In this document: in pieces, positions 1-64,000 of the stretch
Layout of the letters: each line of letters begins with the position of its first letter
Numbering within the stretch: the stretch's first letter is position 1
DNA from: a virus
Direction: 5' to 3' (one strand)
Length of the DNA: 64,000 nt
Virus record (IMG/VR): IMGVR_UViG_3300045988_136394
Coordinates: 1-64,000 of that record
Program-made: the position numbers and the translations under genes
The notes under the pieces: generated by a model
What the model was told of the DNA's origin: nothing
Databases searched by the model: none
The model's input: only the letters and a program-made list of their open reading frames with translations

Positions 1-9
1 CTTGTCTAT

Positions 10-38
10 ATTATAGCCCCCCTTTATCCTGTTGTCAA
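10..38 (-). promoter_or_regulatory. sigmaA-type promoter on the minus strand (TTGACA-17-TATAAT, with a G6 run directly before the -10); it fires leftwards out of the window
   Basis: The reverse complement of 10-38 reads TTGACAACAGGATAAAGGGGGGCTATAAT. A near-identical 40-bp copy lies at 3216-3256. Confidence 0.5.
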
Positions 39-57
39 GTATTTTTTTGAAAAATCG

Positions 58-92
58 CAAAATAAAAAAGCAGGGTATTTGCCCTGCTTTTT
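58..92 (-). terminator. Rho-independent terminator hairpin (GCAGGGT/ACCCTGC stem) with flanking A and T runs, possibly bidirectional
   Basis: Stem-loop aagcagggtatttgccctgctt followed by a T-run on the minus strand, just downstream of gene 117..530. Confidence 0.5.
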
Positions 93-116
93 GACGTAAA
101 TGTTAAGTATTGTTTT

Positions 117-530
117 TTATGGTACTACGGTTAAAACAACGTTGTTTCCTGCTGCGATAATCATTCTGCTTAATTCTTCGCCGTCGATATTCTGCATACG
201 CAGACAGCCGTAAGTCGGTACCCAGCCTTGACGTCCTGCAAACGGATTAGGCAAGCCGCTGCCGCCACCGTGAATATCTCTTGCTCGTGGGTCGTGGGTA
301 GTGATATAGAATGTGCCATAAGCTGCGCCATATGCGCCGTTAGTAACTTCTGCGCTTACGTTTGTATAAACGCCGTCCGGTAAGCTTCCACGGGGGTCGC
401 CTGCTTCGTTGTAGCCCGGAACAAAATCGTCACGACATTCCCAATCACCAATGACATTATAGCTTTCATCCATTGCGAAAATGCGCTGTTTACTACGCTG
501 AAACTGGATTTCTTTGACCATGTTTATCAC
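117..530 (-). CDS. L,D-transpeptidase (YkuD) catalytic-domain protein
   Basis: HGGGSG...TYGCLRM motif, the conserved His...Gly...Cys catalytic pattern of L,D-transpeptidases. Confidence 0.55.
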   Translation of the reverse strand: MINMVKEIQFQRSKQRIFAMDESYNVIGDWECRDDFVPGYNEAGDPRGSLPDGVYTNVSAEVTNGAYGAAYGTFYITTHDPRARDIHGGGSGLPNPFAGRQGWVPTYGCLRMQNIDGEELSRMIIAAGNNVVLTVVP

Positions 531-552
531 TCCTTTTTACCATTTTAGCACG

Positions 553-1143
553 TTATTTCGTGGTAGGCAAAAATTTATTAACTACATAATCAATAACCCT
601 TTTTACTGCGTTAGCAATACTGCTATATCCTAGTTCTATCAGATTCTCGTTTATGCTGGACAGTTCTACTACTAATATACATACTGTGATAATACCCGGC
701 AAAAAGTCGTTTAAAATTAAATTTGTTGAAAATAATTTAATATTCGGAACTACTTGCCCAGCATAAAATGCAATGACTAAACTAGCATTGTAAACCAGCA
801 ATTTTTCTATAACCCTTGAAAGGGCGGCACTGTTTAAATAATTCTTTTTCCATGTTTCGGCTTTAAAGCAGTAATACAAGGCTTTACGAAGTGAGATAAA
901 TTCAATCGGTGTATCAGGCGTTAAATTTTCATGGATGTATTTTTTGCTAATATAAACGACTTTAAGAAATGTATCATAAAGGACTAATCCGAATGATAAA
1001 AACACTACACCCCAAAAGCCTTCTCCAAACGTCTTATATCCAAAAGTCCATATAGCCACAGCATATGCCCATACATCAATATTCGCAAACCTGTTAATTA
1101 TATATTTAAGTTTTTCATATAAATTTGTCCACATAAAATACAC
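553..1143 (-). CDS. hypothetical integral membrane protein
   Basis: 196-aa ORF with several hydrophobic segments. No recognisable motif. Confidence 0.4.
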   Translation of the reverse strand: MYFMWTNLYEKLKYIINRFANIDVWAYAVAIWTFGYKTFGEGFWGVVFLSFGLVLYDTFLKVVYISKKYIHENLTPDTPIEFISLRKALYYCFKAETWKKNYLNSAALSRVIEKLLVYNASLVIAFYAGQVVPNIKLFSTNLILNDFLPGIITVCILVVELSSINENLIELGYSSIANAVKRVIDYVVNKFLPTTK

Positions 1144-1188
1144 CCCTTGTTTTTACTATATTATATCACAGTAAAAACAAGGGGTGTT
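1141..1188. repeat. perfect 15-bp inverted repeat hairpin (CCCCTTGTTTTTACT...AGTAAAAACAAGGGG) between cistrons, overlapping the start codon of 553..1143
   Basis: Seen directly. Stem 15 bp, loop 12 nt. Confidence 0.6.
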
Positions 1189-1191
1189 CCC

Positions 1192-1611
1192 TTATTTCTT
1201 TTTAAAGTAATCGTCTATGCCGTGCGCCTGTACGCTGCTTATGCTTTCATAAAAATCGGGCTTTAAGCTATGTTTTTCAAGCCACTTCATAACGGCTGCT
1301 GTTAATGTTTTTTCTAGTTCGGAACAGGCTTCTTCTGATATATCTTCTAGTTTTAGCCAATCAGCAGCAGCAATTCCTGCTATCTCGTCAGCTTCAATTT
1401 TTAGAATATCCAATACTGTTTCTGATTTTAAAGCTGGCGTGTACAGCTTTGCACTCCCTGTATATACTACTAGACATCCTTTGTTGTGTTCGTCGTTCAT
1501 AGCCGCCTGCATTGCTTCCTCACGGCTGTTAAAATCACCCTGCCATGTTTCCCTATCAAAAGAATAGGCGTATAGCTGTGCTGTCTTTGCGGATTGCTTT
1601 TTTACTACCAT
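1192..1611 (-). CDS. hypothetical protein
   Basis: 139-aa ORF that fits the minus-strand operon context. Confidence 0.4.
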   Translation of the reverse strand: MVVKKQSAKTAQLYAYSFDRETWQGDFNSREEAMQAAMNDEHNKGCLVVYTGSAKLYTPALKSETVLDILKIEADEIAGIAAADWLKLEDISEEACSELEKTLTAAVMKWLEKHSLKPDFYESISSVQAHGIDDYFKKK

Positions 1612-1648
1612 TTTTCACCTTCTTTACCTGGGCTTTTGCCCTGCTTTT

Positions 1649-1972
1649 TCAAAATTTAATTAATGTCGGATTATGTTTGAGCTTTCTCGAAACTTTACGT
1701 TTTATGGCAGCGTTTAAATCGTCGTCCCGTATCGGTAAAGTTATCAATAGCTGCGATAATGATATATATACATCTGCCATTTTTTCTACAATCTTACTGT
1801 ATTGCGGCTCGCTTTTTACTAACTGTTCAACTAATTTAGTGCTAGAAATGCAGCAGCTTTCTATGATTTTTTCTTTCGTTGCAGCTTTAGCAATACATTC
1901 TATGCTCAATCTGTCTAATATCATAGCAGACGGTAGCACACGATTTTTATTTAAGGTTTGGTTTTCAAACAT
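1649..1972 (-). CDS. hypothetical protein; start moved to the ATG at 1972, which has a GAGGA ribosome-binding site (RBS) and an ATGTTTGA overlap with the upstream stop
   Basis: The ORF-track frame is 1649..2068. The internal ATG with an RBS overlaps the stop of 1965..2162. Confidence 0.35.
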   Translation of the reverse strand: MFENQTLNKNRVLPSAMILDRLSIECIAKAATKEKIIESCCISSTKLVEQLVKSEPQYSKIVEKMADVYISLSQLLITLPIRDDDLNAAIKRKVSRKLKHNPTLIKF

Positions 1973-2162
1973 TTTTGTCCTCGCGTTGGGCTTCGTTCCA
2001 TTTTCTAGTCGTTTCAAGAATTCCGTCACCATATGCGCCTGATATAGACTGTCCGCAGTTACATTCAAAGTAAAAGGATAGTCCCAATTTTAGTCTTGGC
2101 TGACTTTTGCATTTTTTACAAGCTGCAATTTTTAATTTTAAGCTGCCGTTTTTCTTTGCCAT
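1965..2162 (-). CDS. Lar-family-like zinc-ribbon protein (putative restriction alleviation)
   Basis: CKKC...ECNCG zinc ribbon and a C-terminal ...TTRKWNEAQRE that resembles the Lar-family C-terminus (…EAI.AWNRR). Confidence 0.4.
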   Translation of the reverse strand: MAKKNGSLKLKIAACKKCKSQPRLKLGLSFYFECNCGQSISGAYGDGILETTRKWNEAQREDKNV

Positions 2163-2164
2163 AG

Positions 2165-2437
2165 CTATAAGCCCCTTTCTGTTTTTTCATCTAACGGAAT
2201 ACCCACATCAACTAACTGCTTGACGCCTTTCAATATGTGGTCTATAGAGTTTTTCCTCTTTTGAATTTTTAAAATGTATCCTACTAAATTCGCGCACACT
2301 ACGGCTGCATGAAATTCGTCTAAATTTAAAAAACATTCGTCGCTGATTAAATCGCCTGACGCTTCCCGTGTTATTCCCACAACGACTACGCTGTCGTTTT
2401 CTTTAGCTAATATCCTAGCTGCTTCTTTCGCGTTCAT
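2165..2437 (-). CDS. hypothetical protein
   Basis: 90-aa ORF. Confidence 0.35.
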   Translation of the reverse strand: MNAKEAARILAKENDSVVVVGITREASGDLISDECFLNLDEFHAAVVCANLVGYILKIQKRKNSIDHILKGVKQLVDVGIPLDEKTERGL

Positions 2438-2447
2438 ATTATCCCCC

Positions 2448-2771
2448 CTAAATCAATTCTAAAATCGCTTGTAATTCGACTTCTGTATTATATTTTTTTA
2501 CGTCATCTTTAATGGTAAAACGGTCTTTAAACCATAAAGTTAAAAAGCAACTCATTGTAAAAAAGCGAACGAAAAACGCGCCATAATTTTTTAAATAAAG
2601 TTGATGAAAACCAAACCAGCCGAAAAATGACCATAGATATAAAGCTCTATCTAAATCAATGCTTTTTTTTGCAACTTTCATCCTGAATTTTGTTTTCCCT
2701 GTTTCTGAAAGTTTTTCATACTGTTCGTTAATAAAGTCCTCTTTTGTTGAAAAATCCATAGTGTGTAGCAT
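2448..2771 (-). CDS. TM2-domain membrane protein
   Basis: GWFGFHQLYLKNYG...FF matches the TM2-domain signature (G..G.H.FYLG). Confidence 0.5.
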   Translation of the reverse strand: MLHTMDFSTKEDFINEQYEKLSETGKTKFRMKVAKKSIDLDRALYLWSFFGWFGFHQLYLKNYGAFFVRFFTMSCFLTLWFKDRFTIKDDVKKYNTEVELQAILELI

Positions 2772-2790
2772 AGTTTTTACCCCTTTCTTT

Positions 2791-3075
2791 TTACAAAAAC
2801 TCTGAAACTAATTCGTATCCCTCGTGGCTCTCGTTGAAGCATACCTTGTTATTCAATTCTTTAGGTACATCCTTTAATACGATACTTGCCCTAATGCCTA
2901 AATATCTTACTGCCGGGTTAACCTCTTTGAATACTCCTTTAGCTAGATTCCTAGCCTCACTGTAGTTGTAGGCAAAGGCTATAACTATTCCCAGCTCAGG
3001 AAACTCTTTGCTAGAACACTTGAAAGCCCTAACTTTTTCATACTGCTTTATCATGTTAGCCATTCTACAGTCCAC
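2791..3075 (-). CDS. hypothetical protein, first gene of the leftward operon
   Basis: 94-aa ORF. The true start may be the internal Met (MANMIKQ...). Confidence 0.35.
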   Translation of the reverse strand: MDCRMANMIKQYEKVRAFKCSSKEFPELGIVIAFAYNYSEARNLAKGVFKEVNPAVRYLGIRASIVLKDVPKELNNKVCFNESHEGYELVSEFL

Positions 3076-3224
3076 CTAACCAGCCGCGCCATATAGGATA
3101 TTCTATCAACACTTCGGCAAGTCCGGCACTTAATTTAACCGCAAAACTCACTAATCCAGCGGCGGCAGCAACTTTAATTATTGTTTTCCACTCAAACAAA
3201 TTATCAACTCCTATCTTTACTTAT

Positions 3225-3254
3225 ATTATAGCCCCCCTCTGTTCTGTTTGTCAA
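3225..3254 (-). promoter_or_regulatory. sigmaA-type promoter on the minus strand (TTGACA-18-TATAAT, G6 run before the -10) driving the 3075 to 117 operon
   Basis: Reverse complement reads TTGACAAACAGAACAGAGGGGGGCTATAAT. It is a direct-repeat copy of 1-40. Confidence 0.55.
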
Positions 3255-3299
3255 TAGGGTAATAAAAAATATAGTCCCTGTTAGAAGCTGGTAGGCAGA

Positions 3300-3620
3300 A
3301 AAACCCCTAACAGCACACAGTATTACTACTGTCTACTGAAAAGAGGTTTTTGCGATTGCGTCCCCGCCGTCGCTGTATAGTTGAATTGCTAGCCATTTCA
3401 TAGCGTCCCCAACGTCCCACGCTCCATGACTTACCCCCGCGCACTCTGCGCCCGTTGCCGCCAGCCGTATATTTTATAGACTATGCCTGTCTAAAGGTAT
3501 ATACACCATACCAGAGTAGGTTGACCTCTGCCAACTTCCCCCCCGCATAAAGCCCACTACAGCTAAAGCGGCTACTGATTTTTGCAATTAGAAAATCAGT
3601 AGGGGCAACGACTTTATAAA
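3300..3620. other. GC-rich ORF-free island between divergent promoters, with several hairpins; possible structured RNA or protein-binding region
   Basis: Local GC is far above the phage average (runs such as gcgtccccgccgtcgc and cccccgcgcactctgcgcccgttgccgcc). No ORF longer than 22 codons. An 11-bp stem ctactgatttt/aaaatcagtag is present. Confidence 0.3.
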
Positions 3621-3745
3621 CTTGGCTCGTTGCAGCACCAACCATTTTTTATACACAGGTGGGGTTATTCTGTGTCATTCCTATAGAGGTAAGGAATTTT
3701 TTCTATATTTAGTTAAAATCTAGTGTCAGCATTTACTTTTTTATA

Positions 3746-3774
3746 TTGACATTACTTTAAAATTTAGATATAAT
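3746..3774 (+). promoter_or_regulatory. consensus sigmaA promoter TTGACA-17-TATAAT
   Basis: ttgaca ttactttaaaatttaga tataat, a perfect consensus. Confidence 0.6.
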
Positions 3775-3780
3775 TTCTAT

Positions 3781-3928
3781 ATAGGCGTAACAAAAGGGGA
3801 CCTATAACTTCTAAAAGTTATAAGTTGATAATTAGTGTCGGCAAACATTTTTTATTGACATTGTTTTTTTTTGTTGCGTTTGCGTATGAGGTAGCAGCTC
3901 TGAAAAGAGTTGCTACTTTTTTATTTTA
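3781..3928 (+). ncRNA. candidate small RNA, about 150 nt, from the consensus promoter to an intrinsic terminator; no plausible ORF
   Basis: Promoter at 3746-3774. Terminator hairpin gtagcagctct-gaaa-agagttgctac followed by TTTTTTATTTT. Internal hairpin ataactt/aagttat. Confidence 0.35.
3891..3928 (+). terminator. Rho-independent terminator
   Basis: 11-bp stem with one G.U pair, GAAA loop, then T6AT4. Nested inside an outer 7-bp stem atgaggt/acctcat. Confidence 0.55.
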
Positions 3929-3953
3929 ACCTCATTTGATAAATTTGTCTAGT

Positions 3954-3983
3954 TGTGGATAATGTGGATAACTCTGTGTATAA
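3954..3983. promoter_or_regulatory. tandem DnaA-box cluster (TGTGGATAA-TGTGGATAA plus TGTGTATAA) followed by an AT-rich stretch
   Basis: Two contiguous perfect 9-mers matching the Firmicute DnaA-box consensus TTATCCACA/TGTGGATAA and a third copy with one mismatch. Confidence 0.55.
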
Positions 3984-4065
3984 ACTATATATAGTATTTA
4001 AACCGGAGTATTAGCCTATAAAAACACAAGATATAGTAAAAATAAAAGTTGTAAAAATTTTTAGC

Positions 4066-4094
4066 TTGATTTTTTTAGCCGTGCCGTTTATAAT
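4066..4094 (+). promoter_or_regulatory. sigmaA-type promoter TTGATT-17-TATAAT
   Basis: ttgatt tttttagccgtgccgtt tataat. Confidence 0.45.
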
Positions 4095-4128
4095 AATTCT
4101 GTAATTACAAATGCGTTAGGGGGGGGCA

Positions 4129-4251
4129 ATGCCTGTTCTCGAACGAATCAAAAGCCGCTCCCCGATAGTTCCTAACGTCGTGAATAACAAGAACATCACA
4201 AGCGCATATTTTCTTTTTCAAAATAAGTATCCTTTCTGTATGATTTATTAA
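4129..4251 (+). CDS. possible 40-aa small ORF (MPVLERIKSRSPIVPNVVNN...) within a roughly 210-nt promoter-to-terminator unit; may instead be a small RNA
   Basis: ATG preceded by a G8 run (RBS-like). The unit is bounded by the promoter at 4066-4094 and the terminator at 4271-4310. Confidence 0.25.
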   Translation: MPVLERIKSRSPIVPNVVNNKNITSAYFLFQNKYPFCMIY

Positions 4252-4270
4252 AAAAATCTTAGTAGGTTAT

Positions 4271-4310
4271 CCCTAGAATGCAGCTATACATTCTAGGGAT
4301 TTTTTCTTTT
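4271..4310 (+). terminator. Rho-independent terminator
   Basis: 10-bp stem ccctagaatg/cattctaggg followed by a T-run. Confidence 0.55.
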
Positions 4311-4329
4311 TATTTTTTTCAAAATTCAC

Positions 4330-4358
4330 TTGACACCTTCTTGTATTCGCTTTATAAT
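4330..4358 (+). promoter_or_regulatory. consensus sigmaA promoter TTGACA-17-TATAAT for the plus-strand operon
   Basis: ttgaca ccttcttgtattcgctt tataat, then RBS AAAGGGGGG before the ATG at 4380. Confidence 0.6.
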
Positions 4359-4379
4359 GAGAATAAAGGGGGGCTACAA

Positions 4380-4556
4380 ATGAGGTTTGTGTTAATGGCG
4401 TTAGGGACTGGTGTCGTTGCCGCAACAGCGGTATTCGACACGTTTAGTCAGATATTAAATTTACTTTTTATCACGGTCAGCAATCAGCGACATTGCTTAC
4501 TGAATTTACTTTACTTTATAAGCGCAGTTCTTGCGCTGCTGGTGATTTTGAAATGA
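4380..4556 (+). CDS. small hydrophobic membrane protein (58 aa)
   Basis: ATG with a strong RBS directly downstream of the consensus promoter. Two hydrophobic helices. Confidence 0.45.
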   Translation: MRFVLMALGTGVVAATAVFDTFSQILNLLFITVSNQRHCLLNLLYFISAVLALLVILK

Positions 4557-4816
4557 GGGTCATATTAAATCCTTTAATGCCGAATAAAGACGGTTACTTG
4601 ATGCCTGTAAAGCCGTCACAAGTCTATCATTGCGATAACATAAATCAATTTGTTACGCAAGTTGTTAAATCCGGCTCGCTCAATACTGAATATGTTGATT
4701 TGTGCAACATAGTTGGCTATTCAGAAGAAAAGGCGGATGTTAAAACATTAGTCGAGATTTTGAAAGACTTATTTTTTGAAAAACATCTAGCTTTAACAGC
4801 GGATTTTGACGAATAA
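4554..4816 (+). CDS. hypothetical protein (87 aa)
   Basis: ATG overlaps the upstream stop (ATGA), suggesting translational coupling. Confidence 0.4.
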
Positions 4817-4938
4817 AAAAACGCCTGCACAAGACGCACAGACGTAAAAAAGGAGTAAGCCGCTACACATAAATAATATAACTAAATATGTGCTTAATCA
4901 AACTTAAAGGATTACTAATGAGAAAGAAGGGCAAAGCT

Positions 4939-5814
4939 ATGCAGATTAAATTCCCATTACTAAACGCAGAAGATATAGAGATACGCGTTAACCGTATCAT
5001 TAAGTGCTATGCCGAGAATGCACAAGGCGAACGTGTTGAATACTACAAGGCAGATTTACTGCTTTATAAAGACGCTCGTGTTGATATGTATTATTTAGAT
5101 AGATACGTCGGGGCGGATAGCTGGCAAAGAACGCACAGGGCAGAAGGAAACGACTTCATCTGCGGAATATCCATAAAAAATGAAGCTGGAGAATGGATAA
5201 CTAAAGAAGATGTAGGCGAATTATCCAACGTTTCGGCGAATAAGGGGCGCGCTTCCGACGCCTTTAAACGTGCTGCTACTAATTGGGGTATAGGGCGGGA
5301 ATTATACAGTTCCCCCAAAATTCAGCTCATACTAAAAAAATATGAAACGTATATCAACAATCGAACGAAAAATGTAGCCTTAAGCAATGATGTTTCTTTT
5401 TTCGTTTCAGAAATTGAATACGACGAAAAAAAGCGTATCATTAAAGCTCTTGTGATTAAAGACGGGAACGGTAACTATCGTTTCGCCTACCCAGACGGCA
5501 AGCGCAACGAGATACAGAAACGAATTGAAGCAGCGCAGCAGGTCGGCGCATTAGTTGCCGCCAGCGTCGAAAAAGGCAAAGAAAAGCCTTTGCCTGAAAT
5601 CATCCCAGTTAAGCGGGAACGGGCAGAGGAAGCACCGCCCGCTATTAAGCCCAAAAATACGCCGCCACCTAAAGATGATGATACACGTAACATGTGTATC
5701 ATGTGCGGTGTCGGAATAAGCAAAGCTGTAGCAGCTATATCCAATCGTAAAGTACAGCAGGCAGTTTGTCTGCAATGTCGAGAAAAAATATTGAAAGGCA
5801 GGTATAAAAAGTGA
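4939..5814 (+). CDS. Rad52-like single-strand annealing protein (Sak-type recombinase)
   Basis: N-terminal FPLLNAEDIEIRVNRI and the RASDAFKRAATNWGIGRELY motif, typical of the Rad52/Sak family. Start chosen at the ATG that has a GAAGGG RBS. Confidence 0.65.
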   Translation: MQIKFPLLNAEDIEIRVNRIIKCYAENAQGERVEYYKADLLLYKDARVDMYYLDRYVGADSWQRTHRAEGNDFICGISIKNEAGEWITKEDVGELSNVSANKGRASDAFKRAATNWGIGRELYSSPKIQLILKKYETYINNRTKNVALSNDVSFFVSEIEYDEKKRIIKALVIKDGNGNYRFAYPDGKRNEIQKRIEAAQQVGALVAASVEKGKEKPLPEIIPVKRERAEEAPPAIKPKNTPPPKDDDTRNMCIMCGVGISKAVAAISNRKVQQAVCLQCREKILKGRYKK

Positions 5815-6002
5815 ATTTAAAAGGTATCGTTTCAGGTGTAGTGTGCGAAAAATGCGGGGCAGTGAAGCTGTTTCCTTTTTCAACAAAAGGTCAGACAAAA
5901 ATCAAAGCCCGGTCTTTAGGCTGGACTATATCTAAGCAAAAGCAGGTAGGCACTGAATGGCGTTGTGTGTGCAAGTGTCCCGATTGCGTGAATAACGGTT
6001 AA
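5811..6002 (+). CDS. zinc-ribbon protein (63 aa)
   Basis: CEKCG...CVCKCPDC cysteine pairs. GTG start overlaps the upstream stop. Confidence 0.35.
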   Translation: MNLKGIVSGVVCEKCGAVKLFPFSTKGQTKIKARSLGWTISKQKQVGTEWRCVCKCPDCVNNG

Positions 6003-6006
6003 GAAA

Positions 6007-6053
6007 AAGCCCCTAGCGTGTCACACAATCGACGCTAGGGGCTTTTAATTTTA
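6007..6053 (+). terminator. Rho-independent terminator ending the plus-strand operon
   Basis: Perfect 11-bp stem gcccctagcgt/acgctaggggc followed by TTTTAATTTT. Confidence 0.65.
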
Positions 6054-6098
6054 TCTTGCTTATGTTTCCTTGTGTTGATGATTTAAACGGCTTATAAC

Positions 6099-6767
6099 TT
6101 AAATTTGACGTTCTCGCACTTTAAAACCTTTACATTCTACTATTGCCGCCGAATTTACTTTCTTATTGCTGACGCTGCTATTAATATACCGCCCTTTCAC
6201 TGCTGACCACGCCAGCATATATTTATCAACAGCAGGTGTAACCTTCGTTGCTGCCTTTTTGGTAATCAGCCTTAATTTACTGTAGCGTCCTTCGTGTGCA
6301 GTGATAAAGCCGATATGCGGCGGTACTTCGTCGAGTAGCCCCAGCTTTTCAAGCTGCTTGAACGTGTCTGACGGCATAACGTAGTAGTTAATATCACCCA
6401 CCAAGTTATGTCCGTTAGGGCTTTTAAAATCGCTTACAGTACTTTTTATCTCGAAACAAATAGTAATTAATTCAGTAGGTAAATCAAAAGTCTTAAAGGT
6501 CTTTATAACGTCGCCTCTGTAGTTCTTTTTTTTACAAGTTATATAATGTTCTTCCGGATTAGTTATACCGTAGGTTATAGGCGGCAGCAGAAAGCTTTCA
6601 CAAACTTTTATACAATCTACCTTCCCAGCTTCACTCAATCCGTTTAAAACGGCTATTTCATACGCGGTTAATATTCCGCGTGCTGTAGCAATTCTAACCC
6701 CGTCAATCTTTGACGGGGTATATTCTTTTAACGCTTTTTCTATTCTTAATACTATATCACTTTTCAT
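6099..6767 (-). CDS. hypothetical protein, possibly a PD-(D/E)xK-type nuclease
   Basis: An FDLPTE...ICFEIK arrangement resembles a D...ExK nuclease motif. The assignment is weak. Confidence 0.3.
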   Translation of the reverse strand: MKSDIVLRIEKALKEYTPSKIDGVRIATARGILTAYEIAVLNGLSEAGKVDCIKVCESFLLPPITYGITNPEEHYITCKKKNYRGDVIKTFKTFDLPTELITICFEIKSTVSDFKSPNGHNLVGDINYYVMPSDTFKQLEKLGLLDEVPPHIGFITAHEGRYSKLRLITKKAATKVTPAVDKYMLAWSAVKGRYINSSVSNKKVNSAAIVECKGFKVRERQI

Positions 6768-6984
6768 TGTTTATATCCTTTTTTCTATAGTCTATAGTTA
6801 AAAGATATCGCCCAGTAGCAAGCAAAGTTTTAACCCGCCGCCTATAGAATATATAAGCCTTTTTTATTTGTCGTTCACGTTCTTTTTTTATCATAGTTCT
6901 AACTATTTCCTTATTTTTCAAAATTGTTAGGAAGTTTTTTCTTCCGAACGTCGCGGATAAAATATAACTTCCACCTGTAAGCAA
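6757..6984 (-). CDS. hypothetical basic protein (start uncertain, TTG)
   Basis: ORF in the minus-strand operon. An alternative 46-aa ORF in another frame reaches about 7049. Confidence 0.3.
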   Translation of the reverse strand: MLTGGSYILSATFGRKNFLTILKNKEIVRTMIKKERERQIKKAYIFYRRRVKTLLATGRYLLTIDYRKKDINNEK

Positions 6985-7053
6985 GGCTATAGCCCCCGCG
7001 ACGGTAGAGGGTAAAGGCTTTTTTAAACTGCTGTATTCGTTCTGTTTTCATTT

Positions 7054-7182
7054 TTACCTCAAATAAATAATAGGTTCACTGTCAGGCTCGTTAACGACTA
7101 TAACGCCAAGCAAAGGGCAGCCGTCCGTTTGTGTTTCAGCAGGCAAGCCCGTTATAGCACTCATAAGTTCTTCTTTAGTCAT
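7054..7182 (-). CDS. small ORF (42 aa, MTKEELMSAITGLPAETQTDG...)
   Basis: Below the ORF-track cut-off. Start overlaps the stop of the next small ORF (ATGA). Confidence 0.3.
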   Translation of the reverse strand: MTKEELMSAITGLPAETQTDGCPLLGVIVVNEPDSEPIIYLR

Positions 7183-7336
7183 TCTTTTTCTCCGTTTCCA
7201 ATTCCAATGTTGCCCAAAAGTTACCATTACCTTTTACTATGCTGATGATTCGCCAACCGCGGCGCGTATAGTATCTGTTGATGAATTCTATCAATTTCTC
7301 GTGGCTTGGGTCGAATATTGACATATATTTTCTCAT
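7179..7336 (-). CDS. small ORF (52 aa, MRKYMSIFDPSHEK...)
   Basis: Strong RBS GGAGGTG 7 nt upstream of the ATG. Confidence 0.4.
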
Positions 7337-7348
7337 TTTGCACACCTC

Positions 7349-7639
7349 CTATATTTTTACCCGTGTAAAGTCAAATGGATTTTTATATGGATTTTTTAAA
7401 CTGTATCCGCTAATTAATCCACCCTGATAACCAAAATTGTCAAGCCATTGCCCATTTTTTCTAAATCTTATGGCGTCCTTGCAATTTGTGCTTCTTAAAT
7501 AAATCGTCCCGCTTTTGGTAATTTTTAAAATTTTTTCTATTGTCTGCCTATCGCCAGCCATTGAATGATATTCTATAGTAACTTCATCACCGACTTTCAA
7601 GGTCGCTGCATATTTTTCTAAAGTCATATATGTTGACAT
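7349..7639 (-). CDS. hypothetical protein
   Basis: 96-aa ORF whose stop abuts the next gene. Confidence 0.4.
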   Translation of the reverse strand: MSTYMTLEKYAATLKVGDEVTIEYHSMAGDRQTIEKILKITKSGTIYLRSTNCKDAIRFRKNGQWLDNFGYQGGLISGYSLKNPYKNPFDFTRVKI

Positions 7640-8004
7640 TATTCTTTTTCCCTATCAAATATACTTTCATAATCCATTTGTAAATAACGCACTGCTTCTT
7701 CACATATTGCTGTATTCCAATAATTTATCAAATTTTGTTTATGATTAAAAAGCCCAGTTGTCAAGTCACAAACACGACAAACAATTTTATATCCGCCATT
7801 TGGAAGTTCACGAATTATTGGTTGATAGCCACATTTAGGGCAAGGTTGTAAGGATTTAATTTCAAATTCATTCAAAATATGACAAATTTCTTCGGCTACC
7901 TGCAAAGGTACATTAACGGCCATGGCTAAAATTCTATAATTCTTATGAACTTCATATACATTATAAAGGTCTGATTTTTCATCTGTTAAAACTGGTTCAT
8001 ACAT
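7639..8004 (-). CDS. zinc-ribbon protein with a Lar-like C-terminal half (putative restriction alleviation)
   Basis: LQPCPKCGY...VCRVCD cysteine pairs in a Lar-like arrangement (CPxCG...C..C). Confidence 0.35.
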   Translation of the reverse strand: MYEPVLTDEKSDLYNVYEVHKNYRILAMAVNVPLQVAEEICHILNEFEIKSLQPCPKCGYQPIIRELPNGGYKIVCRVCDLTTGLFNHKQNLINYWNTAICEEAVRYLQMDYESIFDREKE

Positions 8005-8234
8005 ATTAACATCCTCCTATTTTCATAAGTAATTAAGTAAACACAAGAAAAGTGTAATGGAAATATTAGCAGTAACTAATATAAAAAGCTTTACCCATGC
8101 ACTCTCCGCCACGGATAATAAATCACAAAGTACATATAAATAATATACAAATACACTAATAATAATAGTTAAGCCCAACATTGATAAGAATGTCATAATT
8201 TAGCCTCCTAGGGATATCTCTTTCATTCATTGTC

Positions 8235-8615
8235 TTATTCATCGTCCTCAATTATCCTCAAGTCCTTTTTAAATTTTTCTACTGGAGAAAGGTCGAGAGT
8301 CTGCCCACAATATCTACAATGTTTACCTAAATAATATGATGGATCTTTTAAAACATCTAAAAATTCTTTCTCGTCATAAATTGGTAATTTCTTCAACATA
8401 CTTGAACAATGTGAACAAACAATATCATAACCAAATAGACCACGATCAACTCTAACAGGCGCTGGCCTTTCTTTAGATATGCAATTCAATATCAATTTTA
8501 ATTCTGACTTATTAAAATTTATCGCTATTTTTTCATTATCCGGCAATTCATTTATCCATGAATCCTGTAAAATTGCCCTTAACCTGTTGATAATCTCTAC
8601 AGACTCTTTGTTCAT
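8235..8615 (-). CDS. zinc-finger protein (126 aa)
   Basis: CSHCSS and HCRYCG pairs. Confidence 0.4.
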   Translation of the reverse strand: MNKESVEIINRLRAILQDSWINELPDNEKIAINFNKSELKLILNCISKERPAPVRVDRGLFGYDIVCSHCSSMLKKLPIYDEKEFLDVLKDPSYYLGKHCRYCGQTLDLSPVEKFKKDLRIIEDDE

Positions 8616-8750
8616 TGTTTTTAAACTCCTTTCATATAATTACATTAAAAAATTTTTTACGGCCGTTTACGGACTGTTTTCATTAAGGCATTTTCCCAAC
8701 TCCTAACATTTTATTTACAGTTTTTAGCCCTATTTTGTGGCTATGCGTTT

Positions 8751-8779
8751 ATTATAATGCTATCTAGTATATTTGTCAA
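8751..8779 (-). promoter_or_regulatory. consensus sigmaA promoter (minus strand) TTGACA-17-TATAAT for the 8615 to 6099 operon
   Basis: Reverse complement reads TTGACAAATATACTAGATAGCATTATAAT. Confidence 0.55.
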
Positions 8780-8875
8780 CAATTATTTTTAACGACATAA
8801 ATCGTCCATTAAGGGTCTGTATTTTTGCTTTTAGATTTTATGATTTAACTCCTTAAATGGTTTTACGTGGCTTGT

Positions 8876-8936
8876 GTTTTTGATTATGGAAAATCACTCT
8901 ATAGGAGGGTATATTTTTTGATTATGGAAAATCATC
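8876..8936. repeat. two 21-bp direct repeats (TTTTTGATTATGGAAAATCA) with a 39-bp period; iteron-like
   Basis: Seen directly at 8876-8897 and 8915-8936. A G-rich motif ggtaggggtgggtggtagg follows at about 8948-8968. Confidence 0.6.
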
Positions 8937-8949
8937 CATTAATGGAGAT

Positions 8950-10060
8950 GTATTATGGTAGGGGTGGGTGGTAGGCCACATCTTCAAAACGGACTCCTGG
9001 GGGTATTAATTATGAAGATTAATAACATGGTAAGGGCATCTAGTTGCTTATGCTTATCAATAGCTATTGCTATTAGCTTATTATGCTAATTAATAATAAG
9101 GTATTATTTTGTATATATACTAATAATACACTTTTACTATTTATCTATACTTCATAATCATCTATATTACTAATAATATTCATTTATTATTTACCGCCAA
9201 ATGGCATAAACACTGGCTTTTTAATTAATAATGGCTATTGCTTATAATATATTGCTTGTTTGCATGGCTTGTATTATGGTATATATTGTATATATACATA
9301 TATTATATATTAATAAGGCTTCATAAGCATTAATTGTTACTAATAATGAGCTTGTGCTTATCATGCAGCGGCAAAAATAGTATTAAATCCTTATATGTAT
9401 ATGTTGTTTGTAGCCCTTAAACACTATATTTCCCATATTACCACATTGTTTATATTACTATATTTCACACTATATTTCTACTATTACTTGCATATAACAA
9501 TGGTAAATAGCTACCTAATATAACATAATATACAATATAACATGGTAACATATACTAAAAGCTAAATGGTAATATATTTCACCCTATACTATATGTTATA
9601 TTGTATATATTTCTATACTCTACTATGTAGTAACCTATAGTATATTTCACCTATTACTAATTATTAAAAGCTTTCTATATGTATATTATTATTAGTGTTA
9701 TATGTTGTTATATTTTAGTATTTTCTATATTGTATATATTATTAAAACCTAATAATTTTTACACAGCGCGGCGGCTTAAATTTTATATGGTATTATTAGA
9801 GTTCATTATCTTTACTAATATTTGTTATTAAACAGCATTATTATTACTATTAATATTAATTCCTATTACTCTTATTTTACTAGCTAATTACCTTTGCTTA
9901 TTTACCTGCAATCTGCATAAATATTGGCTTTTTAATCTTTTTTATTGCTTATTAATAATTGTTGCTAATTATATTGTTTGCTAATTATTCTGTGTTATTG
10001 TTTGTTGTATTATTACTATTATTGTTATTTATTATTTAATATTTTCAATAGTCACTAAAA
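8950..10060. repeat. 1.1-kb ORF-free, extremely AT-rich low-complexity tract with degenerate repeats (TTGCT/ATTGC/GCTTAT words; roughly 40-bp related copies at 9186 and 9900; isolated GC islands at 9365, 9765 and 10075)
   Basis: No ORF of 60 aa or more on either strand. Repeated ttatttacc(g/t)..gcataaa..tggctttttaat elements. Confidence 0.5.
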
Positions 10061-10358
10061 TACGTTTGTACTTACTACGCCGCCGCCAAATTTTGCCTAC
10101 ATTAATACTTTTTACCCTGCCCTATTACTTATACCTTTGCACGCAAAAACCTTTTATAGCCAATTTATATGCCTATAAAGCCTATTGCCAATTTACTAAT
10201 TTGCCAAAATACGCTATTTTTATTATATTTTTTATTACTTTTACATCATTTTATAAAATATGTTTACATATTTTGCTTGTAATTTTTTAATATTGTATAT
10301 TGTAATTTACAAGCAATTATGTTATAATAAAACCATAATAAACAAGGGGGTATTTAAT

Positions 10359-10625
10359 ATGCAAGTTAGTAAATATTTGTACAAACATTTTGCGCAATTA
10401 AATTGCCACAATTTAAATTATGGCGTTAAAATTACAAGTGCCGTATTGTTACAGTATGTTAAAGCACTTGGTTTTAGGGTTTTAACATTAAAATTTTATG
10501 GCAAACCAAAACGCAACAATTTTAGTATAACGGTAAAACACCATAATTATAATAATTGTTATTGTTTAAATTGGCGTACTAATAAAAATGGCTATATTGT
10601 TTTTGTTGGGGTTTGCATTGTTTAA
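10359..10625 (+). CDS. hypothetical Cys/Asn/Tyr-rich small protein (89 aa)
   Basis: ATG with RBS AAGGGGG. An intrinsic terminator follows directly. Confidence 0.4.
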   Translation: MQVSKYLYKHFAQLNCHNLNYGVKITSAVLLQYVKALGFRVLTLKFYGKPKRNNFSITVKHHNYNNCYCLNWRTNKNGYIVFVGVCIV

Positions 10626-10634
10626 AAAATTAAT

Positions 10635-10664
10635 AACCTGCAATTTTGCAGGTTATTTTTTTTG
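10635..10664 (+). terminator. Rho-independent terminator
   Basis: aacctgcaa-ttt-tgcaggtt followed by a T9 run. Confidence 0.6.
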
Positions 10665-10677
10665 CCTGTTTTTAGCC

Positions 10678-10704
10678 AAAAAAAAATACCCCTTTTGCAA
10701 GGGG
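10678..10704 (-). terminator. Rho-independent terminator for 10719..11039
   Basis: cccctt-ttgc-aagggg hairpin with a T-run on the minus strand. Confidence 0.5.
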
Positions 10705-10718
10705 CAAATTTTTATATA

Positions 10719-11039
10719 TTAAAAATTATATGTATCGGTATAGCATAAATTAGCAGTGCCACAAATACCAACACTGCAATTAATATAAGCGCCGTCGGGC
10801 ATAACACTTATAAAGCAGTTACCGTTATTAGTATATGTTGTTAGTGTAAATTTGTTATTAGCCATAAACTCGAGCTCGCAATCGTTACCGTTTGCATTTA
10901 ACTCCTCGGTAATATTATCGAGTAATTGGTAAATATTACTAATTTCGTTAGGGTTATTAATAGTATCGAGTATTGTTTGGTAAATTGGTACAAATTGGTT
11001 AACTAAATTGCTTAAATTGTTTACATAATTGGTTAGCAT
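10719..11039 (-). CDS. Asn/Thr-rich protein with a Cys-rich C-terminus (bacteriocin-like or adhesin-like; function unknown)
   Basis: C-terminal ...GNCFISVMPDGAYINCSVGICGTANLCYTDTY. Low-complexity N-rich N-terminus. Own terminator. Confidence 0.4.
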   Translation of the reverse strand: MLTNYVNNLSNLVNQFVPIYQTILDTINNPNEISNIYQLLDNITEELNANGNDCELEFMANNKFTLTTYTNNGNCFISVMPDGAYINCSVGICGTANLCYTDTYNF

Positions 11040-11110
11040 AGGTATTTACCCCCTTTATTTATTGTAAGTACATTATAACATATTTTTGCAGTAAATGCAA
11101 GCACTTTTAC

Positions 11111-11142
11111 AAAAAAAAATAAGGTAGGTTTTTGCCTACCTT
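11111..11142 (-). terminator. terminator hairpin aaggtagg-ttttt-gcctacctt with an A9 run (T-run on the minus strand)
   Basis: Seen directly downstream of 11157..11672. Confidence 0.5.
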
Positions 11143-11156
11143 ATTAATAATTATTT

Positions 11157-11672
11157 TTAATTGTTACCAATGCCTATTTGCCAAAAGCCCTCGCTAGCAT
11201 AATTTACTATTTGCACTGGTGCATTATTAAAAGTAGTATTTAAATAGCCACCATATGGTATTTGCAACACATTACTAATAAATGCTGGTGCATAACTGCA
11301 CTCGTATACCATTTGCAACTGGTTTACATTTACTACACCGTTGTTATTAATAACTATTACTATATCGGTAGTAATACTAATATCGATAAGTAACTGCGGG
11401 TACATTTGCCACTGTATGTAGTTAAAAGTGTACTGTGTACCATTACTTGTTTGGGTAACTATTGGGTTGTATTGCAAGGCCGCCGGGTTAGTGTTGTAGG
11501 TTGCAGTATTTACTGCATTTAATACATATTGCACATTGTTAACTTGGTTAACAGGCACTTGCAAATTTTGCAGGTTTTGCAAAACTGCCTTGTAGTAATT
11601 GGTTGCCCCTACTAAATTTTTGTAAGTACCACTATGTTTTGTTTTTGCCACTTTTGCCATAAATAAACACAC
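11157..11672 (-). CDS. Asn/Gln/Tyr/Val-rich low-complexity protein (171 aa), function unknown
   Basis: Strongly biased composition (N, Q, V, Y, T). Conserved early-gene leader and RBS upstream. Confidence 0.4.
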   Translation of the reverse strand: MCLFMAKVAKTKHSGTYKNLVGATNYYKAVLQNLQNLQVPVNQVNNVQYVLNAVNTATYNTNPAALQYNPIVTQTSNGTQYTFNYIQWQMYPQLLIDISITTDIVIVINNNGVVNVNQLQMVYECSYAPAFISNVLQIPYGGYLNTTFNNAPVQIVNYASEGFWQIGIGNN

Positions 11673-12347
11673 CCTTTTTTATTTATTTGTAGGTAACTTT
11701 TTACCTTAACTATATTATACACCTTTGCTTGTAAAATTGCAATACTTTTTTATAAAAAATTTTAGCATCTTTTTTTATTGTAACCTATTTACAAATTTAA
11801 ATCGAAGTGGTATAGTTTAAGTATGCCAATGTATAAAGCAAATTAGTAATAATTACTAATAATAAACTATTAATATTAATACGCAATATTTATGCGCATT
11901 TTTAAATAATTAATAAATGTTGCTAGTAACAAATATTTGCTATTAGTACAAGTTACTAATAGGGTAAAGCTGCTGTTAAGTGCAAATATACGATGCTGCC
12001 CTAAACCGTTTGCTGCCCAAAATGCAATGCTACCTTCTTTGATAATGATTTCAAATTAAGAGTTATTCCTATATTCTTAATATTGTTATTTTAGTTATTT
12101 TCTTAATTGCTAATGATTTTTAAATTTAAAATTTTGCCGAATTTTACATTCTGCAGATAACTAATATATAGCCCTTGCAATTAGGGCTATTTTTTATACG
12201 AATAACCATTTTAACGCCAACGAAAATGTACCTACATTAATAATAAATAGGCTGGTAAAGGGTTTATATATACCCCTTGCCAGCCTAAAAATTTCAACAA
12301 TTTAAAAATTTGTATATTTTAAAAACGTACTTAATTTAAAAACGGAC

Positions 12348-12659
12348 TTAATCATATTCAACTGCATAAGTAATTCGACGGTCGCCGAAAAGTGTATTGA
12401 TTACTGCTAACTTTAATAGTTTATGTTTAGTAATATGATATTCAACTTCAAAACTGTAACCATAGCCAACGGCAGTGACTTCAATATGATTACCCCCAGT
12501 TTTATAAACAGTGTCAAGGCTATATACATCACCTAAAATTTGTTCACTCAGTTTGCCGACGAAAAGTTCGAAGTCAAGCTCTGTTTTAATTTTTTCGTGG
12601 CCTGCCAAAAATTCAGTTTCAAATTTTTTAAATAATTCGTATAAGTTCATAATGTACAC
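12348..12659 (-). CDS. hypothetical protein
   Basis: 103-aa ORF with a consensus promoter and leader upstream. Confidence 0.45.
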   Translation of the reverse strand: MYIMNLYELFKKFETEFLAGHEKIKTELDFELFVGKLSEQILGDVYSLDTVYKTGGNHIEVTAVGYGYSFEVEYHITKHKLLKLAVINTLFGDRRITYAVEYD

Positions 12660-12677
12660 CCCTTTTTTGTTTTTAAC

Positions 12678-12742
12678 AAGTATTGACTTTGCTTTACCTG
12701 TTAAATAAATTATAACATAGTTTTATAGCAAAGTCAATACTT
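12678..12742. repeat. 15/16-bp perfect inverted repeat AGTATTGACTTTGCT...AGCAAAGTCAATACT (33-bp spacer); each arm carries a TTGACT -35 box
   Basis: Seen directly. The promoter 12709-12737 sits inside it. Confidence 0.55.
12709..12737 (-). promoter_or_regulatory. consensus promoter TTGACT-17-TATAAT (minus strand) for 12348..12659
   Basis: Reverse complement reads TTGACTTTGCTATAAAACTATGTTATAAT. Confidence 0.55.
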
Positions 12743-12755
12743 TTTTTAAACTTTT

Positions 12756-13016
12756 TTAAAATTGTTGGGTATAAATATAACACTTTTTAATGCCATTATA
12801 TTTATAATCAATAAATATTCCTTTTTCGGTTTTTTTCGTATATAGTTTTAATATTACAATACCATATTGTGCTATATAATCACAAAAATACTCTTCAAGT
12901 AATTGGGCTATTTCATCATATGAAAGGTCGGCATAAGGAGCAAACAGTAAATAACTATTAATCATCGCTCCTAAAAAGTCCTCAACATTTAATACTATAT
13001 CATTTCCAATAATCAT
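12756..13016 (-). CDS. hypothetical protein
   Basis: 86-aa ORF. Confidence 0.4.
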   Translation of the reverse strand: MIIGNDIVLNVEDFLGAMINSYLLFAPYADLSYDEIAQLLEEYFCDYIAQYGIVILKLYTKKTEKGIFIDYKYNGIKKCYIYTQQF

Positions 13017-13027
13017 AATTAAACCTC

Positions 13028-13306
13028 CTATAATGGCATTAATGGATTAGTGACTAATAAAGTATTGATGTTATATCGATTTCGACGTAACATATCGTAT
13101 TCAACATTACCATGAATTGTTCTAGTAAATGGCTGTGTAATTAAATAAACACTTTTACCTGAAGGTGATATTTCTTTACTAATAACTTTGCTTAATAATC
13201 CATAATTCCAAACTAATACATCGCCAACTTTAATATCAATTGCTTTAGTACCTTCAAAATAGCCCTTAAAACCTTGTAAATGTACACCATTTTTCATATT
13301 AGTCAT
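13028..13306 (-). CDS. hypothetical protein
   Basis: 92-aa ORF. Confidence 0.4.
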   Translation of the reverse strand: MTNMKNGVHLQGFKGYFEGTKAIDIKVGDVLVWNYGLLSKVISKEISPSGKSVYLITQPFTRTIHGNVEYDMLRRNRYNINTLLVTNPLMPL

Positions 13307-13496
13307 CCTTCCTAAATGTGTTATTAAACCTTTTTAACATTTTATACCAATTGAGCAGCATGAAAATAGGGAAACCTGCAATATAAATAATTGTTACTAC
13401 AATAAAACCACATAATTTTGTAAAAGCGTATTCGTTATTAATTAAGTACCATGCGCCAAACACAATGACGCATGATACTAGCAACATAGTTAACAT
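13299..13496 (-). CDS. small membrane protein (65 aa)
   Basis: Two hydrophobic segments. Overlaps its neighbours by a few nt. Confidence 0.4.
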   Translation of the reverse strand: MLTMLLVSCVIVFGAWYLINNEYAFTKLCGFIVVTIIYIAGFPIFMLLNWYKMLKRFNNTFRKDD

Positions 13497-14152
13497 TATT
13501 TAGCCTCCACTTGTTTACGTTGCATAATAGTCGAACCTTCAACTACTCCTTGCAAAAATGCACATGTATCAACAGGAGCGTTACGCTTTTTAGTTTTAAA
13601 AGTGCCTGCCCCTTTTTCGGCCATAAATTTGTCGAACTCGGTATTTACTTCCTCGGCAACTGTAATTTTTAAAGCCGTGCAGTTTTTGTCAAGCTCCTTT
13701 TTTAAACCTACTAAAAAACCATCGACAAAACTGTTATACACGCCTTTAACTCCGTTACCCTGTTTCCAAATTTTCGTTTGGTAACTATCGGCCATACGGT
13801 GAATGGCCTGCCATAACCATTCGTAAATTTTGGTAACCGTTTTAGCGTTATTTTCGTAACCATAAAATACTGGAATCATTTTTTCAGCCCATATTAATTT
13901 TACACCATAATTATTAGCTAAAATTGTTGCCAGCGCAAAACGGTAACTTTTACCCCTTGCATTCACTGCAAATTCAGCCACGATATTTGCAGGTTTTTTG
14001 CTAATGTTTTGTAATTTAATGTTGTACTTTGCCATTAATTCCTGGGCTTTAGCGGCCGCTGCAATGGCCTCGGCTTGGTTGGTATTTTTGTTCGCCAACT
14101 CCAGTAATTTAATAATTTGTTGTTCTAGTTTGTTTAATTTTTGTTCAGTCAT
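13496..14152 (-). CDS. DUF2786-like N-terminal domain protein (218 aa)
   Basis: N-terminal KLLELANKNTNQAEAIAAAAKAQELMAKYNI resembles the DUF2786 helical motif found in phage proteins. Confidence 0.4.
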   Translation of the reverse strand: MTEQKLNKLEQQIIKLLELANKNTNQAEAIAAAAKAQELMAKYNIKLQNISKKPANIVAEFAVNARGKSYRFALATILANNYGVKLIWAEKMIPVFYGYENNAKTVTKIYEWLWQAIHRMADSYQTKIWKQGNGVKGVYNSFVDGFLVGLKKELDKNCTALKITVAEEVNTEFDKFMAEKGAGTFKTKKRNAPVDTCAFLQGVVEGSTIMQRKQVEAK

Positions 14153-14184
14153 TTTTATGACCCCCTTGTTTATTTGTTATACTT

Positions 14185-14213
14185 ATTATAAACGATTTTG
14201 CTTATAAAGTCAA
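14185..14213 (-). promoter_or_regulatory. consensus promoter TTGACT-17-TATAAT (minus strand) for 13496..14152
   Basis: Reverse complement reads TTGACTTTATAAGCAAAATCGTTTATAAT. Shares the leader ...CAAATAAACAAGGGGG. Confidence 0.55.
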
Positions 14214-14220
14214 GCACTTT

Positions 14221-14514
14221 TTAAAAATTTTTATCATTTTTAATTTGTAACATTAAATCGCTATAAACTTTAATTTGTTGCTCGGTTAGCCATTCTGGCT
14301 TAATTTTTAAACTATCATATATAATGTACATATATTCGATGTGCATTTCAACAGTTTCGCCCCACAAGTGGCGTTCATTGCCGTTGCCATAACCTAAATA
14401 GTATTTGCAATCTGTTTGCAGTCGGTTTAGCAACATATATTTAAATTGTTCATCATGGCTTTCGATATACAATGCAAACCGACCTAATTCAATATTTTGT
14501 TTTTTAGTTAACAT
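14221..14514 (-). CDS. hypothetical protein
   Basis: 97-aa ORF with RBS AAGGGGG. Confidence 0.45.
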   Translation of the reverse strand: MLTKKQNIELGRFALYIESHDEQFKYMLLNRLQTDCKYYLGYGNGNERHLWGETVEMHIEYMYIIYDSLKIKPEWLTEQQIKVYSDLMLQIKNDKNF

Positions 14515-14553
14515 ATTTTTGCCCCCTTTATTATTTGTTTACCTTGTAACTAC

Positions 14554-14582
14554 ATTATAAACGATTGTGATTTAAAAGTCAA
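14554..14582 (-). promoter_or_regulatory. consensus promoter TTGACT-17-TATAAT (minus strand) for 14221..14514
   Basis: Reverse complement reads TTGACTTTTAAATCACAATCGTTTATAAT. Confidence 0.55.
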
Positions 14583-14610
14583 CACTTTTTATGAAAAAAT
14601 TTTCAAAAAA

Positions 14611-14651
14611 AAAGTTATCCACAACTTTATTCACAGCCTGTGGATAACTTT
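14611..14651. promoter_or_regulatory. inverted pair of DnaA boxes (AAAGTTATCCACA...TGTGGATAACTTT, 13-bp perfect inverted repeat, 15-bp spacer) just upstream of the promoter at 14554-14582
   Basis: Perfect TTATCCACA and TGTGGATAA 9-mers seen directly. Confidence 0.5.
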
Positions 14652-14795
14652 CGTCTTCATAAATGGCCTGTATTAAGTTTTTTAGCGTGACCACATATAT
14701 TTATACCTATAAAGCCTAAAAACCGTTAAAACTAAAATATGAAGAAATTTAGGGTGATTGGCAAAAATGCAAAAAAAATAACCTGCAAATGCAGG

Positions 14796-15017
14796 CTATT
14801 TAAATAATTGTTCACGAGTTTTTTGCAGGTCGACTGCCTCTCCAGTACGCTTGTTAACCTTAATTATAGTGTGTGTTTGTGGCTCTTCGTAAAATTCGTG
14901 TGTTTCGTTTTGGGTAATTAGCCTTGGTTTTGGCTTAAAACCTTCAGGCGAATCGACTGGCCGAGTTGTTAAAAAGGTAACGGCCAATATAAATAATATT
15001 ACTGTTAACTTTTTCAT
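14796..15017 (-). CDS. small secreted or membrane-anchored protein (N-terminal signal/TM)
   Basis: MKKLTVILFILAVTFLTT hydrophobic N-terminus. Confidence 0.4.
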   Translation of the reverse strand: MKKLTVILFILAVTFLTTRPVDSPEGFKPKPRLITQNETHEFYEEPQTHTIIKVNKRTGEAVDLQKTREQLFK

Positions 15018-15020
15018 TTT

Positions 15021-15344
15021 TTATTCCTCCTCCGGGTAACGAATATCCAGATATTCACATTCTACAACATCGCCGTCTTCGTCTACTTCAACTTCCTGCA
15101 ACATAAGGCAGTCAACATTGGCGAACTTTAAACCGCAGTGGTTAAAAATATGAATGCAAAGCAATTCGCTTTCTTTTTCTAAATAATTATAGGCTTCGCT
15201 TTCGGACTCAGTTTCGAATATTACAGTGGGGTTAGAGTCGTCTAACAAATCAACGCTATGGCCATTAAAAAACAGAAATTGCAGTTCTTTTTCCCTAACC
15301 TCGGCAGTCCATTTTAATAATTGAAATTTTTTCATGATATACAC
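15021..15344 (-). CDS. hypothetical acidic protein
   Basis: 107-aa ORF with a consensus promoter upstream. Confidence 0.4.
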   Translation of the reverse strand: MYIMKKFQLLKWTAEVREKELQFLFFNGHSVDLLDDSNPTVIFETESESEAYNYLEKESELLCIHIFNHCGLKFANVDCLMLQEVEVDEDGDVVECEYLDIRYPEEE

Positions 15345-15365
15345 CCCTTTTTTATTTGTAACTAA

Positions 15366-15394
15366 AGTATACCATGAAATTAAATACTAGTCAA
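15366..15394 (-). promoter_or_regulatory. promoter TTGACT-17-TATACT (minus strand) for 15021..15344
   Basis: Reverse complement reads TTGACTAGTATTTAATTTCATGGTATACT. Confidence 0.45.
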
Positions 15395-15744
15395 GCATTT
15401 TCGACTGGTATTGTATAAAGTTTTTTTTGTTGTAGCATTACCAAAAACCGCAAAAGAATCTCTCTTCTTATTAAGTAAACGTGACTAATATTAATACTGT
15501 ATTTATCAGCAAATTGTTTTAATTTTTGGTCACGATTAATAGTAAAAGGAGTTTCGTAATATTCAACTATTAGGTTATAATGTAAATCGCTGTGTTGTTG
15601 ACAATAACTCTTTAATGCTTGTACACATTTAAAAATATTATTTGCTTTTTGATTTACATTATTAGGAACTTTATTATTTCTAATAAGAATATTTTCAATT
15701 TCCCTGTAAATCCTTTTTGCCACTATTTCCATTTTGTTCACCAA
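15391..15744 (-). CDS. hypothetical protein
   Basis: 117-aa ORF. Confidence 0.35.
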   Translation of the reverse strand: MVNKMEIVAKRIYREIENILIRNNKVPNNVNQKANNIFKCVQALKSYCQQHSDLHYNLIVEYYETPFTINRDQKLKQFADKYSINISHVYLIRREILLRFLVMLQQKKLYTIPVENA

Positions 15745-16000
15745 TCCTCAATAAATTATAATTCTTATAGGAACGATTCCTAGTTATGATTTTATAACAT
15801 TCAGCACCGTATCCTCTTTGTCTTGAAATGCTATCCTTCAATGGTTTACCACACCGCAAGCAGTGAGTGATATTTTTAATCATGATGCTGCCCCCAAAAA
15901 TCAATTGCTGCCCTCGTGGATATAATGCTGCCCTTTTGCACTTACAAAATTTACAACACATTCTTTTCGATTGAACATCAGGAAAACAATTCGCAATCAA
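15695..16000 (-). CDS. Cys-rich zinc-binding protein
   Basis: CCKFCKC...HCLRCGK...C cysteine clusters. Confidence 0.35.
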   Translation of the reverse strand: MIANCFPDVQSKRMCCKFCKCKRAALYPRGQQLIFGGSIMIKNITHCLRCGKPLKDSISRQRGYGAECYKIITRNRSYKNYNLLRIGEQNGNSGKKDLQGN

Positions 16001-16014
16001 ATTTCACAAATGCT

Positions 16015-16992
16015 TTATTTAGAATTTCGAATTTCTAATCCTAATTGTATTGTCATAAATAGAACGGCTAAATTATCCATGGCTGTTTCGGCGAATACAA
16101 TGCCCATCTTTATTCCACTTTCAACACTTTGAATATAATCCATAACACCTCGAACCTCGGCAATTTGCCATTTAAAACTAAAAATTTCAGCATTTTTCAC
16201 AGCCCAAAAATTCACACCGGACTCATTTTTTTTGAAACTATAACCGGACTCATATGCTACAACGGAGAATAGTGCTTCAAAAGTATTGTATAAAAAGGCT
16301 AATACTTTTAGAGGTGGATCTGTCTTTTCGTCTAACATTTTAGAAATTTCAATAGCCTTGGCAAAATCACGTTCTAAAACTGCATTAATATATAATTGTA
16401 GCTCGGCTGTAGGTAGTGCAATTAATACCCCATCATTAACAGCTTTATTATATAGCTTACTAATTGTTGTATTATTTACTTGTGCCAGCATTTTTAATTT
16501 ATCTAGTTCTAATAAACATAATGTATAGTTTGAAGAACATCTTTTAATTAAATCTTTTGCCTGTGCTGTATCTAAATCGGAATCTTTTTGAATATACTTA
16601 ATTAAAATAGGCTCCGATAATTTTTCAAAATTAACTATAGTATCTTCATAATGTTTATAAAATTTACTTCGTTTATCTAATGTGTTATAAACGAGTATTA
16701 CTTTACAGGCTCCGGAAGTACACAAAGCCTCTAACCGTTGCCATACAACAATATCCTGTTTTATAAAGTCCGTATCATCTCTAATAACATATAATACAGG
16801 CTTGTTTATTAGTTTATTAGCCCCTAATTTTTTAAAAACATCTGCCACTGTTGGCATTTCCTGTTTTAAATAACCTAAATCTGCAATATTATCTATATAA
16901 ACATTTCGAATATAAATTTCTTCACCAATAAAAATATACACATTATCTAATTCATTCGATTTGATTTGTGTTTTTAATTCAGCTATATTCAT
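16015..16992 (-). CDS. clamp-loader delta subunit (HolA-like)
   Basis: N-terminal ...NVYIFIGEEIY resembles the HolA motif (LYGEE). 325 aa. Adjacent to the delta-prime-like and gamma/tau-like genes. Confidence 0.5.
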   Translation of the reverse strand: MNIAELKTQIKSNELDNVYIFIGEEIYIRNVYIDNIADLGYLKQEMPTVADVFKKLGANKLINKPVLYVIRDDTDFIKQDIVVWQRLEALCTSGACKVILVYNTLDKRSKFYKHYEDTIVNFEKLSEPILIKYIQKDSDLDTAQAKDLIKRCSSNYTLCLLELDKLKMLAQVNNTTISKLYNKAVNDGVLIALPTAELQLYINAVLERDFAKAIEISKMLDEKTDPPLKVLAFLYNTFEALFSVVAYESGYSFKKNESGVNFWAVKNAEIFSFKWQIAEVRGVMDYIQSVESGIKMGIVFAETAMDNLAVLFMTIQLGLEIRNSK

Positions 16993-17204
16993 TTCTTATC
17001 GTACCTCACTTGATATATTAATCCGCATTTATGACATACATATTGACGATATTTTACATTCCCAATAAATATTATTTGCAGGCGTGTCAATTTCCCACAC
17101 CTGCAAATGCGAATATTTTTCTTAATAATGTCCCGATATATCTGACGTATTTTATTCTTTTTCATAATAATTTTCATCTGCGAATATAGTGATTCCCTGA
17201 ACAC
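16989..17204 (-). CDS. small zinc-ribbon protein
   Basis: CRCG...CHKCG pairs. Confidence 0.35.
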   Translation of the reverse strand: MFRESLYSQMKIIMKKNKIRQIYRDIIKKNIRICRCGKLTRLQIIFIGNVKYRQYVCHKCGLIYQVRYDKK

Positions 17205-17430
17205 CTAATAAAACGATTTTATCTAAAGGAAATTTATGTTCTATATTACAAATTAACTTTCCTGTATTTTTATTACGTTTATTACCTAGTGCTTTTAAAA
17301 TTCTTGTTTCTGGATCATAACTAAGAAATTTTGCATGACGATATAATATTCGTTGCTTATAAATAACTCCAACATAAAGCTCGTCGCCAACATTTAATAA
17401 TGCAATTTTTTCTTCATTCAACATTTTCAC
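17152..17430 (-). CDS. hypothetical protein
   Basis: 92-aa ORF. Confidence 0.3.
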   Translation of the reverse strand: MKMLNEEKIALLNVGDELYVGVIYKQRILYRHAKFLSYDPETRILKALGNKRNKNTGKLICNIEHKFPLDKIVLLGVQGITIFADENYYEKE

Positions 17431-18286
17431 CCCCTAAAATTTCCCATTGCTGAATTAACCATTTTTTAAAAGCCATGGCTTTATTAATACCGCTATACTG
17501 CAAAATGGATTTTAATTTCAAAGTAGATTGAGTTGAAAAATCTAATTGTTCTTTATCATAATCCCCATCAATAAAACATTCTAAAAGATAATTCGTATAA
17601 GTATTTAAAAATAATTCCAAATCATATTTATCTTCCTCTTCTTTAAAGTTTATCTGATTTGCTATTTTTAAACAATTTGTAATTGTAACTTCTGGAATAT
17701 TTTCAACAACCTTACGAACATAATCACAAAAATCATGAACACCATAATTTAATAACATTTTTACCTGTTCCGGAGTTTCACAGACTTTTGCAATTTTCGT
17801 CAATTCTTCATTCTTTAGTTTTGGCTGAATTTGTAGAGCATATTCTTTAAGTTCTGAAGGTGGAAATGGTAATAAAGAAATTAACATACCACGACTTAAT
17901 ATAGTTGCCAATGTATTTGATGTACTTTTCAATAACATTACAAAGTAAGCCTGTTGTGGAGGTTCTTCAATAACTTTTAGTAAAGCATTTTTAGCTGCAT
18001 TACTCATATTATCGCAATCTTTAAAAACATACATAATAGGTTTTGTTTGTTTATATGCCATTGAAATAATATTACGAACATCATCAACTTTATTACCACA
18101 ATGAATATAAACTGTTTGCAATCTAGTGCTAATACACTCTGCAATATCTTCGGAGGCTATAGAACTAGCCCCCGAAATAATCATAAATCTTGCAAATGTT
18201 AAATTATCTAAAGTATTTTTTAATTCTTCTTGCATCATAATGTCAACAACCCTGCAATAATAAATTGCTTTGGATTCTGCTCCCAT
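17414..18286 (-). CDS. clamp-loader delta-prime subunit (HolB-like AAA+)
   Basis: NALLKVIEEPP and TILSR motifs, characteristic of clamp-loader subunits. Confidence 0.6.
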   Translation of the reverse strand: MGAESKAIYYCRVVDIMMQEELKNTLDNLTFARFMIISGASSIASEDIAECISTRLQTVYIHCGNKVDDVRNIISMAYKQTKPIMYVFKDCDNMSNAAKNALLKVIEEPPQQAYFVMLLKSTSNTLATILSRGMLISLLPFPPSELKEYALQIQPKLKNEELTKIAKVCETPEQVKMLLNYGVHDFCDYVRKVVENIPEVTITNCLKIANQINFKEEEDKYDLELFLNTYTNYLLECFIDGDYDKEQLDFSTQSTLKLKSILQYSGINKAMAFKKWLIQQWEILGGENVE

Positions 18287-19260
18287 TTAATACGATTAAG
18301 TAGTTCTTGCAATTCACCAGTTAAAACAATTATAAATTGCTTCTTGCCAGTTTCTAATTTACACTCTTTGCTGTAAGAACTAGGAATTTGAACATAATCA
18401 AAATTATGACAAATATTATATTTAACTAAATCAAGTACAAAGAAAAAGAATTGGCGTGTAAATTGTTTTAAATCTTTGCCATCCATATATATATTTTCAA
18501 TGGTTTCTATAATGTTAAACTCGTCTTTTTCATATATATATTCCAGTAATTCAAACATTACACCATAATCTGTTGCCCCTAATGCGTTAACTACATTTTC
18601 AACGGTAATATCCCCACTATAAGATAAACATTTATCTAATAATGTAATGGCATCTCTCATTCCGCCATCTGCAATTTTAGCGATGTACTCTAATGCCTCT
18701 TTATCCCATTCATAACAAATCCCTGCATTAACTTCAAGATCATAATTTTCCTTTTGAAGAATTAAATCTAATCTTTCCACAATTTGATTTGTTGGGATAC
18801 GATGAAAATCAAATCGTTGAACTCGACTTAATATTGTAGCCGGGATTTTTTGTGGGTCTGTAGTACACATTAAAAAGATTGTTTTTAGTGGAGGTTCTTC
18901 TAAAAGTTTTAACATGGCATTCCATGCGCCTGTACTTAACATATGAACTTCGTCTAAAATATAAATTTTAAATTCACCGTCTAAAGATTTGTGTTTAGAG
19001 TCATCAATAATGTTACGAACATTTTCAACGCCATTATTGGAAGCGGCATCAATTTCAATGGCTTTACCTTTACCACCATTTAATTCATTGGCAAAAATGC
19101 GAGCACAGGTTGTTTTACCTGTGCCAGCACCGCCAGTAAATAAGTAACAATTTTTATGATTTTTTGTAACAATTTGCTGTTCAAGAATAGCTTTAATATT
19201 CTCTTGAGCTACTACGTCATTAAAAGTTGTTGGTCTATATTTAACAGCGAGTGAAATCAT
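18235..19260 (-). CDS. clamp-loader ATPase (DnaX gamma/tau-like AAA+)
   Basis: Walker A GGAGTGKTT, Walker B ILDEVHML, LLEEPP motif and a sensor TILSRVQ motif. Confidence 0.75.
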   Translation of the reverse strand: MISLAVKYRPTTFNDVVAQENIKAILEQQIVTKNHKNCYLFTGGAGTGKTTCARIFANELNGGKGKAIEIDAASNNGVENVRNIIDDSKHKSLDGEFKIYILDEVHMLSTGAWNAMLKLLEEPPLKTIFLMCTTDPQKIPATILSRVQRFDFHRIPTNQIVERLDLILQKENYDLEVNAGICYEWDKEALEYIAKIADGGMRDAITLLDKCLSYSGDITVENVVNALGATDYGVMFELLEYIYEKDEFNIIETIENIYMDGKDLKQFTRQFFFFVLDLVKYNICHNFDYVQIPSSYSKECKLETGKKQFIIVLTGELQELLNRIKWEQNPKQFIIAGLLTL

Positions 19261-19261
19261 T

Positions 19262-19684
19262 TTAATTCATAAACTCCTTGTTCATCTTCTTCAAAATTTC
19301 AAATAAAGAATCTTCTTTATTATCTTTTAAATCCTTGGTCATCTTTTCATCATTAAGTAATATTGACATTAAACCCATACATAAAGCCAAAGGTGAAATT
19401 TTATGACGTCTTGCAACATCAATAACAATTCCCATAATAGCATATAAAATGCTAAGTTCACATCCATTAGCCTCCACATCAGATGAAAAACCAGTTTCAT
19501 GCGCTGTAAAAACAGCTGATATATTACAATCAATGATCTTTTCTTTTTCAACAAAATCACCAAAATCTGGAACACTACTTAAAAATTCAATAATTTCTTT
19601 TTGGTTACTTTCGCTATCTCCAAAAACTCCCTCATTCACCTGATTCATAAATGTTAAAACTCGCATTACAGTATTATTATTCAT
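19262..19684 (-). CDS. hypothetical protein
   Basis: 140-aa ORF. Confidence 0.35.
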   Translation of the reverse strand: MNNNTVMRVLTFMNQVNEGVFGDSESNQKEIIEFLSSVPDFGDFVEKEKIIDCNISAVFTAHETGFSSDVEANGCELSILYAIMGIVIDVARRHKISPLALCMGLMSILLNDEKMTKDLKDNKEDSLFEILKKMNKEFMN

Positions 19685-20000
19685 CTTGTAAACCCTCCAT
19701 TAATTGTTTAAATAGTTTTTCATTAATAATAAAGTAATCTTCATTATCTCCGAAATTAAATGTTATTGCCCAATAAGGACGACGCATTGCAAATGCTTCT
19801 TCCTTTAACTTTTCAATCCAATCTTTTTGAATTGAAATAGATTTAGATTCTTTAACTTTAGTTTTACATTCAATTAATATCTTATCAGTAATTACATCTC
19901 CTTTCTGAAACATAGTAGCTCCACTGTTTAACTGCTTTCTTCCGTGAAGCTTTTTAGCAATTCTTTTTTCTTGTAAATTGCTATATTTTCTTGTGTCCAT
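19677..20000 (-). CDS. putative PD-(D/E)xK nuclease (resolvase-like)
   Basis: GDVITDKILIECKTK resembles a D...ExK motif. Weak. Confidence 0.3.
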   Translation of the reverse strand: MDTRKYSNLQEKRIAKKLHGRKQLNSGATMFQKGDVITDKILIECKTKVKESKSISIQKDWIEKLKEEAFAMRRPYWAITFNFGDNEDYFIINEKLFKQLMEGLQDE

Positions 20001-20340
20001 TAGAATTAAACTCCTTTATCAAGTCCTGTGCTAAAGTTACAATTTCATAATTATTAATAGGTAATTGAAATCCAGAATATGTTTTTCCTAGTGCGTATAC
20101 CCAATCACTAAAAAATTCATCGTAACAACTTATCTTTATTACACCATATTTCTGATGAAGTTTTGCCAACTCCCTCGCCCATTTATCATAAGTTGCATCA
20201 GAAATTAAATTATCATTTAATCTGTAATAAATGCAACTATGAACTATTAATTGTAACCTTCGACGCTTAATCAGTATTTTAATATCTTCTGGAATAGTAG
20301 GTTCTTTTTTAGCTAACTTTTTAATATCAAATAGTGGCAT
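19981..20340 (-). CDS. hypothetical protein
   Basis: 119-aa ORF. Confidence 0.35.
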   Translation of the reverse strand: MPLFDIKKLAKKEPTIPEDIKILIKRRRLQLIVHSCIYYRLNDNLISDATYDKWARELAKLHQKYGVIKISCYDEFFSDWVYALGKTYSGFQLPINNYEIVTLAQDLIKEFNSNGHKKI

Positions 20341-20403
20341 TTACCGCCCCCCCCTGTATGATACTATTATACTATCATACAGGGTCATTGTCAATGATTA
20401 TTT

Positions 20404-21558
20404 TCAACGAACATTAGAGGAAATAGCTTTTGCAATGTCATCATCCAAATCTTGAAGGAAATCCAAGTTTTCTTCTGCTTCTAAAAATTCAACAACAGAT
20501 TGCCTACCTTGTAATTTAATTTCTTCACCATCTACATCAGTTAAAATTTCGCCATCTTTTGATACAAATCTAAACCATGCTCCGGATTGGTCAATGTAAC
20601 CTAATTTAATTGCAAGGTCTACTAAATCTGATACCCAATCAATTCCAAAAGTATAGTTAAGTGTATAACTACCAACACGACGGTCAGGTCTACATGCTTT
20701 TGTTTTTGGCATATTTATCAACACATAATTACCTGCGGGGGATTCTGTATTTCTTGTTAAATCTTTACCATTTTCATCAAAGAAATTACCCTTACTAAAA
20801 AATAAACGAATTATTGCATTATGTTTCCATGCACGTCCACCAGTAGTATCCTTGCCACCCATAGGACTATTAATCTTATCCCTTAATTGATTAATACCAA
20901 TAAAAGTAGTATTAAATCTTGAACAAATTTGAACTAACTGTTTAGTAAATCTTGTTAATGGAATTGAAATGCCACCATAACTTCTTTTTTCATTGGATTC
21001 TTCATAAACATCCTGTGAAATCAATACTGCAAGACTATCTAACACAGCGAGTCCAAATTCCCCTGTTTCTAAAAGGTTTTGTACAATGTCGAAAACTTGT
21101 TCTGCCGTTTGGTTAGTTGGTTTTACTACCCACAACTCGTCTACATTTACTCCTAATAATTCAGCCCAATCTTCGTCCAATGTATTCTCACAATCCACAA
21201 ATAAGCATTTTAAAGGTCCTCTTGCTTTTAAATGTTTATATGCTTCTTCTTGTGATTTATTTCTCTTTGGAATTTCTTCAAAAGCTTTTAATTCATCTTC
21301 ATATTCTTGTGCAAATAATACCTGTGCATTACCAACAGCGTCAAGGGCTGTAGTTGTTTTTCCGGAGTTTTCTTCCCCTGCAAATTCAATCAGTTTACCT
21401 CGAGGTAAACCTCCATAAAGCATATAGTTTAATCTGCAACTTGTAAATTTTAATTTATTCTTACTTTGCTCATATTTTACTCGACCCTGAAATATAACTT
21501 CAGATTTAAATTTCTTGTTCACTTCCTGCACTACTGTTAATATAGACATCAGGATCAC
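20404..21558 (-). CDS. RecA-family recombinase (RecA/UvsX-like)
   Basis: GGLPRGKLIEFAGEENSGKTT closely matches the RecA Walker A region ([21 protein letters not shown]). Confidence 0.7.
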   Translation of the reverse strand: MILMSILTVVQEVNKKFKSEVIFQGRVKYEQSKNKLKFTSCRLNYMLYGGLPRGKLIEFAGEENSGKTTTALDAVGNAQVLFAQEYEDELKAFEEIPKRNKSQEEAYKHLKARGPLKCLFVDCENTLDEDWAELLGVNVDELWVVKPTNQTAEQVFDIVQNLLETGEFGLAVLDSLAVLISQDVYEESNEKRSYGGISIPLTRFTKQLVQICSRFNTTFIGINQLRDKINSPMGGKDTTGGRAWKHNAIIRLFFSKGNFFDENGKDLTRNTESPAGNYVLINMPKTKACRPDRRVGSYTLNYTFGIDWVSDLVDLAIKLGYIDQSGAWFRFVSKDGEILTDVDGEEIKLQGRQSVVEFLEAEENLDFLQDLDDDIAKAISSNVR

Positions 21559-22108
21559 CCTTTCTGCTTGCTAAATAATCACATAAATGAACAAATTGTT
21601 GTATGTCTGATTTTGGTTTTGGTAAAGTCACATTACTGTTAAAAGCCCTATTCCACTGCCCCATATGGGAAGCAATTAAACGACTAATAATTGCACCACA
21701 TTCAATATATCTTCTAGAACCATTAGTTTCAGCTAATTCTTCACAAACATTTGTCACAAGTTCCGCTGCATAAATAGGATGTTCGAAAACAGTATATTTT
21801 GATTTTCCAAAACCCTTTTTAACGCTATCATGCAAAATCAAAGCGGCTAGAATATAATCTGCTTTTGGCAATAAAATGGAATATTGCTCTAACTGCAATA
21901 AATCTTTAGCCCAGCAACAAGCTGCTAATGTGTGACGAACTAATCCACCTTCACCAAGAGCAAAAGGCGGGTGATATTTACCTGTAGTTGAGGCTGGCAT
22001 TGTATAAAATTCTTTAGGGCATTTTTGCAAACATTCTTCAACAATTTCTTGAATTTTAGGATCTCCAATTTCATTAATATAACGGTTAAAAATTGTGCTA
22101 TCGTACAT
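21506..22108 (-). CDS. HD-domain phosphohydrolase
   Basis: H...HD (ALILHDSVK) metal-binding motifs. Confidence 0.55.
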   Translation of the reverse strand: MYDSTIFNRYINEIGDPKIQEIVEECLQKCPKEFYTMPASTTGKYHPPFALGEGGLVRHTLAACCWAKDLLQLEQYSILLPKADYILAALILHDSVKKGFGKSKYTVFEHPIYAAELVTNVCEELAETNGSRRYIECGAIISRLIASHMGQWNRAFNSNVTLPKPKSDIQQFVHLCDYLASRKGDPDVYINSSAGSEQEI

Positions 22109-22632
22109 TATAAATTCTCCTTATATCCCATATTATTAAGGTTATTAAAATCATTTTCACTAATACGTCTTGTGGCGACCTTTTTCAAGCTTTGTAGCAT
22201 TTCTGTCGCTAAATCTAATTTATTCTGAATTTGCTTTCTTGCACGACTATAAATACTTATAACCAACACATCATAAACAATATCAGATTCAGCTAATTGT
22301 TTACGTTCTATGGCAGTACCTTCATAACTTGAATAACTGTCATTATAACGTTGTAATTTTTCTTGTTTAGCAATATCTTCACGCATGCCTACAAGTTCTT
22401 GCTTTTCATAAGCATAATACATTAAGGCAGGTAAATTTAAAATAAAATAATCAAGTTGTTCATTTGTTAATGTTACATTAGGATTTGAAATTGTTTCTCG
22501 AATTGTATTCATTAAATTATCTAAAGAACCACAACACTCTTTTACAATCGAATTAATATGACGTGTTAAAGCTCTTTGATTAGTATTAATAGAATTTAAT
22601 CTGTCTGTAACTAAAGATTGTTCAATTTCCAT
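22108..22632 (-). CDS. hypothetical protein
   Basis: 174-aa ORF. Confidence 0.35.
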   Translation of the reverse strand: MEIEQSLVTDRLNSINTNQRALTRHINSIVKECCGSLDNLMNTIRETISNPNVTLTNEQLDYFILNLPALMYYAYEKQELVGMREDIAKQEKLQRYNDSYSSYEGTAIERKQLAESDIVYDVLVISIYSRARKQIQNKLDLATEMLQSLKKVATRRISENDFNNLNNMGYKENL

Positions 22633-23173
22633 ATTTCATCCTGTCCTCTATTATTTTTTGTAAATTATGCTTAATATCATATTCAAAAAATGTTCTTTTC
22701 TTTTTACCTTTAAAAACAATACAGCCACCAGGAAGATCATTTATTTTGATAGATTTTTGTTCATCTACCTCTTTTAACATATATAAAACTCTTGCAGGTA
22801 CAAATATCGTTAAATCCTCGTCGACAAACCATAACAGGATACCAGCAATAACTGAATTATAAGAACTCTTATTTTGCAGGCCATTATATTGATTATCAGT
22901 TAAATTTTTAAAATTAAAACTTTTACCATGAATAGTTTTACATTCAATATAAATCAAATAGCCATTAAAAAATACAACAAAATCACAAATATTACGAATA
23001 CCTTTATACCCGGCTGTATCATCTTTAAAACGGTCAAAACATACACCGCAATCATCAAGCTGGGAAGCGATTAAAGCTTCAAACTTTTTTCCTAATGAAA
23101 CAGGCATTTTCCTAATCCTTTCTACATTGTGAACGATATATACAGTATTGACAAATTTTAGCTTTAATACCAA
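22622..23173 (-). CDS. RecU-like Holliday-junction resolvase
   Basis: CDFVVFFNGYLIYIECKTIHGKSF resembles the RecU D...ECK catalytic region. Confidence 0.55.
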   Translation of the reverse strand: MVLKLKFVNTVYIVHNVERIRKMPVSLGKKFEALIASQLDDCGVCFDRFKDDTAGYKGIRNICDFVVFFNGYLIYIECKTIHGKSFNFKNLTDNQYNGLQNKSSYNSVIAGILLWFVDEDLTIFVPARVLYMLKEVDEQKSIKINDLPGGCIVFKGKKKRTFFEYDIKHNLQKIIEDRMKYGN

Positions 23174-23900
23174 CAGGTTTTGGCGGTACTATATTCGCAT
23201 CCACATAATCATCACAATCCTGTATTAATTGTATTAAATCTTTTTTCATTTTTTCTGTTATTTCAAGCAAATAACATTTCTTTTCGCAAGTATCCCTATT
23301 TTCATAAACGAATATAATTTTATCAAGTCCTAAAGATAAGGAATATGCAATGGCCTGTCTTTTATGGTCTTCATCTACATCATTACGAGTAACAAACTTG
23401 CGGGAAACTTCTGTCTTAAACTCTATAATGTATAACTCACCTCTATATTTAATAATACCATCGCATAAAAAACTAATATTCCAAGTTTCATTAAAAAGCT
23501 GTGTTTCAATACCTCGTTTACCTTTTACAATAATTCCGGGTAATTCTTTTTGTTCAACATATTTAGCCACATCTAAATATTCACAAGCAAAGCCATTCTT
23601 TTTCATTTCAATAACAGCATTTTGTAAATGTTCATGCCTATCAGTTCCAGACTCCCCTATACCGATAAGGGGAGCCTCTTTAATAGAACTGTCAGGTTCT
23701 TGCTCAACAATTTGATAAAACATATTACGAATACAATTCAAACTGCTGGGCTTATAATGAGCACTAGGTTTACGTTTATTACTATTTGCTGTTCTTTCAA
23801 TGGACTGCAAATAATCTTGTAAAAAAGATTGTGCTACTGGACTTTGCTTCTTTGCCTCATTTACTAAAGTAAGTAAATTTTTTAAAGAAGATTTAGCCAT
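23112..23900 (-). CDS. Cas4/RecB-like PD-(D/E)xK exonuclease with a C-terminal Cys cluster
   Basis: IIEFKT (ExK) motif plus C-terminal CQYC...C cysteines, typical of Cas4-like Fe-S nucleases. Confidence 0.5.
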   Translation of the reverse strand: MAKSSLKNLLTLVNEAKKQSPVAQSFLQDYLQSIERTANSNKRKPSAHYKPSSLNCIRNMFYQIVEQEPDSSIKEAPLIGIGESGTDRHEHLQNAVIEMKKNGFACEYLDVAKYVEQKELPGIIVKGKRGIETQLFNETWNISFLCDGIIKYRGELYIIEFKTEVSRKFVTRNDVDEDHKRQAIAYSLSLGLDKIIFVYENRDTCEKKCYLLEITEKMKKDLIQLIQDCDDYVDANIVPPKPVGIKAKICQYCIYRSQCRKD

Positions 23901-24981
23901 CGATATCCTCGTCTAAAGAAGATAAAATTTGAACGACTTTACCTTCTACCATTTTAATAGCTGTTGGTGTGCCATAGGATAAAGTGATAATATCTGTGGA
24001 TAAAGTATTTACAAGTTCTTTAAATTGAACAATGTCCAATAAGCACTCAAATTCTTTAAAATCATCACTTTCATCATATGGAATAATTTCTTCTGCTTTT
24101 GTTCTTGAAGAAATCATTTTAAGGCCTGTTTTAGTAAACAACAATTTAATAGTATTTTTATCATATTCAGATACGAAAATACTTAAACGGTCTAATGCCG
24201 CTTGCACTAAAGATTTTTTAATTGTACAAGTAGAAGGAAATTTTGTTTCTAAAAAACCATCAAGAGCTTCTACAGGATACGATTCAATATCTTCTAATTG
24301 TGTGCCTGCAATTTCAATCGTTTTGGATTTAATGATAACATCATTATCTACGAAATATACCTGTACATCTTCCTCTGTAATTAGAGTTGACAATTTCAAT
24401 AATTCGATTGGCAATAATGCAGGTCTTTTAAAAACATTTACTGAATATACGCAAAGCCTCAAGCTATCCGTGGTCATTACCCTGTCATTGAAATAATATC
24501 CAGTTATTACAGGATTTTCAATGGTTTTAGCTAAGCTTGCTGTGCAAATATCATAAACCGCCTGAAGAATTGGCTGTTTAACACGTACGGGTTTAACATC
24601 CTCAGGTATTTCTATGGAAACGTCCGGAAATTGCAATATATCCCCATTTTCGTCCAGTACAAGCTCAATATGATAATATCCATTACCTTTAAAAGTTAAA
24701 ACACCTTCCTCAATGGTAAGAATAATATGCTCACTTGTTGTTTTACTTACAAGCTTAGCAAAACTTGCAACAGGCAATACACAAGAAATATTTGGAGCTT
24801 TTACTTTATCTTTGTAAATACTTAAAAAATTAGCTCCATCTGTAGTTCTTAAACACAATACATTATCTTTTACTTCAAAACCAATATAATTCGTTAAAGG
24901 AATAAGTTTATCACAACTTGCACCTTTAACAACTCTGGATACCATATCTTTTAACTCTGATGTAATAATATCAATTTTCAT
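23893..24981 (-). CDS. DNA polymerase sliding clamp (DnaN-like beta subunit)
   Basis: 362 aa. N-terminal MKIDIIT...L...V pattern and clamp-loader context. Confidence 0.5.
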   Translation of the reverse strand: MKIDIITSELKDMVSRVVKGASCDKLIPLTNYIGFEVKDNVLCLRTTDGANFLSIYKDKVKAPNISCVLPVASFAKLVSKTTSEHIILTIEEGVLTFKGNGYYHIELVLDENGDILQFPDVSIEIPEDVKPVRVKQPILQAVYDICTASLAKTIENPVITGYYFNDRVMTTDSLRLCVYSVNVFKRPALLPIELLKLSTLITEEDVQVYFVDNDVIIKSKTIEIAGTQLEDIESYPVEALDGFLETKFPSTCTIKKSLVQAALDRLSIFVSEYDKNTIKLLFTKTGLKMISSRTKAEEIIPYDESDDFKEFECLLDIVQFKELVNTLSTDIITLSYGTPTAIKMVEGKVVQILSSLDEDIDG

Positions 24982-25559
24982 TATTTACTACTCCTTACTA
25001 AATTAATAAAAGATTGTTGTTCATCAAGATTTTCAAAAACGCCACTAGTATGCAAAGTTCTTGTAACCGCTCCTGGCTTTTTAATACCTCTTGCAGTCAT
25101 ACAAGAATGTTCTCCTTCAATCATTACAATTACATTGTCAGTCGATAAAATAGCAGACATAATACGATGAATACTAAATCCCATTCTTTCCTGAATTTGA
25201 AATCTTTTTGCAACCATATCAGCAATACGTGCCATCTTCGAAAGTCCAATTACTTTCGTTCTTGGATAATATCCAATACTTACATTCATATTATACATCA
25301 ATGCAAGATGATGTTCACAGTGACTAAAAACAGGAATATTTGTACAGGTTACAATACCGTGACCAGTTGTTTCAAAACACTTGCCAAACTTACTAACAAG
25401 ATCGGAATCAGAATAGAACTCACCCTCAAGTTGCTCTAACATCATTTTTGCAAATCTTTTAGGAGTTTCCTTTAATGAAGGATCTTGAAGATCTTTTCCA
25501 AAAGCCTGTAAAATAAGCTCTCCTGCGGATATAAGCATTTGTTCTTTAGTATTTTCCAT
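24981..25559 (-). CDS. folE: GTP cyclohydrolase I (FolE); start moved to the internal Met (MENTKEQ...) that abuts the queE stop
   Basis: HCEHH and GHG motifs of FolE. The ORF track extends to 25697 and overlaps queE. Confidence 0.75.
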   Translation of the reverse strand: MENTKEQMLISAGELILQAFGKDLQDPSLKETPKRFAKMMLEQLEGEFYSDSDLVSKFGKCFETTGHGIVTCTNIPVFSHCEHHLALMYNMNVSIGYYPRTKVIGLSKMARIADMVAKRFQIQERMGFSIHRIMSAILSTDNVIVMIEGEHSCMTARGIKKPGAVTRTLHTSGVFENLDEQQSFINLVRSSK

Positions 25560-25560
25560 T

Positions 25561-26214
25561 TTATACTCCTCTTTCATCCGGATTCCATATAATTTTATGA
25601 AGTTGAACTTGTACCATTGTATTTTCAAACATATTATCTTTAACAAATTGAACAAGTTCTTTCGGTTCAATCTGCCCATACACTGGGCTAAGAACATAGG
25701 TACAAATCAAATCCATATTATAAATTCGTTTAAATTCTTCTAAATCTTCTTTAGTAGCAACAACGAATTTCAATACATCATTATAAGTGAGCTTTTTAAG
25801 ATTACTTTCAAGCATTGAACCTAGCATACCACTACTCGGACATTTCCAATCCATTGTAACAAATACTCCGGGCAAACTACAACATGGTTCAATCGGCACA
25901 GAACCATTTGTTTCAATATTTACATGATACCCACCCCAAGATAAAGCTTCAATAAGATCGTTCATACCCGCTCTAAATAATGGTTCTCCACCTGTTAAAG
26001 TTACACGGCAACAACCAATTTTAGCAATGCTTTCAAGAATTTCCTGTAAAGACATATTTGGTTCTTGAACATCTTGTGCGTAAAGGGTATCACAATAACT
26101 ACAACATAAGTTACAGCCATTAAAGCGTACAAAAGTTGAAAGAAATCCAGTTCTAATTCCTTCACCTTCCACACTTAAAAACATTTCATTTACACTATAT
26201 ATCTTCTTGTTCAT
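25561..26214 (-). CDS. queE: 7-carboxy-7-deazaguanine synthase (QueE, radical SAM)
   Basis: CNLCCSYC (CxxxCxxC) radical-SAM cluster motif, about 217 aa. Confidence 0.75.
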   Translation of the reverse strand: MNKKIYSVNEMFLSVEGEGIRTGFLSTFVRFNGCNLCCSYCDTLYAQDVQEPNMSLQEILESIAKIGCCRVTLTGGEPLFRAGMNDLIEALSWGGYHVNIETNGSVPIEPCCSLPGVFVTMDWKCPSSGMLGSMLESNLKKLTYNDVLKFVVATKEDLEEFKRIYNMDLICTYVLSPVYGQIEPKELVQFVKDNMFENTMVQVQLHKIIWNPDERGV

Positions 26215-26533
26215 AAATTGCTAAATTCCCTTCGCTTTCTTGTACTTCTACTCTGTAACACGTTGGAATAATATCACAAATATATTTTGCAATATTTTCA
26301 GCTGTTGGATTAAAAGGAACAACTTGATTAATACTTTGATGATCGAATACATCCATTACACATTTTTTAATATGTGTAAAATCCTCAACCATGCCATAAT
26401 CCGAAAGTTCTCTAGCTTTGCAATAAATTTTAACTTTCCAATTATGACCGTGAAGATTAGCGCATTTACTCTCATAAGGCAGATTTAAATAATGAGATGC
26501 AGATATTTCTAATTCTTTGATAACTGTGTACAT
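26195..26533 (-). CDS. queD: 6-carboxy-5,6,7,8-tetrahydropterin synthase (QueD)
   Basis: CANLHGHNW (CxxxHGH) zinc motif, about 112 aa. Confidence 0.75.
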   Translation of the reverse strand: MYTVIKELEISASHYLNLPYESKCANLHGHNWKVKIYCKARELSDYGMVEDFTHIKKCVMDVFDHQSINQVVPFNPTAENIAKYICDIIPTCYRVEVQESEGNLAIYEQEDI

Positions 26534-26712
26534 TTTCTTCCTCCTGGTTTAATACGATTATGATATCTTTTTACTTTTACTTCGTGAATAAGATTTAATA
26601 ATACTTCAGCAGAAACTAATAAATTACCATTAGTATATTCATTTGCATATAAAGCAGTCTTTGCTCTTGTTTCTAGTTCTTTGATGGTTTTACCGTCTAC
26701 CATTTTTGCCAT
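26509..26712 (-). CDS. hypothetical 67-aa protein embedded in the deazaguanine operon
   Basis: ORF between queC and queD. No motif. Confidence 0.3.
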   Translation of the reverse strand: MAKMVDGKTIKELETRAKTALYANEYTNGNLLVSAEVLLNLIHEVKVKRYHNRIKPGGRKCTQLSKN

Positions 26713-26714
26713 AA

Positions 26715-27401
26715 TTAACCTCGCAAAGCTGGATCTTTTACACCATTAACTTCAAAAGCATGAGCTCTATCTCTACATGTACCACATACTCCACAAGGTT
26801 TTTCTCCACCCTCATAACAAGACCATGTAAATTTATAAGGGACTTTCAATGACAATCCAGCTTTAACAACTTCGCCTTTATTAAACATAATCAAAGGAGC
26901 TCTTAATGTAAGTTGGCCGCCAGTACCTTCTAAAATTGCTTTACGCATGGCATCCACAAATTCAGGAGTACAGTCCGGATATGCCCTACCAGCCGCATCA
27001 TCTGCATGAGCGCCATACCACACTTCACAGCCCCCGAGGGAATAAGCCAAAGACGCCGCTGAAGATAACATTAAGCCGTTACGAAATGGTACATAGGTAC
27101 TAACAGTCCCTTCACCACCTAATTCCTTTAATTGTTCGGCATAGGTAGTATGTTTAATTTCATTTTTACTATTTTTTAATAAACAGCAATCACTCAATTC
27201 CATAATACTACTAATATCCCGAACAATATGTTGAACACCATAATGTTCCGCTAACTTTTTAGCACAAGCTAATTCTTTCTCATGCTTTTGGCCGTAGTAA
27301 ATAGATAACGCTGTTACCTCTTTATTGCCATAACAATCAACTGCCATACCTAAACAAGTAGCGCTATCAACACCACCGCTCAACAATACAACTGCTTTCA
27401 A
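26715..27401 (-). CDS. queC: 7-cyano-7-deazaguanine synthase (QueC)
   Basis: SGGVDS PP-loop and C-terminal CGVCGTCRDR zinc motif. Confidence 0.85.
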   Translation of the reverse strand: MKAVVLLSGGVDSATCLGMAVDCYGNKEVTALSIYYGQKHEKELACAKKLAEHYGVQHIVRDISSIMELSDCCLLKNSKNEIKHTTYAEQLKELGGEGTVSTYVPFRNGLMLSSAASLAYSLGGCEVWYGAHADDAAGRAYPDCTPEFVDAMRKAILEGTGGQLTLRAPLIMFNKGEVVKAGLSLKVPYKFTWSCYEGGEKPCGVCGTCRDRAHAFEVNGVKDPALRG

Positions 27402-28321
27402 AATAATCGCCTCCTAATAATTTTTCCACCATGATAAGTATATTCTTTTGCCCAATCCATCAAAAATGTTACATTCCACAAATCGCGCTGAACATAATCT
27501 TCCATTAACTGCTCAAAATCGAAATTCTTGCTTTTAATGTAAGATTTTAAATCTTCCAAAGCTACAGCACTACCATTTAAAGGGTGAGCCATTTTATCCT
27601 TTTGCTGAGCACTAATAATAATAGTACCCCATGGAGTATAAATTGCTCCATTATGCCCGCTTTGAATCCACGAAGAACTATCCGCAGAAGTAACTGGATA
27701 TTGGACTAAAGTTTTTCTTACAGTCATTCCAAAAGCATGGACTTTAACATTGGGATTACTCGAACTTTTTATAATATCAAAACATAACGATAAAAAGTTC
27801 TTTTGTACATCTTTAGGCTTGCCCACCATACCACCAAGAGCGATATATTTTAATGGTTGGCCATTTTCATCTCGCCATTCTAAGGCTCTACGCAAACACC
27901 ATATCGGTTCACCCACATGGAACGTATATAGTAAGCCATCCTTATTTAAAACAGCATCCCTCATATACAAATAATTTTTCCATGTTTTTACAGCTGCATC
28001 TAATACTTGTGCTTGTGTAGGCTTTTGCCTGATGTTTCCTGGAATACAGTCCAATTGACCAAATAAATCAATATACTGCACTCTGTCGTTTAAAAAGTAA
28101 ACATAATCATCAACATTAATATATGTACCTTTAGTCCATGCAGTAAAAGCACCACTGTCAATAAATAGTTTACCTTTTCGACCGTATTGATTAATCCAGC
28201 CAATCCATCTATCAATATTTTTCCTTTCGTTCAAATAACTGAATAGATGATTGGCTCCCATATCGAACAAGCACTTATCTACATGATCTGTAACTTGTCC
28301 CGCAAAATATAAATCTAACAT
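27398..28321 (-). CDS. dpdA: DpdA-like tRNA-guanine-transglycosylase-family protein (putative 7-deazaguanine DNA transglycosylase)
   Basis: ALGGMVGK resembles the TGT AIGGL(A/S)VGE motif. Operon context with folE, queD, queE and queC. Confidence 0.55.
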   Translation of the reverse strand: MLDLYFAGQVTDHVDKCLFDMGANHLFSYLNERKNIDRWIGWINQYGRKGKLFIDSGAFTAWTKGTYINVDDYVYFLNDRVQYIDLFGQLDCIPGNIRQKPTQAQVLDAAVKTWKNYLYMRDAVLNKDGLLYTFHVGEPIWCLRRALEWRDENGQPLKYIALGGMVGKPKDVQKNFLSLCFDIIKSSSNPNVKVHAFGMTVRKTLVQYPVTSADSSSWIQSGHNGAIYTPWGTIIISAQQKDKMAHPLNGSAVALEDLKSYIKSKNFDFEQLMEDYVQRDLWNVTFLMDWAKEYTYHGGKIIRRRLF

Positions 28322-28349
28322 TACAAACCCCCTTTCTGTTTATATTACT

Positions 28350-28378
28350 ATTATACCTTACTATTATAATAATGTCAA
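28350..28378 (-). promoter_or_regulatory. consensus promoter TTGACA-17-TATAAT (minus strand) for the dpdA-queC-queD-queE-folE operon
   Basis: Reverse complement reads TTGACATTATTATAATAGTAAGGTATAAT. Confidence 0.55.
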
Positions 28379-28415
28379 TAAAAATAACCATTACGATTCA
28401 GTCGTAATGGTTATT
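28379..28415 (-). terminator. Rho-independent terminator after the DNA polymerase gene
   Basis: aataaccattacg-attcagt-cgtaatggttatt hairpin with a T-run on the minus strand. Confidence 0.55.
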
Positions 28416-28422
28416 AATAGTC

Positions 28423-30705
28423 TTATTCGTTTTCATACCAACACTTTGTGATTTCAACATCACATTTTAAAGGCACAGAGAGTGAGGCTGCATTTATCAT
28501 ACATTCAGAAAGTAATTCAGCACATCTTATTTTATTCTCCTCTGGACATTCCCCAATAATTTCATCATGTACCTGAATAAGTAGTCGGAAGCCAAGCTGT
28601 TTTAACTCTTCACAACGACTAATAGATAACATGGCGAATTTTGTTAGGTCAGCCGCACTTCCTTGTACCCTAGCATTTACACACATACGAGTTGCATCAG
28701 CAATTTTCATCCGATTATCAACTACCTTTATACCCTCGTTATTCGCCTCTTCAATTACGGCTTGATGTTGCTTAAAGCTCTTACATCCAGCTAATTTATT
28801 CCAATAATATGTTACGATTTCTTCAGGTACTTCAGTATTTTGATCTTCATCATCGGCAAGTGGGTCATAGTCTTTCGACACACCATCTTTCCAATAAAAT
28901 TCGTAGGTGTCTAATTGCATATCAGGAAGTCTTCTTTTTCTTCCCCATGCAGTAGTTACATAACCTAGATCTCTTGCCATTTGCCGACTCTCTTCTCTAA
29001 ATGTTTTTAATTTAGGAAAAGCGTTTAAAACTGCATCGTATATTTCCTGAGCTAATTTTTTAGAAATATGTAAATCATCTGCAATAGCCGGGATTCCTTT
29101 ATCATAGTTAATACCTAAAAGAATAGCCTTTGCTCGACTACGTCTTTCCTTTCCTTCAGGATTGTGTGTGCCATCGGGTCTAAATTCCAAACAGTCATCA
29201 TACGGAACATTGAAAGCTAATGAAGCGATTTCGGCGTACAAATCTTTTCCATCGATATAAGCCTGAATACCTTTTTCGTCCTGCGCTAAATGCACAGTCA
29301 ATCGAGGTTCCTGAGCTGAGTAATCGCAGGATAACATTACATAGCCGTCACTAGCCTTGAACATTTTTCGTATGTCTTTTGCATGGCTTGGAATATTTTG
29401 CAAATTAGGGTCATCACTCGAGAAACGACCTGTAATTGTTCCAAGTTGATTAAATCTCGCATGAATCCTCCCTGTTTTTGCATTTATAATTTTTGGGAAT
29501 TTATCTACATATGTAGATACTAATTTTGAAGCCTTACGAAATTTCAATAAGGCCGTTACCAATGGATTATCAAACTGCTCAAGAATTTCTTCTCCTGTGC
29601 CACGAGGTTTCTTCTTGCTTACTGGAGGCAGTTTCATAATATCATACAACAGGATAGATAGTTGCTCTGGACTGGCTGGATTAATCTTCTCAGGCAGTTT
29701 ACAAGAAGAACCTTGTTTGATTCTATATTCTTCGATTTCAGATTCATAGAGTGAAAGAGTTTCTTCGAACTCTACCGCAGCTTCACTCATAAGCTTGTTA
29801 TACTTTTCAGATAACTTTTGCTGAACCTCTAAATCAAGAAATACTCCTGTATCTTCCATTTCAGAAACGATTGGAACCAATGGCATTTCTAATTCATGGA
29901 ATATTTTAGCAACATCTTGCAACTCATACTCTCTGCATACTTCAGTATCGGTTAAAAACGGACGTTGAAATTCGGCTAATTCATATGTAATCATAGGGTC
30001 ATTAGCCGCATATAAATACGCAACATCAACAGGAATCATTGTAAACGGAATACCCGCAAACAACTCTGAAAATGTATGCGATTTATCCTTGCCTTTATTA
30101 ACGTACTTATCCCATAAACCCTTTAAACTATTATTTTTATTATTTTCATCGAGCAGTCGTTGTGCAATATAGCCATCCCACCAACAAAACATTTTAATGC
30201 CTAAAGTATGTTTTAATACCCTACAGTCAAAATCGCTATTAAACATATCAATTTTCACTTTTGCATCTATTAAACGCTGTAATTCACGTTTAACAATTTC
30301 AGCTGAAATTTGCCCTTTAATCGGCATACCTGTCATATAACTAACATGATTTACAGGTACATAAGCAGCTTTATATCCTGGAGTATATAAACAAACACCT
30401 GCTAAAGTTGTAGTGATGGGATCTAAACTTGTTGTTTCTGTATCGATTGCCCCAATACCATTTTCAATAAATTTATCAATTAAATCTATTAAAATAGCTT
30501 CGTCCATAACATTTAAGTACATATCTTTTTTATCAGCAAAATACCTATTTGTCATGGCTTTAATTGAAGTAATTCGACTAGATAAATTACCTGCCTTCAA
30601 CTTTACGTTTCCGGCAGATAATATAGGTAATTTTGATTTAGCTTTATTGACAACTTGTGCATCCGTTATTTTTGATGAACGAGGTTTAAAATCAAATAGA
30701 GCCAT
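28423..30705 (-). CDS. family-A DNA polymerase (PolA-like) with a 3'-5' exonuclease domain
   Basis: Exo I motif AIDTETTSL. Motif A LSCDYSAQEPRL, motif B RRSRAKAILLGINYDKG, motif C QVHDEII. Confidence 0.9.
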   Translation of the reverse strand: MALFDFKPRSSKITDAQVVNKAKSKLPILSAGNVKLKAGNLSSRITSIKAMTNRYFADKKDMYLNVMDEAILIDLIDKFIENGIGAIDTETTSLDPITTTLAGVCLYTPGYKAAYVPVNHVSYMTGMPIKGQISAEIVKRELQRLIDAKVKIDMFNSDFDCRVLKHTLGIKMFCWWDGYIAQRLLDENNKNNSLKGLWDKYVNKGKDKSHTFSELFAGIPFTMIPVDVAYLYAANDPMITYELAEFQRPFLTDTEVCREYELQDVAKIFHELEMPLVPIVSEMEDTGVFLDLEVQQKLSEKYNKLMSEAAVEFEETLSLYESEIEEYRIKQGSSCKLPEKINPASPEQLSILLYDIMKLPPVSKKKPRGTGEEILEQFDNPLVTALLKFRKASKLVSTYVDKFPKIINAKTGRIHARFNQLGTITGRFSSDDPNLQNIPSHAKDIRKMFKASDGYVMLSCDYSAQEPRLTVHLAQDEKGIQAYIDGKDLYAEIASLAFNVPYDDCLEFRPDGTHNPEGKERRSRAKAILLGINYDKGIPAIADDLHISKKLAQEIYDAVLNAFPKLKTFREESRQMARDLGYVTTAWGRKRRLPDMQLDTYEFYWKDGVSKDYDPLADDEDQNTEVPEEIVTYYWNKLAGCKSFKQHQAVIEEANNEGIKVVDNRMKIADATRMCVNARVQGSAADLTKFAMLSISRCEELKQLGFRLLIQVHDEIIGECPEENKIRCAELLSECMINAASLSVPLKCDVEITKCWYENE

Positions 30706-31361
30706 TAGAAGCTTTCTCTACGATTACGTCGAGCTTTAGGTTCTGCAGGTGTACGTCTTTTAACCCCTTCATCTGTGGCAGGATTTCTTCTTTGGGATTG
30801 TTCTTCCAATCCTGGCATTTTACCAGTATCTAAAAATTCATCCAATTCTTCGGCTGTTTTATTTAATAAGAATGTTTCCGGAACTTCTGGAACTTCTGGA
30901 AAATCTTCCAATGTTTTATCGTCACCTTTTATTGGAAACAAAAGATATTCAGTAGTTTGTTCTCCTTTTGCTCCATTACGTTCAATTTCAATTGATTGTG
31001 AGCATAAAGGATTATAACGCGCACATAAACTTGTGAGCTTATCGATAAACTTTTTACCACGTTCCCATAATTTAACAGAACCATCATCTTCTATATATAA
31101 TGGAACAAAAACCCGTAATTGAATTTTATTTCCAGAAGCACATAACGGACAAACTTCTATAGAATCATTAATCTGTCTTAGGCATTCAACCCATTTATCT
31201 CGGCCATTAATTTTGACACGATGAAGTGAATGAGCTTCAATATCGTCAACATTATTATACAAAATTCTTACTGTAGCAACATCGCGATCTTCTTTAAGTT
31301 GAAAAAAATTAGTTGTACTTGTAGTATATTGGTCTACTTCATCATATCGAACTCGTGCCAT
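30705..31361 (-). CDS. putative gp32-like single-stranded-DNA-binding protein (zinc-binding)
   Basis: H-x12-C-x10-C-x2-C spacing (LHRVKINGRDKWVEC...CPLC) matches the T4 gp32 zinc-site architecture. Confidence 0.45.
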   Translation of the reverse strand: MARVRYDEVDQYTTSTTNFFQLKEDRDVATVRILYNNVDDIEAHSLHRVKINGRDKWVECLRQINDSIEVCPLCASGNKIQLRVFVPLYIEDDGSVKLWERGKKFIDKLTSLCARYNPLCSQSIEIERNGAKGEQTTEYLLFPIKGDDKTLEDFPEVPEVPETFLLNKTAEELDEFLDTGKMPGLEEQSQRRNPATDEGVKRRTPAEPKARRNRRESF

Positions 31362-31364
31362 GTT

Positions 31365-32273
31365 TTATTCCTCCTCGTCCTCTAATGCCTCTGCCTCAAC
31401 TTCTGGAGTTTCTACTTTTTTAGATGCTTTTTTTGCAGCCTTTTTAGGTTTTACACCCAATTTTTCAGCAATTGCTTCTTTTTTCTTTTGTTCTTCTTTT
31501 TCCAATTTTTTCTGGCGTGCGGCCTCTAATGCCTCTGCCTTTTGAGCCTTACGAGTATTTACACCTTTTTGATATTCAACAGAAGCGGCTACACATTTAC
31601 GGATAAGATTTGCAGTTTTCTCATTATCCTCTGTTAAAGAAATACGAGCATCAAACATATGCTTCATAGTTTTATATTCAATATTCAGGCCATCAAGAGC
31701 TTTAGTACGAAGCCACAATACAATTCCTTTAGTGCTAAAAGTAAAGGCCATGCACATATGACCATCAAGTTTAATGGTGTGGAAACCTTTAACACGAGTT
31801 ACAAAAATTGTGCAACCAGCGGCTTTAACAATAGTTTCAACAACATCTTTCAAAGGAGAAATTTGACGTGGAGCTTTAGGCTCTTTTACTTTTTTCTCTT
31901 TTTTAGGTTTTGGTTCTTTTTTAGCTTCAGCTTTCTTAGTACCACGTTTTACAGGTTTTACTGGTTCAGGTTCTTCCTCAGATTCTTCATCCTCTTCTTC
32001 GCAGTCCTCAACAGCGTCTTCATCCGCATCTTCGACTTCTTCTTCCTCAGAATCCTCAGAAGCTTCCTCGTCAACTTCCTCTTCAGTTTCTTCTTCTTCA
32101 AGATCTTCGACTTCCTCAACTACTTCTTCCTCAACTTCCTTGTAAAAGCGTTCATAAGATTTGCGATTAACAATTCTTTCTTTACCGGAGTTCAAATCTT
32201 TTAAAGTGATGTCATCTCCATCTTTGCTAACCAATTCAAATTCTGCGTTGTTTCTTGTGCAAATTACTTTCAT
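31365..32273 (-). CDS. bipartite acidic/basic low-complexity protein (poly-E/D stretch followed by K-rich segments); start moved to the first ATG
   Basis: About 55-aa E/D run and then KKEPKPKKEKKVKEPK. The TTG at 32321 is too close to the promoter to be the start. Confidence 0.4.
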   Translation of the reverse strand: MKVICTRNNAEFELVSKDGDDITLKDLNSGKERIVNRKSYERFYKEVEEEVVEEVEDLEEEETEEEVDEEASEDSEEEEVEDADEDAVEDCEEEDEESEEEPEPVKPVKRGTKKAEAKKEPKPKKEKKVKEPKAPRQISPLKDVVETIVKAAGCTIFVTRVKGFHTIKLDGHMCMAFTFSTKGIVLWLRTKALDGLNIEYKTMKHMFDARISLTEDNEKTANLIRKCVAASVEYQKGVNTRKAQKAEALEAARQKKLEKEEQKKKEAIAEKLGVKPKKAAKKASKKVETPEVEAEALEDEEE

Positions 32274-32325
32274 AATACTACCACACTTTCTAAATAAATT
32301 TTGTAAGGTTTTCACCTTCAATTAC

Positions 32326-32354
32326 ATTATACCCTTCGTAAATTCAAAAGTCAA
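32326..32354 (-). promoter_or_regulatory. consensus promoter TTGACT-17-TATAAT (minus strand)
   Basis: Reverse complement reads TTGACTTTTGAATTTACGAAGGGTATAAT. Confidence 0.55.
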
Positions 32355-33361
32355 TACTTTTTGGATAAAAAAATTTCAGGGCAATTTTTAAATTCCTGCT
32401 CAGATAAATCATTAATATCTTTACCTCTTGGAACTACTAAAGATTTAACCAATTTATTATCAATAACTTTAATTAATCTCTTAGCGCCTTTATCTCCAGC
32501 TTCATCTCCATCAAAAGCGGCTACTATTTTTCTAAAAGGAAGTTTTTTAATTAAATTAAATTGTTCTGGCGTGCCTGTACCTAATAATGCTATAGCAGCT
32601 ACACCATATTTAACAGCCGTTATAGCATTTATTATACTCTCACACACATATAATGTATCTTGACTATAATCCAATTCATACACACCATATAATGGTTTAA
32701 ACACGTTTTCCGGATAATGGTAAAGCTTGAAATGTATTGCCCTTCGTGCAATAAACAGAGTTCTGCCCTGCATATCCCTCACAGGGAATGTTATGCAGGG
32801 AAAGGTATTTTCATTTTTCTTTAACTTAAATTTAGGGTCATAACCAATATCGTATTTTTCAATAAGTTCTTCAGTAAGACCTCGTTTAAACATATAATCA
32901 TGATAATAACGATATCTATCTAATTGTTTTTCCGGAACATATTGTTGTTCTGAATGATTACTATTTCTACTCAATTTTAAATCTAAAGGTTTTCTATCTT
33001 CTATATCTATAGATAAAAAATTCTTTATTAGCCACTTTGTACCATATGCACCCGAATCATCATATCCATAAATATAACTAATCATTTCAGGTAGTGTTGC
33101 AGTATAGCCACATGTAAAACAATGTACAGTCCCGGCTGGAATTTTTTTACCATTTATTATTTTATCAACTCTTGATATACCACAAGAAGGCCTTTTTTCT
33201 TGCCCATTATTATGCACCGGACAACAAATTTGTATATTTGAATCTGTTACTATAAACCGACCAAACAAACTAATACCTAATTGTTCTTCTATCTGTGATT
33301 GTAAAAATTGCAAAATAGAAACATCGTCTTCTAATAAAGCTTTGCCCCGAATTGTAAACAT
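32351..33361 (-). CDS. DnaG-type DNA primase
   Basis: Zinc finger CCPVH...CGI and CFTCG. TOPRIM aspartates AAFDGDEAGDKG. Confidence 0.75.
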   Translation of the reverse strand: MFTIRGKALLEDDVSILQFLQSQIEEQLGISLFGRFIVTDSNIQICCPVHNNGQEKRPSCGISRVDKIINGKKIPAGTVHCFTCGYTATLPEMISYIYGYDDSGAYGTKWLIKNFLSIDIEDRKPLDLKLSRNSNHSEQQYVPEKQLDRYRYYHDYMFKRGLTEELIEKYDIGYDPKFKLKKNENTFPCITFPVRDMQGRTLFIARRAIHFKLYHYPENVFKPLYGVYELDYSQDTLYVCESIINAITAVKYGVAAIALLGTGTPEQFNLIKKLPFRKIVAAFDGDEAGDKGAKRLIKVIDNKLVKSLVVPRGKDINDLSEQEFKNCPEIFLSKKY

Positions 33362-34686
33362 TAAAAGACCTCTTTTCTATCTTTATATTTTTTACGTTGT
33401 GTTTCTTCGACTTTTTGCCGTTCTTGTGGGGCTACTGAATCCGTTGCACTTGGCACATAAACAAAACGCCCTTTATCGATATCCCAAAAATAAATCAGGT
33501 TTACTCCTACAGCACCAGTTCTATTTTTAGTCAACGATAATTTTAAGCCAGCCCCTGTTTGCCTAATAAACAATACCTTTGAACTATTTTGACCGATACT
33601 ATCGCTATCGGCTAAATTAGTTAAGTCTGGATCGTCTTGAACATTATCTTTACGAATATCACCATCACGATTTAATTGAGATAATCCGATTATTGGAATA
33701 TCATATCTTTCGGATAAACGCATTAAACCTTCAGTTATACTAAATAATTGTTCTGTTTTACTTTTTCCTCGACGATATGTTTCATCGTCCATTAAACTGT
33801 ATTGGTCAATACCAATAATATCAGCCTTACAAGCCGTTATCATTGATTGTATAGAGGATACGGTTGCCCTACCGCCAAAACTTTTAGGTGTAAAAACATA
33901 AAAAGGCAGCATATTTTTCTGTGTTTTATCAATAAAATCTTCATAACCTGAAACATTTTCACCAATAACAAGAGCTTTGTTCGAAAAATTGGCTAATAAA
34001 GTATCAAAACGATACCCAATTTGCATATCATTCATTTCGCCACTGTACATAGCAATACGCTTGCCCTGTTTCCATGCCTCTACTAACATTTTCAATAATA
34101 TCCACGTTTTACCCTGATTAGGTCTTCCTGCTACAGTCAATAATTCGTTTCCTGGCTCTAATCCATATATTACTTCGTCGAGTTCAGGAAATCCGGTTTT
34201 GATATAATTTGTTCCAAATTCCTTTTTTTGTTGGTGTAATTCTAATCTTTCTTTTGCTTTTTTAACTATATTAGAGCCACCAACAATATTTTGACTATTT
34301 AATGCAACTACCTGTGCAGATAAATAATTCAAAGCTTCCCTTGAATCGTCCCGCATTTTATCTGCGGTTTCCTGCACTACAGAAACCATCTGTGAATATA
34401 AATATTCTTCTCTTAGAGTGCTAATTAAAAAGTCGTCAGTTTCTTTAACTTCTGTAATTGGGAAATCTGGAAAATTTTGAAGCATTGTTTCTTTATCCGG
34501 AACTTTGCCATAAAGACTAACATGTCTACGAATAAAATTAAACTCTTCTTCGTATTCTAAAAAATAATCTTCCGTTAGGTTGTTTTGTGTAACAATATCA
34601 AAACTTCCTGTATTTAAACATTTGCTTAAAATTTGAAGTTTAACCACGACGTCTATCCTTTCCACGCAAAGCAACAATATCTCCAC
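33361..34686 (-). CDS. DnaB-family replicative helicase
   Basis: Walker A AGRPNQGKTW and C-terminal IIGLSQLNRD, typical of DnaB-family helicases. Confidence 0.8.
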   Translation of the reverse strand: MEILLLCVERIDVVVKLQILSKCLNTGSFDIVTQNNLTEDYFLEYEEEFNFIRRHVSLYGKVPDKETMLQNFPDFPITEVKETDDFLISTLREEYLYSQMVSVVQETADKMRDDSREALNYLSAQVVALNSQNIVGGSNIVKKAKERLELHQQKKEFGTNYIKTGFPELDEVIYGLEPGNELLTVAGRPNQGKTWILLKMLVEAWKQGKRIAMYSGEMNDMQIGYRFDTLLANFSNKALVIGENVSGYEDFIDKTQKNMLPFYVFTPKSFGGRATVSSIQSMITACKADIIGIDQYSLMDDETYRRGKSKTEQLFSITEGLMRLSERYDIPIIGLSQLNRDGDIRKDNVQDDPDLTNLADSDSIGQNSSKVLFIRQTGAGLKLSLTKNRTGAVGVNLIYFWDIDKGRFVYVPSATDSVAPQERQKVEETQRKKYKDRKEVF

Positions 34687-35326
34687 TCAAAATTCGACTG
34701 GATAAGCGTTTACCAACCTGTTTTTCTAAATCTTTATCAGAAACATTACTTGTAAAAATATTAGCAAGTCCCATATTCATTCTTGAATTAATAAAATCAT
34801 ATAAAGTATTTTGTTCAAAAGCGCTTAATCCTGAAACTGCAACATCATCCCAAACTACTAAATCAACAACAGGAATTAAATCTAATAAATCTTGTACATT
34901 ATTTGCTGAATTAAAGGATTGTTTTATGGAAAACAATAAATTTTGTGTAGAAAGGAACAGTCCCCGAGGTTTAAATCCGTTACCTAGCCAGATTTCACTA
35001 AAGTATCGCAGGAGAAATTTGGTTGCCCATGTAGTTTTCCCATTACCTGTAAAACAACTGTGAATAAATAAATTTTCACCCGCCGCCACAAAATTAATAA
35101 TATCCTGTTTTAAATCATTAAGATATTCAAAACTATCATAATCACAACTATCAGGTTTTAAATTTACAGATTTCTGATATACTTTTGGAATACGGCTAGT
35201 ATAAATTAAAAAATCAAATTCCATAAATCTTAAACAACTAGCACAACAGTCAGTTGTTTTGTACTTGCCACAAACATCTTTAAACCAGCATTTTTCACGA
35301 TCAAATTTATACTCATACATAATCAA
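34640..35326 (-). CDS. DnaI/DnaC-like helicase loader (N-terminal Cys-rich zinc module plus P-loop ATPase)
   Basis: CGKYKTTDCCASC zinc cluster and GNGKTT P-loop. Confidence 0.45.
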   Translation of the reverse strand: MIMYEYKFDREKCWFKDVCGKYKTTDCCASCLRFMEFDFLIYTSRIPKVYQKSVNLKPDSCDYDSFEYLNDLKQDIINFVAAGENLFIHSCFTGNGKTTWATKFLLRYFSEIWLGNGFKPRGLFLSTQNLLFSIKQSFNSANNVQDLLDLIPVVDLVVWDDVAVSGLSAFEQNTLYDFINSRMNMGLANIFTSNVSDKDLEKQVGKRLSSRILSGDIVALRGKDRRRG

Positions 35327-36102
35327 TACACCTTGTCAATAATAGTGTGATCTAATCCATCATCTTCCGGAGTTTGTTGGATATTATCAATAGGCTTATC
35401 TTTACGTTGCAATTCCCACACAGGCACTAAAACTTTATATCCTGCCGCAAGGGCTGTTTGAACTCTTGAATATACTTCTGTAAAAGATCTGCCTTTAAGG
35501 CTATTTAAAATTGCTTGCCATTGTTCTGGCTCTAATTTAAATTTTAATCGATATTTTAGATATGAACTCAAACAAGCTTTTAATACAGTCCTGTCATTCT
35601 TTATTAAAAAATTTTCTAAAAGAAAAGCGTCCAACTGCTTATCAAACCGCGAAAAATTATTTTCTTTGCTTGTTTTAGCACGTACCCCCCTTATACCCCC
35701 TAGTTTATTATCTATATTGCTATTTGGTATATTATTCTTATTGTCTAATTGTCTAGTATTATTATATTTATTATTTTCTTGTGTTCTACTTTCTGGAACA
35801 CGTTGTTCTACTTTCTGGAACACGTCAAAATTAATAGCATACGCATTTTTTAGTCCAATACCATTTTCGTGCATTGACTGTTTTTTTAGAATCAAATCTT
35901 TCTCGACTAAAGAATTTATACATTTCTGAACTGTTGCATTTGATAAATTTAAATGTTCAGCAAGACTTCTAATAGTCATTGTAAAATACTGATTTTCAAC
36001 ATTTGCATATCTATAAATTACAGCATAAATTGTTAGCTCCGAACCACTTAATTTAAGGTCTTTAAACATCCATTCGTGTACTGTATAGTAGAAATCTTTC
36101 AT
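35323..36102 (-). CDS. DnaD-like replication initiation / replisome organiser protein
   Basis: N-terminal winged-helix-like region and a C-terminal DnaD-like domain (YLKYRLKFKLEPEQWQAILN). Confidence 0.5.
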   Translation of the reverse strand: MKDFYYTVHEWMFKDLKLSGSELTIYAVIYRYANVENQYFTMTIRSLAEHLNLSNATVQKCINSLVEKDLILKKQSMHENGIGLKNAYAINFDVFQKVEQRVPESRTQENNKYNNTRQLDNKNNIPNSNIDNKLGGIRGVRAKTSKENNFSRFDKQLDAFLLENFLIKNDRTVLKACLSSYLKYRLKFKLEPEQWQAILNSLKGRSFTEVYSRVQTALAAGYKVLVPVWELQRKDKPIDNIQQTPEDDGLDHTIIDKVY

Positions 36103-36120
36103 AATTTTTCCTCAATTCTT

Positions 36121-36420
36121 TTATTTGTATACAATTTTTGTCGGTTTATCAATTCTTCTAGTATTAGCTTTTATAAAATCCTGTCTAGCTGCTTTTGTAG
36201 CAACTTGTTCATCAGACATTTTTTCTTGCAATTCAATTTCAATAATAATCTCTAACTCTCTATATTTTTTATAAATTGGGCAACTATCTTGCATACAGGG
36301 CTTGAAGTCTGTAATGATCTCCCCTTTATTATTAGCCCCTTTGTGTTCTACCTCGCAGGCATTAACGGTGTTGATACCCACTAATAAAGCCATACTCATT
36401 AACAATACTTTTTTCAACAT
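36121..36420 (-). CDS. small secreted protein (signal peptide)
   Basis: MLKKVLLMSMALLVGINTVNA signal-like N-terminus. Confidence 0.4.
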   Translation of the reverse strand: MLKKVLLMSMALLVGINTVNACEVEHKGANNKGEIITDFKPCMQDSCPIYKKYRELEIIIEIELQEKMSDEQVATKAARQDFIKANTRRIDKPTKIVYK

Positions 36421-36636
36421 AATAAATCCTCCTTATAACAGGAAAAGCCCCCTATATGATTGGCGGTCATAGGGGGCTTTAGCCTGACAAATAAACAAAA
36501 ATGAGGGTTAAAAAGCGGCAAATACTTTTTGGAGTTACTCCTGAACATATCCGGGAACCGACCGCCAAGCTATTTCCCGCTTCTGTTATTATAATACCAC
36601 AACCATTACAAGCTGTCAATACTTCGTAAAAAATTT

Positions 36637-36849
36637 TTATCTGCCACCGAACATCTTACTTGTTTCAATAATTTGATTATCTACTTCATCATTTACACGA
36701 CTCCAGGCTTTCTGCCTTACTTCATCTATATTGTCGTCAGTTTCTAGGCTAATCAACTCACTGGCTTCAAAAGTAAAAAATTCACCCTGTATCTGACAAC
36801 TTCTTTTACTGGAAACTGTGATTTCTTTAATCTTTGACATATTTAACAT
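36637..36849 (-). CDS. hypothetical protein
   Basis: 70-aa ORF. Confidence 0.3.
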   Translation of the reverse strand: MLNMSKIKEITVSSKRSCQIQGEFFTFEASELISLETDDNIDEVRQKAWSRVNDEVDNQIIETSKMFGGR

Positions 36850-37186
36850 CCATCCTTTGTGATTTTTTAACTACTTGAAAAGCAATTAATTCTTGTGGAA
36901 GTTTTTTATCCTCAAAAGCTACTTTATCTAACATATCATAATCAATAACTGTTTTAACTGTTAGACATTCTGGATGATTTTCTTCAAGCCATGTTATTAA
37001 TCTATCTTCATTGAAACTTGTTTGTTCAACTTCTTTAATTATTACTTCGCCATCATCAACAGTTATTGAAGATACATTATTTTTTTGCATATAAGCACGA
37101 ACATCTTCTTTTAACTTTTTAAGTTTTTTACTAAGAATGCTTTCTTCTTTATGTACACTAATTAATTCTTTTATTATTTTGTTCAT
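36827..37186 (-). CDS. hypothetical protein
   Basis: 119-aa ORF. Confidence 0.35.
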   Translation of the reverse strand: MNKIIKELISVHKEESILSKKLKKLKEDVRAYMQKNNVSSITVDDGEVIIKEVEQTSFNEDRLITWLEENHPECLTVKTVIDYDMLDKVAFEDKKLPQELIAFQVVKKSQRMDVKYVKD

Positions 37187-37190
37187 TTTA

Positions 37191-37475
37191 TTACCTCCAA
37201 ACTAAATAAGCACAGCCAACAATTAATAATACAGCAAAAATAATAAACGCTACGTATTCACTTGAAGATACAGGAGCTCCAATATCATTACACAAATAAT
37301 TGTTTACCGTAGAATTTTCAGATTCTTTAGCTTTTGGTAAAGAATTATCGGCTGGAACAAAAGAATTGCAAACTTTAGCTGTTTTTTGATTGCATGTATC
37401 TTCAAAAAAGCATAAATTGCAATCTGTGCTTTTAGGTTTAAAACCTCTTCTTTTCTTTCTACGACTTCTTGACAC
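37191..37475 (-). CDS. small Cys-containing membrane protein
   Basis: C-terminal TM segment and several Cys residues. Confidence 0.35.
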   Translation of the reverse strand: MSRSRRKKRRGFKPKSTDCNLCFFEDTCNQKTAKVCNSFVPADNSLPKAKESENSTVNNYLCNDIGAPVSSSEYVAFIIFAVLLIVGCAYLVWR

Positions 37476-37486
37476 ATTATCCCTCC

Positions 37487-39157
37487 TTAATAAAGTAACA
37501 TATTAATGATTTCCTGCATACGAATAATATTACCACTATCAATAATACCTTGTGATAATAATTCTTTACGCCGAACAATCATCTCGACCTTTTCATCTAT
37601 TGAATTGGCACAAACAAGAGAATAAATATTCAAATCATTTGTTTGACCAATACGATGACATCTATCAATACATTGCTGTTTATCTGCACCAGTCCAAGGA
37701 CTATCAAAAAATATTACATTATTTGAATTATTGAAAGTTAAGCCAGTACCCATTAATTTTATAGTACCAACTAAAGCAACTTTGTTTTTGTCTGACTTAA
37801 AGGCATTTTCTGTGTCCTTTAGGTTTTTATTTTTGGCAAGATACCCCATAGCATTGTAAGGTTTTAGGATATCAACTATTATCTGCACTACCTCAGCCCA
37901 ATTACTAAATATAAGGCATTGTTCCCCTCTACTGGCAATTTCGTCCACCAGTTCTACTAATTTATCTAATTTAGCAGATTTTTGAACTGTAGAGCTTACT
38001 AGCTGCGGAGTTCCAACGACCTGTCTTAATCTTGTAAATTGTGCTAATGGATTTGGACTTAACATTATTAAATCAATTTTATCTTGCAATCCAGCTAATA
38101 CTTCTTTGTATAAAGGTTCTTGCTCTTTATACATATCAACATAAACTGTTTGTGGAAATTTTTGTGGTAATTCTAAAACATCTTCTTTTAATCGTCTTAA
38201 TTGAATATTTTTCAATCTTGTTTTTAATTCTTGCAAATTTCGATATCCAACTATTTCACGATCCATATACCCACCAAAAATACAATAATGATTTTTAAAG
38301 GCTGTATAACTATTTTCTTCATAACCTAATGATTTAAAGATAATAAATAAATCCATAGGTTGATTAACTAATGGTGTACCACTCATTGTTACACGATAAT
38401 CATTTTTGTTTTTGGTATTCATCACCTTAATGAATCCTTTTCCCTGTGCAGAGAGTGGATTCTTAACCTTATGAACTTCATCAATGAAAATAGCTCCTAT
38501 AGTTCCATTCTCATGATATTTTTTTAGTAATTTAACAATAGCTTCTTCCCGAAATGCTTCTATATTTATAATCCAGAAAAATTCTTCCGGAACTTCTTCT
38601 AAATCTTCTAATTTAGCTTTTGTTCCACCATCATATAATTTATTACTTCTTTTTCTAGAACGAAAACCTAATAATTTATAAGTTTCATCACTATGTGTTT
38701 CAATTTCATCACGCCAGTTCCAACGTAGTGAAGCTACACCACAAATAACAAGGCAATGCTCTACACCTTGTATTTCCTTCAGATATCTGGCTAAATCAAT
38801 TATTTGCTTTGTTTTACCAAGACCTTGTTCATCACCTAAATGCCAATGTCTTTTATCAATACCATATTTAACACCTTCTATCTGATATTGATAAGGCTTT
38901 GTTTTAAATGTAAAATCTCCAAGATCATTTTGCAATAATTCTTCACCAATTATTTGGTATTCTTGATTAATTAAAATATTTTTCACTGCTTGTAAATGTA
39001 TAGGAGCAATTTCCCAACAATCAGAATTTACATGAAAATATCTAAATTCTAATTTTCTAAATTTACTTACAATATCAATATCAAAACTGCATTTAATAAA
39101 TAAACAGTATTGAAAATCTTTAAATTTTTTAGATTCTTTCACATTAATTCTAATCAC
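37487..39157 (-). CDS. SNF2-family helicase / ATPase
   Basis: GLGKTKQ Walker A, DEVHKVKN DExH box and C-terminal helicase-C motifs. Confidence 0.8.
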   Translation of the reverse strand: MIRINVKESKKFKDFQYCLFIKCSFDIDIVSKFRKLEFRYFHVNSDCWEIAPIHLQAVKNILINQEYQIIGEELLQNDLGDFTFKTKPYQYQIEGVKYGIDKRHWHLGDEQGLGKTKQIIDLARYLKEIQGVEHCLVICGVASLRWNWRDEIETHSDETYKLLGFRSRKRSNKLYDGGTKAKLEDLEEVPEEFFWIINIEAFREEAIVKLLKKYHENGTIGAIFIDEVHKVKNPLSAQGKGFIKVMNTKNKNDYRVTMSGTPLVNQPMDLFIIFKSLGYEENSYTAFKNHYCIFGGYMDREIVGYRNLQELKTRLKNIQLRRLKEDVLELPQKFPQTVYVDMYKEQEPLYKEVLAGLQDKIDLIMLSPNPLAQFTRLRQVVGTPQLVSSTVQKSAKLDKLVELVDEIASRGEQCLIFSNWAEVVQIIVDILKPYNAMGYLAKNKNLKDTENAFKSDKNKVALVGTIKLMGTGLTFNNSNNVIFFDSPWTGADKQQCIDRCHRIGQTNDLNIYSLVCANSIDEKVEMIVRRKELLSQGIIDSGNIIRMQEIINMLLY

Positions 39158-39247
39158 AATTATTGGCCTCCTTATATACTAATTATACCGCAATGATTTT
39201 AAAATGTCAATAAAAAAGAGTACATTCCGAAGAATGTACTCTTTAAA

Positions 39248-39712
39248 TTAAGCTTTGGCGACTTGCATATAGTAGCGATAAGCTTTGCCTTCGCTAACAT
39301 CGGGATCTTCAAACCAAGCCTTGCTCATTTTAACGTAGGTCGCTGTATCAGAACCTAATACGTTGTAATAATCGCTATAAAGCATATTCATTACAAAATA
39401 TAAATCCCAACGGTTAAATCCGATACATTTAATACCATACTGGCGGATTACATCATCAATCTGTTCAACAGACCAGTGAGCTCCTTCCGTACCATCTACG
39501 TTCTTGAAATTTTCAACAGCTTTTTCAGCTAACCAATCACTAAAATGCTCACCATAACACTCTTTATACAATTTGTCAACGACTTCGTCATAAACTTCTT
39601 TATCCGAATATTTTAATGGTTTAATAGCACTTTTAAAAGTTTCCATTAAAATATCATTAGTAAGACCTAAATCTTTCTGCTCTTTAAGATGTTTTAATAA
39701 TGTTTCTAACAT
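39248..39712 (-). CDS. hypothetical protein
   Basis: 154-aa ORF. Confidence 0.4.
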   Translation of the reverse strand: MLETLLKHLKEQKDLGLTNDILMETFKSAIKPLKYSDKEVYDEVVDKLYKECYGEHFSDWLAEKAVENFKNVDGTEGAHWSVEQIDDVIRQYGIKCIGFNRWDLYFVMNMLYSDYYNVLGSDTATYVKMSKAWFEDPDVSEGKAYRYYMQVAKA

Positions 39713-39713
39713 A

Positions 39714-40091
39714 TTAATCTTCCAATACTTCTACCGTAGGTACAGTAGGTGCTGTTGGAGTATAAACAGTATTAGGCACACAACACAACATAGAGAAATG
39801 ATTCGGGTCACTACCAAAGATAATTGGATAAACTCTACGGCAACGAATTTGATCTGCTCTTAACAGATTACCTGTGCGGGTATAAACCGGATAAACAGTA
39901 GTTCCGATTTGAATCTGCACTGGAAGCGTATTCGCCCCTGAAGGAAGACTCTGTGCAAGCACAAGACAAAATCTTTTTAAATTGGTGAGTGTAGGTGTAG
40001 TGCTAAGAGTGATAACTAGATTAGTTGAAGTAGTTGTGATGCTGGAACTTTTAATAAATCTATCACAGCGGTTACAGGCCACAATAATCAC
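39714..40091 (-). CDS. Thr/Pro-rich Cys-containing protein (possibly spore-surface-like)
   Basis: TTTSTNLVITLSTTPTLTN and TPTAPTVPTV low-complexity stretches plus CC/CxxC. Confidence 0.35.
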   Translation of the reverse strand: MIIVACNRCDRFIKSSSITTTSTNLVITLSTTPTLTNLKRFCLVLAQSLPSGANTLPVQIQIGTTVYPVYTRTGNLLRADQIRCRRVYPIIFGSDPNHFSMLCCVPNTVYTPTAPTVPTVEVLED

Positions 40092-40098
40092 TTCCTAA

Positions 40099-40764
40099 TT
40101 AGATGCAGCCACAGCCATTGTTGCAACCGAATCCATTAGCGGAAGTATAGGGGCTGCAAGTAATGTATGCGGGCTGCGGGAATGGACGAACTGCGTTAAT
40201 AATGTTTTGAGTTTGGGACAAGTTGCCAAGTTGCAGTTGAGCAGCTTGCAGTTGATCACGAAGCTCTTGCATTACGTTTGCAGTCATCAGAGCACGAGTT
40301 GCTTCAGCTTCTGCATGAATTGCAGTAGTGATTTCACAAGTGTTCTTGTAGTTTTCTGCACGAACAGCATCAATATTGCGATTAGTTTCGCAGCAGCATT
40401 GCTGTGCGGCAAAGCGACTTTCTGCGATTGCAGCATTAGTCTGGTTGAATCCTTGACACAGACCCATTTGTAAAGCGCCAGTAGATTCACAGATATCTTT
40501 TTGGATACCGAAATTCTGATTAGCAAGCTGATTAAAGCCACGATCCAAAGTATTATTAAGGTTGGTATAAAGAAATTCATTAGTCAAGGTATTTACAGCA
40601 CCATTAGCGCCGTTACCACCAAAACCGCCGAAGCCACCGCCCCATGCGAGTAAGAAAAATAACATTACTACCCACATCCAGCCAGCTCCACCACCCATGA
40701 AGCCATCGCCATCAGATTTGTTCATGTCATAGACAGGAACCATTTGAGCACCTTCGAATGCCAT
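40099..40764 (-). CDS. YjcZ-like Gly-rich membrane segment fused to a Gln/Cys-rich domain
   Basis: GGGAGWMWVVMLFFLLAWGGGFGGFGG resembles the YjcZ sporulation-protein family. C-terminal ...CNNGCGCI. Confidence 0.4.
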   Translation of the reverse strand: MAFEGAQMVPVYDMNKSDGDGFMGGGAGWMWVVMLFFLLAWGGGFGGFGGNGANGAVNTLTNEFLYTNLNNTLDRGFNQLANQNFGIQKDICESTGALQMGLCQGFNQTNAAIAESRFAAQQCCCETNRNIDAVRAENYKNTCEITTAIHAEAEATRALMTANVMQELRDQLQAAQLQLGNLSQTQNIINAVRPFPQPAYITCSPYTSANGFGCNNGCGCI

Positions 40765-40817
40765 GATAAAACACTTCCTTTAATTTATTAAATCAAAATC
40801 TTTAGGTGCGCACCTTT

Positions 40818-41051
40818 TTAGATTTTAATTCCAAAATTACTTAAAACTCCCATAATTTGTTTAGGATCAATACCTTGAGTTTTAGCTAAATTAAAAGCCG
40901 TTTCTTTTAATTGATCCGGAGTTTTGCCTTGTGCCATTTTCATGGCCTGTTGAAATTTAGGGTCATTTCCGAACATGTGCTGCATTGCCGTTTGAGGATT
41001 TTGCATTTGCCGGAGTTGGTTGAATGCTTGCATCATTTGCATTAGATTCAT
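40818..41051 (-). CDS. small Met/Gln-rich protein (77 aa)
   Basis: Strong RBS AGGAGGT 7 nt upstream. Overlaps the 3' end of 40963..41481 in another frame. Confidence 0.4.
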   Translation of the reverse strand: MNLMQMMQAFNQLRQMQNPQTAMQHMFGNDPKFQQAMKMAQGKTPDQLKETAFNLAKTQGIDPKQIMGVLSNFGIKI

Positions 41052-41481
41052 TTTGCTGACCTCCTAACTGATTTAAGAAATTTTCTATATTCTGTACCCG
41101 CTGATTTAAACCATTAAAATCATTAGATGTTACATATTCAATCTTATTTTCTTGTGGATTTACTAACTTATAAGTTTTTAATTCGGCTAAACCATTCATA
41201 CTCAATTGTTTTGTATAAATTTCACCATCTTGAATATTCACAAATACACTCATAGAGCCATCTAAAGCAATTCTAGCAGCTTTAGCTTCTTCTAAACAGG
41301 TAACAGGAACTGCTGATATAAATGATTGCATTTGTTGTGGCTGTTCTACTTGTCCGAACATATTTGGAACTTGAGGATTTATGGCTCTCTGCATTTGCTG
41401 AACTTGTTGCATACGATTATAACCATAATTAGGATTTGTCATTGGATTATTCATAGGATTCATATAATTATCGGGATACAT
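40963..41481 (-). CDS. Gln/Asn/Met/Pro-rich N-terminus with a globular C-terminal domain (GerQ-like spore-coat flavour)
   Basis: Strong RBS GGTAGGAGGAC. Composition resembles Q-rich spore-coat proteins. No firm motif. Confidence 0.35.
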   Translation of the reverse strand: MYPDNYMNPMNNPMTNPNYGYNRMQQVQQMQRAINPQVPNMFGQVEQPQQMQSFISAVPVTCLEEAKAARIALDGSMSVFVNIQDGEIYTKQLSMNGLAELKTYKLVNPQENKIEYVTSNDFNGLNQRVQNIENFLNQLGGQQNESNANDASIQPTPANAKSSNGNAAHVRK

Positions 41482-41570
41482 ACATTTGTCCTCCTACCGC
41501 CGCCACCATATTTGGTTGATATTAAACTTTTTTGTAGTGGCGCATGGTTTATTACCTGTAATTATTGTAA

Positions 41571-41612
41571 CAAAAATAAACCGCCCACACATATCCTAAA
41601 TTGTGTAGACGG
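41571..41612 (-). terminator. probable intrinsic terminator after the sigma-like gene
   Basis: Imperfect hairpin ccgtctacaca/tgtgtgggcgg with a T-run on the minus strand. Confidence 0.35.
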
Positions 41613-41632
41613 TTTGTCTGTTTATTCCCTTG

Positions 41633-41932
41633 CTATTGTTTTTGCAATAGGAGCTCAATATATGGTTTTACTTCGTCCGGAATTAATTCCTTTTCATTAC
41701 TAATAATGGTTTGTAATTCCTTTTTGGCATTCCATAAGGCTTTGCCTACTGAAGAACTTTCAATTCCTAAGTCATCGGCTATCTCATAATATGATTTACC
41801 CTCAATATAAAACTTCCATAAAAGTAATTCACTTTTTGTTTTCAAGCCAGTCCCTTTTATAATCACCTTTAGTGCAATTAAAGATAATGTTTTAAGTCTT
41901 TTATTGAAATCTGATTCAGTCATTAGCTCCAA
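41633..41932 (-). CDS. ArpU/sigma-70-region-4-like transcriptional regulator (putative late-gene activator)
   Basis: SYYEIADDLGIESSSVGKALWNAKKEL is a classic sigma region-4.2 helix-turn-helix (HTH). Confidence 0.5.
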   Translation of the reverse strand: MELMTESDFNKRLKTLSLIALKVIIKGTGLKTKSELLLWKFYIEGKSYYEIADDLGIESSSVGKALWNAKKELQTIISNEKELIPDEVKPYIELLLQKQ

Positions 41933-42296
41933 ATACCCGCCAAGCTGTTATAATTCCTCCAACTAGACCACCTATAATTAAAGTTAGTATTGTATTGACA
42001 ATTACTCTCTTATAATTATAGTAGTCCTTTAAATCTTTCATTTGATATTCTTCAAAATCTCGCTTTAAAGAACCTATACGTCCATGGAGAATTTCTTGAT
42101 CTTTATTTAATCTAGATTCTAATTTATCAAATAATTTTAAAATAGTAACGACATTAAAGTTTATCTCTTGCACATCTTTACAGGTTTGACGGAATTGTTC
42201 TTCAAATAATTCTGACCGTTTTTCGTATCTATCACAACGGCTTTCTAAAGTTTTAATCCTTTGTAATAGTTCTGCAATTACCTTTTCATTTTCCAT
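41916..42296 (-). CDS. XhlA-like protein (coiled coil plus C-terminal TM)
   Basis: Heptad-rich N-terminus and C-terminal TM (ILTLIIGGLVGGIITAW), as in the PBSX XhlA family. Confidence 0.4.
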   Translation of the reverse strand: MENEKVIAELLQRIKTLESRCDRYEKRSELFEEQFRQTCKDVQEINFNVVTILKLFDKLESRLNKDQEILHGRIGSLKRDFEEYQMKDLKDYYNYKRVIVNTILTLIIGGLVGGIITAWRVFGAND

Positions 42297-42630
42297 TTAT
42301 TGTTGCTCCGTTACTTCTGTTCATAATAACACTGTTTCCAGCATCGGAAATAGTATCAGATTCTTCCGTAACAGTTCTTACAATACCTTGTTCATAAGTA
42401 AAATATTCTTTAGCAATAAGCACCGACGAAATACCCAATGCACAGGCACAAAAAAAGATGCAACAGAGAAAACCAATGACTAAAATTTTTAAAAGTCCTA
42501 ATAATTTTACATTATAGTCCCGATAAATTTGAGCGTCTTTTGCTTTTTTATCTATTTCATCTTGTCTTTGCATTAACCTCTCTAGATACTTATCTAGGTG
42601 CTGCAAATCTTTATCATTTGGATTTTCCAT
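42286..42630 (-). CDS. membrane protein (coiled coil plus TM), lysis-associated
   Basis: Central TM LKILVIGFLCCIFFCACALGI. Confidence 0.4.
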   Translation of the reverse strand: MENPNDKDLQHLDKYLERLMQRQDEIDKKAKDAQIYRDYNVKLLGLLKILVIGFLCCIFFCACALGISSVLIAKEYFTYEQGIVRTVTEESDTISDAGNSVIMNRSNGATINGK

Positions 42631-42639
42631 TACATCCTC

Positions 42640-43059
42640 CTAGGATATCGCAATTAATAAAACAGTACCAAGTCCAATATACAATAAAGTTTTTTCAGCT
42701 TTTAATTGTTTAATCTTCTTTTTGTATTCTTTGGACTCCTGTTCTAAAGTCTGATTGCAACTCTCTAAGTATTTGATTTTGTTGTCGTAAGATGTCTTCA
42801 ACATCGTTTGCTGTTTTTCCAATGTTATTACTGACTGATTGGCTTTCTGTAAGTTGTTGTTTAATTCCGTCCGTTGTTTTTTCAACGTCAGAATTTTGTT
42901 TATCGATTGTTCGTTTAGGGATATCGCTTGCGCTATTTGTTGTTCTTGCATTTCGAATTTCTTCGCTGGAACTAAATAATAATCCTGTGCATAAGCCTGC
43001 TGACATAAACCCAATGATAAACCAAACAACAAAAGCATGAAAAATATTTTTCTTTTCAT
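42640..43059 (-). CDS. secreted coiled-coil protein with a C-terminal membrane anchor
   Basis: Signal peptide with an AYA|Q cleavage-like site, long coiled coil, C-terminal TM. An overlapping alternative-frame ORF (42710..43075) was judged less likely. Confidence 0.4.
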   Translation of the reverse strand: MKRKIFFMLLLFGLSLGLCQQAYAQDYYLVPAKKFEMQEQQIAQAISLNEQSINKILTLKKQRTELNNNLQKANQSVITLEKQQTMLKTSYDNKIKYLESCNQTLEQESKEYKKKIKQLKAEKTLLYIGLGTVLLIAIS

Positions 43060-43192
43060 TTACCATTGCTTCCAAGTAAAGTAAACTCCGATTGCAAATC
43101 CAAGTCCAAAGGAAATCAGTTTTGGATAACGATTAAAAGTAGCTTTTATTTTATCAAAAAATTCTTTAATTTCTTCCATTTTAGATTCCTCC

Positions 43193-43735
43193 TCAGTTAT
43201 TCTGTTTCCAGATTGCCAATCCACGAATTACATCACCGCCGGGCTGGTTTTTCTTACCTGTTCCGGGGTCGTCTAAAAGAAGTAAATCCCATCTCATATC
43301 GGGATCGTTACCATAAAGACCATAACCATCAATATCAGCGATTTCTGCATGAGTCATAACATGCTCTGAGTCTATTGGAATTTCTAGAACAGTTGCTATA
43401 AAACAAATTACCTCGGCTAACCGTTCGACTTGAATTGGTGTTGGTGGATAACCGTTCCAATTAATTCTTTCAGGATTTTTATAAACAGTCGCCCCATAAG
43501 CACAACATAAAGCGATTCCAATAGCATTACTGTTTCGATGCCATGTATGCTCTTTGTAGTCTGTAAGTTCACCATTAATACGAACAGTTCCATCACTTTC
43601 AATACAAATATGATAATGTTCTTTTTCAACACTATTCATTTTGTATAATCCACCTGTATGGTGACAATAGATTCGATTAATACCACTATTTTTAGCCCTT
43701 TCGGCAAGTGCAATGATCTCATTTATAGTTACCAT
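43193..43735 (-). CDS. N-acetylmuramoyl-L-alanine amidase endolysin (Amidase_2/PGRP fold)
   Basis: HHTGG...NSNAIGIAL...HVMTHAEIA zinc-amidase motifs. Start moved to the Met with RBS AAGGAGG. Confidence 0.7.
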   Translation of the reverse strand: MVTINEIIALAERAKNSGINRIYCHHTGGLYKMNSVEKEHYHICIESDGTVRINGELTDYKEHTWHRNSNAIGIALCCAYGATVYKNPERINWNGYPPTPIQVERLAEVICFIATVLEIPIDSEHVMTHAEIADIDGYGLYGNDPDMRWDLLLLDDPGTGKKNQPGGDVIRGLAIWKQNN

Positions 43736-44048
43736 TGTCTTTTTCCTCCTTTCCTTCAAGAATATCTGATATGCCATTATTATTTTTATCAATAAATAAT
43801 TTAGCTAAAAATGTAATGGCATAAACAGTTGACCCACTTACAAAGAAAGTCAAAAATGAAATAATTATCGGCAAGTCCGCTTCGTTTGTTACATTTAGGT
43901 TATGTATCCATCCGTAAACAAACATTACAGTAAAGCCGAGATACACCAATATAAGGTAGAAAGCTATATACTTAATGTATTTGTTACCTATTAATTGTGG
44001 TGTATTTTCAACCAATTTTTTAAACCAGTTAAGTATTTTATCTTTCAT
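43719..44048 (-). CDS. holin-like membrane protein
   Basis: Two TM helices, 109 aa, immediately upstream of the endolysin. Confidence 0.45.
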   Translation of the reverse strand: MKDKILNWFKKLVENTPQLIGNKYIKYIAFYLILVYLGFTVMFVYGWIHNLNVTNEADLPIIISFLTFFVSGSTVYAITFLAKLFIDKNNNGISDILEGKEEKDNGNYK

Positions 44049-44096
44049 CTTATACTCCTTAATTATAGTATATTATTTTTATTTTGTCAAGCTTTA

Positions 44097-44825
44097 TTAA
44101 GATACTAATACTTGCAATTCATTTATTTTATCTTCAAAATATCCAACAGGAGCTTGTGTTTGACCAGTAGTCCCATCCTCACAGGTTACTTCAACATTAA
44201 GTGATTCTGCTGTTTTTAATACATTATAACCAGCATATGATAGTAAATATCTACCATCAGCGAGAGTCTTTCCTGTTTCTGTATATTCAGAACCTATTGA
44301 TATGTTAACAGTAGCTCCTCTAACTATACCTTGAGAATTAACAACTTGAATATAAATTCTTACATCTTCACCATAAACAGATGAATTAGCATTTAAAGCT
44401 GGATAAAAATATACTCTACAATCATTACTCCAATTAAAATAAACAGTCTGACCTTTTCGTACAGCTAAATTACCACATAAATTAATATATGGTTGACCAT
44501 AATCACAATAAATTAAAGTGCCATAATTAGTTGTATCTGCATTAGTAGAGTCCCAAACATTTAACCAACTATTTACAACATTACTACCTCCAACCTTCAT
44601 TCCCCATATATAACCATCACAGGGGGCTGTCCAGGAATCTCCCTGATTTTTTAAATTAATAATTATCTTGTTATTAGACGGCATACTCAATTTATTATTT
44701 TTTGCTAATAATTCCCAAGTTGGATCATGATAAAATTCATCACGATGATCAAAAGCCATTTGCCATTGTTTGTTAGGTGTTATACTATTAAAAAAACATC
44801 TACAAAATGTTATTGCTTTTTCCAT
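44097..44825 (-). CDS. hypothetical beta-rich tail/lysis-associated protein
   Basis: 242-aa ORF between the fibre and lysis genes. Confidence 0.35.
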   Translation of the reverse strand: MEKAITFCRCFFNSITPNKQWQMAFDHRDEFYHDPTWELLAKNNKLSMPSNNKIIINLKNQGDSWTAPCDGYIWGMKVGGSNVVNSWLNVWDSTNADTTNYGTLIYCDYGQPYINLCGNLAVRKGQTVYFNWSNDCRVYFYPALNANSSVYGEDVRIYIQVVNSQGIVRGATVNISIGSEYTETGKTLADGRYLLSYAGYNVLKTAESLNVEVTCEDGTTGQTQAPVGYFEDKINELQVLVS

Positions 44826-44850
44826 TGTAAATATTCCACTTCTGCACCGC

Positions 44851-45450
44851 CTAATCTAAAATAATCGCATCCAATTCCTCTTTGCTTTGAGCTGCATTTA
44901 CTTCAGCCTGTTTATTCCAACCTGCCTGCTTACACGTACCTATATGGGTAGAAAGGTCAGCGCACCATTCAAGCACCTGTTCCGGCGTAAGATAGAATAT
45001 CGTTTTGTCAGTGCTTCCGTCTGCGTAACCACGTACAGGGCAGCCTGTAGGATACTCTACAGCAAAGCGATCAGTATTTACGTTCAAGGCTATACCCTGC
45101 ATTGTAAGTTGTGTATCCTTGTCGCTGTCGTATCTGATCAGTTCTCCACTACATTCAGACGTAAAACCGCCGGTGATTTTTCCTTCTGTCCAAGCGTCTA
45201 CCTCTGCCAGTTTATTTGCCTTCAGTTCTTCTAAGTCAGGCGTAGGAGGTTCATATATACTATAACTTCCATCAGATTTACGTATATACTCATGCCCATC
45301 AATATTTCCTAACAATAATTGATAATCTTCTTCTGATACTTCTTCAAATCCATTATCTAATAAATTTTGTATTTCTTCACTTGTTTTTTCTTCGTAGACG
45401 TAAGTCTCCCCACGTCTACCATTATTATCAAATTTAATTAAATATTTCAT
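44851..45450 (-). CDS. putative tail-fibre-associated protein
   Basis: 199-aa ORF downstream of the large fibre gene. Confidence 0.35.
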   Translation of the reverse strand: MKYLIKFDNNGRRGETYVYEEKTSEEIQNLLDNGFEEVSEEDYQLLLGNIDGHEYIRKSDGSYSIYEPPTPDLEELKANKLAEVDAWTEGKITGGFTSECSGELIRYDSDKDTQLTMQGIALNVNTDRFAVEYPTGCPVRGYADGSTDKTIFYLTPEQVLEWCADLSTHIGTCKQAGWNKQAEVNAAQSKEELDAIILD

Positions 45451-45477
45451 TTGTTACTCCTCTCTTATTTGCAATAA

Positions 45478-47796
45478 TTAGCTAACCCCTATTGCAAATA
45501 TATAACAATCGCCCCAGTTTTGAATATCATCGTTATAGCCATTGTTGGTATTAAATGTAATGCTTGTATTAGACCTTGCTATAATATAAGGCACTAAGTT
45601 GGAGCTACACATTACATTTGAATAATAGCAAGTGGTAAAAGTGCGTGGAAATGTAAGTGTTCCACTGATGATATTACTTCTATTTACATATTCCCATTGT
45701 ACAGTTAAACCTGTACTGTTTTCTCTTGCCCAACCATTAGTACCTTTGGAGATTGTCCATGAACTATCTCCTGCTAATGCACTTATAGCTTGTTTAACTC
45801 TTAAAGGGGACATAAACTTTGTGTTATTAGTACCAGCCTCGGCTTCCGCTTCACTGGCAATAACAGGTTTGGGTATATCAATAGTTACATTACCATTTGT
45901 CGGTTTTATTCCATTAACACTTTTAACTACACTATTACTTAAATTAGTTAAGTCAGATTGTTTAGCTATTTGAGTCCAAGAAGGATTAGTATTATTAGTA
46001 ACATGGTAATGAGTGACATACATTGTTTGATTCGTGCCTGTAAAATGAAATATAGTAATATCTCCTGTAAGTCGAGTAGCTATAAAGTTACCATAACTTG
46101 CAGGATATATATCCGCAAAATTTTGTGCTTCAGAAGCATAATACTCCAATACACTGTTTATTGGTAATGCGGAGTGAATAGAAGCGAATGTTTCTTCCCC
46201 TGGAGTTATTCCGATTTGTTCTAAAGAAGTATATGTTGTTAAATTAGAACCACTTCCTGCATCACAGTTAATGGTAATATCTTGCGTGCCGTCAAAAGCC
46301 ACACCATTTATTGTGCGTGCGGTTTGTAACTTTGTTGCTGTATTAGCATTACCTAACCATTTTGCAACACCATCATGTGTGACCGTTGCAAAGGGATTAT
46401 TATTGCTAGAAAAAGTTACTTTTGTATTATCGTCACGTATGACAAACACATTATTATTCGTTCCAACTCTAAATACATGAGGTTGATTTGTGCTTGTGTG
46501 ATAAAATAATCCACCTAAATTATCCGTCCCAATTCTTGCTTGTACTGTTTCATTTGTTGGAGGAATACCAAAATTTATACTACCACTGCTACCTGCCGCA
46601 CTGCCATTTGATACTTTAATGTTTGCTCTGAAAGTATTTAAAGCTGTAAAGGTATTTGCTTGATTTAATAAGCCTACTTCATCAGTACAAGCAATTTCTC
46701 GCCATGCAGTCCAACTACTATTTTCATGGTAAAAACAGCGTTGATACGTTCTTGAAGCTACATAACTACTCCCATAAGTTCGATAAATCTGGACTAAACT
46801 TGTTCTAGGGGCATTAAATCCAATCAATACACTTAATACACCGCCCCTTGGCGTTGCATCATTATAGCTAGTGGGGAGATTTGCTATTGTGTTTGCTTCT
46901 GTATTGCTTTGTACTTGATATTCTCCAGGAGTTTTGTAATCATTAAAATCGCTATTTGAAGGGATAAAATTCGTTATGTTTAAATATTTAGCCGAATTTA
47001 CATCTCCGTTAGCTATACTATCATCTACATATTTTTTGTTCGGCACATCATTATTTACTGTAGGAGTTTTGTGTACTGTCAGTTCCAGCCCATTTGCATT
47101 AGTATATTTACCCCACGGAGTATTATTTAACGAGCTAAATTCTACTGTGCCATCAGAATTATACACGCTAGCAAAGGATGTTTGAATACCGCTTTGTAAA
47201 AAACAATGTCTATAATCAGCGGCACGCATTATTAATTCGCCTGTTTTATTTCTGACTATACTAGGTGTTTGTTCACTACCTTCAGGTTTTAGTCCGAGCC
47301 ATAAATAAGTTGATGCATCACCAGGAGTGGTAGCACTGCCCCGTATGTTTAAATTTGCATTAAATATAGCACTACCATTCCAATAGTTATTGCCTGTCCA
47401 TGTGTTATTGCCTGCTAATTTGCCATAGGTCGTATGAATATTATTGCCATTAATATCAGCTAATGCTTTTGTTGCTGTACCCGCTGCATATTCTTGAAAT
47501 GCGTCCATTGTGCCTAATTTAGTATCATCTACGACTTGATATTGTACTGGAGGAGTAACTCCTATTATCATTACAGTATCGCCATTTTGAACATCATCAA
47601 CAGTTAAAGCAAGCATATCTGTAACAGTATCAACCTTTATAACATTATCCAAGCCTGCTGGAGGAATATTAGAAATATCTAATTGTCCTTTTATACGAGT
47701 GGCATCAATATCACTGGTATTTACATAATCAATTAAACTATTTATATATTTGATAAATGCCAGTCCGGATAATGTTTTCGTTATTTTCTCAAACAT
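45478..47796 (-). CDS. large tail fibre / receptor-binding protein (772 aa)
   Basis: Size, Gly/Asn/Thr-rich beta-repeat composition and position after the baseplate genes. Confidence 0.55.
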   Translation of the reverse strand: MFEKITKTLSGLAFIKYINSLIDYVNTSDIDATRIKGQLDISNIPPAGLDNVIKVDTVTDMLALTVDDVQNGDTVMIIGVTPPVQYQVVDDTKLGTMDAFQEYAAGTATKALADINGNNIHTTYGKLAGNNTWTGNNYWNGSAIFNANLNIRGSATTPGDASTYLWLGLKPEGSEQTPSIVRNKTGELIMRAADYRHCFLQSGIQTSFASVYNSDGTVEFSSLNNTPWGKYTNANGLELTVHKTPTVNNDVPNKKYVDDSIANGDVNSAKYLNITNFIPSNSDFNDYKTPGEYQVQSNTEANTIANLPTSYNDATPRGGVLSVLIGFNAPRTSLVQIYRTYGSSYVASRTYQRCFYHENSSWTAWREIACTDEVGLLNQANTFTALNTFRANIKVSNGSAAGSSGSINFGIPPTNETVQARIGTDNLGGLFYHTSTNQPHVFRVGTNNNVFVIRDDNTKVTFSSNNNPFATVTHDGVAKWLGNANTATKLQTARTINGVAFDGTQDITINCDAGSGSNLTTYTSLEQIGITPGEETFASIHSALPINSVLEYYASEAQNFADIYPASYGNFIATRLTGDITIFHFTGTNQTMYVTHYHVTNNTNPSWTQIAKQSDLTNLSNSVVKSVNGIKPTNGNVTIDIPKPVIASEAEAEAGTNNTKFMSPLRVKQAISALAGDSSWTISKGTNGWARENSTGLTVQWEYVNRSNIISGTLTFPRTFTTCYYSNVMCSSNLVPYIIARSNTSITFNTNNGYNDDIQNWGDCYIFAIGVS

Positions 47797-48976
47797 TTTC
47801 AGTAACTCCTTCCACTAAATCATAAATACATAATCTACCTGCAAAAGGATAAATTGCTCTTAATGTAACTGATTTATCAGTCATAGTATTAAATTCCATA
47901 TCCACGAAAGGCACTCTAATATATTGATTATTAGCTTCGTCCTTCATTTGAATATTTAAAATTGCTTTACCACTTGTATCAATTTCGATTGTATATGTAT
48001 CCCCATCAGCGACCCATAAATCTTCCGAAATCTCATCTGTAAATTCGAGGTAACTTGCAGCCTGATGAAATTTTTCATACCATTCCTGAATTTGCAAATA
48101 TTGCATATTTACATTTTCAGCTTTATTCGTAAGATCTTTTTCAATTTCTTGAATATTTTCATGTCTTGTTTGAATATCGGCATAAATGGTATCAATTTGT
48201 TCTTTTGCTTCTGTTACAATCTCTTGATTAGCCTGCGCTCTATCTGCATCTAATTTAGCGGATTCTGCACTTTCTGCGGCATTGGATTCTGAATTAGCGG
48301 CATTTAATTCAGATTGTTTAGCATTTTGTGAATATATTTTAGATTCACCAGCATAACGTCCAGCTTCTGTTTCTGACTTACTAGCCGCCTCTGCAGAAGT
48401 TTTAGCCGCTTCTGCATATTGATAAGCTGTATTTGTTGATTCCTGAACTTGATGAAGTAAATCTTCTATATCTGATTTAACATCTTTAACATTTTGATAA
48501 ATTACATCAATTTGGTTTTTAATATTTTGGGAGGCTTCTTGTGCCTTTTTAGCTTCATCAGCCGCTTTAACAGCTTTATCTGCATTTTCCTGAACTTGTT
48601 GAACATATTGTTCAAATATATCTGGAGTAGGATCTTCAGGAAGTAGACTATCCTCATTAAACCCACTATCAATAATTTCTATATCGATTTCATTAGTTGT
48701 TGCTCTTTTGTTATCCATAGATACGGCAAAAGCATTTACCTGCATTATTCCTGCACCAACTAAAACTTCCCACGGTACTGGATATTCTACGCCATCTGAA
48801 ATGTTGGTTACATTGTAAGTTTTTCCATTCTTGGTAAATTGTACTGTCTTACCTACATAATTAGCCCAATCTTCAGAGGTTTCAAGTGTAAATGTTAAAT
48901 AACCCTTACTATCTGCAACAACTTCAGAATCTCCATAATAACTCAATCTTTGTTTAAATATTCTAAATTTTATCAT
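47789..48976 (-). CDS. tail structural protein with a long coiled coil (395 aa)
   Basis: Ala/Glu/Gln-rich heptad region. The 37-bp inverted repeat lies directly upstream of its start. Confidence 0.45.
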   Translation of the reverse strand: MIKFRIFKQRLSYYGDSEVVADSKGYLTFTLETSEDWANYVGKTVQFTKNGKTYNVTNISDGVEYPVPWEVLVGAGIMQVNAFAVSMDNKRATTNEIDIEIIDSGFNEDSLLPEDPTPDIFEQYVQQVQENADKAVKAADEAKKAQEASQNIKNQIDVIYQNVKDVKSDIEDLLHQVQESTNTAYQYAEAAKTSAEAASKSETEAGRYAGESKIYSQNAKQSELNAANSESNAAESAESAKLDADRAQANQEIVTEAKEQIDTIYADIQTRHENIQEIEKDLTNKAENVNMQYLQIQEWYEKFHQAASYLEFTDEISEDLWVADGDTYTIEIDTSGKAILNIQMKDEANNQYIRVPFVDMEFNTMTDKSVTLRAIYPFAGRLCIYDLVEGVTENV

Positions 48977-48981
48977 TTTTA

Positions 48982-49278
48982 ATTCCTTTCTTTAAAGATC
49001 AGAATAAGCTCCATAACCATACGGCTAATATAAATACTACTCCAGCGCAAGGTTCTTTCCGTACTTGGAAGTTTGATCCAGTAGCTTCCGGAGTGTTTTC
49101 ATCTACCTATTTAGGACGATGGGCAAATAGCAAAAATGGCGGAGATGATGCCATGTGGCAAGTTAACTTTAATTTAGCAAATACATTAAATAATATTACT
49201 ATTGGAAATTCTGGAGAATCTGAAGGATTTCCAAAACACGTTATAATGCCTTATTACCTGAGAGTTTTAAATATTTAA
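48982..49278 (+). other. silent alternative tail-fibre C-terminal cassette (no start or RBS; homologous to the last roughly 95 aa of 49267..50205)
   Basis: Translation ...NTTPAQGSFRTWKFDPVASGVFSS...FPKHVIMPYYLRVLNI aligns with ...NKTGTTQLRGTFIAGN...TGVFSG...YPKHIIMPYYLRILNI of the fibre gene. Confidence 0.6.
48985..49021. repeat. left copy of the 37-bp perfect inverted repeat (CTTTCTTTAAAGATCAGAATAAGCTCCATAACCATAA)
   Basis: Exact reverse-complement match to 49550-49586. Confidence 0.85.
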
Positions 49279-50205
49279 TATTCTTAAATAATATGGCATA
49301 ATTATATGCTTTGGATAAGCTTCTTCTCCACCTGTATTCACGCCTGTAGATTCAATTTTAATATCATGATTATGGTCGCCATTAAATTGTATAACTTCAC
49401 GAGTATCACTTTTATGAGCACATTCGCCAGCCCATGTACCAGTTCCGGAAAATACGCCAGTTGTTCGACCCCAACTGCCTCCAACCTGATTTCCTGCAAT
49501 GAAAGTTCCTCGAAGTTGTGTAGTTCCAGTCTTATTTCCAGTGGCCAAATTATGGTTATGGAGCTTATTCTGATCTTTAAAGAAAGAACCAGCATTTTCT
49601 CCACCACGACCAAAATCTAATATAAATGGAGTTCTAAAAGTTGTACTGTCATCACCAGTTGAAAAATAGCCAACAGAAGTTTTATTTAATGTTAACATTT
49701 TTTGCCATTCAACTTCAGAAGTTAAAGGATAATATTTTTGAACAAAATCCCACAATTCTGGATATTCTGATCTATTTAATACATGACTTTGTGTCATTTT
49801 TAAGTATCCTGGAGGAGCGCTATTCCATAATTGCTGTTTAATCGTTCCTATTGGTGTAGTATCTGCAGATACTTGAATTGGTTGTTCTTCCCAAATAATA
49901 TCATTATCTGTTATCGTTCTGGAACCTTCTTGTCCACTTGCTTCCGACCATGTTGGTTCATTACTTCCACTTGTACCAGCATTTTTAGATACTAATTTAG
50001 TATGCAATCCAAAAGGATAAAGTAATACAGAATTTTTAGGATATGCTGTATTCGGTTGCCAAGAAAATCTTTTTAAAAATTCTGCATGCTGTTGCAATGT
50101 ATTTTCCCAACCATTAATATTTTTAGCCATTACAATGTCGTTATCTGTGTCATGCCATAAATGAGCGATGTAATCAGTAATTTTCATAACAATATTATTA
50201 GCCAT
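49267..50205 (-). CDS. tail fibre protein with a switchable C-terminal domain
   Basis: 313 aa from the ATG overlapping the upstream stop. The C-terminal roughly 95 aa is homologous to the opposite-strand cassette. The right inverted repeat lies in-frame within codons FFKDQNKLHNHN. Confidence 0.55.
   Translation of the reverse strand: MANNIVMKITDYIAHLWHDTDNDIVMAKNINGWENTLQQHAEFLKRFSWQPNTAYPKNSVLLYPFGLHTKLVSKNAGTSGSNEPTWSEASGQEGSRTITDNDIIWEEQPIQVSADTTPIGTIKQQLWNSAPPGYLKMTQSHVLNRSEYPELWDFVQKYYPLTSEVEWQKMLTLNKTSVGYFSTGDDSTTFRTPFILDFGRGGENAGSFFKDQNKLHNHNLATGNKTGTTQLRGTFIAGNQVGGSWGRTTGVFSGTGTWAGECAHKSDTREVIQFNGDHNHDIKIESTGVNTGGEEAYPKHIIMPYYLRILNI
49550..49586. repeat. right copy of the 37-bp perfect inverted repeat (inside the tail fibre gene)
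   Basis: Exact reverse complement of 48985-49021. Confidence 0.85.
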
Positions 50206-51115
50206 TTGTTCCAACCTCCCGAATATTAATTCGATGTTCAATCATAGTATCTAAAGCAATAGGAATATAAACAGGATCATTAGAAAGAATTAAATCTTTC
50301 CCATCTAAAAATTTAATATTAGTGATTAATTTTATTTCTTCCCAATTTTCAATATTATATTGGATTCTTAAATACCCACCAGTAATAATTTTTTGAACAA
50401 AATTTGTTATCTTATAAGTATCATTTATAAGAACTGCCTGTATTTCTTCCCCTGTAAATGTTTTTAATTTATTAAGCATTAATGGAGTCAAGGATTGCAC
50501 CTCCTCAGATTTTAATTTTGCTAATTCTTGAACACTTATAATAGGTTTTTGACCTACTTTCCATTTACCACCTAAAATATAATTCCACCACCATTTTTGT
50601 TGATAAATTTCTTCGCCAACTTCAATCGTATTTGGAATAAATGGAACATTGATAAATACAATGTTTGCAGGTTTTATTTTATTTATAGTAGCAATACTTT
50701 CCTTATAAATAAAAGAATTAGAAGCATTACTTTTAATGTATAAGGTATAATTCGGATAATCCATTTCTATTTCATAATTATTTTTTCCAAATAAAGAGTC
50801 TAATTTTTGACGAAGATAAATCATTGTATAATAGGATAATGTTTGTATCCTATTTAATAATCTAAATCTTCTTTCCTCCAATGTTTCTGTTTCCGGATCT
50901 GCAACTATTTGGAATAATTGTTCATAAGCATAAATACCATCTTCATCTGCGTATGCAATAAATTGATTATTTTTTGCTTTATTTAATAACAAGTATAAGT
51001 TATTCCAAATATCATTTTCAACTTTAATTAATTCATCTGTTTCTAAAATACCTTCATAATAACGAGGAAAATAACGACCAATTCTAGTTCTGTATAAACC
51101 ATACCTATTGTTCAT
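50198..51115 (-). CDS. XkdU/YmfQ-like tail protein (DUF2313-like)
   Basis: Position after the baseplate J-like gene, 305 aa, N-terminal RYFPRYY...LE.DE motif flavour. Confidence 0.4.
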   Translation of the reverse strand: MNNRYGLYRTRIGRYFPRYYEGILETDELIKVENDIWNNLYLLLNKAKNNQFIAYADEDGIYAYEQLFQIVADPETETLEERRFRLLNRIQTLSYYTMIYLRQKLDSLFGKNNYEIEMDYPNYTLYIKSNASNSFIYKESIATINKIKPANIVFINVPFIPNTIEVGEEIYQQKWWWNYILGGKWKVGQKPIISVQELAKLKSEEVQSLTPLMLNKLKTFTGEEIQAVLINDTYKITNFVQKIITGGYLRIQYNIENWEEIKLITNIKFLDGKDLILSNDPVYIPIALDTMIEHRINIREVGTNG

Positions 51116-52271
51116 CTAGACTCACCGTACCTAATACAGGAATTTCTTGTAATGAACTTGTTTCTGTTAATTTAATATCTGTGTCTGTTTCATTTAATTT
51201 TAATTCATAGGCACTAGATACACCTTTAACATTTAGAATAGCAAAATTAATTCTACCTAAATAAACAGTTACAGAATAATTATTTTCATCGTCACTATTT
51301 TCCCAAGCTTCTCTTAAAGACAAAAGATAATTTTCTAAAGCAGCTTTAATATCAGGCATCAAAGTTTCTAATTTATATCCTGGCAATAAAGTGATTTTTC
51401 CAGACACATTAATTGTTCTAGGTAATGGAGTGCTTACTGTTACTTTATGCCCAATGGGAGCAATACCTAACCCTAAACCAGTTTCCCCGCCAGAATTTTC
51501 CGGATCGAATTTTTCTAAAATAGTTTGACAAAATTCTGAAGAACAAGAATTGTAATCTGTATCAATAATACTTAACTTTACAGTTCCTCCGCCTGCCCAT
51601 ACAGGATAAACTTGAACGCCACCAATGCCCGGAATTTCTTTAGCCCATTGCCGATACTGTGCAATATTACCACCAAACGCTGTTTTCATTAAATTAGCTA
51701 AAAATCTTTCTCTTAGAGAATCATCTGATTCTTCTTCTTCTCCCGGATAAAGTAAAGTAGTAATTTCAGCACTTGCCAACTTTTCAATATAATCATTAGG
51801 AACGATTCTACCTATATAACTATTTCCCACGCTACCAACAGTATTGCATTGCATAACATAACTTCCGGGTACTACATCACCATCTTCATTTGCGTATACC
51901 TGTACTGCGGTATAATTTAAGATAGTATCTCCAACGGTTGAAAAAGATTGTCCAATAGAAATTTGACAAGGTTCATCCAGCTGTGTTTTAAATACTCCTA
52001 ATTTTTTAGCGTATGTTGCGGGATCTCGAGTTATACCCCCCTCTATTACACGCCCATCAAGCCATAATCCATTTGCAGTTTCGATATATGTTTGTTCGAT
52101 AATATCAGCTAAATATAATATGTGTTTTGCGGCTTCATAACAACATGGTGATAAAGCATCCCGAATAATCGAACCTTCTCGTTTATCAACATTATCTGGA
52201 ACTTTGCTTAATGCTTCCGTTAAAATATACTCATAGGTATACTTTTGCAGGTATTCACTTAAAACATTCAT
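51105..52271 (-). CDS. baseplate J-like protein (XkdT-like)
   Basis: 388 aa. Composition and synteny match baseplate J. Confidence 0.55.
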   Translation of the reverse strand: MNVLSEYLQKYTYEYILTEALSKVPDNVDKREGSIIRDALSPCCYEAAKHILYLADIIEQTYIETANGLWLDGRVIEGGITRDPATYAKKLGVFKTQLDEPCQISIGQSFSTVGDTILNYTAVQVYANEDGDVVPGSYVMQCNTVGSVGNSYIGRIVPNDYIEKLASAEITTLLYPGEEEESDDSLRERFLANLMKTAFGGNIAQYRQWAKEIPGIGGVQVYPVWAGGGTVKLSIIDTDYNSCSSEFCQTILEKFDPENSGGETGLGLGIAPIGHKVTVSTPLPRTINVSGKITLLPGYKLETLMPDIKAALENYLLSLREAWENSDDENNYSVTVYLGRINFAILNVKGVSSAYELKLNETDTDIKLTETSSLQEIPVLGTVSLDEQ

Positions 52272-52669
52272 TTTTTCACCTCCAAAGTTATTGGCAATAC
52301 GCCAGATTCAGTTTGTAAATCTAAAGTAATTGACATATAGTCAAGTCCTTCTTGTGTAAACTGTAAATTACTAATAGCGTAAATTCGAGAATCTGCTAAT
52401 AAACAATCTTCCAAAGCTCTCTGTAAGTCTGCTTGAATATAATCAAAATCTTTACCGATATACTTTTCTAATTCAATTCCATAATTTTTAGAATAAATAA
52501 CATAAGCATATCTTTCAGTATCGAAATTTTTCATTATTGCTTGTTCAATAGCAGACTGTCCATCTGTTGTACCTATAATTCGTTTATTATAATTATCAAC
52601 CTTATAGGTTCTTGTAACTTCATTTTGCCCTATTTGATTTACAATAATATTGCGATTTGTGGGTATCAT
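52268..52669 (-). CDS. XkdS-like baseplate protein (DUF2634-like)
   Basis: 133 aa, synteny. Confidence 0.4.
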   Translation of the reverse strand: MIPTNRNIIVNQIGQNEVTRTYKVDNYNKRIIGTTDGQSAIEQAIMKNFDTERYAYVIYSKNYGIELEKYIGKDFDYIQADLQRALEDCLLADSRIYAISNLQFTQEGLDYMSITLDLQTESGVLPITLEVKK

Positions 52670-53067
52670 GGTATTCCCTCCACCCTTTGCTGAATTAAAA
52701 ATTTCTGTCCATTATTAAATCTAATTAAAATAACTCTGTCGCCGGGATTCAAGCCACGCCATAATTGTATCTCAGGAAGCTCTTCTGTGGTATTGTGCAT
52801 ACCATTATGAATAGCTTGATGTTTATGCTTTACTTGTCCTTTTTCCGGAAAAGGAATCTTAATTATTGTTTCCTTACATAAAGCTCCGACAACTAATTGA
52901 TTTTCACCTAATGTCGTTCTCGAATCTAATTGTACACTTAAAGGAGAAACAGAAAGCACTGTTCCGTATACACAATCAGACATATCGGAACTTTGAGCTC
53001 TCTGTTTTACCATTTTTCGCGTTATACTTAGAATCCGAACAACTCCAGAATCTTCCATATTAAACAC
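52666..53067 (-). CDS. XkdR-like baseplate protein (DUF2577-like)
   Basis: 133 aa, synteny. Confidence 0.4.
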   Translation of the reverse strand: MFNMEDSGVVRILSITRKMVKQRAQSSDMSDCVYGTVLSVSPLSVQLDSRTTLGENQLVVGALCKETIIKIPFPEKGQVKHKHQAIHNGMHNTTEELPEIQLWRGLNPGDRVILIRFNNGQKFLIQQRVEGIP

Positions 53068-54049
53068 CTACATCCAAACTATATTGACTTAAATTTAATT
53101 TAACTATGTGCTCATTATTTTTCCAAGTGTGCGAACAATCTGTTGCAATATATTCCTGCATATTAACAAATCCAGCTTTAGTTAGAGGGTCTAATTTAAC
53201 GGTTAACCAATTTCCAGCTCTAAAAGAATAGGGTAAACCAACACACTCAACTCTTAAAGATTTTAATTCCCTATTTTTAACCTTCAAAAGAGCATCGCCT
53301 CTTTGTTTGATTTGATTTTCAGTTGCTGTTTTATCTACTTTTTCGTAATATTGCAATATGCCCCATTTACGCTGATTTTCATCATCCTGAGCCACATAAA
53401 CTTTACGAACTCCTTCTTTCGTATTGTCTTGTACTAATTTTACACGATTATATGAATCCCTGTCAATGTTTTTCTTAAAATTGTAACCTGTAATATTTAA
53501 ATCGTCTGAAATGTAGTAGTTTGTTTTTGTTGATAATAAACTGATTTGTTCTAATGTACCATAATTATCTCTTAGAATAAACCAATTTTGTATATTCACT
53601 AACGCTTCGTCATAGCCATAATTAATTATTGAATACAAGGATTTTCCATCATGAACTCGTGGAGAAACTTCCCATGAACAATCATCAACTATTTTGTAAG
53701 TAAATTTCCAGTCTTCACAAATAGCTTTAAAAATCTGAGTTGCTGTCTTTCCGGAAAAGACATAGGATTCTTTATTTTTTAAATAAAAAACTTGATCAAC
53801 AGCTTCATAAGTAATAGTATCTTCAGAAGCTGTCATATTAACAACATATCCATAGAAAATTGGTATATCGTCAATTCTTAAATTAACTGTGGTTGCAAAT
53901 TCTAAAATTAATTCAATATTATTAGGTACGGAGAATCTTAATTTTCCAGGCTGTTCTAGCAATGTCGTTGTCCAAGATATATCAAAGACAACTTGAGAAA
54001 TTTCAAAAACTTTAGTATTCGGAAGTTGTACAGCTAATAAAATATTCAT
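53060..54049 (-). CDS. XkdQ / late-control-D-like tail protein
   Basis: 329 aa, synteny between the tape measure and baseplate genes. Confidence 0.4.
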   Translation of the reverse strand: MNILLAVQLPNTKVFEISQVVFDISWTTTLLEQPGKLRFSVPNNIELILEFATTVNLRIDDIPIFYGYVVNMTASEDTITYEAVDQVFYLKNKESYVFSGKTATQIFKAICEDWKFTYKIVDDCSWEVSPRVHDGKSLYSIINYGYDEALVNIQNWFILRDNYGTLEQISLLSTKTNYYISDDLNITGYNFKKNIDRDSYNRVKLVQDNTKEGVRKVYVAQDDENQRKWGILQYYEKVDKTATENQIKQRGDALLKVKNRELKSLRVECVGLPYSFRAGNWLTVKLDPLTKAGFVNMQEYIATDCSHTWKNNEHIVKLNLSQYSLDVGV

Positions 54050-54906
54050 TACAGTATACCCGATATTTTATTTACCGCTGTTTCGGATACCCAACCAATC
54101 CAACGGTCTTCATTATCAGTTATATGGATTGCTCCATTATTATCGAAATCTAAAAGATTTACGTAACAGCCAGTTTTATTCTTAACATACCTATCTACAA
54201 ACTGCATAGCTGGATCTTTATAAATTGTACCTGTTACACTTACTTCATCCCCCATTGTTAAGGCCTCGGATTCATCTGTTCTTAATCCACCAGTATCAAC
54301 AGTTATTGTACCATCTTCATCAACGGTAGCGTTATTAACTGCATAAATCTGATAAACCTTAAATTCGATATCATAATATGGATCTGGATCTGCTTCCTTC
54401 CAATCATAATCGAATTTTTCAATAGATACAAGCTTATTAAATCCAACAGCAAGTCCAGTAATAATTAACCTTACAGGTTCTTTGCTATCTCTAATCTTAC
54501 TAAATAAACTTACATAAAATGAAGGTTCATGAAATTGTGCTTTATTTTGCCTATCTAAAATTTGCTTAATTAATGCAGTATAAAAAGTTTGTTCTGAATT
54601 GCCTGTTAGCACATATGGATAGTTCTGTGTTTCTATTGTTGGGAAAAAACAACTAAATCCAATCGTGCTTAATTTAGGATTTTTTAAAACATTTATTTCT
54701 CCTAATGATACAATAGGGTATGTTTTATTATTTCCCGGAGTAGCGATTTTTAAGTCTGAAGGATTTACAGGAATTTGCACTGTATCTCCTTTATACACAA
54801 TAAATATCTTTACATCGCCTCTAGCCCTACTTATAGAATCCGAATTTGGAGAAAGGCTCTCAAGAAGTGTGGTAGTATCACTTATTTTTCCGGATTGTGC
54901 AACCAT
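54049..54906 (-). CDS. tail protein following the tape measure (XkdP position)
   Basis: 285 aa, synteny. No LysM motif seen. Confidence 0.35.
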   Translation of the reverse strand: MVAQSGKISDTTTLLESLSPNSDSISRARGDVKIFIVYKGDTVQIPVNPSDLKIATPGNNKTYPIVSLGEINVLKNPKLSTIGFSCFFPTIETQNYPYVLTGNSEQTFYTALIKQILDRQNKAQFHEPSFYVSLFSKIRDSKEPVRLIITGLAVGFNKLVSIEKFDYDWKEADPDPYYDIEFKVYQIYAVNNATVDEDGTITVDTGGLRTDESEALTMGDEVSVTGTIYKDPAMQFVDRYVKNKTGCYVNLLDFDNNGAIHITDNEDRWIGWVSETAVNKISGIL

Positions 54907-54912
54907 TTTATC

Positions 54913-56628
54913 CTACTCCTCTCCAACACTTAAATTATAGGCATTTTCAAACATATCCGCCAAATCATCTGCAATTTGTCCTACATCTGCATTTTGATGC
55001 ACATCTCCAAACACAACTCTCATAATTGGACGCATTGTAGTATACCTATTCACAAATTCTATTGCCTGAGATTCTTTGATCCACTTAATACTATCTTCAT
55101 CAAGACTAATTTTACCACCTTTAACATTTTTTACTTCTCCAACAGTATCAAGATCCGTAATAGGTTTAGCTTTAACTCCACCAGTAGCTCCAACACCATT
55201 TGGATTAAATGTATTTTTCATGGTATTTAAAAAACTGTCTATTTTAGTGTTAGTATCTTTAGCAAAATTAGTTCCCCAATCATAACCTGATTTATAACTA
55301 GCTCCTACATCTTCCATCGCAAACATACTTACATAACCAATTTTTTCTTTACCTAATTTATCTAAAACAAAATTCATTCCTCGAAGAATTATGTTATTAA
55401 ATAGTAAGATAAAATAATCGGCAACCATTTTTACTAAATTCATAAAGGCTGTTTTCATTGCATTAATACCACCCATAATAACTCCAAAAGCTTCCGGAAA
55501 AGCTAAAAATAATTTCATTAACATTCCGACGGCGGCTACTACGAGCAATACTTGCCAATTCATAGCAATAAAACTTAATGCCAACGCAGCGGCTCCAGGA
55601 AGCGCTGCTGCAATATTACGAACTAATATAACAAGAGAAACGCCTGCAATGTAGCCTAAAATTCCAGCTAATATATCAAAATTTTCTACAAGTGTTTGAA
55701 TCATTCCTACGCCGCTGGTACTAATGCCAGTAAATATTTCATCCATTCCAATTAGCAGACTATTTCCAGCCATCGTCATAGCTTGACCGAATGTTATAGG
55801 AAGTTCATTAAATTTATTTTCAATTTCTGTAGCTTTTTGAAAAACTGCATTCTTAATTACTTCAGCAGTTATTTCCCCATTTTTTTGTGCTTCTTTAAAA
55901 GCTGCATCATCAAGTCCCATATAATTTTGTATAGCTTTTTTAATTAAAGGAGCAGATTCGCGAATAGTACGCATTTCATCGCCTTGCAATCTTCCAGAGG
56001 CCATAGCTTGTGTGAGCTGATACATGGCCGCTTTTTGTTCTTGTGGTGTACTACCACCAACAAGGAAAGCCTTATTTACTAACTCAGTAAAAGCTATTAA
56101 TTCATTGTTATTTGCAAAAGCGTGTCCTGCAAGAATACCCATACGACCAATAACTCGGCTTGTAGCTAAATAGTCAGCTCTTGATCTTTGTGCAGAATCA
56201 TAAATATCTCTGGATAGTTGATCTTGTGTTCTTAAACCATCATTAATAATATTTAATCTCGCTGCATTTAACATTAAGGCATCGCCTATATCTGTTACAC
56301 GTCCAATTTCTGAAATGGTACTTTTCAACAAATACACACCAGCTAATAATTCTGTTAAAGGATTCATTGCATTTGAAAATACGTTTCCAATAGGATTTTC
56401 ATCTTTAAAGCCAAGCCCCTTAATTAAATTCTGAGAACGATTAACATCAGAATTAAAATCTTTAAGTAAAGCATTAGCTTTTGATATATCCCGCGAAGCT
56501 GCTTTAAATAGACTCGCTTCGCCCGGCGTTTGATTTAATGCCGTTAAAGTAAGACGAAGCGAGGCTAAAACCTTATTTAGCACAGGGGACATTTGATCGT
56601 TTAAATATAATGTATTCCTGACTTCCAT
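54913..56628 (-). CDS. tail tape measure protein
   Basis: 571 aa, mostly helical with internal hydrophobic segments, downstream of the frameshifted chaperone pair. Confidence 0.65.
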   Translation of the reverse strand: MEVRNTLYLNDQMSPVLNKVLASLRLTLTALNQTPGEASLFKAASRDISKANALLKDFNSDVNRSQNLIKGLGFKDENPIGNVFSNAMNPLTELLAGVYLLKSTISEIGRVTDIGDALMLNAARLNIINDGLRTQDQLSRDIYDSAQRSRADYLATSRVIGRMGILAGHAFANNNELIAFTELVNKAFLVGGSTPQEQKAAMYQLTQAMASGRLQGDEMRTIRESAPLIKKAIQNYMGLDDAAFKEAQKNGEITAEVIKNAVFQKATEIENKFNELPITFGQAMTMAGNSLLIGMDEIFTGISTSGVGMIQTLVENFDILAGILGYIAGVSLVILVRNIAAALPGAAALALSFIAMNWQVLLVVAAVGMLMKLFLAFPEAFGVIMGGINAMKTAFMNLVKMVADYFILLFNNIILRGMNFVLDKLGKEKIGYVSMFAMEDVGASYKSGYDWGTNFAKDTNTKIDSFLNTMKNTFNPNGVGATGGVKAKPITDLDTVGEVKNVKGGKISLDEDSIKWIKESQAIEFVNRYTTMRPIMRVVFGDVHQNADVGQIADDLADMFENAYNLSVGEE

Positions 56629-56650
56629 AGGCTAACCTCGCTATCTTTTA

Positions 56651-57216
56651 TGTTTTCGTTTTCTTTTGTAATTCAGCATCTTGTTTAGCGGCGATTTCAA
56701 TAAATGCCAGCACACAGGCTTTTTCTGAAATTGGCAAATTTAGATATTCAGAAGGCTTCCAATGAAGTCTTCTGAAACACCAAAATGCTGCCACTGTATC
56801 GGAATCTCCTTCTTTAAAGAGCTGTTTTACTTTTTTGCTGTGTCAACAGCCTCTTCACCATAGCCAGAATGTTGCATGATTTTATTTGCAATAAATTCAA
56901 TTTCGCCGGGTTTAAATTTAGCTTTAACAAATTCCGTTGGAACTGTAACACCACCTAAAACAGCCGGGTCACGGAAATTAGGGTTTACACAGCCAATAGC
57001 CATTAAGCTACTGGATAATGCCATGTTATCAACTGTTGGTTCACCTTTTGCATTAATTTTAATTGCCTTAGCTCTAGCTTCTTGCCATTCATCGGCATCA
57101 ATAGCTCTAATAGTAATTGTTATTCCTGCAAGCTCACCCTTTAAAGCAATTTCTTTTGTATCACGTATATCACGATTTCGAATAAGATCTAAAAGTTCCA
57201 TTATAATAACCTCCAA
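56651..57216 (-). CDS. tail assembly chaperone (XkdN-like) with a -1 frameshift site (A AAA AAG); the coordinates span both the short form (56827..57216) and the frameshift-extended form
   Basis: Slippery heptamer (gca aaa aag taa) at the end of the 129-codon ORF. The -1 frame stays open for 60 further codons and ends 20 nt before the tape measure start. Confidence 0.55.
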
Positions 57217-57696
57217 TTAAATTTCCGGATTAGGGCTTGAAAAGTAATCTAAATATTCAAAGTCGGAGAATGTGCAAGTCATAGACTCTTCCAAAACTTC
57301 GCTTTCAACATCTAATTTTGCCAAGACCCCTTCATCAATATTGCAGTAATAGAATGCAGACACCTGTTTTCCGATTGTGGTAGTTGGGTCATTATTCTTG
57401 ATAGTAATAGTGAAATATAAATCTTTACCTGTTTTAGCGTATTCACGCATAAGTTTACGAAATACAGAAGAAACATAGTAAAGAGTAAATTCACCTTTAC
57501 CAGACCAGCCAGAAGATTTATGTTGCGCCCCACGAAAACCAAGAGAACGAAATTCTTTCTTGCGTTTTGTGAAAGTCATTGTACAATCCTTAATCATAAA
57601 CAATTCTGTAAGAACACCGTCAACAACCATAGTTGCCCAACCTTCTTGACCGGAAACGGCATCGCCAGCTCGTAAATAATCATACTCCTGTGACAT
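57217..57696 (-). CDS. tail tube protein (XkdM-like)
   Basis: 159 aa, directly downstream of the sheath gene. Confidence 0.55.
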   Translation of the reverse strand: MSQEYDYLRAGDAVSGQEGWATMVVDGVLTELFMIKDCTMTFTKRKKEFRSLGFRGAQHKSSGWSGKGEFTLYYVSSVFRKLMREYAKTGKDLYFTITIKNNDPTTTIGKQVSAFYYCNIDEGVLAKLDVESEVLEESMTCTFSDFEYLDYFSSPNPEI

Positions 57697-57713
57697 TATT
57701 TAATCCTCCCTTC

Positions 57714-59048
57714 TTAACGACGAATAGTTACTGTCATATACAATTTTTCCATTGAATCAACAGGCTGTAAATACAATTCAACTACAACTTCGTCAAGGTT
57801 AGCACCTTGTCTGATTGTAATGTCTGTAGAGCCGTCAAAATTCTGAATAGCGCCCATTTTTTGAAGTTTATTTAAGTAATCAACGATATCAGCTTTAAAT
57901 ATTTCTCGACCATCATCATTATTATTCTGTTTACCTAAATAACTCTTTTCAAATAATAAACGAATATCATTATTAATTTGATCAATGGTACGAATTACTC
58001 TGTTTTTACTAAAAGAATAATCTTTTAGTGCAGTAAACGTATGCAATGTATTAATATCCTGTTCAACAACAACAACGCCATCTTGGCGAGAAGAAAGAAT
58101 AAATTTACCCCTTCTTAAAGCATCAATAATTTGTTCATGTGTCAATTGATTAATGATTTCTGTTGCATCTTCAAAAGCATAATAAGTTAAAGATTTATTA
58201 ATTGCACAACCTGCACTCATACCAGTTACACGAGCCACAAAAATAGGAACTGTAATCTCATACTGAGCGGATATATAACCTTGATTAAGAGTAGAAATAA
58301 TACCCTCTGTATCTGCATCAATATTATTTAAAACGGCCTGAACTTTCGTTCCGGTTGTTTCTCTCATATAACTGATAAAGGATTTTACTTGAGCGTGTAT
58401 TTCAGTTGATGTTTCGAGTGGGATACCCATTGTATTCCATTTTGCAGTTTTCAGTAATTCAAAATAACGAGTATAATTAGAATTAACTACAGTCCCATTT
58501 GTGCCATCTTCCAATTCCCCGCCCGCATCAGCTGTTAAAGATGCTGAACTTGTACCACTAAAATCAACAAAATCATTATTTTCGATATCGCCTACAGTAG
58601 TCCCTGTCTGTGTATCCTTAACAATTCCATTAAAAGTAGTAATAACATCGAATGCAGACCCATTTTCAACCACGGAAACGGCAATTTTATTTCCGCCAAC
58701 ACCTGCATATTTCGCAGTAGCCGTAAGATTGTTTAAAATAAGCTTTGCTTTAGTGCCTCCAGTATCCATACGGAAAAGCAAAACTTTAGAACAATCTGTC
58801 AAAACTTGCTGATATATTAAAGATTCTTCATCCATAATATTACAGCCAATAATACTTTCACAGGAGCCATCTAAAAGTTGTTCTGGAGTTAAACTAATTA
58901 ATACATCATTAGCGCCAAAGTTCATTTGAATTGGTAATGTAGCAATTCCACGATCGCCTACCATATTCAAAGGCTGAGATGCACTTTGAAAATTAATATA
59001 AGCACCCGGACGAACTTTATTCATAGCTTCAAAAGTTCCACCTGCCAT
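57714..59048 (-). CDS. contractile tail sheath protein
   Basis: 444 aa, N-terminal MAGGTFEAMNKVRPGAYINF sheath-like start, synteny. Confidence 0.65.
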   Translation of the reverse strand: MAGGTFEAMNKVRPGAYINFQSASQPLNMVGDRGIATLPIQMNFGANDVLISLTPEQLLDGSCESIIGCNIMDEESLIYQQVLTDCSKVLLFRMDTGGTKAKLILNNLTATAKYAGVGGNKIAVSVVENGSAFDVITTFNGIVKDTQTGTTVGDIENNDFVDFSGTSSASLTADAGGELEDGTNGTVVNSNYTRYFELLKTAKWNTMGIPLETSTEIHAQVKSFISYMRETTGTKVQAVLNNIDADTEGIISTLNQGYISAQYEITVPIFVARVTGMSAGCAINKSLTYYAFEDATEIINQLTHEQIIDALRRGKFILSSRQDGVVVVEQDINTLHTFTALKDYSFSKNRVIRTIDQINNDIRLLFEKSYLGKQNNNDDGREIFKADIVDYLNKLQKMGAIQNFDGSTDITIRQGANLDEVVVELYLQPVDSMEKLYMTVTIRR

Positions 59049-59545
59049 TATTCTTCATCCTCCATTCGTTGAATTTCCAAAACTTGCATTTTAGGTTCTT
59101 CAGGCAAAATAAGTTTTGCCTTAATTTTATAATTAACAAAGAACTGTAAGACATTTTCAATAATTTGATAATTCATCTTACTTGCCTTTGCTTTTCTTGT
59201 TACTACTTCATCGCCATCTTGTTTATCTGGAATGTCGATTATTCTTAGAATACCAAACAATTTTTCAGCCATATCACGATATTCACTATGCCTACCATAA
59301 TCAGATTCTTCTAAATAATATTCGACTTTCATTCGATATGTTCTCCAAGCCGAAGCAGTCATCCCATTTTCTTGTGTTACATCAATTACAGATAATACGA
59401 AAAAGGGCTCTACTGCACCTTCCATTATCTTATTTTTAAAAATAGTTGGAATTATGGGTGGGTCTACAGAATCATTTTTTAACCGATTTGCAATATTTTT
59501 TGCCATTGCACTAATAATGAAATCGCCTTTAATTGGTATAATCAT
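59048..59545 (-). CDS. tail-associated protein (sheath stabiliser / terminator position)
   Basis: 165 aa, synteny. Confidence 0.35.
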   Translation of the reverse strand: MIIPIKGDFIISAMAKNIANRLKNDSVDPPIIPTIFKNKIMEGAVEPFFVLSVIDVTQENGMTASAWRTYRMKVEYYLEESDYGRHSEYRDMAEKLFGILRIIDIPDKQDGDEVVTRKAKASKMNYQIIENVLQFFVNYKIKAKLILPEEPKMQVLEIQRMEDEE

Positions 59546-60012
59546 AATCCTTTTCCTTTATAAAATGCTTTAAATGCAGCTTCAAAGTTGGCTTTAATTG
59601 TATCATCATATCTATCAATTGCGATCCGGCACATATGAAAACCATTTACAAAAGGCTTTTTTAATACTATTCCTGATTTAGCTCCTTTTGTATAAACAAA
59701 CTTCCCACCAACAAAAATTCCAGGAACAAATCTACCGACTTGTTGCCTATGCCCATCTTCCACATATGACGCATATTCTAGTGAATTGAAAATTTGAATA
59801 TAATAACCTTTAGCAGTTTTAAAAACTTGAGTTAATTCCCAGCGATTTCTTAAATCCCCTGTCTTAACTGGAGTTAGTGCTTTTGTGTCAGCTAATACCT
59901 TCATGGCCTCTTTTAAAAGAAACTGACGACAAAATAAATCATAATCTTTTTCTAGGTTCTCAAAATTTTTTAAAAACTTGTCAAAATCTTTATGATCAAA
60001 TTTTATAGACAT
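59542..60012 (-). CDS. HK97-gp10-like tail completion protein
   Basis: 156 aa, synteny. Confidence 0.35.
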   Translation of the reverse strand: MSIKFDHKDFDKFLKNFENLEKDYDLFCRQFLLKEAMKVLADTKALTPVKTGDLRNRWELTQVFKTAKGYYIQIFNSLEYASYVEDGHRQQVGRFVPGIFVGGKFVYTKGAKSGIVLKKPFVNGFHMCRIAIDRYDDTIKANFEAAFKAFYKGKGL

Positions 60013-60404
60013 TAGGCAAACTCCCTATTTACAAGAGCGAATTGCTGATGGGAAGTATGCTTTTCAGGTCTACCAGCATAATCTGTATATGTATCTAATA
60101 CATTTCCATGATCGTCTAGTACATAAGCTTTAATCTTATCACCTTTACGAATATCATAGGAAGGATCACAAAAAATTCCAATATGCTGATTTGTTGGGTT
60201 TATTAATAATGAATCTTCTTCCGGTAAATCTTGATAATTCAAACTAATTTTACAAGGAATTTTTGTATAAATAGGCTGAACGGATTGTTCATTTGATACA
60301 GTAAAGTCCTCCCCCATAGTTAAACCTAACCGATAAACTTCCATTCTGTCTTTATACATTAATGATTTAAAGAGTTTTCTTGTAAAACCAATTTTTATCA
60401 CCAT
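60012..60404 (-). CDS. head-tail adaptor / head closure protein
   Basis: 130 aa, synteny. Confidence 0.35.
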   Translation of the reverse strand: MVIKIGFTRKLFKSLMYKDRMEVYRLGLTMGEDFTVSNEQSVQPIYTKIPCKISLNYQDLPEEDSLLINPTNQHIGIFCDPSYDIRKGDKIKAYVLDDHGNVLDTYTDYAGRPEKHTSHQQFALVNREFA

Positions 60405-60832
60405 ACTAACCTCCGAAATTTCTTCAGTTGGGATTCATAATCTAAAACAACAGTATCTAAATTAGCTTGATGACTTCTTAAATTCTTGTTATATATAGAG
60501 GTATCGCTACCACTTCCAAAGGTTATAGTAGTATCCCCTACTCTTATAGAGTTGATATTGCCTGTATTCACATCTGGCTCGGCTTCTTCCTCCTCACCTT
60601 CTACAGAAACAGTTGTTGCCTTTATAAACTCATCTTCATACCTAAATAAGTCAACTACCATATTCGCAAAAGTATAAGTTAATTCTTTAGGAATCTCATT
60701 AATATTACAATAATTTAAAATAGTCTGTTCTATTTCATCTACTGTTATTTTTAGTAAAGGCTCGGAGGGTGTATCCGCTCCGAGCTTTACTTTTACAATG
60801 TCCGTAACTAAAGATTTATCAACAGTTTTCAT
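60398..60832 (-). CDS. gp6-like head-tail connector protein
   Basis: 144 aa, N-terminal ...VKVKLG...DEIEQTIL.YC pattern typical of the gp6-like family. Confidence 0.4.
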   Translation of the reverse strand: MKTVDKSLVTDIVKVKLGADTPSEPLLKITVDEIEQTILNYCNINEIPKELTYTFANMVVDLFRYEDEFIKATTVSVEGEEEEAEPDVNTGNINSIRVGDTTITFGSGSDTSIYNKNLRSHQANLDTVVLDYESQLKKFRRLVW

Positions 60833-61038
60833 TCCGTTAATCTTCCAGATTTAGATTTTTTTCTTTTTGGAGTTGCAACAGGTTTTTCTTCCTGTTCTAC
60901 TTGTTCTTCAAAAACAACAGCTCCAGATTTTTTCATTTCCGGAAGATCAGATTCATCGGCGATAATATCAGTATAGGGAGGATATACTTTACGATTATAT
61001 TTTACAGTTATGGGAAACTGTACTTTAACCTTAGACAT
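60829..61038 (-). CDS. small hypothetical head-module protein
   Basis: 69-aa ORF. Confidence 0.3.
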   Translation of the reverse strand: MSKVKVQFPITVKYNRKVYPPYTDIIADESDLPEMKKSGAVVFEEQVEQEEKPVATPKRKKSKSGRLTE

Positions 61039-61052
61039 ATTAGCCTCCTAAA

Positions 61053-62132
61053 TTATTGAACTTTCATTACATAAATGTCATCCATTCTTTCGAAGGAAGG
61101 CAGCATAATAGCATCTACAACAGTAAATACATTTACTGGATGCGGTTCTTTAACTGTGGTAATGGCAACACCATTAGCTACAACAGAAACAGAAGCGGAA
61201 GAATTACCGCTCATTAAATCATATTCTTCAGGAGTAGTGCCAAACCAAGTATTACCTAAAGAATAACTCGGTAACAAAGTTACATATCCATCAGGATAGA
61301 ATTTATGGTCAACACCTTGTTCATCTTTGAACATCTTATCATATGTAATGATTTCAAGTTGAGTTTCTTGACTTACAAAGGATTTAGCCTGAGCGCTAGA
61401 AACCAACATATTCGGAGCTGCTAATGGATTCATAAATTTCTTAATGGATTCAGAAGCCAACATATCTCGCAATGTTTTAGTTGTCATCAATGCTCGAGTA
61501 AGAGTGACACCATATTGATCAGCCATTGTAGTTGTTGCGTCAAGTAAGTCACCAATCGGATCATTTACAGCTTTCTTTTCTTGAGTCCAAACACCATCAC
61601 CAGTCAAAGTGATTTTATGGTCGGAAGCCCAATCGCCGTCAGGATCATAATTATATTGATAACTAATATCACGACCAGTGCCTGCGGTTGCAGTAACAGA
61701 GATAGTACCATCTACCAGCAAGCTCATACGCATACGTTCTGCTTGTACCAATGCACCATCTACAAGACGAGTAATATCGTCATATACACGTGCAATAGTA
61801 GGCTGTGCAAAAGGAATGCCTTTAGCCAACAGATTTTGAATATCCTGACGTTCTTTTTCACCAATACGAGTTGCTTCACGGAAGAACGGCATTTCCGTAG
61901 AAACTTCAGTAACACCAATACGATCTCTTAAAGTCGCTTTGGTATCAAAAGCAGACGGTTGCAATGCAACAGGAAGTTGATTACGACCTTTAATCCATGC
62001 AAGCTCAAGACCATTATTTTTATTATTAGGGAAAAATTGACTACCAATCATAGGATTTTTCATGGCTGTATTAACATCAGTCCAATAAGCTGCAATGGCC
62101 TTTGAATCAAAAATTTCAAAAATAGATTTCAT
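61053..62132 (-). CDS. major capsid protein (HK97-fold family)
   Basis: 359 aa, downstream of the scaffold gene. Confidence 0.6.
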   Translation of the reverse strand: MKSIFEIFDSKAIAAYWTDVNTAMKNPMIGSQFFPNNKNNGLELAWIKGRNQLPVALQPSAFDTKATLRDRIGVTEVSTEMPFFREATRIGEKERQDIQNLLAKGIPFAQPTIARVYDDITRLVDGALVQAERMRMSLLVDGTISVTATAGTGRDISYQYNYDPDGDWASDHKITLTGDGVWTQEKKAVNDPIGDLLDATTTMADQYGVTLTRALMTTKTLRDMLASESIKKFMNPLAAPNMLVSSAQAKSFVSQETQLEIITYDKMFKDEQGVDHKFYPDGYVTLLPSYSLGNTWFGTTPEEYDLMSGNSSASVSVVANGVAITTVKEPHPVNVFTVVDAIMLPSFERMDDIYVMKVQ

Positions 62133-62157
62133 TTCTATTATTCTCCTTTACTAATAA

Positions 62158-62538
62158 TTAACTACCAACAGACGCATCCGCAGGTTGTAAGATGGTCATA
62201 TCATCTTTTAAGAAATAAATCATTCTTAAATTTTTAAGTGCTGCATCTGATGGCTGAGCAGGTAAACGATCTGCTCGAATAAATCCATGTAAAACAATAG
62301 CCATGGAAGCATCACTTTCAGTTACATCATAATCTTGCAATACAACACCAATCGCTTTATTGTCATTAGACGGATAAATAGTACCCGCTTTAATAATAAA
62401 ACGATCACCTTCTTTAACTACCATACCACCAGCCTCTGTGGCTTTTGTGGCCTTTCTTGCAATAGATACATAGTGATCAGGCATTGCAAGAATATGCTTA
62501 GCAGAATCGTAAGCAATAGTTTTGTACTTCATTGTCAT
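62158..62538 (-). CDS. head-module protein (possible decoration / minor capsid)
   Basis: 126 aa between the scaffold and capsid genes. Confidence 0.35.
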   Translation of the reverse strand: MTMKYKTIAYDSAKHILAMPDHYVSIARKATKATEAGGMVVKEGDRFIIKAGTIYPSNDNKAIGVVLQDYDVTESDASMAIVLHGFIRADRLPAQPSDAALKNLRMIYFLKDDMTILQPADASVGS

Positions 62539-62540
62539 TT

Positions 62541-63152
62541 TTAATTTCCTCCTTCTGTCTGAATCCCAAGCATTTGAAGTTTTTGTTTTGCTAAAGATTT
62601 ACCGAAATCTTCACTTGTTGTAGGCTCTTTTTTATTGGTATCACTGTCCCTCGGTGTATTGCCACTAGGATTTCCAGGATTATCCGCAGGTTTAAACAAG
62701 AAAGATTTATCTTTTTGCAAAGATTCAACCTGTTCTTTCAGTCCACTAACAACCTTGTCCCCATCTAATTTAATTAGACTTAAATCGATTAACCCTTTTA
62801 CAAGTTGCAAATCGTGCGGTTTATTTTCGCCAGCTAATAAGGCTAATTCAACTGCATTAACTTTGCGTAATTTTTCGAGCTGCTCTTTATACTCAGTTTC
62901 CTTCGTAGTAGCCTCGCCCTGAAGTTTTTCGATTTTGGCGGCAAGTTCAGCATTAGTACCTTCAAATTTTTTCAATTTTTCCAGTTCTGTTTTATTGCTG
63001 TTGACTGTTGCAACAAGGTTTTCATTCTCTGCCTTTAGCACATCATAAGTCCCTTTAGGCACATAACCTTCCATAGCTGCATTATGCAGTTGTATTGCTT
63101 TTTCTGCTTGTTCTTCTGTTAAGCCAAAAGCAATCAAGGCTTCTTTTGTCAT
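62541..63152 (-). CDS. capsid scaffolding protein
   Basis: N-terminal ...LIAFGLTEEQAEKAIQLH followed by a long coiled coil. Confidence 0.55.
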   Translation of the reverse strand: MTKEALIAFGLTEEQAEKAIQLHNAAMEGYVPKGTYDVLKAENENLVATVNSNKTELEKLKKFEGTNAELAAKIEKLQGEATTKETEYKEQLEKLRKVNAVELALLAGENKPHDLQLVKGLIDLSLIKLDGDKVVSGLKEQVESLQKDKSFLFKPADNPGNPSGNTPRDSDTNKKEPTTSEDFGKSLAKQKLQMLGIQTEGGN

Positions 63153-63244
63153 ATCATTCGCTCCTTTTCATAAAAAATGTACTCGTAGAATCATCTACGA
63201 GTACATTATACAATATAAATTCTTAAAATTCAATATAAAAGTTC

Positions 63245-63898
63245 TTATTTATTTACATATTCTTTTAACCATTGTTTATAACTGATATTTTTATCAACTG
63301 TATAATAACTTTCTTCTTTAGCAATGCGTTGTGTATAAGATTGCCCATCTATAACTGGAACAGTTGTTGTTCTACAATTTGGATGAAATGGTGGAAAGTT
63401 TACCCCTCGTTCAGCTTTAGATACTTTAAAAATTCTACCGTCCATACTTATACAAATTTCTGATGTTTTAAAATCCAAAGTTGCTAAAAGTTGATATTCT
63501 TTTATGCCAGCTTGTGTATAAGCTTGTAAAGCCGCCTGATTTGCTACATTATTCATTTCAGTTCTGACTAAAGTCATTGCTACACCTTGGCGTGTATTCA
63601 TGGCACTGGCAATTTTATCCGCAACATATCTAGATGATTTTCCAGCTGCAAAAGCAAATTGCATTTCTTTTTTAAGATTATAAATTAGCATTTCTTTATT
63701 TTTCCAAAGACGATCACTAAAATCCTCTCCTAAATAATTTTGTGAGAGAACACTAATAACTAAATCTTTGGAAGGGGTAGTGAAGGACATGCCTACGCCC
63801 GAATAAGTCTGCACGTCATATAAAGTATGGTAGTACATATCTTCATAGCCTTGTAGGTATATATTCGGTTGTTGATCTTCCTGTTTTAATAATAGCAT
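63245..63898 (-). CDS. head morphogenesis protein (Mu F / SPP1 gp7 family), probably cut at the window end
   Basis: C-terminal ...GVNFPPFHPNCRTTTVPV matches the Mu F family signature. Confidence 0.75.
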   Translation of the reverse strand: MLLLKQEDQQPNIYLQGYEDMYYHTLYDVQTYSGVGMSFTTPSKDLVISVLSQNYLGEDFSDRLWKNKEMLIYNLKKEMQFAFAAGKSSRYVADKIASAMNTRQGVAMTLVRTEMNNVANQAALQAYTQAGIKEYQLLATLDFKTSEICISMDGRIFKVSKAERGVNFPPFHPNCRTTTVPVIDGQSYTQRIAKEESYYTVDKNISYKQWLKEYVNK

Positions 63899-64000
63899 TT
63901 CAATAGCATGCCTATATTCGGCTATTAATAATTCTAATCTGGATAATCTTGCACGATCTTGAAGTTCCTTTAAATTTTTAAGGTAACTTTGAGCATTTTT

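What the first reader, a model, noticed from the sequence alone, without database searches (positions are those of the whole stretch)
3076..4380. 1.3-kb ORF-poor control region with consensus promoters, two small promoter-to-terminator units and a GC-rich island
The region contains a perfect TTGACA-17-TATAAT promoter (3746-3774) followed 150 nt later by a strong terminator. That unit is a small-RNA candidate with no ORF. It also contains a second unit (promoter 4066-4094, terminator 4271-4310) that holds a possible 40-aa ORF or a small RNA. A 320-bp island (3300-3620) is much more GC-rich than the phage, has no ORF, and carries several hairpins. The island sits between divergent promoters, so it may be a structured RNA, a protein-binding array or a remnant of foreign DNA.
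Basis: seen in the sequence. Interest (0 to 1): 0.6.

Follow-up and report, generated by a model that had tools for sequence, protein, structure and literature searches.

The report
New structured RNA in gut phage
It sits next to two small terminated RNA units, one of which lies exactly antisense to the likely start of the large RNA's transcript.

Summary
The sequence features are all present. There are three perfect sigma-70 promoters (3225-3254 minus strand, 3746-3774 plus, 4330-4358 plus), two strong terminators, and an island with 48% GC in a phage of 33% GC.

The island is not decayed coding sequence, foreign DNA or a repeat array. It is a conserved structured RNA on the MINUS strand, with its core at about 3675 to 3274. 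It occurs in about 60 related human-gut phage contigs that form 2-3 clades. I modelled 14 helices and 89 base pairs. 29 pairs change on both sides yet stay paired. G-U pairs appear only when the minus strand is read. Rfam has no match.

A conserved leftward promoter (3951..3923) sits at the 3' end of small unit 1. Its transcript would run antisense through that small RNA and into the structured RNA. This is the countertranscript layout known from plasmid replication control.

The 40-aa ORF in unit 2 is broken in 14 of 20 variants, so unit 2 is a structured small RNA. DnaA boxes and iteron-like repeats lie in the same region.

Function is unproven. My best guess is a stable trans-acting RNA or RNP scaffold whose synthesis is gated by the antisense small RNA. 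The main rival is an origin or primer RNA.

The parts
3274..3675 (-). Core of the conserved structured RNA, about 400 nt. It has 14 helices (H0, P2, P4, P4b, P4c outer and inner, Px, Py, P1, P5, P6, P7, P7m, P7i) and invariant G-rich single-stranded blocks.
   Evidence: The curated structural alignment holds 35 unique sequences from clades A, B and B2. 98.2% of pair cells are canonical on the minus strand against 91.1% on the plus strand. 29 of 89 pairs change on both sides. Slid controls give 0-4 such pairs. RNAalifold gives -94.5 kcal/mol for the minus strand and -63.4 for the plus strand.
3360..3380 (-). Conserved 21-nt block CUAUACAGCGACGGCGGGGAC, unpaired in the model. It is invariant in clades A and B, with single substitutions in clade B2 and L050.
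   Evidence: An exact 21-mer scan found 38 viral contigs spanning clades that are only 62% identical overall. B2 changes the second-to-last base from A to G. One clade-A variant, L050, carries one other substitution inside the block.
3286..3298 (-). 3' block CUGCCURCCAGCU. It pairs either with the internal GGCUGGCGG (3458-3466, helix P1) or with the 5' leader GUUGGU (about 3636-3641).
   Evidence: RNAalifold on a plain MAFFT alignment recovers P1. RNAalifold on the curated alignment prefers the 5'-leader partner. All blocks are invariant, so covariation cannot decide between them.
3467..3504 (-). Px/Py stem-loop: GUAUA...UAUAC enclosing UAGAC-AGGCAUA-GUCUA.
   Evidence: Clade B has GUGCA/UGCAC and UAGGG/CCCUA at the same positions, so four pairs change on both sides. 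RNAalifold recovers this independently.
3572..3602 (-). P4 hairpin: CUACUGAUUUU/AAAAUCAGUAG.
   Evidence: Two alleles exist within clade A, differing at four of the stem's pairs: two change on both sides, one changes on one side to a minus-strand G-U pair, and one changes on both sides to a G-U. Clade B has a different sequence at the same place (CAUGUA/UACAUG), and variant L027 has CAUAUA/UAUAUG.
3301..3349 (-). P7 three-tier hairpin. In clade A it ends in a GUAA (GNRA) tetraloop.
   Evidence: Covarying pairs occur in P7m and P7i. U-G pairs at 3 positions are canonical only on the minus strand.
3677..3702 (+). Hairpin ATTCCT/AGGAAT followed by a T-run. On the plus strand it looks like a weak terminator. 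On the minus strand it is simply a hairpin upstream of the RNA core.
   Evidence: Read from the sequence. Clade B has CGCT/AGCG and B2 has GCTA/TAGC at the same place.
3225..3254 (-). P_L, a perfect TTGACA-18-TATAAT promoter of the leftward operon. It lies about 20 nt downstream of the RNA core.
   Evidence: Clade B has TGGACA-17-TAATAT at the same place.
3065..3199 (-). 44-aa hydrophobic ORF, the first gene after P_L (TTG start, AGGAG 9 nt upstream).
   Evidence: It has no family match. Whether it is a real gene was not tested further.
3746..3774 (+). P_R1, a perfect TTGACA-17-TATAAT promoter of small unit 1.
   Evidence: The hexamers are kept and the spacer varies across 20 clade-A variants. 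Clade B has TTGACA-17-TAGAAT.
3781..3925 (+). sRNA1, about 145 nt and non-coding. It has a hairpin at 3804-3821 and a terminator at 3888-3919 plus a T-run. It is fully antisense to the first ~135 nt of the predicted P_as transcript.
   Evidence: Compensatory changes T3809C/A3816G and T3892C/A3915G; a plus-strand G-U at 3897; frame-breaking indels; a 41-nt insertion in 12 of 20 variants; and 1 to 3.2 copies of the 8-nt GTTATAAG repeat.
3923..3951 (-). P_as, a leftward promoter (TAGACA-17-TAAAAT) that overlaps the T-run of the sRNA1 terminator.
   Evidence: 10 of 12. One clade-A variant carries T3926A, which makes the -10 a perfect TATAAT, while the spacer varies. Clade B has TTGACG-17-TATAAT or TACAAT in the same position relative to its own unit-1 terminator. 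No minus-strand terminator lies between it and the RNA core.
3954..3983 (+). Cluster of DnaA boxes: two perfect tandem TGTGGATAA boxes and one box with a single mismatch, directly upstream of the -35 of P_as.
   Evidence: One variant has a third perfect copy. Clade B has the same triple cluster 4.4 kb away in the opposite orientation.
4066..4094 (+). P_R2 (TTGATT-17-TATAAT), the promoter of small unit 2.
   Evidence: The spacer varies heavily in clade A. The -10 changes at one position in 3 of 20 unique variants. The -35 and spacer have an indel at 4070 and a substitution at 4071.
4101..4306 (+). sRNA2, about 205 nt. It has a conserved 5' stem-loop (4114-4120 paired with 4171-4177, with a G-run/C-run inner stem) and an invariant terminator at 4269-4300. 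The 40-aa ORF at 4129-4251 is not conserved.
   Evidence: The ORF is intact in 6 of 20 variants. C4171T gives a G-U on the plus strand. G-run and C-run lengths both vary. No Rfam match.
4330..4358 (+). P_R3, a perfect promoter that drives the first rightward protein genes (SD GGGGGG, ATG at 4380).

Best explanation
The region is the non-coding early-control hub of an uncultivated human-gut myophage that probably infects Firmicutes.

**What the island is.** The GC-rich island encodes a new structured RNA of about 400 nt on the minus strand (3675 to 3274).

**Shown**
- It is conserved as a fold with 14 helices. Many changes are compensatory, and the G-U pairs are specific to the minus strand.
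- It is non-coding.
- It matches no Rfam family.

**Inferred from conserved promoter geometry in two clades**
- It is transcribed leftward from P_as (3951..3923) as an RNA of about 650 nt.
- The first ~135 nt of that RNA are exactly antisense to sRNA1. sRNA1 is a short terminated RNA made from the perfect promoter P_R1.
- sRNA1 therefore acts as a countertranscript. Together with the convergent promoters, it gates production or folding of the large RNA.

**Mechanism I commit to (about 40%).** The folded core is a stable trans-acting RNA or RNP scaffold. Its invariant G-rich unpaired blocks (CUAUACAGCGACGGCGGGGAC, ACGGCUGGCGGC, GGGGG, GGACGU) form the binding surface for a conserved protein or nucleic-acid partner early in infection.

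sRNA2 is a separate structured small RNA, not a peptide gene.
For: **Homologues**
- Pattern scans plus nhmmer find the island in about 60 contigs. These reduce to 35 unique sequences in clades A, B and B2.
- The clades are 62-64% identical and contain invariant blocks of up to 21 nt. The neighbouring proteins share only 28-54% identity.

**Structure**
- Of 89 modelled pairs, 29 change on both sides.
- 98.2% of pair cells are canonical. Slid controls give 32-49%, and 500 column shuffles give at most 87.6%.
- RNAalifold on plain MAFFT alignments independently recovers P1, P5, P6, P7, Px and Py.

**Strand**
- 228 cells at about 16 positions are G-U on the minus strand. Only 25 cells, all at one position, would be G-U on the plus strand.
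- GUAA and GAAA loops occur on the minus strand.
- Alifold gives -94.5 kcal/mol for the minus strand against -63.4 for the plus strand.

**Not coding**
- Every frame has at least 3 stops, and 27 of 28 indels between clades are not multiples of 3.

**Not a known family**
- The Rfam E-value scan gave only two chance-level hits, both outside the island. No tRNA or tmRNA was found.

**Countertranscript geometry**
- P_as occupies the same position next to the unit-1 terminator in both clades. Its hexamers are conserved and its spacer varies.
- No minus-strand terminator lies before the core.

**Trans-acting partner**
- An RNA that only hybridises to its own template would not need invariant unpaired blocks.
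Against: - No transcript data exist, so the start, the end and even the expression of the RNA are inferred.
- P_as matches only 10 of 12 positions in the window, and its link to the core rests on the absence of predicted terminators.
- No terminator follows the core in clade B. The RNA could therefore continue into the P_L operon as a leader.
- No partner protein or target was identified. The conserved 90-aa neighbour has no family or PDB match. No significant complementarity to sRNA1, sRNA2 or nearby UTRs was found.
- Sequence diversity is low, at 2-3 clades, so many covarying cells trace back to a single deep split.
- The structural alignment was hand-fitted to the model.
- Origin-like features in the same region (DnaA boxes, iteron-like repeats, AT-rich DNA) favour the rival explanation.
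Confidence: 0.6

Rival explanations
1. The region is an origin of replication driven by a transcript. On this view the long G-rich minus-strand RNA is a pre-primer or R-loop RNA, like ColE1 RNA II or the non-coding PE1-T transcript of Lactococcus phage c2. sRNA1 would be the RNA I-like antisense inhibitor. DnaA boxes, iteron-like repeats and AT-rich DNA would complete the origin.
For: - The layout is the same as in Ceduovirus (c2-type) phages. Their ori lies in the non-coding stretch between divergent gene modules, flanked by the first early promoters, and PE1 makes a non-coding transcript needed for replication (PMC7150918).
- The short antisense RNA covers the 5' end of a longer structured RNA of about 650 nt. 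From my own knowledge, this is the arrangement in ColE1.
- The RNA core has 113 G and 81 C.
- Two perfect DnaA boxes and one near-perfect box abut P_as.
- Tandem repeats with copy-number variation occur in unit 1 of both clades: 13 nt x 4.5 copies in clade B and 8 nt x 3.2 copies in clade A.
- 3700-4100 is only 25-32% GC.
- The phage encodes a Pol I-type DNA polymerase.
- Replication moving leftward from here would run in the same direction as nearly all genes in the window.
Against: - The phage has a full initiator-dependent replication set: a lambda-O/DnaD-like initiator, a DnaC-like loader, DnaB, a primase and SSB. From my own knowledge, origins of such systems usually lie in or beside the initiator gene, which here is at about 35-36 kb.
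- In clade B the DnaA-box cluster is 4.4 kb away from the island.
- A primer that only needs to hybridise to its own template does not explain invariant 19-21-nt unpaired blocks or a 14-helix fold.
- No RNase H gene was seen among the ORFs I scanned.
Confidence: 0.28
2. The structured RNA is a cis-acting leader of the leftward operon, acting as a processive antiterminator or a stabiliser. On this view it is co-transcribed into the P_L genes and is not a separate RNA.
For: - It has the same orientation as the P_L operon and lies immediately upstream of it.
- Clade B has no terminator-like element between the core and P_L.
- The operon downstream is mosaic and varies in length (2.1-4.9 kb from the RNA to the holin-like gene), while the RNA stays constant.
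Against: - A perfect consensus promoter (P_L) sits between the RNA and the operon, so the operon needs no upstream transcript.
- From my own knowledge, known antitermination RNAs such as put and EAR are 70-120 nt, not 400.
- Clade A has a T-run right after the core.
Confidence: 0.08
3. The island is not an RNA. It would instead be a decayed coding sequence, a remnant of foreign DNA, or a double-stranded protein-binding array. A variant of this rival is that the functional RNA is on the plus strand.
For: - GC content is far above the phage average.
- Small ORFs of 31-54 aa overlap the island.
- A weak plus-strand promoter lies at 3248-3275, and a plus-strand terminator-like hairpin lies at 3677-3702.
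- Both strands fold with z of about -4.
Against: - All six frames have at least 3 stops in every clade, and the indels break the frame.
- Changes are compensatory in 29 pairs.
- No internal repeats were detected.
- Read on the plus strand, about 16 helix positions become A-C mismatches.
- The plus-strand promoter is not conserved in clade B.
Confidence: 0.04

Closest known systems
ColE1-type RNA II / RNA I (and other countertranscript systems such as pT181, pIP501 and pCF10 PQ/PX)
   Same: A strong promoter makes a short terminated RNA with stem-loops. That RNA is exactly antisense to the 5' end of a longer structured RNA of several hundred nt, which is made from a weaker convergent promoter. 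The long RNA is G-rich, and a Pol I-type polymerase is present.
   Different: There is no sequence or Rfam similarity. The host element is a virulent-looking dsDNA myophage with its own initiator, loader, helicase and primase. Hybrid formation and RNase H processing are untested. The antisense overlap lies about 235 nt upstream of the conserved fold, not inside it.
Replication origin of Lactococcus Ceduovirus (c2-type) phages with the non-coding PE1-T transcript
   Same: Both have a non-coding stretch between divergently oriented gene modules in a Firmicutes phage. Both have tandem early sigma-A promoters, the first of which makes a non-coding transcript with no ribosome-binding site or ORF. 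In c2 the sequence and structure of that transcript are reported as essential (PMC7150918).
   Different: In c2 the essential transcript comes from the first early promoter itself. Here the large conserved fold is on the opposite strand. No sequence similarity was found. Ori function is untested here.
Large phage-associated structured RNAs of unknown function (GOLLD, ROOL)
   Same: All are large, ornate, multi-helix non-coding RNAs carried by phages or prophages of Firmicutes. They were found by conservation and covariation, show GNRA loops and long-range helices, and have no known function (PMC12286853, PMC5737381).
   Different: No match to the Rfam models at E<=1. This RNA is smaller, at about 400 nt, against roughly 580-800 nt for ROOL and GOLLD (sizes from my own knowledge). 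From my own knowledge, GOLLD and ROOL usually sit near tRNA clusters, whereas this RNA sits beside early promoters. Its distribution is very narrow (2-3 clades of one phage group). Oligomer formation is untested.

Membership tests
Any Rfam 15 family (including GOLLD, ROOL, tmRNA, RNase P, SRP, 6S, group I/II introns, riboswitches) | A covariance-model match at or near the family's gathering score | tested here: not met
   cmscan of 2800-4900 on both strands at E<=1 gave only GlmZ (16.7 bits against a gathering score of 60) and RsaJ (16.3 against 100). Both lie outside the island. ARAGORN found no tRNA or tmRNA.
Structured non-coding RNA (generic) | Helices are maintained by compensatory substitutions across homologues, more than controls allow | tested here: met
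   29 of 89 pairs change on both sides, and 98.2% of pair cells are canonical. Slid controls give 0-4 such pairs and 32-49% paired. Shuffles give at most 87.6%. RNAalifold partly confirms this on independent alignments.
Structured non-coding RNA (generic) | Transcription of the modelled strand | not testable with these tools
   There is only a promoter prediction (P_as) and the strand asymmetry of G-U pairs.
Protein-coding gene or decayed CDS | An open frame, or frame-preserving indels and third-position variation among homologues | tested here: not met
   All six frames have at least 3 stops in clades A, B and B2. 27 of 28 indels are not multiples of 3.
ColE1-like RNA II / RNA I replication control | A short terminated RNA that is antisense to the 5' end of a longer structured transcript | tested here: met
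   This rests on predicted promoters and terminators only. sRNA1 spans 3781-3925 (plus strand) and the P_as start is at about 3916 (minus strand). Clade B has the same layout.
ColE1-like RNA II / RNA I replication control | The long RNA forms a persistent hybrid at the origin and is cut to prime DNA synthesis | not testable with these tools
   The only support is indirect: the RNA is G-rich and a Pol I-type polymerase is present.
Phage replication origin (iteron / DnaA-box type) | Clustered initiator-binding repeats and DnaA boxes next to an AT-rich unwinding region, conserved in position among relatives | tested here: inconclusive
   DnaA boxes lie at 3954-3983 and AT-rich DNA at 3700-4100. 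Tandem repeats occur in unit 1 of some variants. However, the window itself has a single repeat copy, and clade B carries its DnaA cluster 4.4 kb away.
Small-peptide gene (the 40-aa ORF at 4129-4251) | The reading frame is kept among close relatives | tested here: not met
   The ORF is intact in 6 of 20 unique clade-A variants. A 1-nt deletion and a 2-nt insertion disrupt it in the rest.
Sigma-70/sigma-A promoter plus intrinsic terminator unit (sRNA gene) | Consensus hexamers with the correct spacing, a G+C-rich hairpin plus a T-run downstream, and conservation of these elements while the surroundings vary | tested here: met
   Searches give the motifs. The spacers vary; the P_R1 hexamers stay fixed, whereas the P_R2 hexamers are not fully fixed. 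The terminator stems show compensatory or no change. Transcription itself is untested.

The most novel reading that the evidence does not exclude
The island would be the founding member of a new class of large ornate phage RNAs, either a ribozyme or an RNP or RNA-only assembly in the manner of ROOL and GOLLD. It would be unusual in that a dedicated countertranscript sRNA and convergent promoters control its synthesis. It might also switch between two conformers, because the invariant 3' block CURCCAGC can pair either with the 5' leader or with an internal GGCUGG.
Probability: 0.25. Interest if true: 0.8.

Novelty: new variant of a known kind. Interest (0 to 1): 0.62.

Why it matters
Large, complex RNAs outside the classical families are rare, and each new one has tended to reveal new biochemistry. 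This one is conserved more tightly than the proteins around it in a group of abundant human-gut phages. It sits at the heart of the early control region and appears wired to an antisense small RNA.

Two outcomes would each matter:
- If it is a trans-acting RNA or RNP, it is a new tool that phages use during host takeover.
- If it is a primer RNA, it would show plasmid-style countertranscript control of replication in a large virulent phage.

Either way it gives a concrete, testable target, with defined helices, invariant loops and predicted promoters. It also serves as a marker for this uncultivated phage group.

Tried and rejected
- **Rfam, tRNA and tmRNA scans.** Nothing found.
- **More distant homologues.**
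  - Four block patterns were run over the viral contigs. They returned only clades A, B and B2 plus GC-rich chance hits.
  - The single metagenome scan was wasted on a pattern that was too loose. It returned 120 mostly soil false positives, with only L117 and L157 real.
  - The genome scan gave one stretch, in a cyanobacterial (Nodosilinea) MAG. The island HMM did not match it. So no prophage or host was identified.
  - Protein-anchored searches used the Erf-like protein and the 196-aa holin-like protein. They returned the same clades. Their distant protein relatives sit in unrelated lysis cassettes that lack the RNA.
- **Upstream motif.** The shared motif TTTAWCTAAAWMTA is not enriched in the window.
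- **The 90-aa conserved neighbour as an RNA-binding protein.** It has no Pfam, PHROG or PDB match.
- **Trans base-pairing.** Pairing of the large RNA with sRNA1, sRNA2 or nearby 5' UTRs is no better than with shuffled sequences.
- **GC-rich stretch at 1-610 as a second RNA.** It is a coding gene in the endolysin position.
- **My first version of helix P1.** It had a C-A mismatch in 25 of 35 sequences. RNAalifold's bulged version removes that mismatch. A competing 5'-leader partner remains possible.
Full report
**1.

- There is a 12/12 promoter at +3746-3774, and a 14-pair terminator with a T-run at +3888-3919.
- There is a 10/12 promoter at +4066-4094, and a 12-pair terminator at +4269-4300.
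- Two further 12/12 promoters lie at +4330-4358 and -3254..3225.

The 64-kb window holds nine perfect TTGACA-N16-18-TATAAT sites. Shuffles predict 0.11. Every site is co-oriented with the genes nearby, so these are real host-type promoters and three of them crowd into 1.1 kb.

The island (3300-3619) is 48.4% GC against 33.2% for the window, which places it in the top 0.6% of 320-nt windows.

One correction applies. 3065-3199 is a plausible 44-aa membrane-protein gene with a ribosome-binding site, so the ORF-poor stretch is about 3200-4379.

**2. Genomic context**

The window belongs to a myovirus-like phage. It has a tail sheath, a baseplate and a tape-measure protein. It also carries a large replication set of its own:
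- a Pol I-type polymerase
- a clamp and clamp loader
- an O/DnaD-like initiator
- a DnaC-like loader
- DnaB
- a primase
- SSB
- a UvsX-like recombinase
- 7-deazaguanine genes

Almost all genes lie on the minus strand. A short rightward module (4380-6002) includes an Erf-like annealing protein. The polymerase is closest to those of Clostridium phage phiCTP1 and Streptococcus phage Dp-1, at 46% identity. Together with the sigma-A-type promoters, this points to a Firmicutes host.

Near-identical and related DNA exists only as unannotated human-faecal contigs.

**3. The island is conserved as a fold**

A distant relative, MT836582, matched only the island. The alignment showed conserved blocks, indels of odd length and apparent compensatory changes.

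Pattern scans of viral contigs with four conserved blocks, followed by an nhmmer sweep of every fetched locus, gave about 60 full copies. These reduce to 35 unique sequences in clades A (like the window), B and B2.
- The clades are 62-64% identical over the element and contain invariant blocks of up to 21 nt.
- The syntenic proteins share only 28-54% identity.
- Every reading frame has at least 3 stops in each clade, and 27 of 28 indels between clades are not multiples of 3.

This is therefore not coding or decayed coding sequence. Tandem Repeats Finder finds no internal repeat, so it is not an array.

**4. Structure and strand**

MAFFT misaligns the variable hairpins. I therefore built a structure-guided alignment of the minus strand, with 472 columns. 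It has 14 helices: H0, P2, P4, P4b, P4c outer and inner, Px, Py, P1, P5, P6, P7, P7m and P7i.

Pair statistics:
- Of 89 pairs, 29-30 change on both sides and stay paired (29 under the stricter definition, 30).
- 98.2% of pair cells are canonical.
- Sliding the 3' partners by 1-3 columns gives 0-4 such pairs and 32-49% pairing.
- 500 column shuffles never exceed 87.6% pairing.

Several events are independent changes within a clade:
- two P4 alleles in clade A
- changes in P2 and P4 in clade B
- a change in Py in three clade-B variants
- a change in P6 in clades B and B2
- a change in P4c in L024

Read as the minus strand, 228 cells at about 16 positions are G-U. Only one position would be G-U on the plus strand, and RNAalifold's bulged version of P1 removes even that one. 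GNRA loops (GUAA, GAAA) also fall on the minus strand. RNAalifold on the same alignment gives -94.5 kcal/mol for the minus strand and -63.4 for the plus strand, and recovers 64 of my 89 pairs. On plain MAFFT alignments it independently finds P1, P5, P6, P7, Px and Py.

Caveats:
- The alignment was fitted to the model.
- The number of independent lineages is small.
- The invariant 3' block CURCCAGC can pair either with the internal GGCUGG or with the 5' leader GUUGGU. Covariation cannot decide between them.

Rfam has no match at E<=1.

**5. How the RNA is probably made**

No sigma-70 promoter sits directly upstream of the fold. Both clades, however, carry a leftward promoter immediately to the right of the unit-1 terminator.
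- In the window it is TAGACA-17-TAAAAT at 3951..3923. One clade-A variant carries T3926A, which makes the -10 a perfect TATAAT, while the spacer varies.
- In clade B it is TTGACG-17-TATAAT or TACAAT, with a variable spacer.
- No minus-strand terminator lies between this promoter and the fold.

The predicted transcript therefore starts at about 3916, runs antisense through all of sRNA1 and through P_R1, and reaches the fold about 235 nt later. Its total length is about 650 nt.

sRNA1 is a short, terminated, non-coding RNA made from a perfect promoter. It therefore has a ready-made, fully complementary target. This is the classic countertranscript and convergent-promoter layout. The inference rests on geometry conserved in two clades and has not been shown directly.

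**6. The two small units**

I compared 20 unique clade-A variants of 3690-4400.

*Unit 1*
- It keeps its hairpin through the paired changes T3809C and A3816G.
- It keeps its terminator through the paired changes T3892C and A3915G, and has a plus-strand G-U at 3897.
- Indels break every frame.
- It carries an 8-nt repeat present in 1 to 3.2 copies.
- Clade B has a non-homologous unit 1 with a 13-nt repeat present in 1 to 4.5 copies.

*Unit 2*
- It has an invariant terminator and a conserved 5' stem-loop. C4171T there gives a plus-strand G-U.
- Its 40-aa ORF is intact in only 6 of 20 variants, so it is a structured small RNA and not a peptide gene.

Clade B has the same three-promoter layout.

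**7. Origin-like features**
- Two perfect tandem DnaA boxes and one near-perfect box lie at 3954-3983, touching the -35 of P_as.
- 3700-4100 is 25-32% GC.
- Unit 1 carries iteron-like repeats.
- In Ceduovirus (c2-type) phages the origin lies in just such a non-coding stretch between divergent modules, and a non-coding early transcript is needed for replication (PMC7150918).

This supports a primer or R-loop reading. Three points count against it:
- The phage has a complete initiator-dependent replication set.
- Clade B carries its DnaA cluster 4.4 kb away.
- Invariant unpaired blocks are not needed for hybridising to one's own template.

**8. Verdict**

*Shown:* a new, conserved structured RNA of about 400 nt on the minus strand. 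It is flanked by two conserved non-coding promoter-terminator units, three perfect promoters and DnaA boxes.

*Inferred:* transcription from P_as and countertranscript control by sRNA1.

*Function is unproven.* My estimates are:

| Reading | Probability |
|---|---|
| Trans-acting RNA or RNP scaffold | about 40% |
| Origin or primer RNA | about 28% |
| Cis-acting leader | about 8% |
| Other or unknown | remainder |

The family is narrow: 2-3 clades of one gut phage group, with no genuine hit among the GTDB representative genomes. It is new as an RNA family but belongs to known kinds of system. The interest score reflects a well-supported new large RNA whose function is unresolved.

Noticed in passing
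window 10-38, 3225-3254, 3746-3774, 4330-4358, 8751-8779, 20366-20394, 28350-28378, 39182-39210, 44062-44090: The window holds nine perfect TTGACA-N16-18-TATAAT promoters against 0.11 expected, all co-oriented with the genes. The ones at 10-38 and 3225-3254 share the unusual spacer end GGGGGGC, as if duplicated.
   Followed up: partly
window 3954-3983; L018 5094-5122; window 14615 and 14639: A triple DnaA-box cluster (spacings 9 and 12 nt in the window, 9 and 11 nt in clade B) is kept as a module in clades A and B. It sits at different places and in opposite orientation in the two clades. A second pair of perfect boxes lies at 14615 and 14639.
   Followed up: partly
L117 9498-9555; L350 5122-5147; window 3804-3827: The unit-1 RNA region carries short tandem repeats whose copy number differs between near-identical phages. 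Clade B has the 13-nt TGAAGTCACAGTT in 1 to 4.5 copies. Clade A has the 8-nt GTTATAAG in 1 to 3.2 copies. They may be iterons or simply slippage-prone sequence.
   Followed up: partly
L013 3361-3840 and 4230-4704 (same contig as L369): One clade-B contig carries two copies of the whole structured-RNA region 869 nt apart. The second copy runs into the end of the fetched DNA (L013, and L369 from the same contig). This could be a true tandem duplication or an assembly artefact.
   Followed up: no
L011, L032, L044/L183, L191/L318, L157: Several metagenomic contigs end inside the island, each at a different position. This may reflect strain micro-diversity (for example the two P4 alleles) breaking the assemblies.
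   Followed up: no
window 1143-3237 versus L333-L350: The distance from the RNA to the 196-aa holin-like gene varies from 2.1 to 4.9 kb among clade-A phages. The P_L operon is therefore a mosaic, moron-like region while the RNA stays constant.
   Followed up: partly
window 24981-28321: This stretch holds GTP cyclohydrolase, a QueC-like protein and a tRNA-guanine transglycosylase-like protein. Such a gene set (also reported in Dp-1-like phages, from my own knowledge) suggests 7-deazaguanine modification of the phage DNA.
   Followed up: no
window 117-530 and 553-1143: Distant relatives of the 196-aa protein sit directly before an Amidase_2 endolysin, including in an Acidaminococcaceae MAG. The unusually GC-rich 137-aa ORF at 117-530 occupies the endolysin position here but matches no family.
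   Followed up: partly
window 7639-8004: This 121-aa protein has a Lar-like restriction-alleviation domain (27.4 bits, just under the Pfam cut-off of 28.6).
   Followed up: no
window 3636-3641 versus 3458-3466, both pairing with 3286-3294: The invariant 3' block of the RNA has two mutually exclusive invariant partners. This could indicate two conformers.
   Followed up: partly

What the first reader, a model, noticed from the sequence alone, without database searches (positions are those of the whole stretch)
3954..3983. Tandem perfect DnaA boxes in the non-coding control region
TGTGGATAA-TGTGGATAA are contiguous and a TGTGTATAA follows, then an AT-rich stretch. The region sits between small-RNA-like units and the divergent early promoters. 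The phage encodes DnaD-like, DnaI-like, DnaB-like and DnaG-like proteins but no DnaA. That is the Firmicute initiation cascade downstream of DnaA. It suggests a host-DnaA-dependent phage origin or DnaA titration.
Basis: partly seen in the sequence, partly recalled or inferred. Interest (0 to 1): 0.65.

Follow-up and report, generated by a model that had tools for sequence, protein, structure and literature searches.

The report
Host-DnaA docking sites in a phage
A gut phage of Firmicute bacteria carries two conserved triplets of near-perfect binding sites for the host replication initiator DnaA, one built like the triplet upstream of bacterial dnaA genes, but its own replication origin appears to lie elsewhere, so the sites more likely capture or sense host DnaA than start phage replication.

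Summary
TGTGGATAA-TGTGGATAA-ctc-TGTGTATAA sits at 3954-3983. About 2.6e-5 such three-box clusters are expected per window.

Both triplets are intergenic and conserved in relatives. The two substitutions seen in the second triplet fall only on the degenerate base of TTATNCACA.

The origin reading is not supported:
- The canonical position holds no DnaA-trio array or GC spacer.
- The phage's DnaD_N/O-like initiator gene contains its own lambda-style origin: palindromic iterons plus a very AT-rich stretch at about 35700-35825. A diverged lineage has a different initiator N-domain and different iterons at the same place.
- The cultured relatives Dp-1 and phiCTP1 share the same replication module and have no DnaA-box cluster.

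The second triplet (TTATNCACA-3-TGTGNATAA-3-TGTGNATAA) has the same architecture as a triplet found upstream of dnaA in Bacillota genomes. The same architecture recurs in at least 50 unrelated viral contexts. Its box orientation pattern matches the E. coli DARS core, but one spacer differs.

Best reading, with moderate confidence: these are portable host-DnaA docking modules acting as an operator, a sink, or both. They are not the origin. The actual function needs experiments.

The parts
3954..3962 (-). DnaA box 1a, exact TTATCCACA (TGTGGATAA on + strand)
3963..3971 (-). DnaA box 1b, exact TTATCCACA, contiguous with 1a (0-bp spacer)
   Evidence: One of 21 close relatives (L005) has TGTGGGTAA here.
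3975..3983 (-). DnaA box 1c, TTATACACA (fits TTATNCACA), 3-bp spacer from 1b
3937..4003 (.). Conserved island around cluster 1. It holds 17 bp upstream, the three boxes and an AT palindrome, and is flanked by variable DNA and indel breakpoints.
   Evidence: In an alignment of 20 distinct haplotypes, only 3 sites vary, each in 1-2 haplotypes. A deletion of 4003-4209 in L015/L137 and an IS insertion at about 4050 in L010 both leave the island intact.
3936..3963 (+). Promoter-like element TTGATA-16-GATAAT (10/12). Its -10 is created by the junction of boxes 1a and 1b.
   Evidence: Consensus scan only. Function is not shown.
3984..3995 (.). Perfect 12-bp AT palindrome ACTATATATAGT abutting box 1c, part of an imperfect longer palindrome at 3976-4003
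3746..3929 (+). Upstream unit: a perfect sigma-A-type promoter (3746-3774), about 145 nt of transcribed sequence, then a strong intrinsic terminator (3888-3919 plus T-run) that ends about 25 bp before box 1a
4066..4300 (+). Downstream unit: promoter-like TTGATT-17-TATAAT (4066-4094), about 200 nt (possible 40-aa ORF at 4129-4251), then a terminator (4269-4300). It is dispensable in relative L015/L137.
14615..14623 (+). DnaA box 2c, exact TTATCCACA. It is the third box when read on the minus strand.
14627..14635 (+). DnaA box 2b, TTATTCACA, with 3-bp spacers on both sides
   Evidence: The diverged lineage has TTATCCACA here.
14639..14647 (-). DnaA box 2a, exact TTATCCACA on the minus strand. 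It is inverted relative to 2b and 2c, so the minus strand reads TTATCCACA-ggc-TGTGAATAA-agt-TGTGGATAA.
   Evidence: The architecture matches the Bacillota dnaA-upstream triplet.
14600..14780 (.). Conserved non-coding block holding cluster 2 plus about 125 bp on the terminator side. It is 82-90% identical to a lineage whose flanking proteins are 46-66% identical.
14554..14582 (-). Near-consensus promoter TTGACT-17-TATAAT, 32 bp downstream of the triplet in the minus sense (17 bp in the diverged lineage). It drives the 97-aa gene 14514..14221. It is deleted in relative L199/L031, which keeps the triplet.
14776..14801 (-). Intrinsic terminator that closes the replication-gene transcription unit just upstream of the conserved block
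35782..35825 (-). Two perfect tandem 22-bp palindromic iterons, ACGTGTTCCAGAAAGTAGAACA, in the linker-coding part of the initiator gene. This is the candidate phage origin.
   Evidence: Different iterons (TGTCCCAAAAACTGGGAC x3-4) occupy the same place in the lineage whose initiator is 36% identical. phiCTP1 gp38 has TTGCCAnAGTGGCA x2.
35700..35781 (.). AT-rich stretch (about 17% GC) next to the iterons, followed by G-runs. This is the candidate unwinding element of the phage origin.
   Evidence: It ranks at the 0.18th percentile of least stable 80-bp windows.
35323..36102 (-). Initiator gene (HTH_36 plus DnaD_N domains; PHROG 'DnaD-like helicase loader / replication initiation O-like')

Best explanation
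Both triplets are self-contained cis-acting docking sites for the host initiator DnaA. They are not the phage's replication origin.

Cluster 2 (14615-14647) copies the architecture of the three-box module that lies upstream of dnaA in Bacillota genomes. It has one box facing two tandem boxes, with 3-bp spacers. This layout should seat three DnaA protomers, one head-to-head pair plus one head-to-tail neighbour. Cluster 1 (3954-3983) is a tandem array of three co-oriented boxes.

Proposed action: host DnaA loads on these sites as soon as phage DNA enters the cell. The small DnaA complexes act locally as operators or roadblocks at the boundaries of early transcription units. Cluster 1 overlaps a promoter-like -10. 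Cluster 2 lies between a terminator and a strong promoter. Collectively, as phage DNA multiplies, the sites act as a sink for DnaA. Phage expression and host initiation would then both track the ratio of DnaA to phage genome copies.

What is shown:
- the sequences, their statistical improbability and their conservation pattern;
- the match between the cluster 2 architecture and bacterial dnaA-upstream triplets;
- a separate candidate origin, and the absence of origin hallmarks at the boxes.

What is inferred:
- that DnaA actually binds;
- the operator and sink effects and their sign.

Replication itself most likely starts at the iteron plus AT-rich element inside the initiator gene (about 35700-35825).
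For: Non-randomness: two three-box clusters are seen where about 2.6e-5 are expected.

Selection on box identity:
- Cluster 1 is identical in 20 of 21 close relatives and sits in a 67-bp conserved island flanked by variable DNA.
- Cluster 2 is kept in a lineage whose flanking proteins are 46-66% identical. Its only two substitutions hit the degenerate N of TTATNCACA. The chance of that is about 0.0085 by simple combinatorics.

Host-type architecture:
- 79 of these loci have dnaA within 8 kb. In 73 the triplet lies upstream of dnaA in one fixed orientation, with a median of about 266 bp to dnaA.
- The phage triplet has that same orientation relative to its downstream gene.

Portability:
- The same architecture occurs in 77 viral-contig loci, 54-56 distinct contexts, about 50 of them unrelated to this phage.
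- Contiguous TGTGGATAATGTGGATAA occurs in at least 58 viral context families.

No phage-encoded DnaA or DnaA domain IV was detected.

Not the origin:
- No trios.
- A candidate origin lies in the initiator gene, with co-varying iterons. Its AT stretch is at the 0.18th percentile of duplex stability, against 1.3-8% beside the boxes.
- No boxes lie near that origin.
- Dp-1 and phiCTP1 lack clusters.

Local transcription link: a promoter-like TTGATA-16-GATAAT overlaps boxes 1a and 1b, and a near-consensus promoter lies 32 bp from cluster 2.

Established knowledge:
- DnaA is a transcription factor and autoregulates dnaA in B. subtilis (PMC3245932, PMC4447404).
- Host DnaA modulates lambda replication mode (PMC5499656).
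Against: - No binding data exist and the host is unknown. A Bacillota host is inferred from relatives and promoter type.
- Two natural variants delete the adjacent downstream promoter but keep the boxes: L015/L137 for cluster 1 and L199/L031 for cluster 2. A 15-bp indel also changes the distance from boxes to promoter. A strict operator role for those promoters is therefore doubtful.
- In other phages the triplet shows no consistent promoter association (6 of 50 downstream, 2 of 50 upstream, 9 of 50 divergent) and no fixed orientation to neighbouring genes.
- In bacteria, promoter-like sites lie upstream of the triplet, not downstream as in the phage.
- A sink of six boxes per genome is small. 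A multicopy DnaA-box-cluster plasmid in B. subtilis bound DnaA but did not correct over-initiation (PMC3245932).
- The phage encodes a 7-deazaguanine DNA-modification pathway, which might alter the G in GGATAA.
- The 125-bp conserved block next to cluster 2 is unexplained.
Confidence: 0.45

Rival explanations
1. Host-DnaA-dependent origin, primary or auxiliary. DnaA bound at cluster 1 (and/or cluster 2) opens neighbouring AT-rich DNA, or recruits the phage DnaD-like protein, the loader and the helicase. This would give an early theta origin.
For: - The boxes are tandem, high-affinity and spaced 0-3 bp apart, as at origins.
- Cluster 1 lies in a 1.2-kb non-coding region at a switch of gene orientation. 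Its right flank is moderately unstable, at the 1.3th percentile.
- The phage initiator carries a DnaD_N domain. In B. subtilis, DnaD contacts DnaA (PMC7561715 discussion).
- On the minus strand, the order and orientation of the two clusters (an oriC1-like triplet, then a tandem array) parallel a bipartite Firmicute oriC.
- Contiguous box pairs do form the unwinding-module boxes in some bacterial oriC2 regions (L393).
Against: - No GC spacer and no array of at least three trios lies on the side where DnaA would be guided, namely 5' of TGTGGATAA. The AT-rich flank is on the other side.
- A better origin candidate, with lineage-specific iterons, lies inside the initiator gene.
- No iteron copy lies near the boxes.
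- Dp-1 and phiCTP1 share the replication module and have no clusters.
- Cluster 1 was not found in the 41 kb examined of the diverged lineage.
- The flanks of cluster 2 are not unstable, at the 7-8th percentile.
Confidence: 0.15
2. DARS-like element. The cluster 2 triplet promotes ADP release from DnaA through a head-to-head dimer, raising ATP-DnaA and deregulating host initiation, or feeding a DnaA-dependent phage step.
For: - The box orientation pattern is the same as in the E. coli DARS cores read from MG1655. DARS1 is TTATCCACT-5-TGTGGATAA-3-TGTGTATTA and DARS2 is TTATTCACC-5-TGTGGATAG-3-TGTGAAGAA.
- The II-III spacing is identical at 3 bp.
- The mechanism depends on the opposed boxes I and II (PMC6868365, PMC8682772).
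Against: - The I-II spacer is 3 bp, not 5 bp, and DARS spacings are reported as highly conserved (PMC6868365).
- The 5/3 arrangement is the rarer one in viral contigs, 19 loci against 77.
- No DARS is described in Bacillota in the papers read. From my own knowledge, DnaA of low-GC Gram-positives exchanges nucleotide quickly, so such an element would be less needed.
- In Bacillota genomes the same triplet sits at dnaA, which suggests autoregulation or oriC1 rather than DARS.
Confidence: 0.07
3. Architectural or anchoring role. Membrane-associated DnaA holds or pauses incoming phage DNA, as proposed for the T5 injection-stop region. Alternatively, DnaA oligomers bridge the two clusters and loop out the 10.6-kb early region between them.
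For: [quoted passage not shown]
- Here too the boxes sit 0-3 bp apart in long non-coding DNA.
- The two clusters bracket the low-GC small-gene region.
Against: - The T5 model is itself untested.
- This phage is not T5-like: it has a contractile tail and a Dp-1/phiCTP1-type replication module.
- The genome ends are unknown, and relatives' contig ends do not coincide at the boxes.
- The diverged lineage has only cluster 2 in the DNA examined.
Confidence: 0.06
4. The motifs are recognised by a phage-encoded protein, or are non-functional remnants of captured host DNA. Their resemblance to DnaA boxes would then be incidental.
For: Many small phage ORFs have unknown function. Horizontal capture of host DNA by phages is common (general knowledge).
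Against: - Four exact copies and six of six matches to TTATNCACA.
- Substitutions are confined to the degenerate position.
- The architecture is identical to bacterial dnaA-upstream triplets.
- No extended homology to any of the 120 bacterial loci exists beyond the triplet plus or minus 4 nt, so this is not a recent capture from those genomes.
- The elements are conserved above the level of the flanking genes.
- No DnaA domain IV-like phage protein was found.
Confidence: 0.07

Closest known systems
DnaA-box triplet upstream of dnaA in Bacillota (dnaA promoter / oriC1 region of bipartite origins)
   Same: Cluster 2 has the identical architecture, TTATNCACA-3 bp-TGTGNATAA-3 bp-TGTGNATAA. It even shares the flanking AAAG...C. 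Its orientation relative to the downstream gene is also the same.
   Different: - No dnaA gene follows it. The downstream gene is a 97-aa phage ORF.
- The strong promoter lies downstream of the phage triplet, whereas promoter-like sites lie upstream of the bacterial ones.
- No oriC2-type unwinding module is paired with it.
Basal unwinding system of oriC2 (B. subtilis, C. difficile and others): tandem DnaA boxes, GC spacer, DnaA-trios, DUE
   Same: Cluster 1 is a tandem array of co-oriented consensus boxes with 0-3-bp spacers. It resembles the box part of the system (PMC8287927, PMC7561715, for example L393).
   Different: It lacks the GC spacer and the trio array. The sequence 5' of TGTGGATAA is tttgtctagt. 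The more AT-rich flank lies on the wrong side.
E. coli DARS1/DARS2 core (DnaA-reactivating sequences)
   Same: Three boxes, with box I opposed to boxes II and III, and 3 bp between II and III (PMC6868365).
   Different: The I-II spacer is 3 bp, not 5 bp. The host is Bacillota. No IHF/Fis-type flanks were identified. Activity is untested.
Lambda-type and SPP1-type origins embedded in the initiator gene (lambda O, SPP1 G38P, 80alpha ORF20)
   Same: The phage's own candidate origin has iterons plus an AT-rich stretch in the inter-domain linker of the initiator gene, followed by loader and helicase genes (PMC5499656).
   Different: This concerns the element at 35.7 kb, not the DnaA boxes. The iterons are palindromic and there are only two of them. 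In lambda, host DnaA acts through transcription near the origin, whereas here the boxes are 21-32 kb away.
DnaA boxes of the phage T5 injection-stop (iss) region
   Same: Closely spaced DnaA boxes (3 bp) in a large untranslated region of a virulent phage, argued not to be the origin (10.1101/866236).
   Different: T5 has eight boxes, in pairs, embedded in inverted repeats inside the terminal repeat. Here there are two triplets, the genome ends are unknown and the phage lineage is unrelated.
DnaA-assisted plasmid and phage origins (P1 oriR, pSC101, ColE1 DnaA site) and chromosomal DnaA-box clusters (datA, B. subtilis DBCs)
   Same: Clusters of consensus boxes outside oriC that bind DnaA and modulate replication or transcription (PMC3245932, PMC4447404).
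   Different: - No initiator iterons adjoin the boxes.
- There are far fewer boxes than in datA or the DBCs.
- The boxes sit on a virulent-type phage genome.

Membership tests
DnaA-box cluster (operational definition: at least 3 boxes with at most 1 mismatch, less than 100 bp apart; Mackiewicz criterion as quoted in PMC7561715) | At least three boxes matching TTATCCACA with at most 1 mismatch within 100 bp | tested here: met
   Both clusters hold 3 boxes within 30-33 bp.
oriC basal unwinding system (BUS) | One or two DnaA boxes in tandem | tested here: met
   Cluster 1 has three co-oriented boxes.
oriC basal unwinding system (BUS) | Spacer of at most 16 bp (GC-rich), then at least 3 DnaA-trios (3'-GAT-5'), on the 5' side of TGTGGATAA | tested here: not met
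   The sequence 5' of cluster 1 is ...gataaatttgtctagt and shows no NAN periodicity in any frame. True examples fetched here read TAGTAGTAG-GGGC-TGTGGATAA, or TTATCCACA..cacagCCCCTACTACTATTACTACTA. Cluster 2 was also checked by eye, with none found.
oriC basal unwinding system (BUS) | AT-rich DUE beyond the trios | tested here: not met
   The flank on the correct side (3900-3953) is at the 8th-27th percentile of duplex stability and contains a GC-rich terminator stem. The unstable flank (1.3th percentile) lies on the opposite side.
Bacillota dnaA-upstream triplet | Architecture TTATNCACA-3-TGTGNATAA-3-TGTGNATAA | tested here: met
   Cluster 2 on the minus strand reads TTATCCACA-ggc-TGTGAATAA-agt-TGTGGATAA.
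Bacillota dnaA-upstream triplet | Located upstream of dnaA in fixed orientation | tested here: not met
   The window holds no dnaA. Orientation relative to the downstream gene is nevertheless the same as in 73 of 79 bacterial loci.
Bacillota dnaA-upstream triplet | Binds DnaA / autoregulates transcription | not testable with these tools
   Needs EMSA, ChIP or reporter assays.
E. coli DARS core | Three boxes, with box I opposed to boxes II and III | tested here: met
   Cluster 2 compared with DARS1 and DARS2 read from MG1655.
E. coli DARS core | Conserved spacing: 5 bp between I and II, 3 bp between II and III | tested here: not met
   The I-II spacer is 3 bp, against 5 bp in DARS1 and DARS2 (PMC6868365). 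The II-III spacer of 3 bp matches.
E. coli DARS core | Promotes ADP release from DnaA | not testable with these tools
   Needs a biochemical assay.
DnaA-assisted iteron origins (P1 oriR / pSC101 type) | DnaA boxes adjacent to initiator iterons and an AT-rich region | tested here: not met
   The iterons occur only at 35782-35825, with a related site at 41342. No box cluster lies within 10 kb of the initiator gene in either lineage.
Origin embedded in initiator gene (lambda O / SPP1 G38P type), applied to the element at 35.7 kb | Direct repeats (iterons) plus an AT-rich stretch inside the initiator ORF, upstream of loader and helicase genes | tested here: met
   The iterons differ while the architecture is kept in the lineage with a 36%-identical initiator. 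phiCTP1 gp38 is similar.
Origin embedded in initiator gene (lambda O / SPP1 G38P type), applied to the element at 35.7 kb | Initiator binds the repeats and replication starts there | not testable with these tools
   Needs footprinting and marker-frequency or 2D-gel mapping.
T5 iss DnaA-box region | Paired boxes 3 bp apart, embedded in inverted repeats within the terminal repeat's untranslated region | tested here: inconclusive
   The 3-bp spacing and the long untranslated region are present. No IRC/IRD-type repeat scaffold was seen. The genome termini are unknown.

The most novel reading that the evidence does not exclude
Many phages, including this one, carry a portable three-box DNA module copied from the host's own dnaA-upstream control region. 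They use it as a protein-free host-takeover device. As phage DNA amplifies, the module captures the master initiator DnaA, or recharges it in a DARS-like way. This would reprogram host chromosome initiation and dnaA-dnaN expression and would time phage gene expression by genome copy number.
Probability: 0.2. Interest if true: 0.8.

Novelty: new variant of a known kind. Interest (0 to 1): 0.55.

Why it matters
DnaA boxes on phage genomes have been noted case by case, in lambda, P1 and T5, and are usually read as origins.

Here the evidence separates two things. The phage's own origin is an iteron-based element inside its initiator gene. The DnaA sites are host-type docking modules. One of them has the same architecture as the triplet upstream of dnaA in Bacillota, and that architecture recurs in dozens of unrelated viral contigs.

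If these modules really capture or sense DnaA, they would be a widespread and cheap cis-acting way for phages to read or manipulate the host replication cycle. They would also warn against annotating phage origins from DnaA boxes alone.

The work also makes a question directly testable: what does the conserved head-to-head plus head-to-tail triplet do at Firmicute dnaA genes? The candidates are autoregulation, an oriC1 function, or DARS-like nucleotide exchange.

Tried and rejected
- Rfam at gathering and at E<=1, and tRNA/tmRNA scans of the control region: nothing found.
- Search for a phage-encoded DnaA or DnaA domain IV. The one weak hit (36637-36849, E 0.05) is a spurious FGGR match. Genuine E. 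coli DnaA gives no hit.
- DnaA-trio/BUS test on both flanks and both strands of both clusters: negative (positive controls).
- Iteron copies near the boxes: none.
- Cluster 1 equivalent in the diverged lineage. It was not found in the 41 kb fetched. That lineage runs from the small-gene module straight into the terminase genes.
- Extended homology of the cluster 2 block to bacterial dnaA leaders. Only the triplet plus or minus 4 nt aligns.
- RNA structure in the 125-bp conserved block beside cluster 2: z-scores near 0 on both strands. One compensatory change in an 8-bp inverted repeat is too little to build on.
- Consistent promoter association, or fixed orientation, of the triplet in other phages: none.
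- GC skew as an origin indicator: uninformative, because nearly all genes share one strand.
- Estimating genome size and ends from relatives' contigs: inconsistent or mosaic, and one contig is probably chimeric.
- An early script timed out, and another failed on file paths, with no effect on results.
Full report
**Observation.**
Positions 3954-3983 read TGTGGATAA TGTGGATAA ctc TGTGTATAA. Exact TTATCCACA occurs 5 times in the 64-kb window against about 1 expected, and 0 of 100 shuffles reached 5. TTATNCACA occurs 13 times against 5.1 expected. Three such boxes within 40 bp never appeared in 1500 first-order Markov simulations, and the analytic expectation is about 2.6e-5 per window.

It lies at 14615-14647 and reads TTATCCACA, TTATTCACA, then an inverted TTATCCACA, each separated by 3 bp. 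All six boxes fit the classical TTATNCACA. The fifth exact box (23995) is isolated inside the clamp-like gene and is compatible with chance.

**The genome.**
The window is a human-gut phage. Its only GenBank nucleotide match is an unannotated 6-kb faecal contig. Nearly all genes are on the minus strand.

- A contractile-tail structural module occupies 45-64 kb.
- A replication module occupies 15-39 kb. It holds an SNF2 helicase, a DnaD_N/HTH 'O-like' initiator (35323-36102), a DnaC/I-like loader, a DnaB-like helicase, a DnaG-like primase, SSB, PolA, a FolE/QueE/QueD/QueC/DpdA-like 7-deazaguanine cluster, a clamp, RecU, RecA and clamp-loader subunits.
- No DnaA homologue was detected in the window.
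- The closest cultured relatives by PolA and capsid protein infect Bacillota: Clostridium phage phiCTP1, Streptococcus phage Dp-1 and Brevibacillus phages.
- The window holds 14 near-consensus sigma-A-type promoters (13 with a 17-bp spacer, plus the 18-bp-spacer one at 3225-3254). A Firmicute host is thus a sound inference.

**Anatomy of cluster 1.**
It lies in a 1.2-kb ORF-free region (3076-4277). In order, this region contains:

- a leftward perfect promoter (3254..3225);
- a GC-rich structured stretch (3282-3706);
- a perfect rightward promoter (3746-3774), followed after about 145 nt by a strong terminator (3888-3919);
- the three boxes;
- a perfect 12-bp AT palindrome (3984-3995);
- a weaker promoter (4066-4094) with its own terminator (4269-4300);
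- a perfect promoter (4330-4358) for a short rightward operon that includes a Rad52-like recombinase.

Across 20 distinct haplotypes, the 67 bp from 3937 to 4003 are almost invariant, while both flanks vary. Structural variants break exactly beside this island. One relative deletes 4003-4209 and so loses the next promoter. Another has a 1.7-kb IS200/IS605 element inserted at about 4050. The island also matches a promoter consensus, TTGATA-16-GATAAT, whose -10 is formed by the junction of the two contiguous boxes. This is a consensus match only.

**Anatomy of cluster 2.**
Read on the minus (coding) strand, it is TTATCCACA-ggc-TGTGAATAA-agt-TGTGGATAA. It sits between the terminator that ends the replication-gene unit (14801..14776) and a near-consensus promoter (14582..14554) for a 97-aa gene.

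A diverged lineage (flanking proteins 46-66% identical) keeps the triplet. Its only two changes fall on the degenerate position of two boxes. The triplet and about 125 bp on its terminator side form the best-conserved stretch of the compared region, at 82-90% identity. The side facing the promoter carries a 15-bp indel. In one relative, a deletion of about 180 bp removes the promoter and the gene start but keeps the triplet.

**Is it an origin?**
I took the canonical Firmicute unwinding module from the literature. It consists of tandem boxes, a short GC spacer, at least three DnaA-trios (3'-GAT-5') and then AT-rich DNA (PMC8287927, PMC7561715). I checked its orientation against real examples fetched here:

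- Viral contigs read TAGTAGTAG-GGGC-TGTGGATAATGTGGATAA.
- Of the 54 bacterial dnaA-dnaN spacers printed, most read TTATCCACA..CACAG-CCCC-TACTACTATTACTACTA, as judged by eye.

Neither phage cluster has a GC spacer or a trio array in that position. For cluster 1, the more meltable flank (1.3th percentile) is on the wrong side.

The initiator gene, by contrast, contains two perfect 22-bp palindromic repeats (35782-35825). These are followed by about 80 bp of 17% GC DNA, at the 0.18th percentile of duplex stability, and then G-runs. All of this lies in the linker between the DNA-binding domain and the conserved C-terminal domain.

In the diverged lineage the initiator is only 36% identical. The same position carries different palindromic repeats (TGTCCCAAAAACTGGGAC, three to four copies), followed by the same AT-rich and G-run layout. 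phiCTP1 gp38 shows a third repeat type at the equivalent place.

This co-variation of iterons with the initiator is the signature of origins embedded in initiator genes, as in lambda O, SPP1 G38P and 80alpha ORF20 (PMC5499656). No DnaA-box cluster lies within 10 kb of this element in either lineage. Dp-1 and phiCTP1 share the whole replication-module synteny and have no DnaA-box cluster anywhere. The inference that a phage encoding the cascade downstream of DnaA must use host DnaA at these boxes is therefore not supported.

**What cluster 2 resembles.**
Scanning public collections for TTATNCACA-N3-TGTGNATAA-N3-TGTGNATAA gave the following.

- Viral contigs: 77 loci, 54-56 distinct contexts, about 50 of them unrelated to this phage. 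They share an extended consensus, AAAG-TTATCCACA-gsc-TGTGGATAA-ncc-TGTGGATAA-C.
- In 79 bacterial loci, dnaA lies within the 8-kb stretch. In 73 of these the triplet is upstream of dnaA in one fixed orientation. The median distance to dnaA is about 266 bp, and dnaN lies a further 1.5 kb on.

The triplet is therefore the standard DnaA-box module of the dnaA-upstream (dnaA promoter / oriC1) region of these bacteria, and the phage carries a copy of that design. Only the triplet plus or minus 4 nt aligns to the bacterial loci, so this is not a recent capture from those genomes.

The box orientation pattern (I opposed to II and III) also matches the E. coli DARS cores, which I read directly from MG1655. 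DARS1 is TTATCCACT-5-TGTGGATAA-3-TGTGTATTA and DARS2 is TTATTCACC-5-TGTGGATAG-3-TGTGAAGAA. The I-II spacer is 3 bp in the phage against 5 bp in DARS, a spacing described as highly conserved (PMC6868365). The 5/3 variant is also rarer in viral contigs, with 19 loci. Contiguous TGTGGATAATGTGGATAA pairs, as in cluster 1, occur in more than 120 viral loci forming at least 58 context families, mostly intergenic and often with further boxes nearby.

**Function.**
The evidence supports docking of host DnaA but does not fix the consequence.

For a local transcriptional role:
- Both clusters lie at boundaries of transcription units.
- Cluster 1 overlaps a promoter-like -10.
- Cluster 2 is 32 bp (17 bp in the diverged lineage) upstream of the -35 of a strong promoter.
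- DnaA is an established transcription factor and autoregulator in B. subtilis (PMC3245932, PMC4447404).

Against a strict operator role:
- Both clusters survive in variants that delete the adjacent promoter.
- The spacing to the promoter is not kept.
- In other phages the triplet has no consistent promoter association and no fixed orientation relative to neighbouring genes.
- In bacteria, promoter-like sites lie upstream of the triplet rather than downstream.

This context-independence fits a self-contained module whose job is simply to hold DnaA, as a sink or decoy. However, six boxes per genome is few. In B. subtilis, a multicopy DnaA-box-cluster plasmid bound DnaA without correcting over-initiation (PMC3245932).

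I therefore commit to the following reading, at about 0.45 confidence. These are non-origin host-DnaA docking modules. They act as an operator or roadblock locally and as a DnaA sink collectively, and they tie phage expression and host initiation to the ratio of DnaA to phage copies. The rivals are an auxiliary DnaA-dependent origin (0.15), DARS-like exchange (0.07), T5-like anchoring or looping (0.06), and incidental or phage-protein sites (0.07).

One caveat applies to all of these readings. The phage probably modifies some guanines to 7-deazaguanines. Dp-1 replaces 1.7% of its G (PMC6884629), and GA-specific DpdA enzymes exist (PMC10484667). The G of GGATAA might therefore be modified.

**Comparison with the literature, and novelty.**
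DnaA boxes on phage DNA are known in lambda (which has DnaA-dependent replication control), in P1 oriR and in the T5 injection-stop region (10.1101/866236; PMC5499656). My searches of the held library found no description of DARS-like elements or dnaA-upstream-type triplets in phages.

The finding is a new variant of a known kind. It is a Firmicute-phage pair of DnaA-box triplets, one with the same architecture as the host's dnaA-upstream module, separate from the phage's own origin, and an example of a widespread and largely unexamined class of viral DnaA-box modules.

Noticed in passing
window 35700-35825 (inside gene 35323-36102, minus strand): Candidate phage origin inside the initiator gene. 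It has two perfect 22-bp palindromic iterons, about 80 bp of 17% GC DNA and then G-runs. A lineage whose initiator is 36% identical has different iterons at the same place, and phiCTP1 gp38 has a third repeat type.
   Followed up: yes
window 3282-3706: GC-rich (about 50% against 33%) non-coding stretch between a promoter-like site (3248-3275, +) and a short terminator-like hairpin (3678-3705, +). It folds better than shuffles on both strands (z -3.4 and -4.1). It has no Rfam match even at E<=1. This is a candidate structured RNA of about 420 nt from an unknown family.
   Followed up: partly
window 8704-10065: A 1.36-kb ORF-free region at about 25% GC, full of short tandem repeats. It holds 9 of the 15 least stable 40-bp windows of the whole window. 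The diverged lineage has an ORF-free gap at the equivalent place. Its function is unknown; packaging, a terminus, a second origin and a recombination hotspot are all possible.
   Followed up: partly
L010 3440-5150 (equivalent to window about 4050): One relative carries an IS200/IS605-family element (147-aa TnpA-like plus 372-aa TnpB-like ORFs) inserted 65 bp from the DnaA boxes. Another relative (L015/L137) deletes window 4003-4209. The DNA just right of the conserved island is an indel hotspot.
   Followed up: partly
window 24981-28321 (minus strand): Complete 7-deazaguanine DNA-modification gene set (FolE, QueE, QueD, QueC and a DpdA-like transglycosylase), as in Streptococcus phage Dp-1. 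If the transglycosylase targets GA, the G of each GGATAA box would be modified.
   Followed up: partly
window 41342-41360: A third palindrome related to the origin iterons (TGTTCTACTTGTCCGAACA), inside ORF 40963-41481. It could be a second initiator-binding site, like SPP1 oriR.
   Followed up: no
window 14648-14775: A 125-bp non-coding block next to cluster 2 is conserved more strongly than the flanking genes. It contains an 8-bp inverted repeat (TCTTCATA / TATGAAGA, about 75 bp apart) with one compensatory change in the diverged lineage. RNA folding shows nothing significant, and the block is unexplained.
   Followed up: partly
L053, L119, L106, L128, L143, L061 (viral contigs): Some viral contigs carry a complete oriC2-type unwinding module (TAG trios, GGGC, then TGTGGATAATGTGGATAA). 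These are either phage- or plasmid-borne chromosomal-type origins or host DNA in viral bins.
   Followed up: no
L048/L057 family (26 loci) and L054/L096 family (viral contigs): Abundant human-gut phage families carry TTATCCACA-n4-6-TGTGGATAATGTGGATAA in intergenic DNA. One family has it next to an endolysin gene, another next to RNase H-like and anti-repressor genes. Phage DnaA-box modules are therefore not tied to replication genes.
   Followed up: partly
window 10-44090: Fourteen near-consensus sigma-A-type promoters, all co-oriented with the genes and none in the structural module (45-64 kb). Two leftward ones (10-38 and 3225-3254) share the motif GGGGGCTATAAT.
   Followed up: partly
window 15-25 kb and 28423-30705: The phage combines a family-A DNA polymerase with its own sliding clamp and a three-subunit clamp loader, as do Dp-1 and phiCTP1. 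This is an unusual pairing that has not been explained.
   Followed up: no
contig IMGVR_UViG_3300045988_138881 (L167, L178, L183): This 81.5-kb contig contains both initiator types (99% and 36% identical to the window's). It is probably a chimeric or concatenated assembly of two related phages.
   Followed up: no
bacterial loci L288-L407: In Clostridia and relatives, promoter-like sites lie 14-90 bp upstream of the dnaA-upstream triplet. This places the triplet in the dnaA leader, a geometry that suggests autorepression by roadblock. The evidence is consensus matches only.
   Followed up: partly
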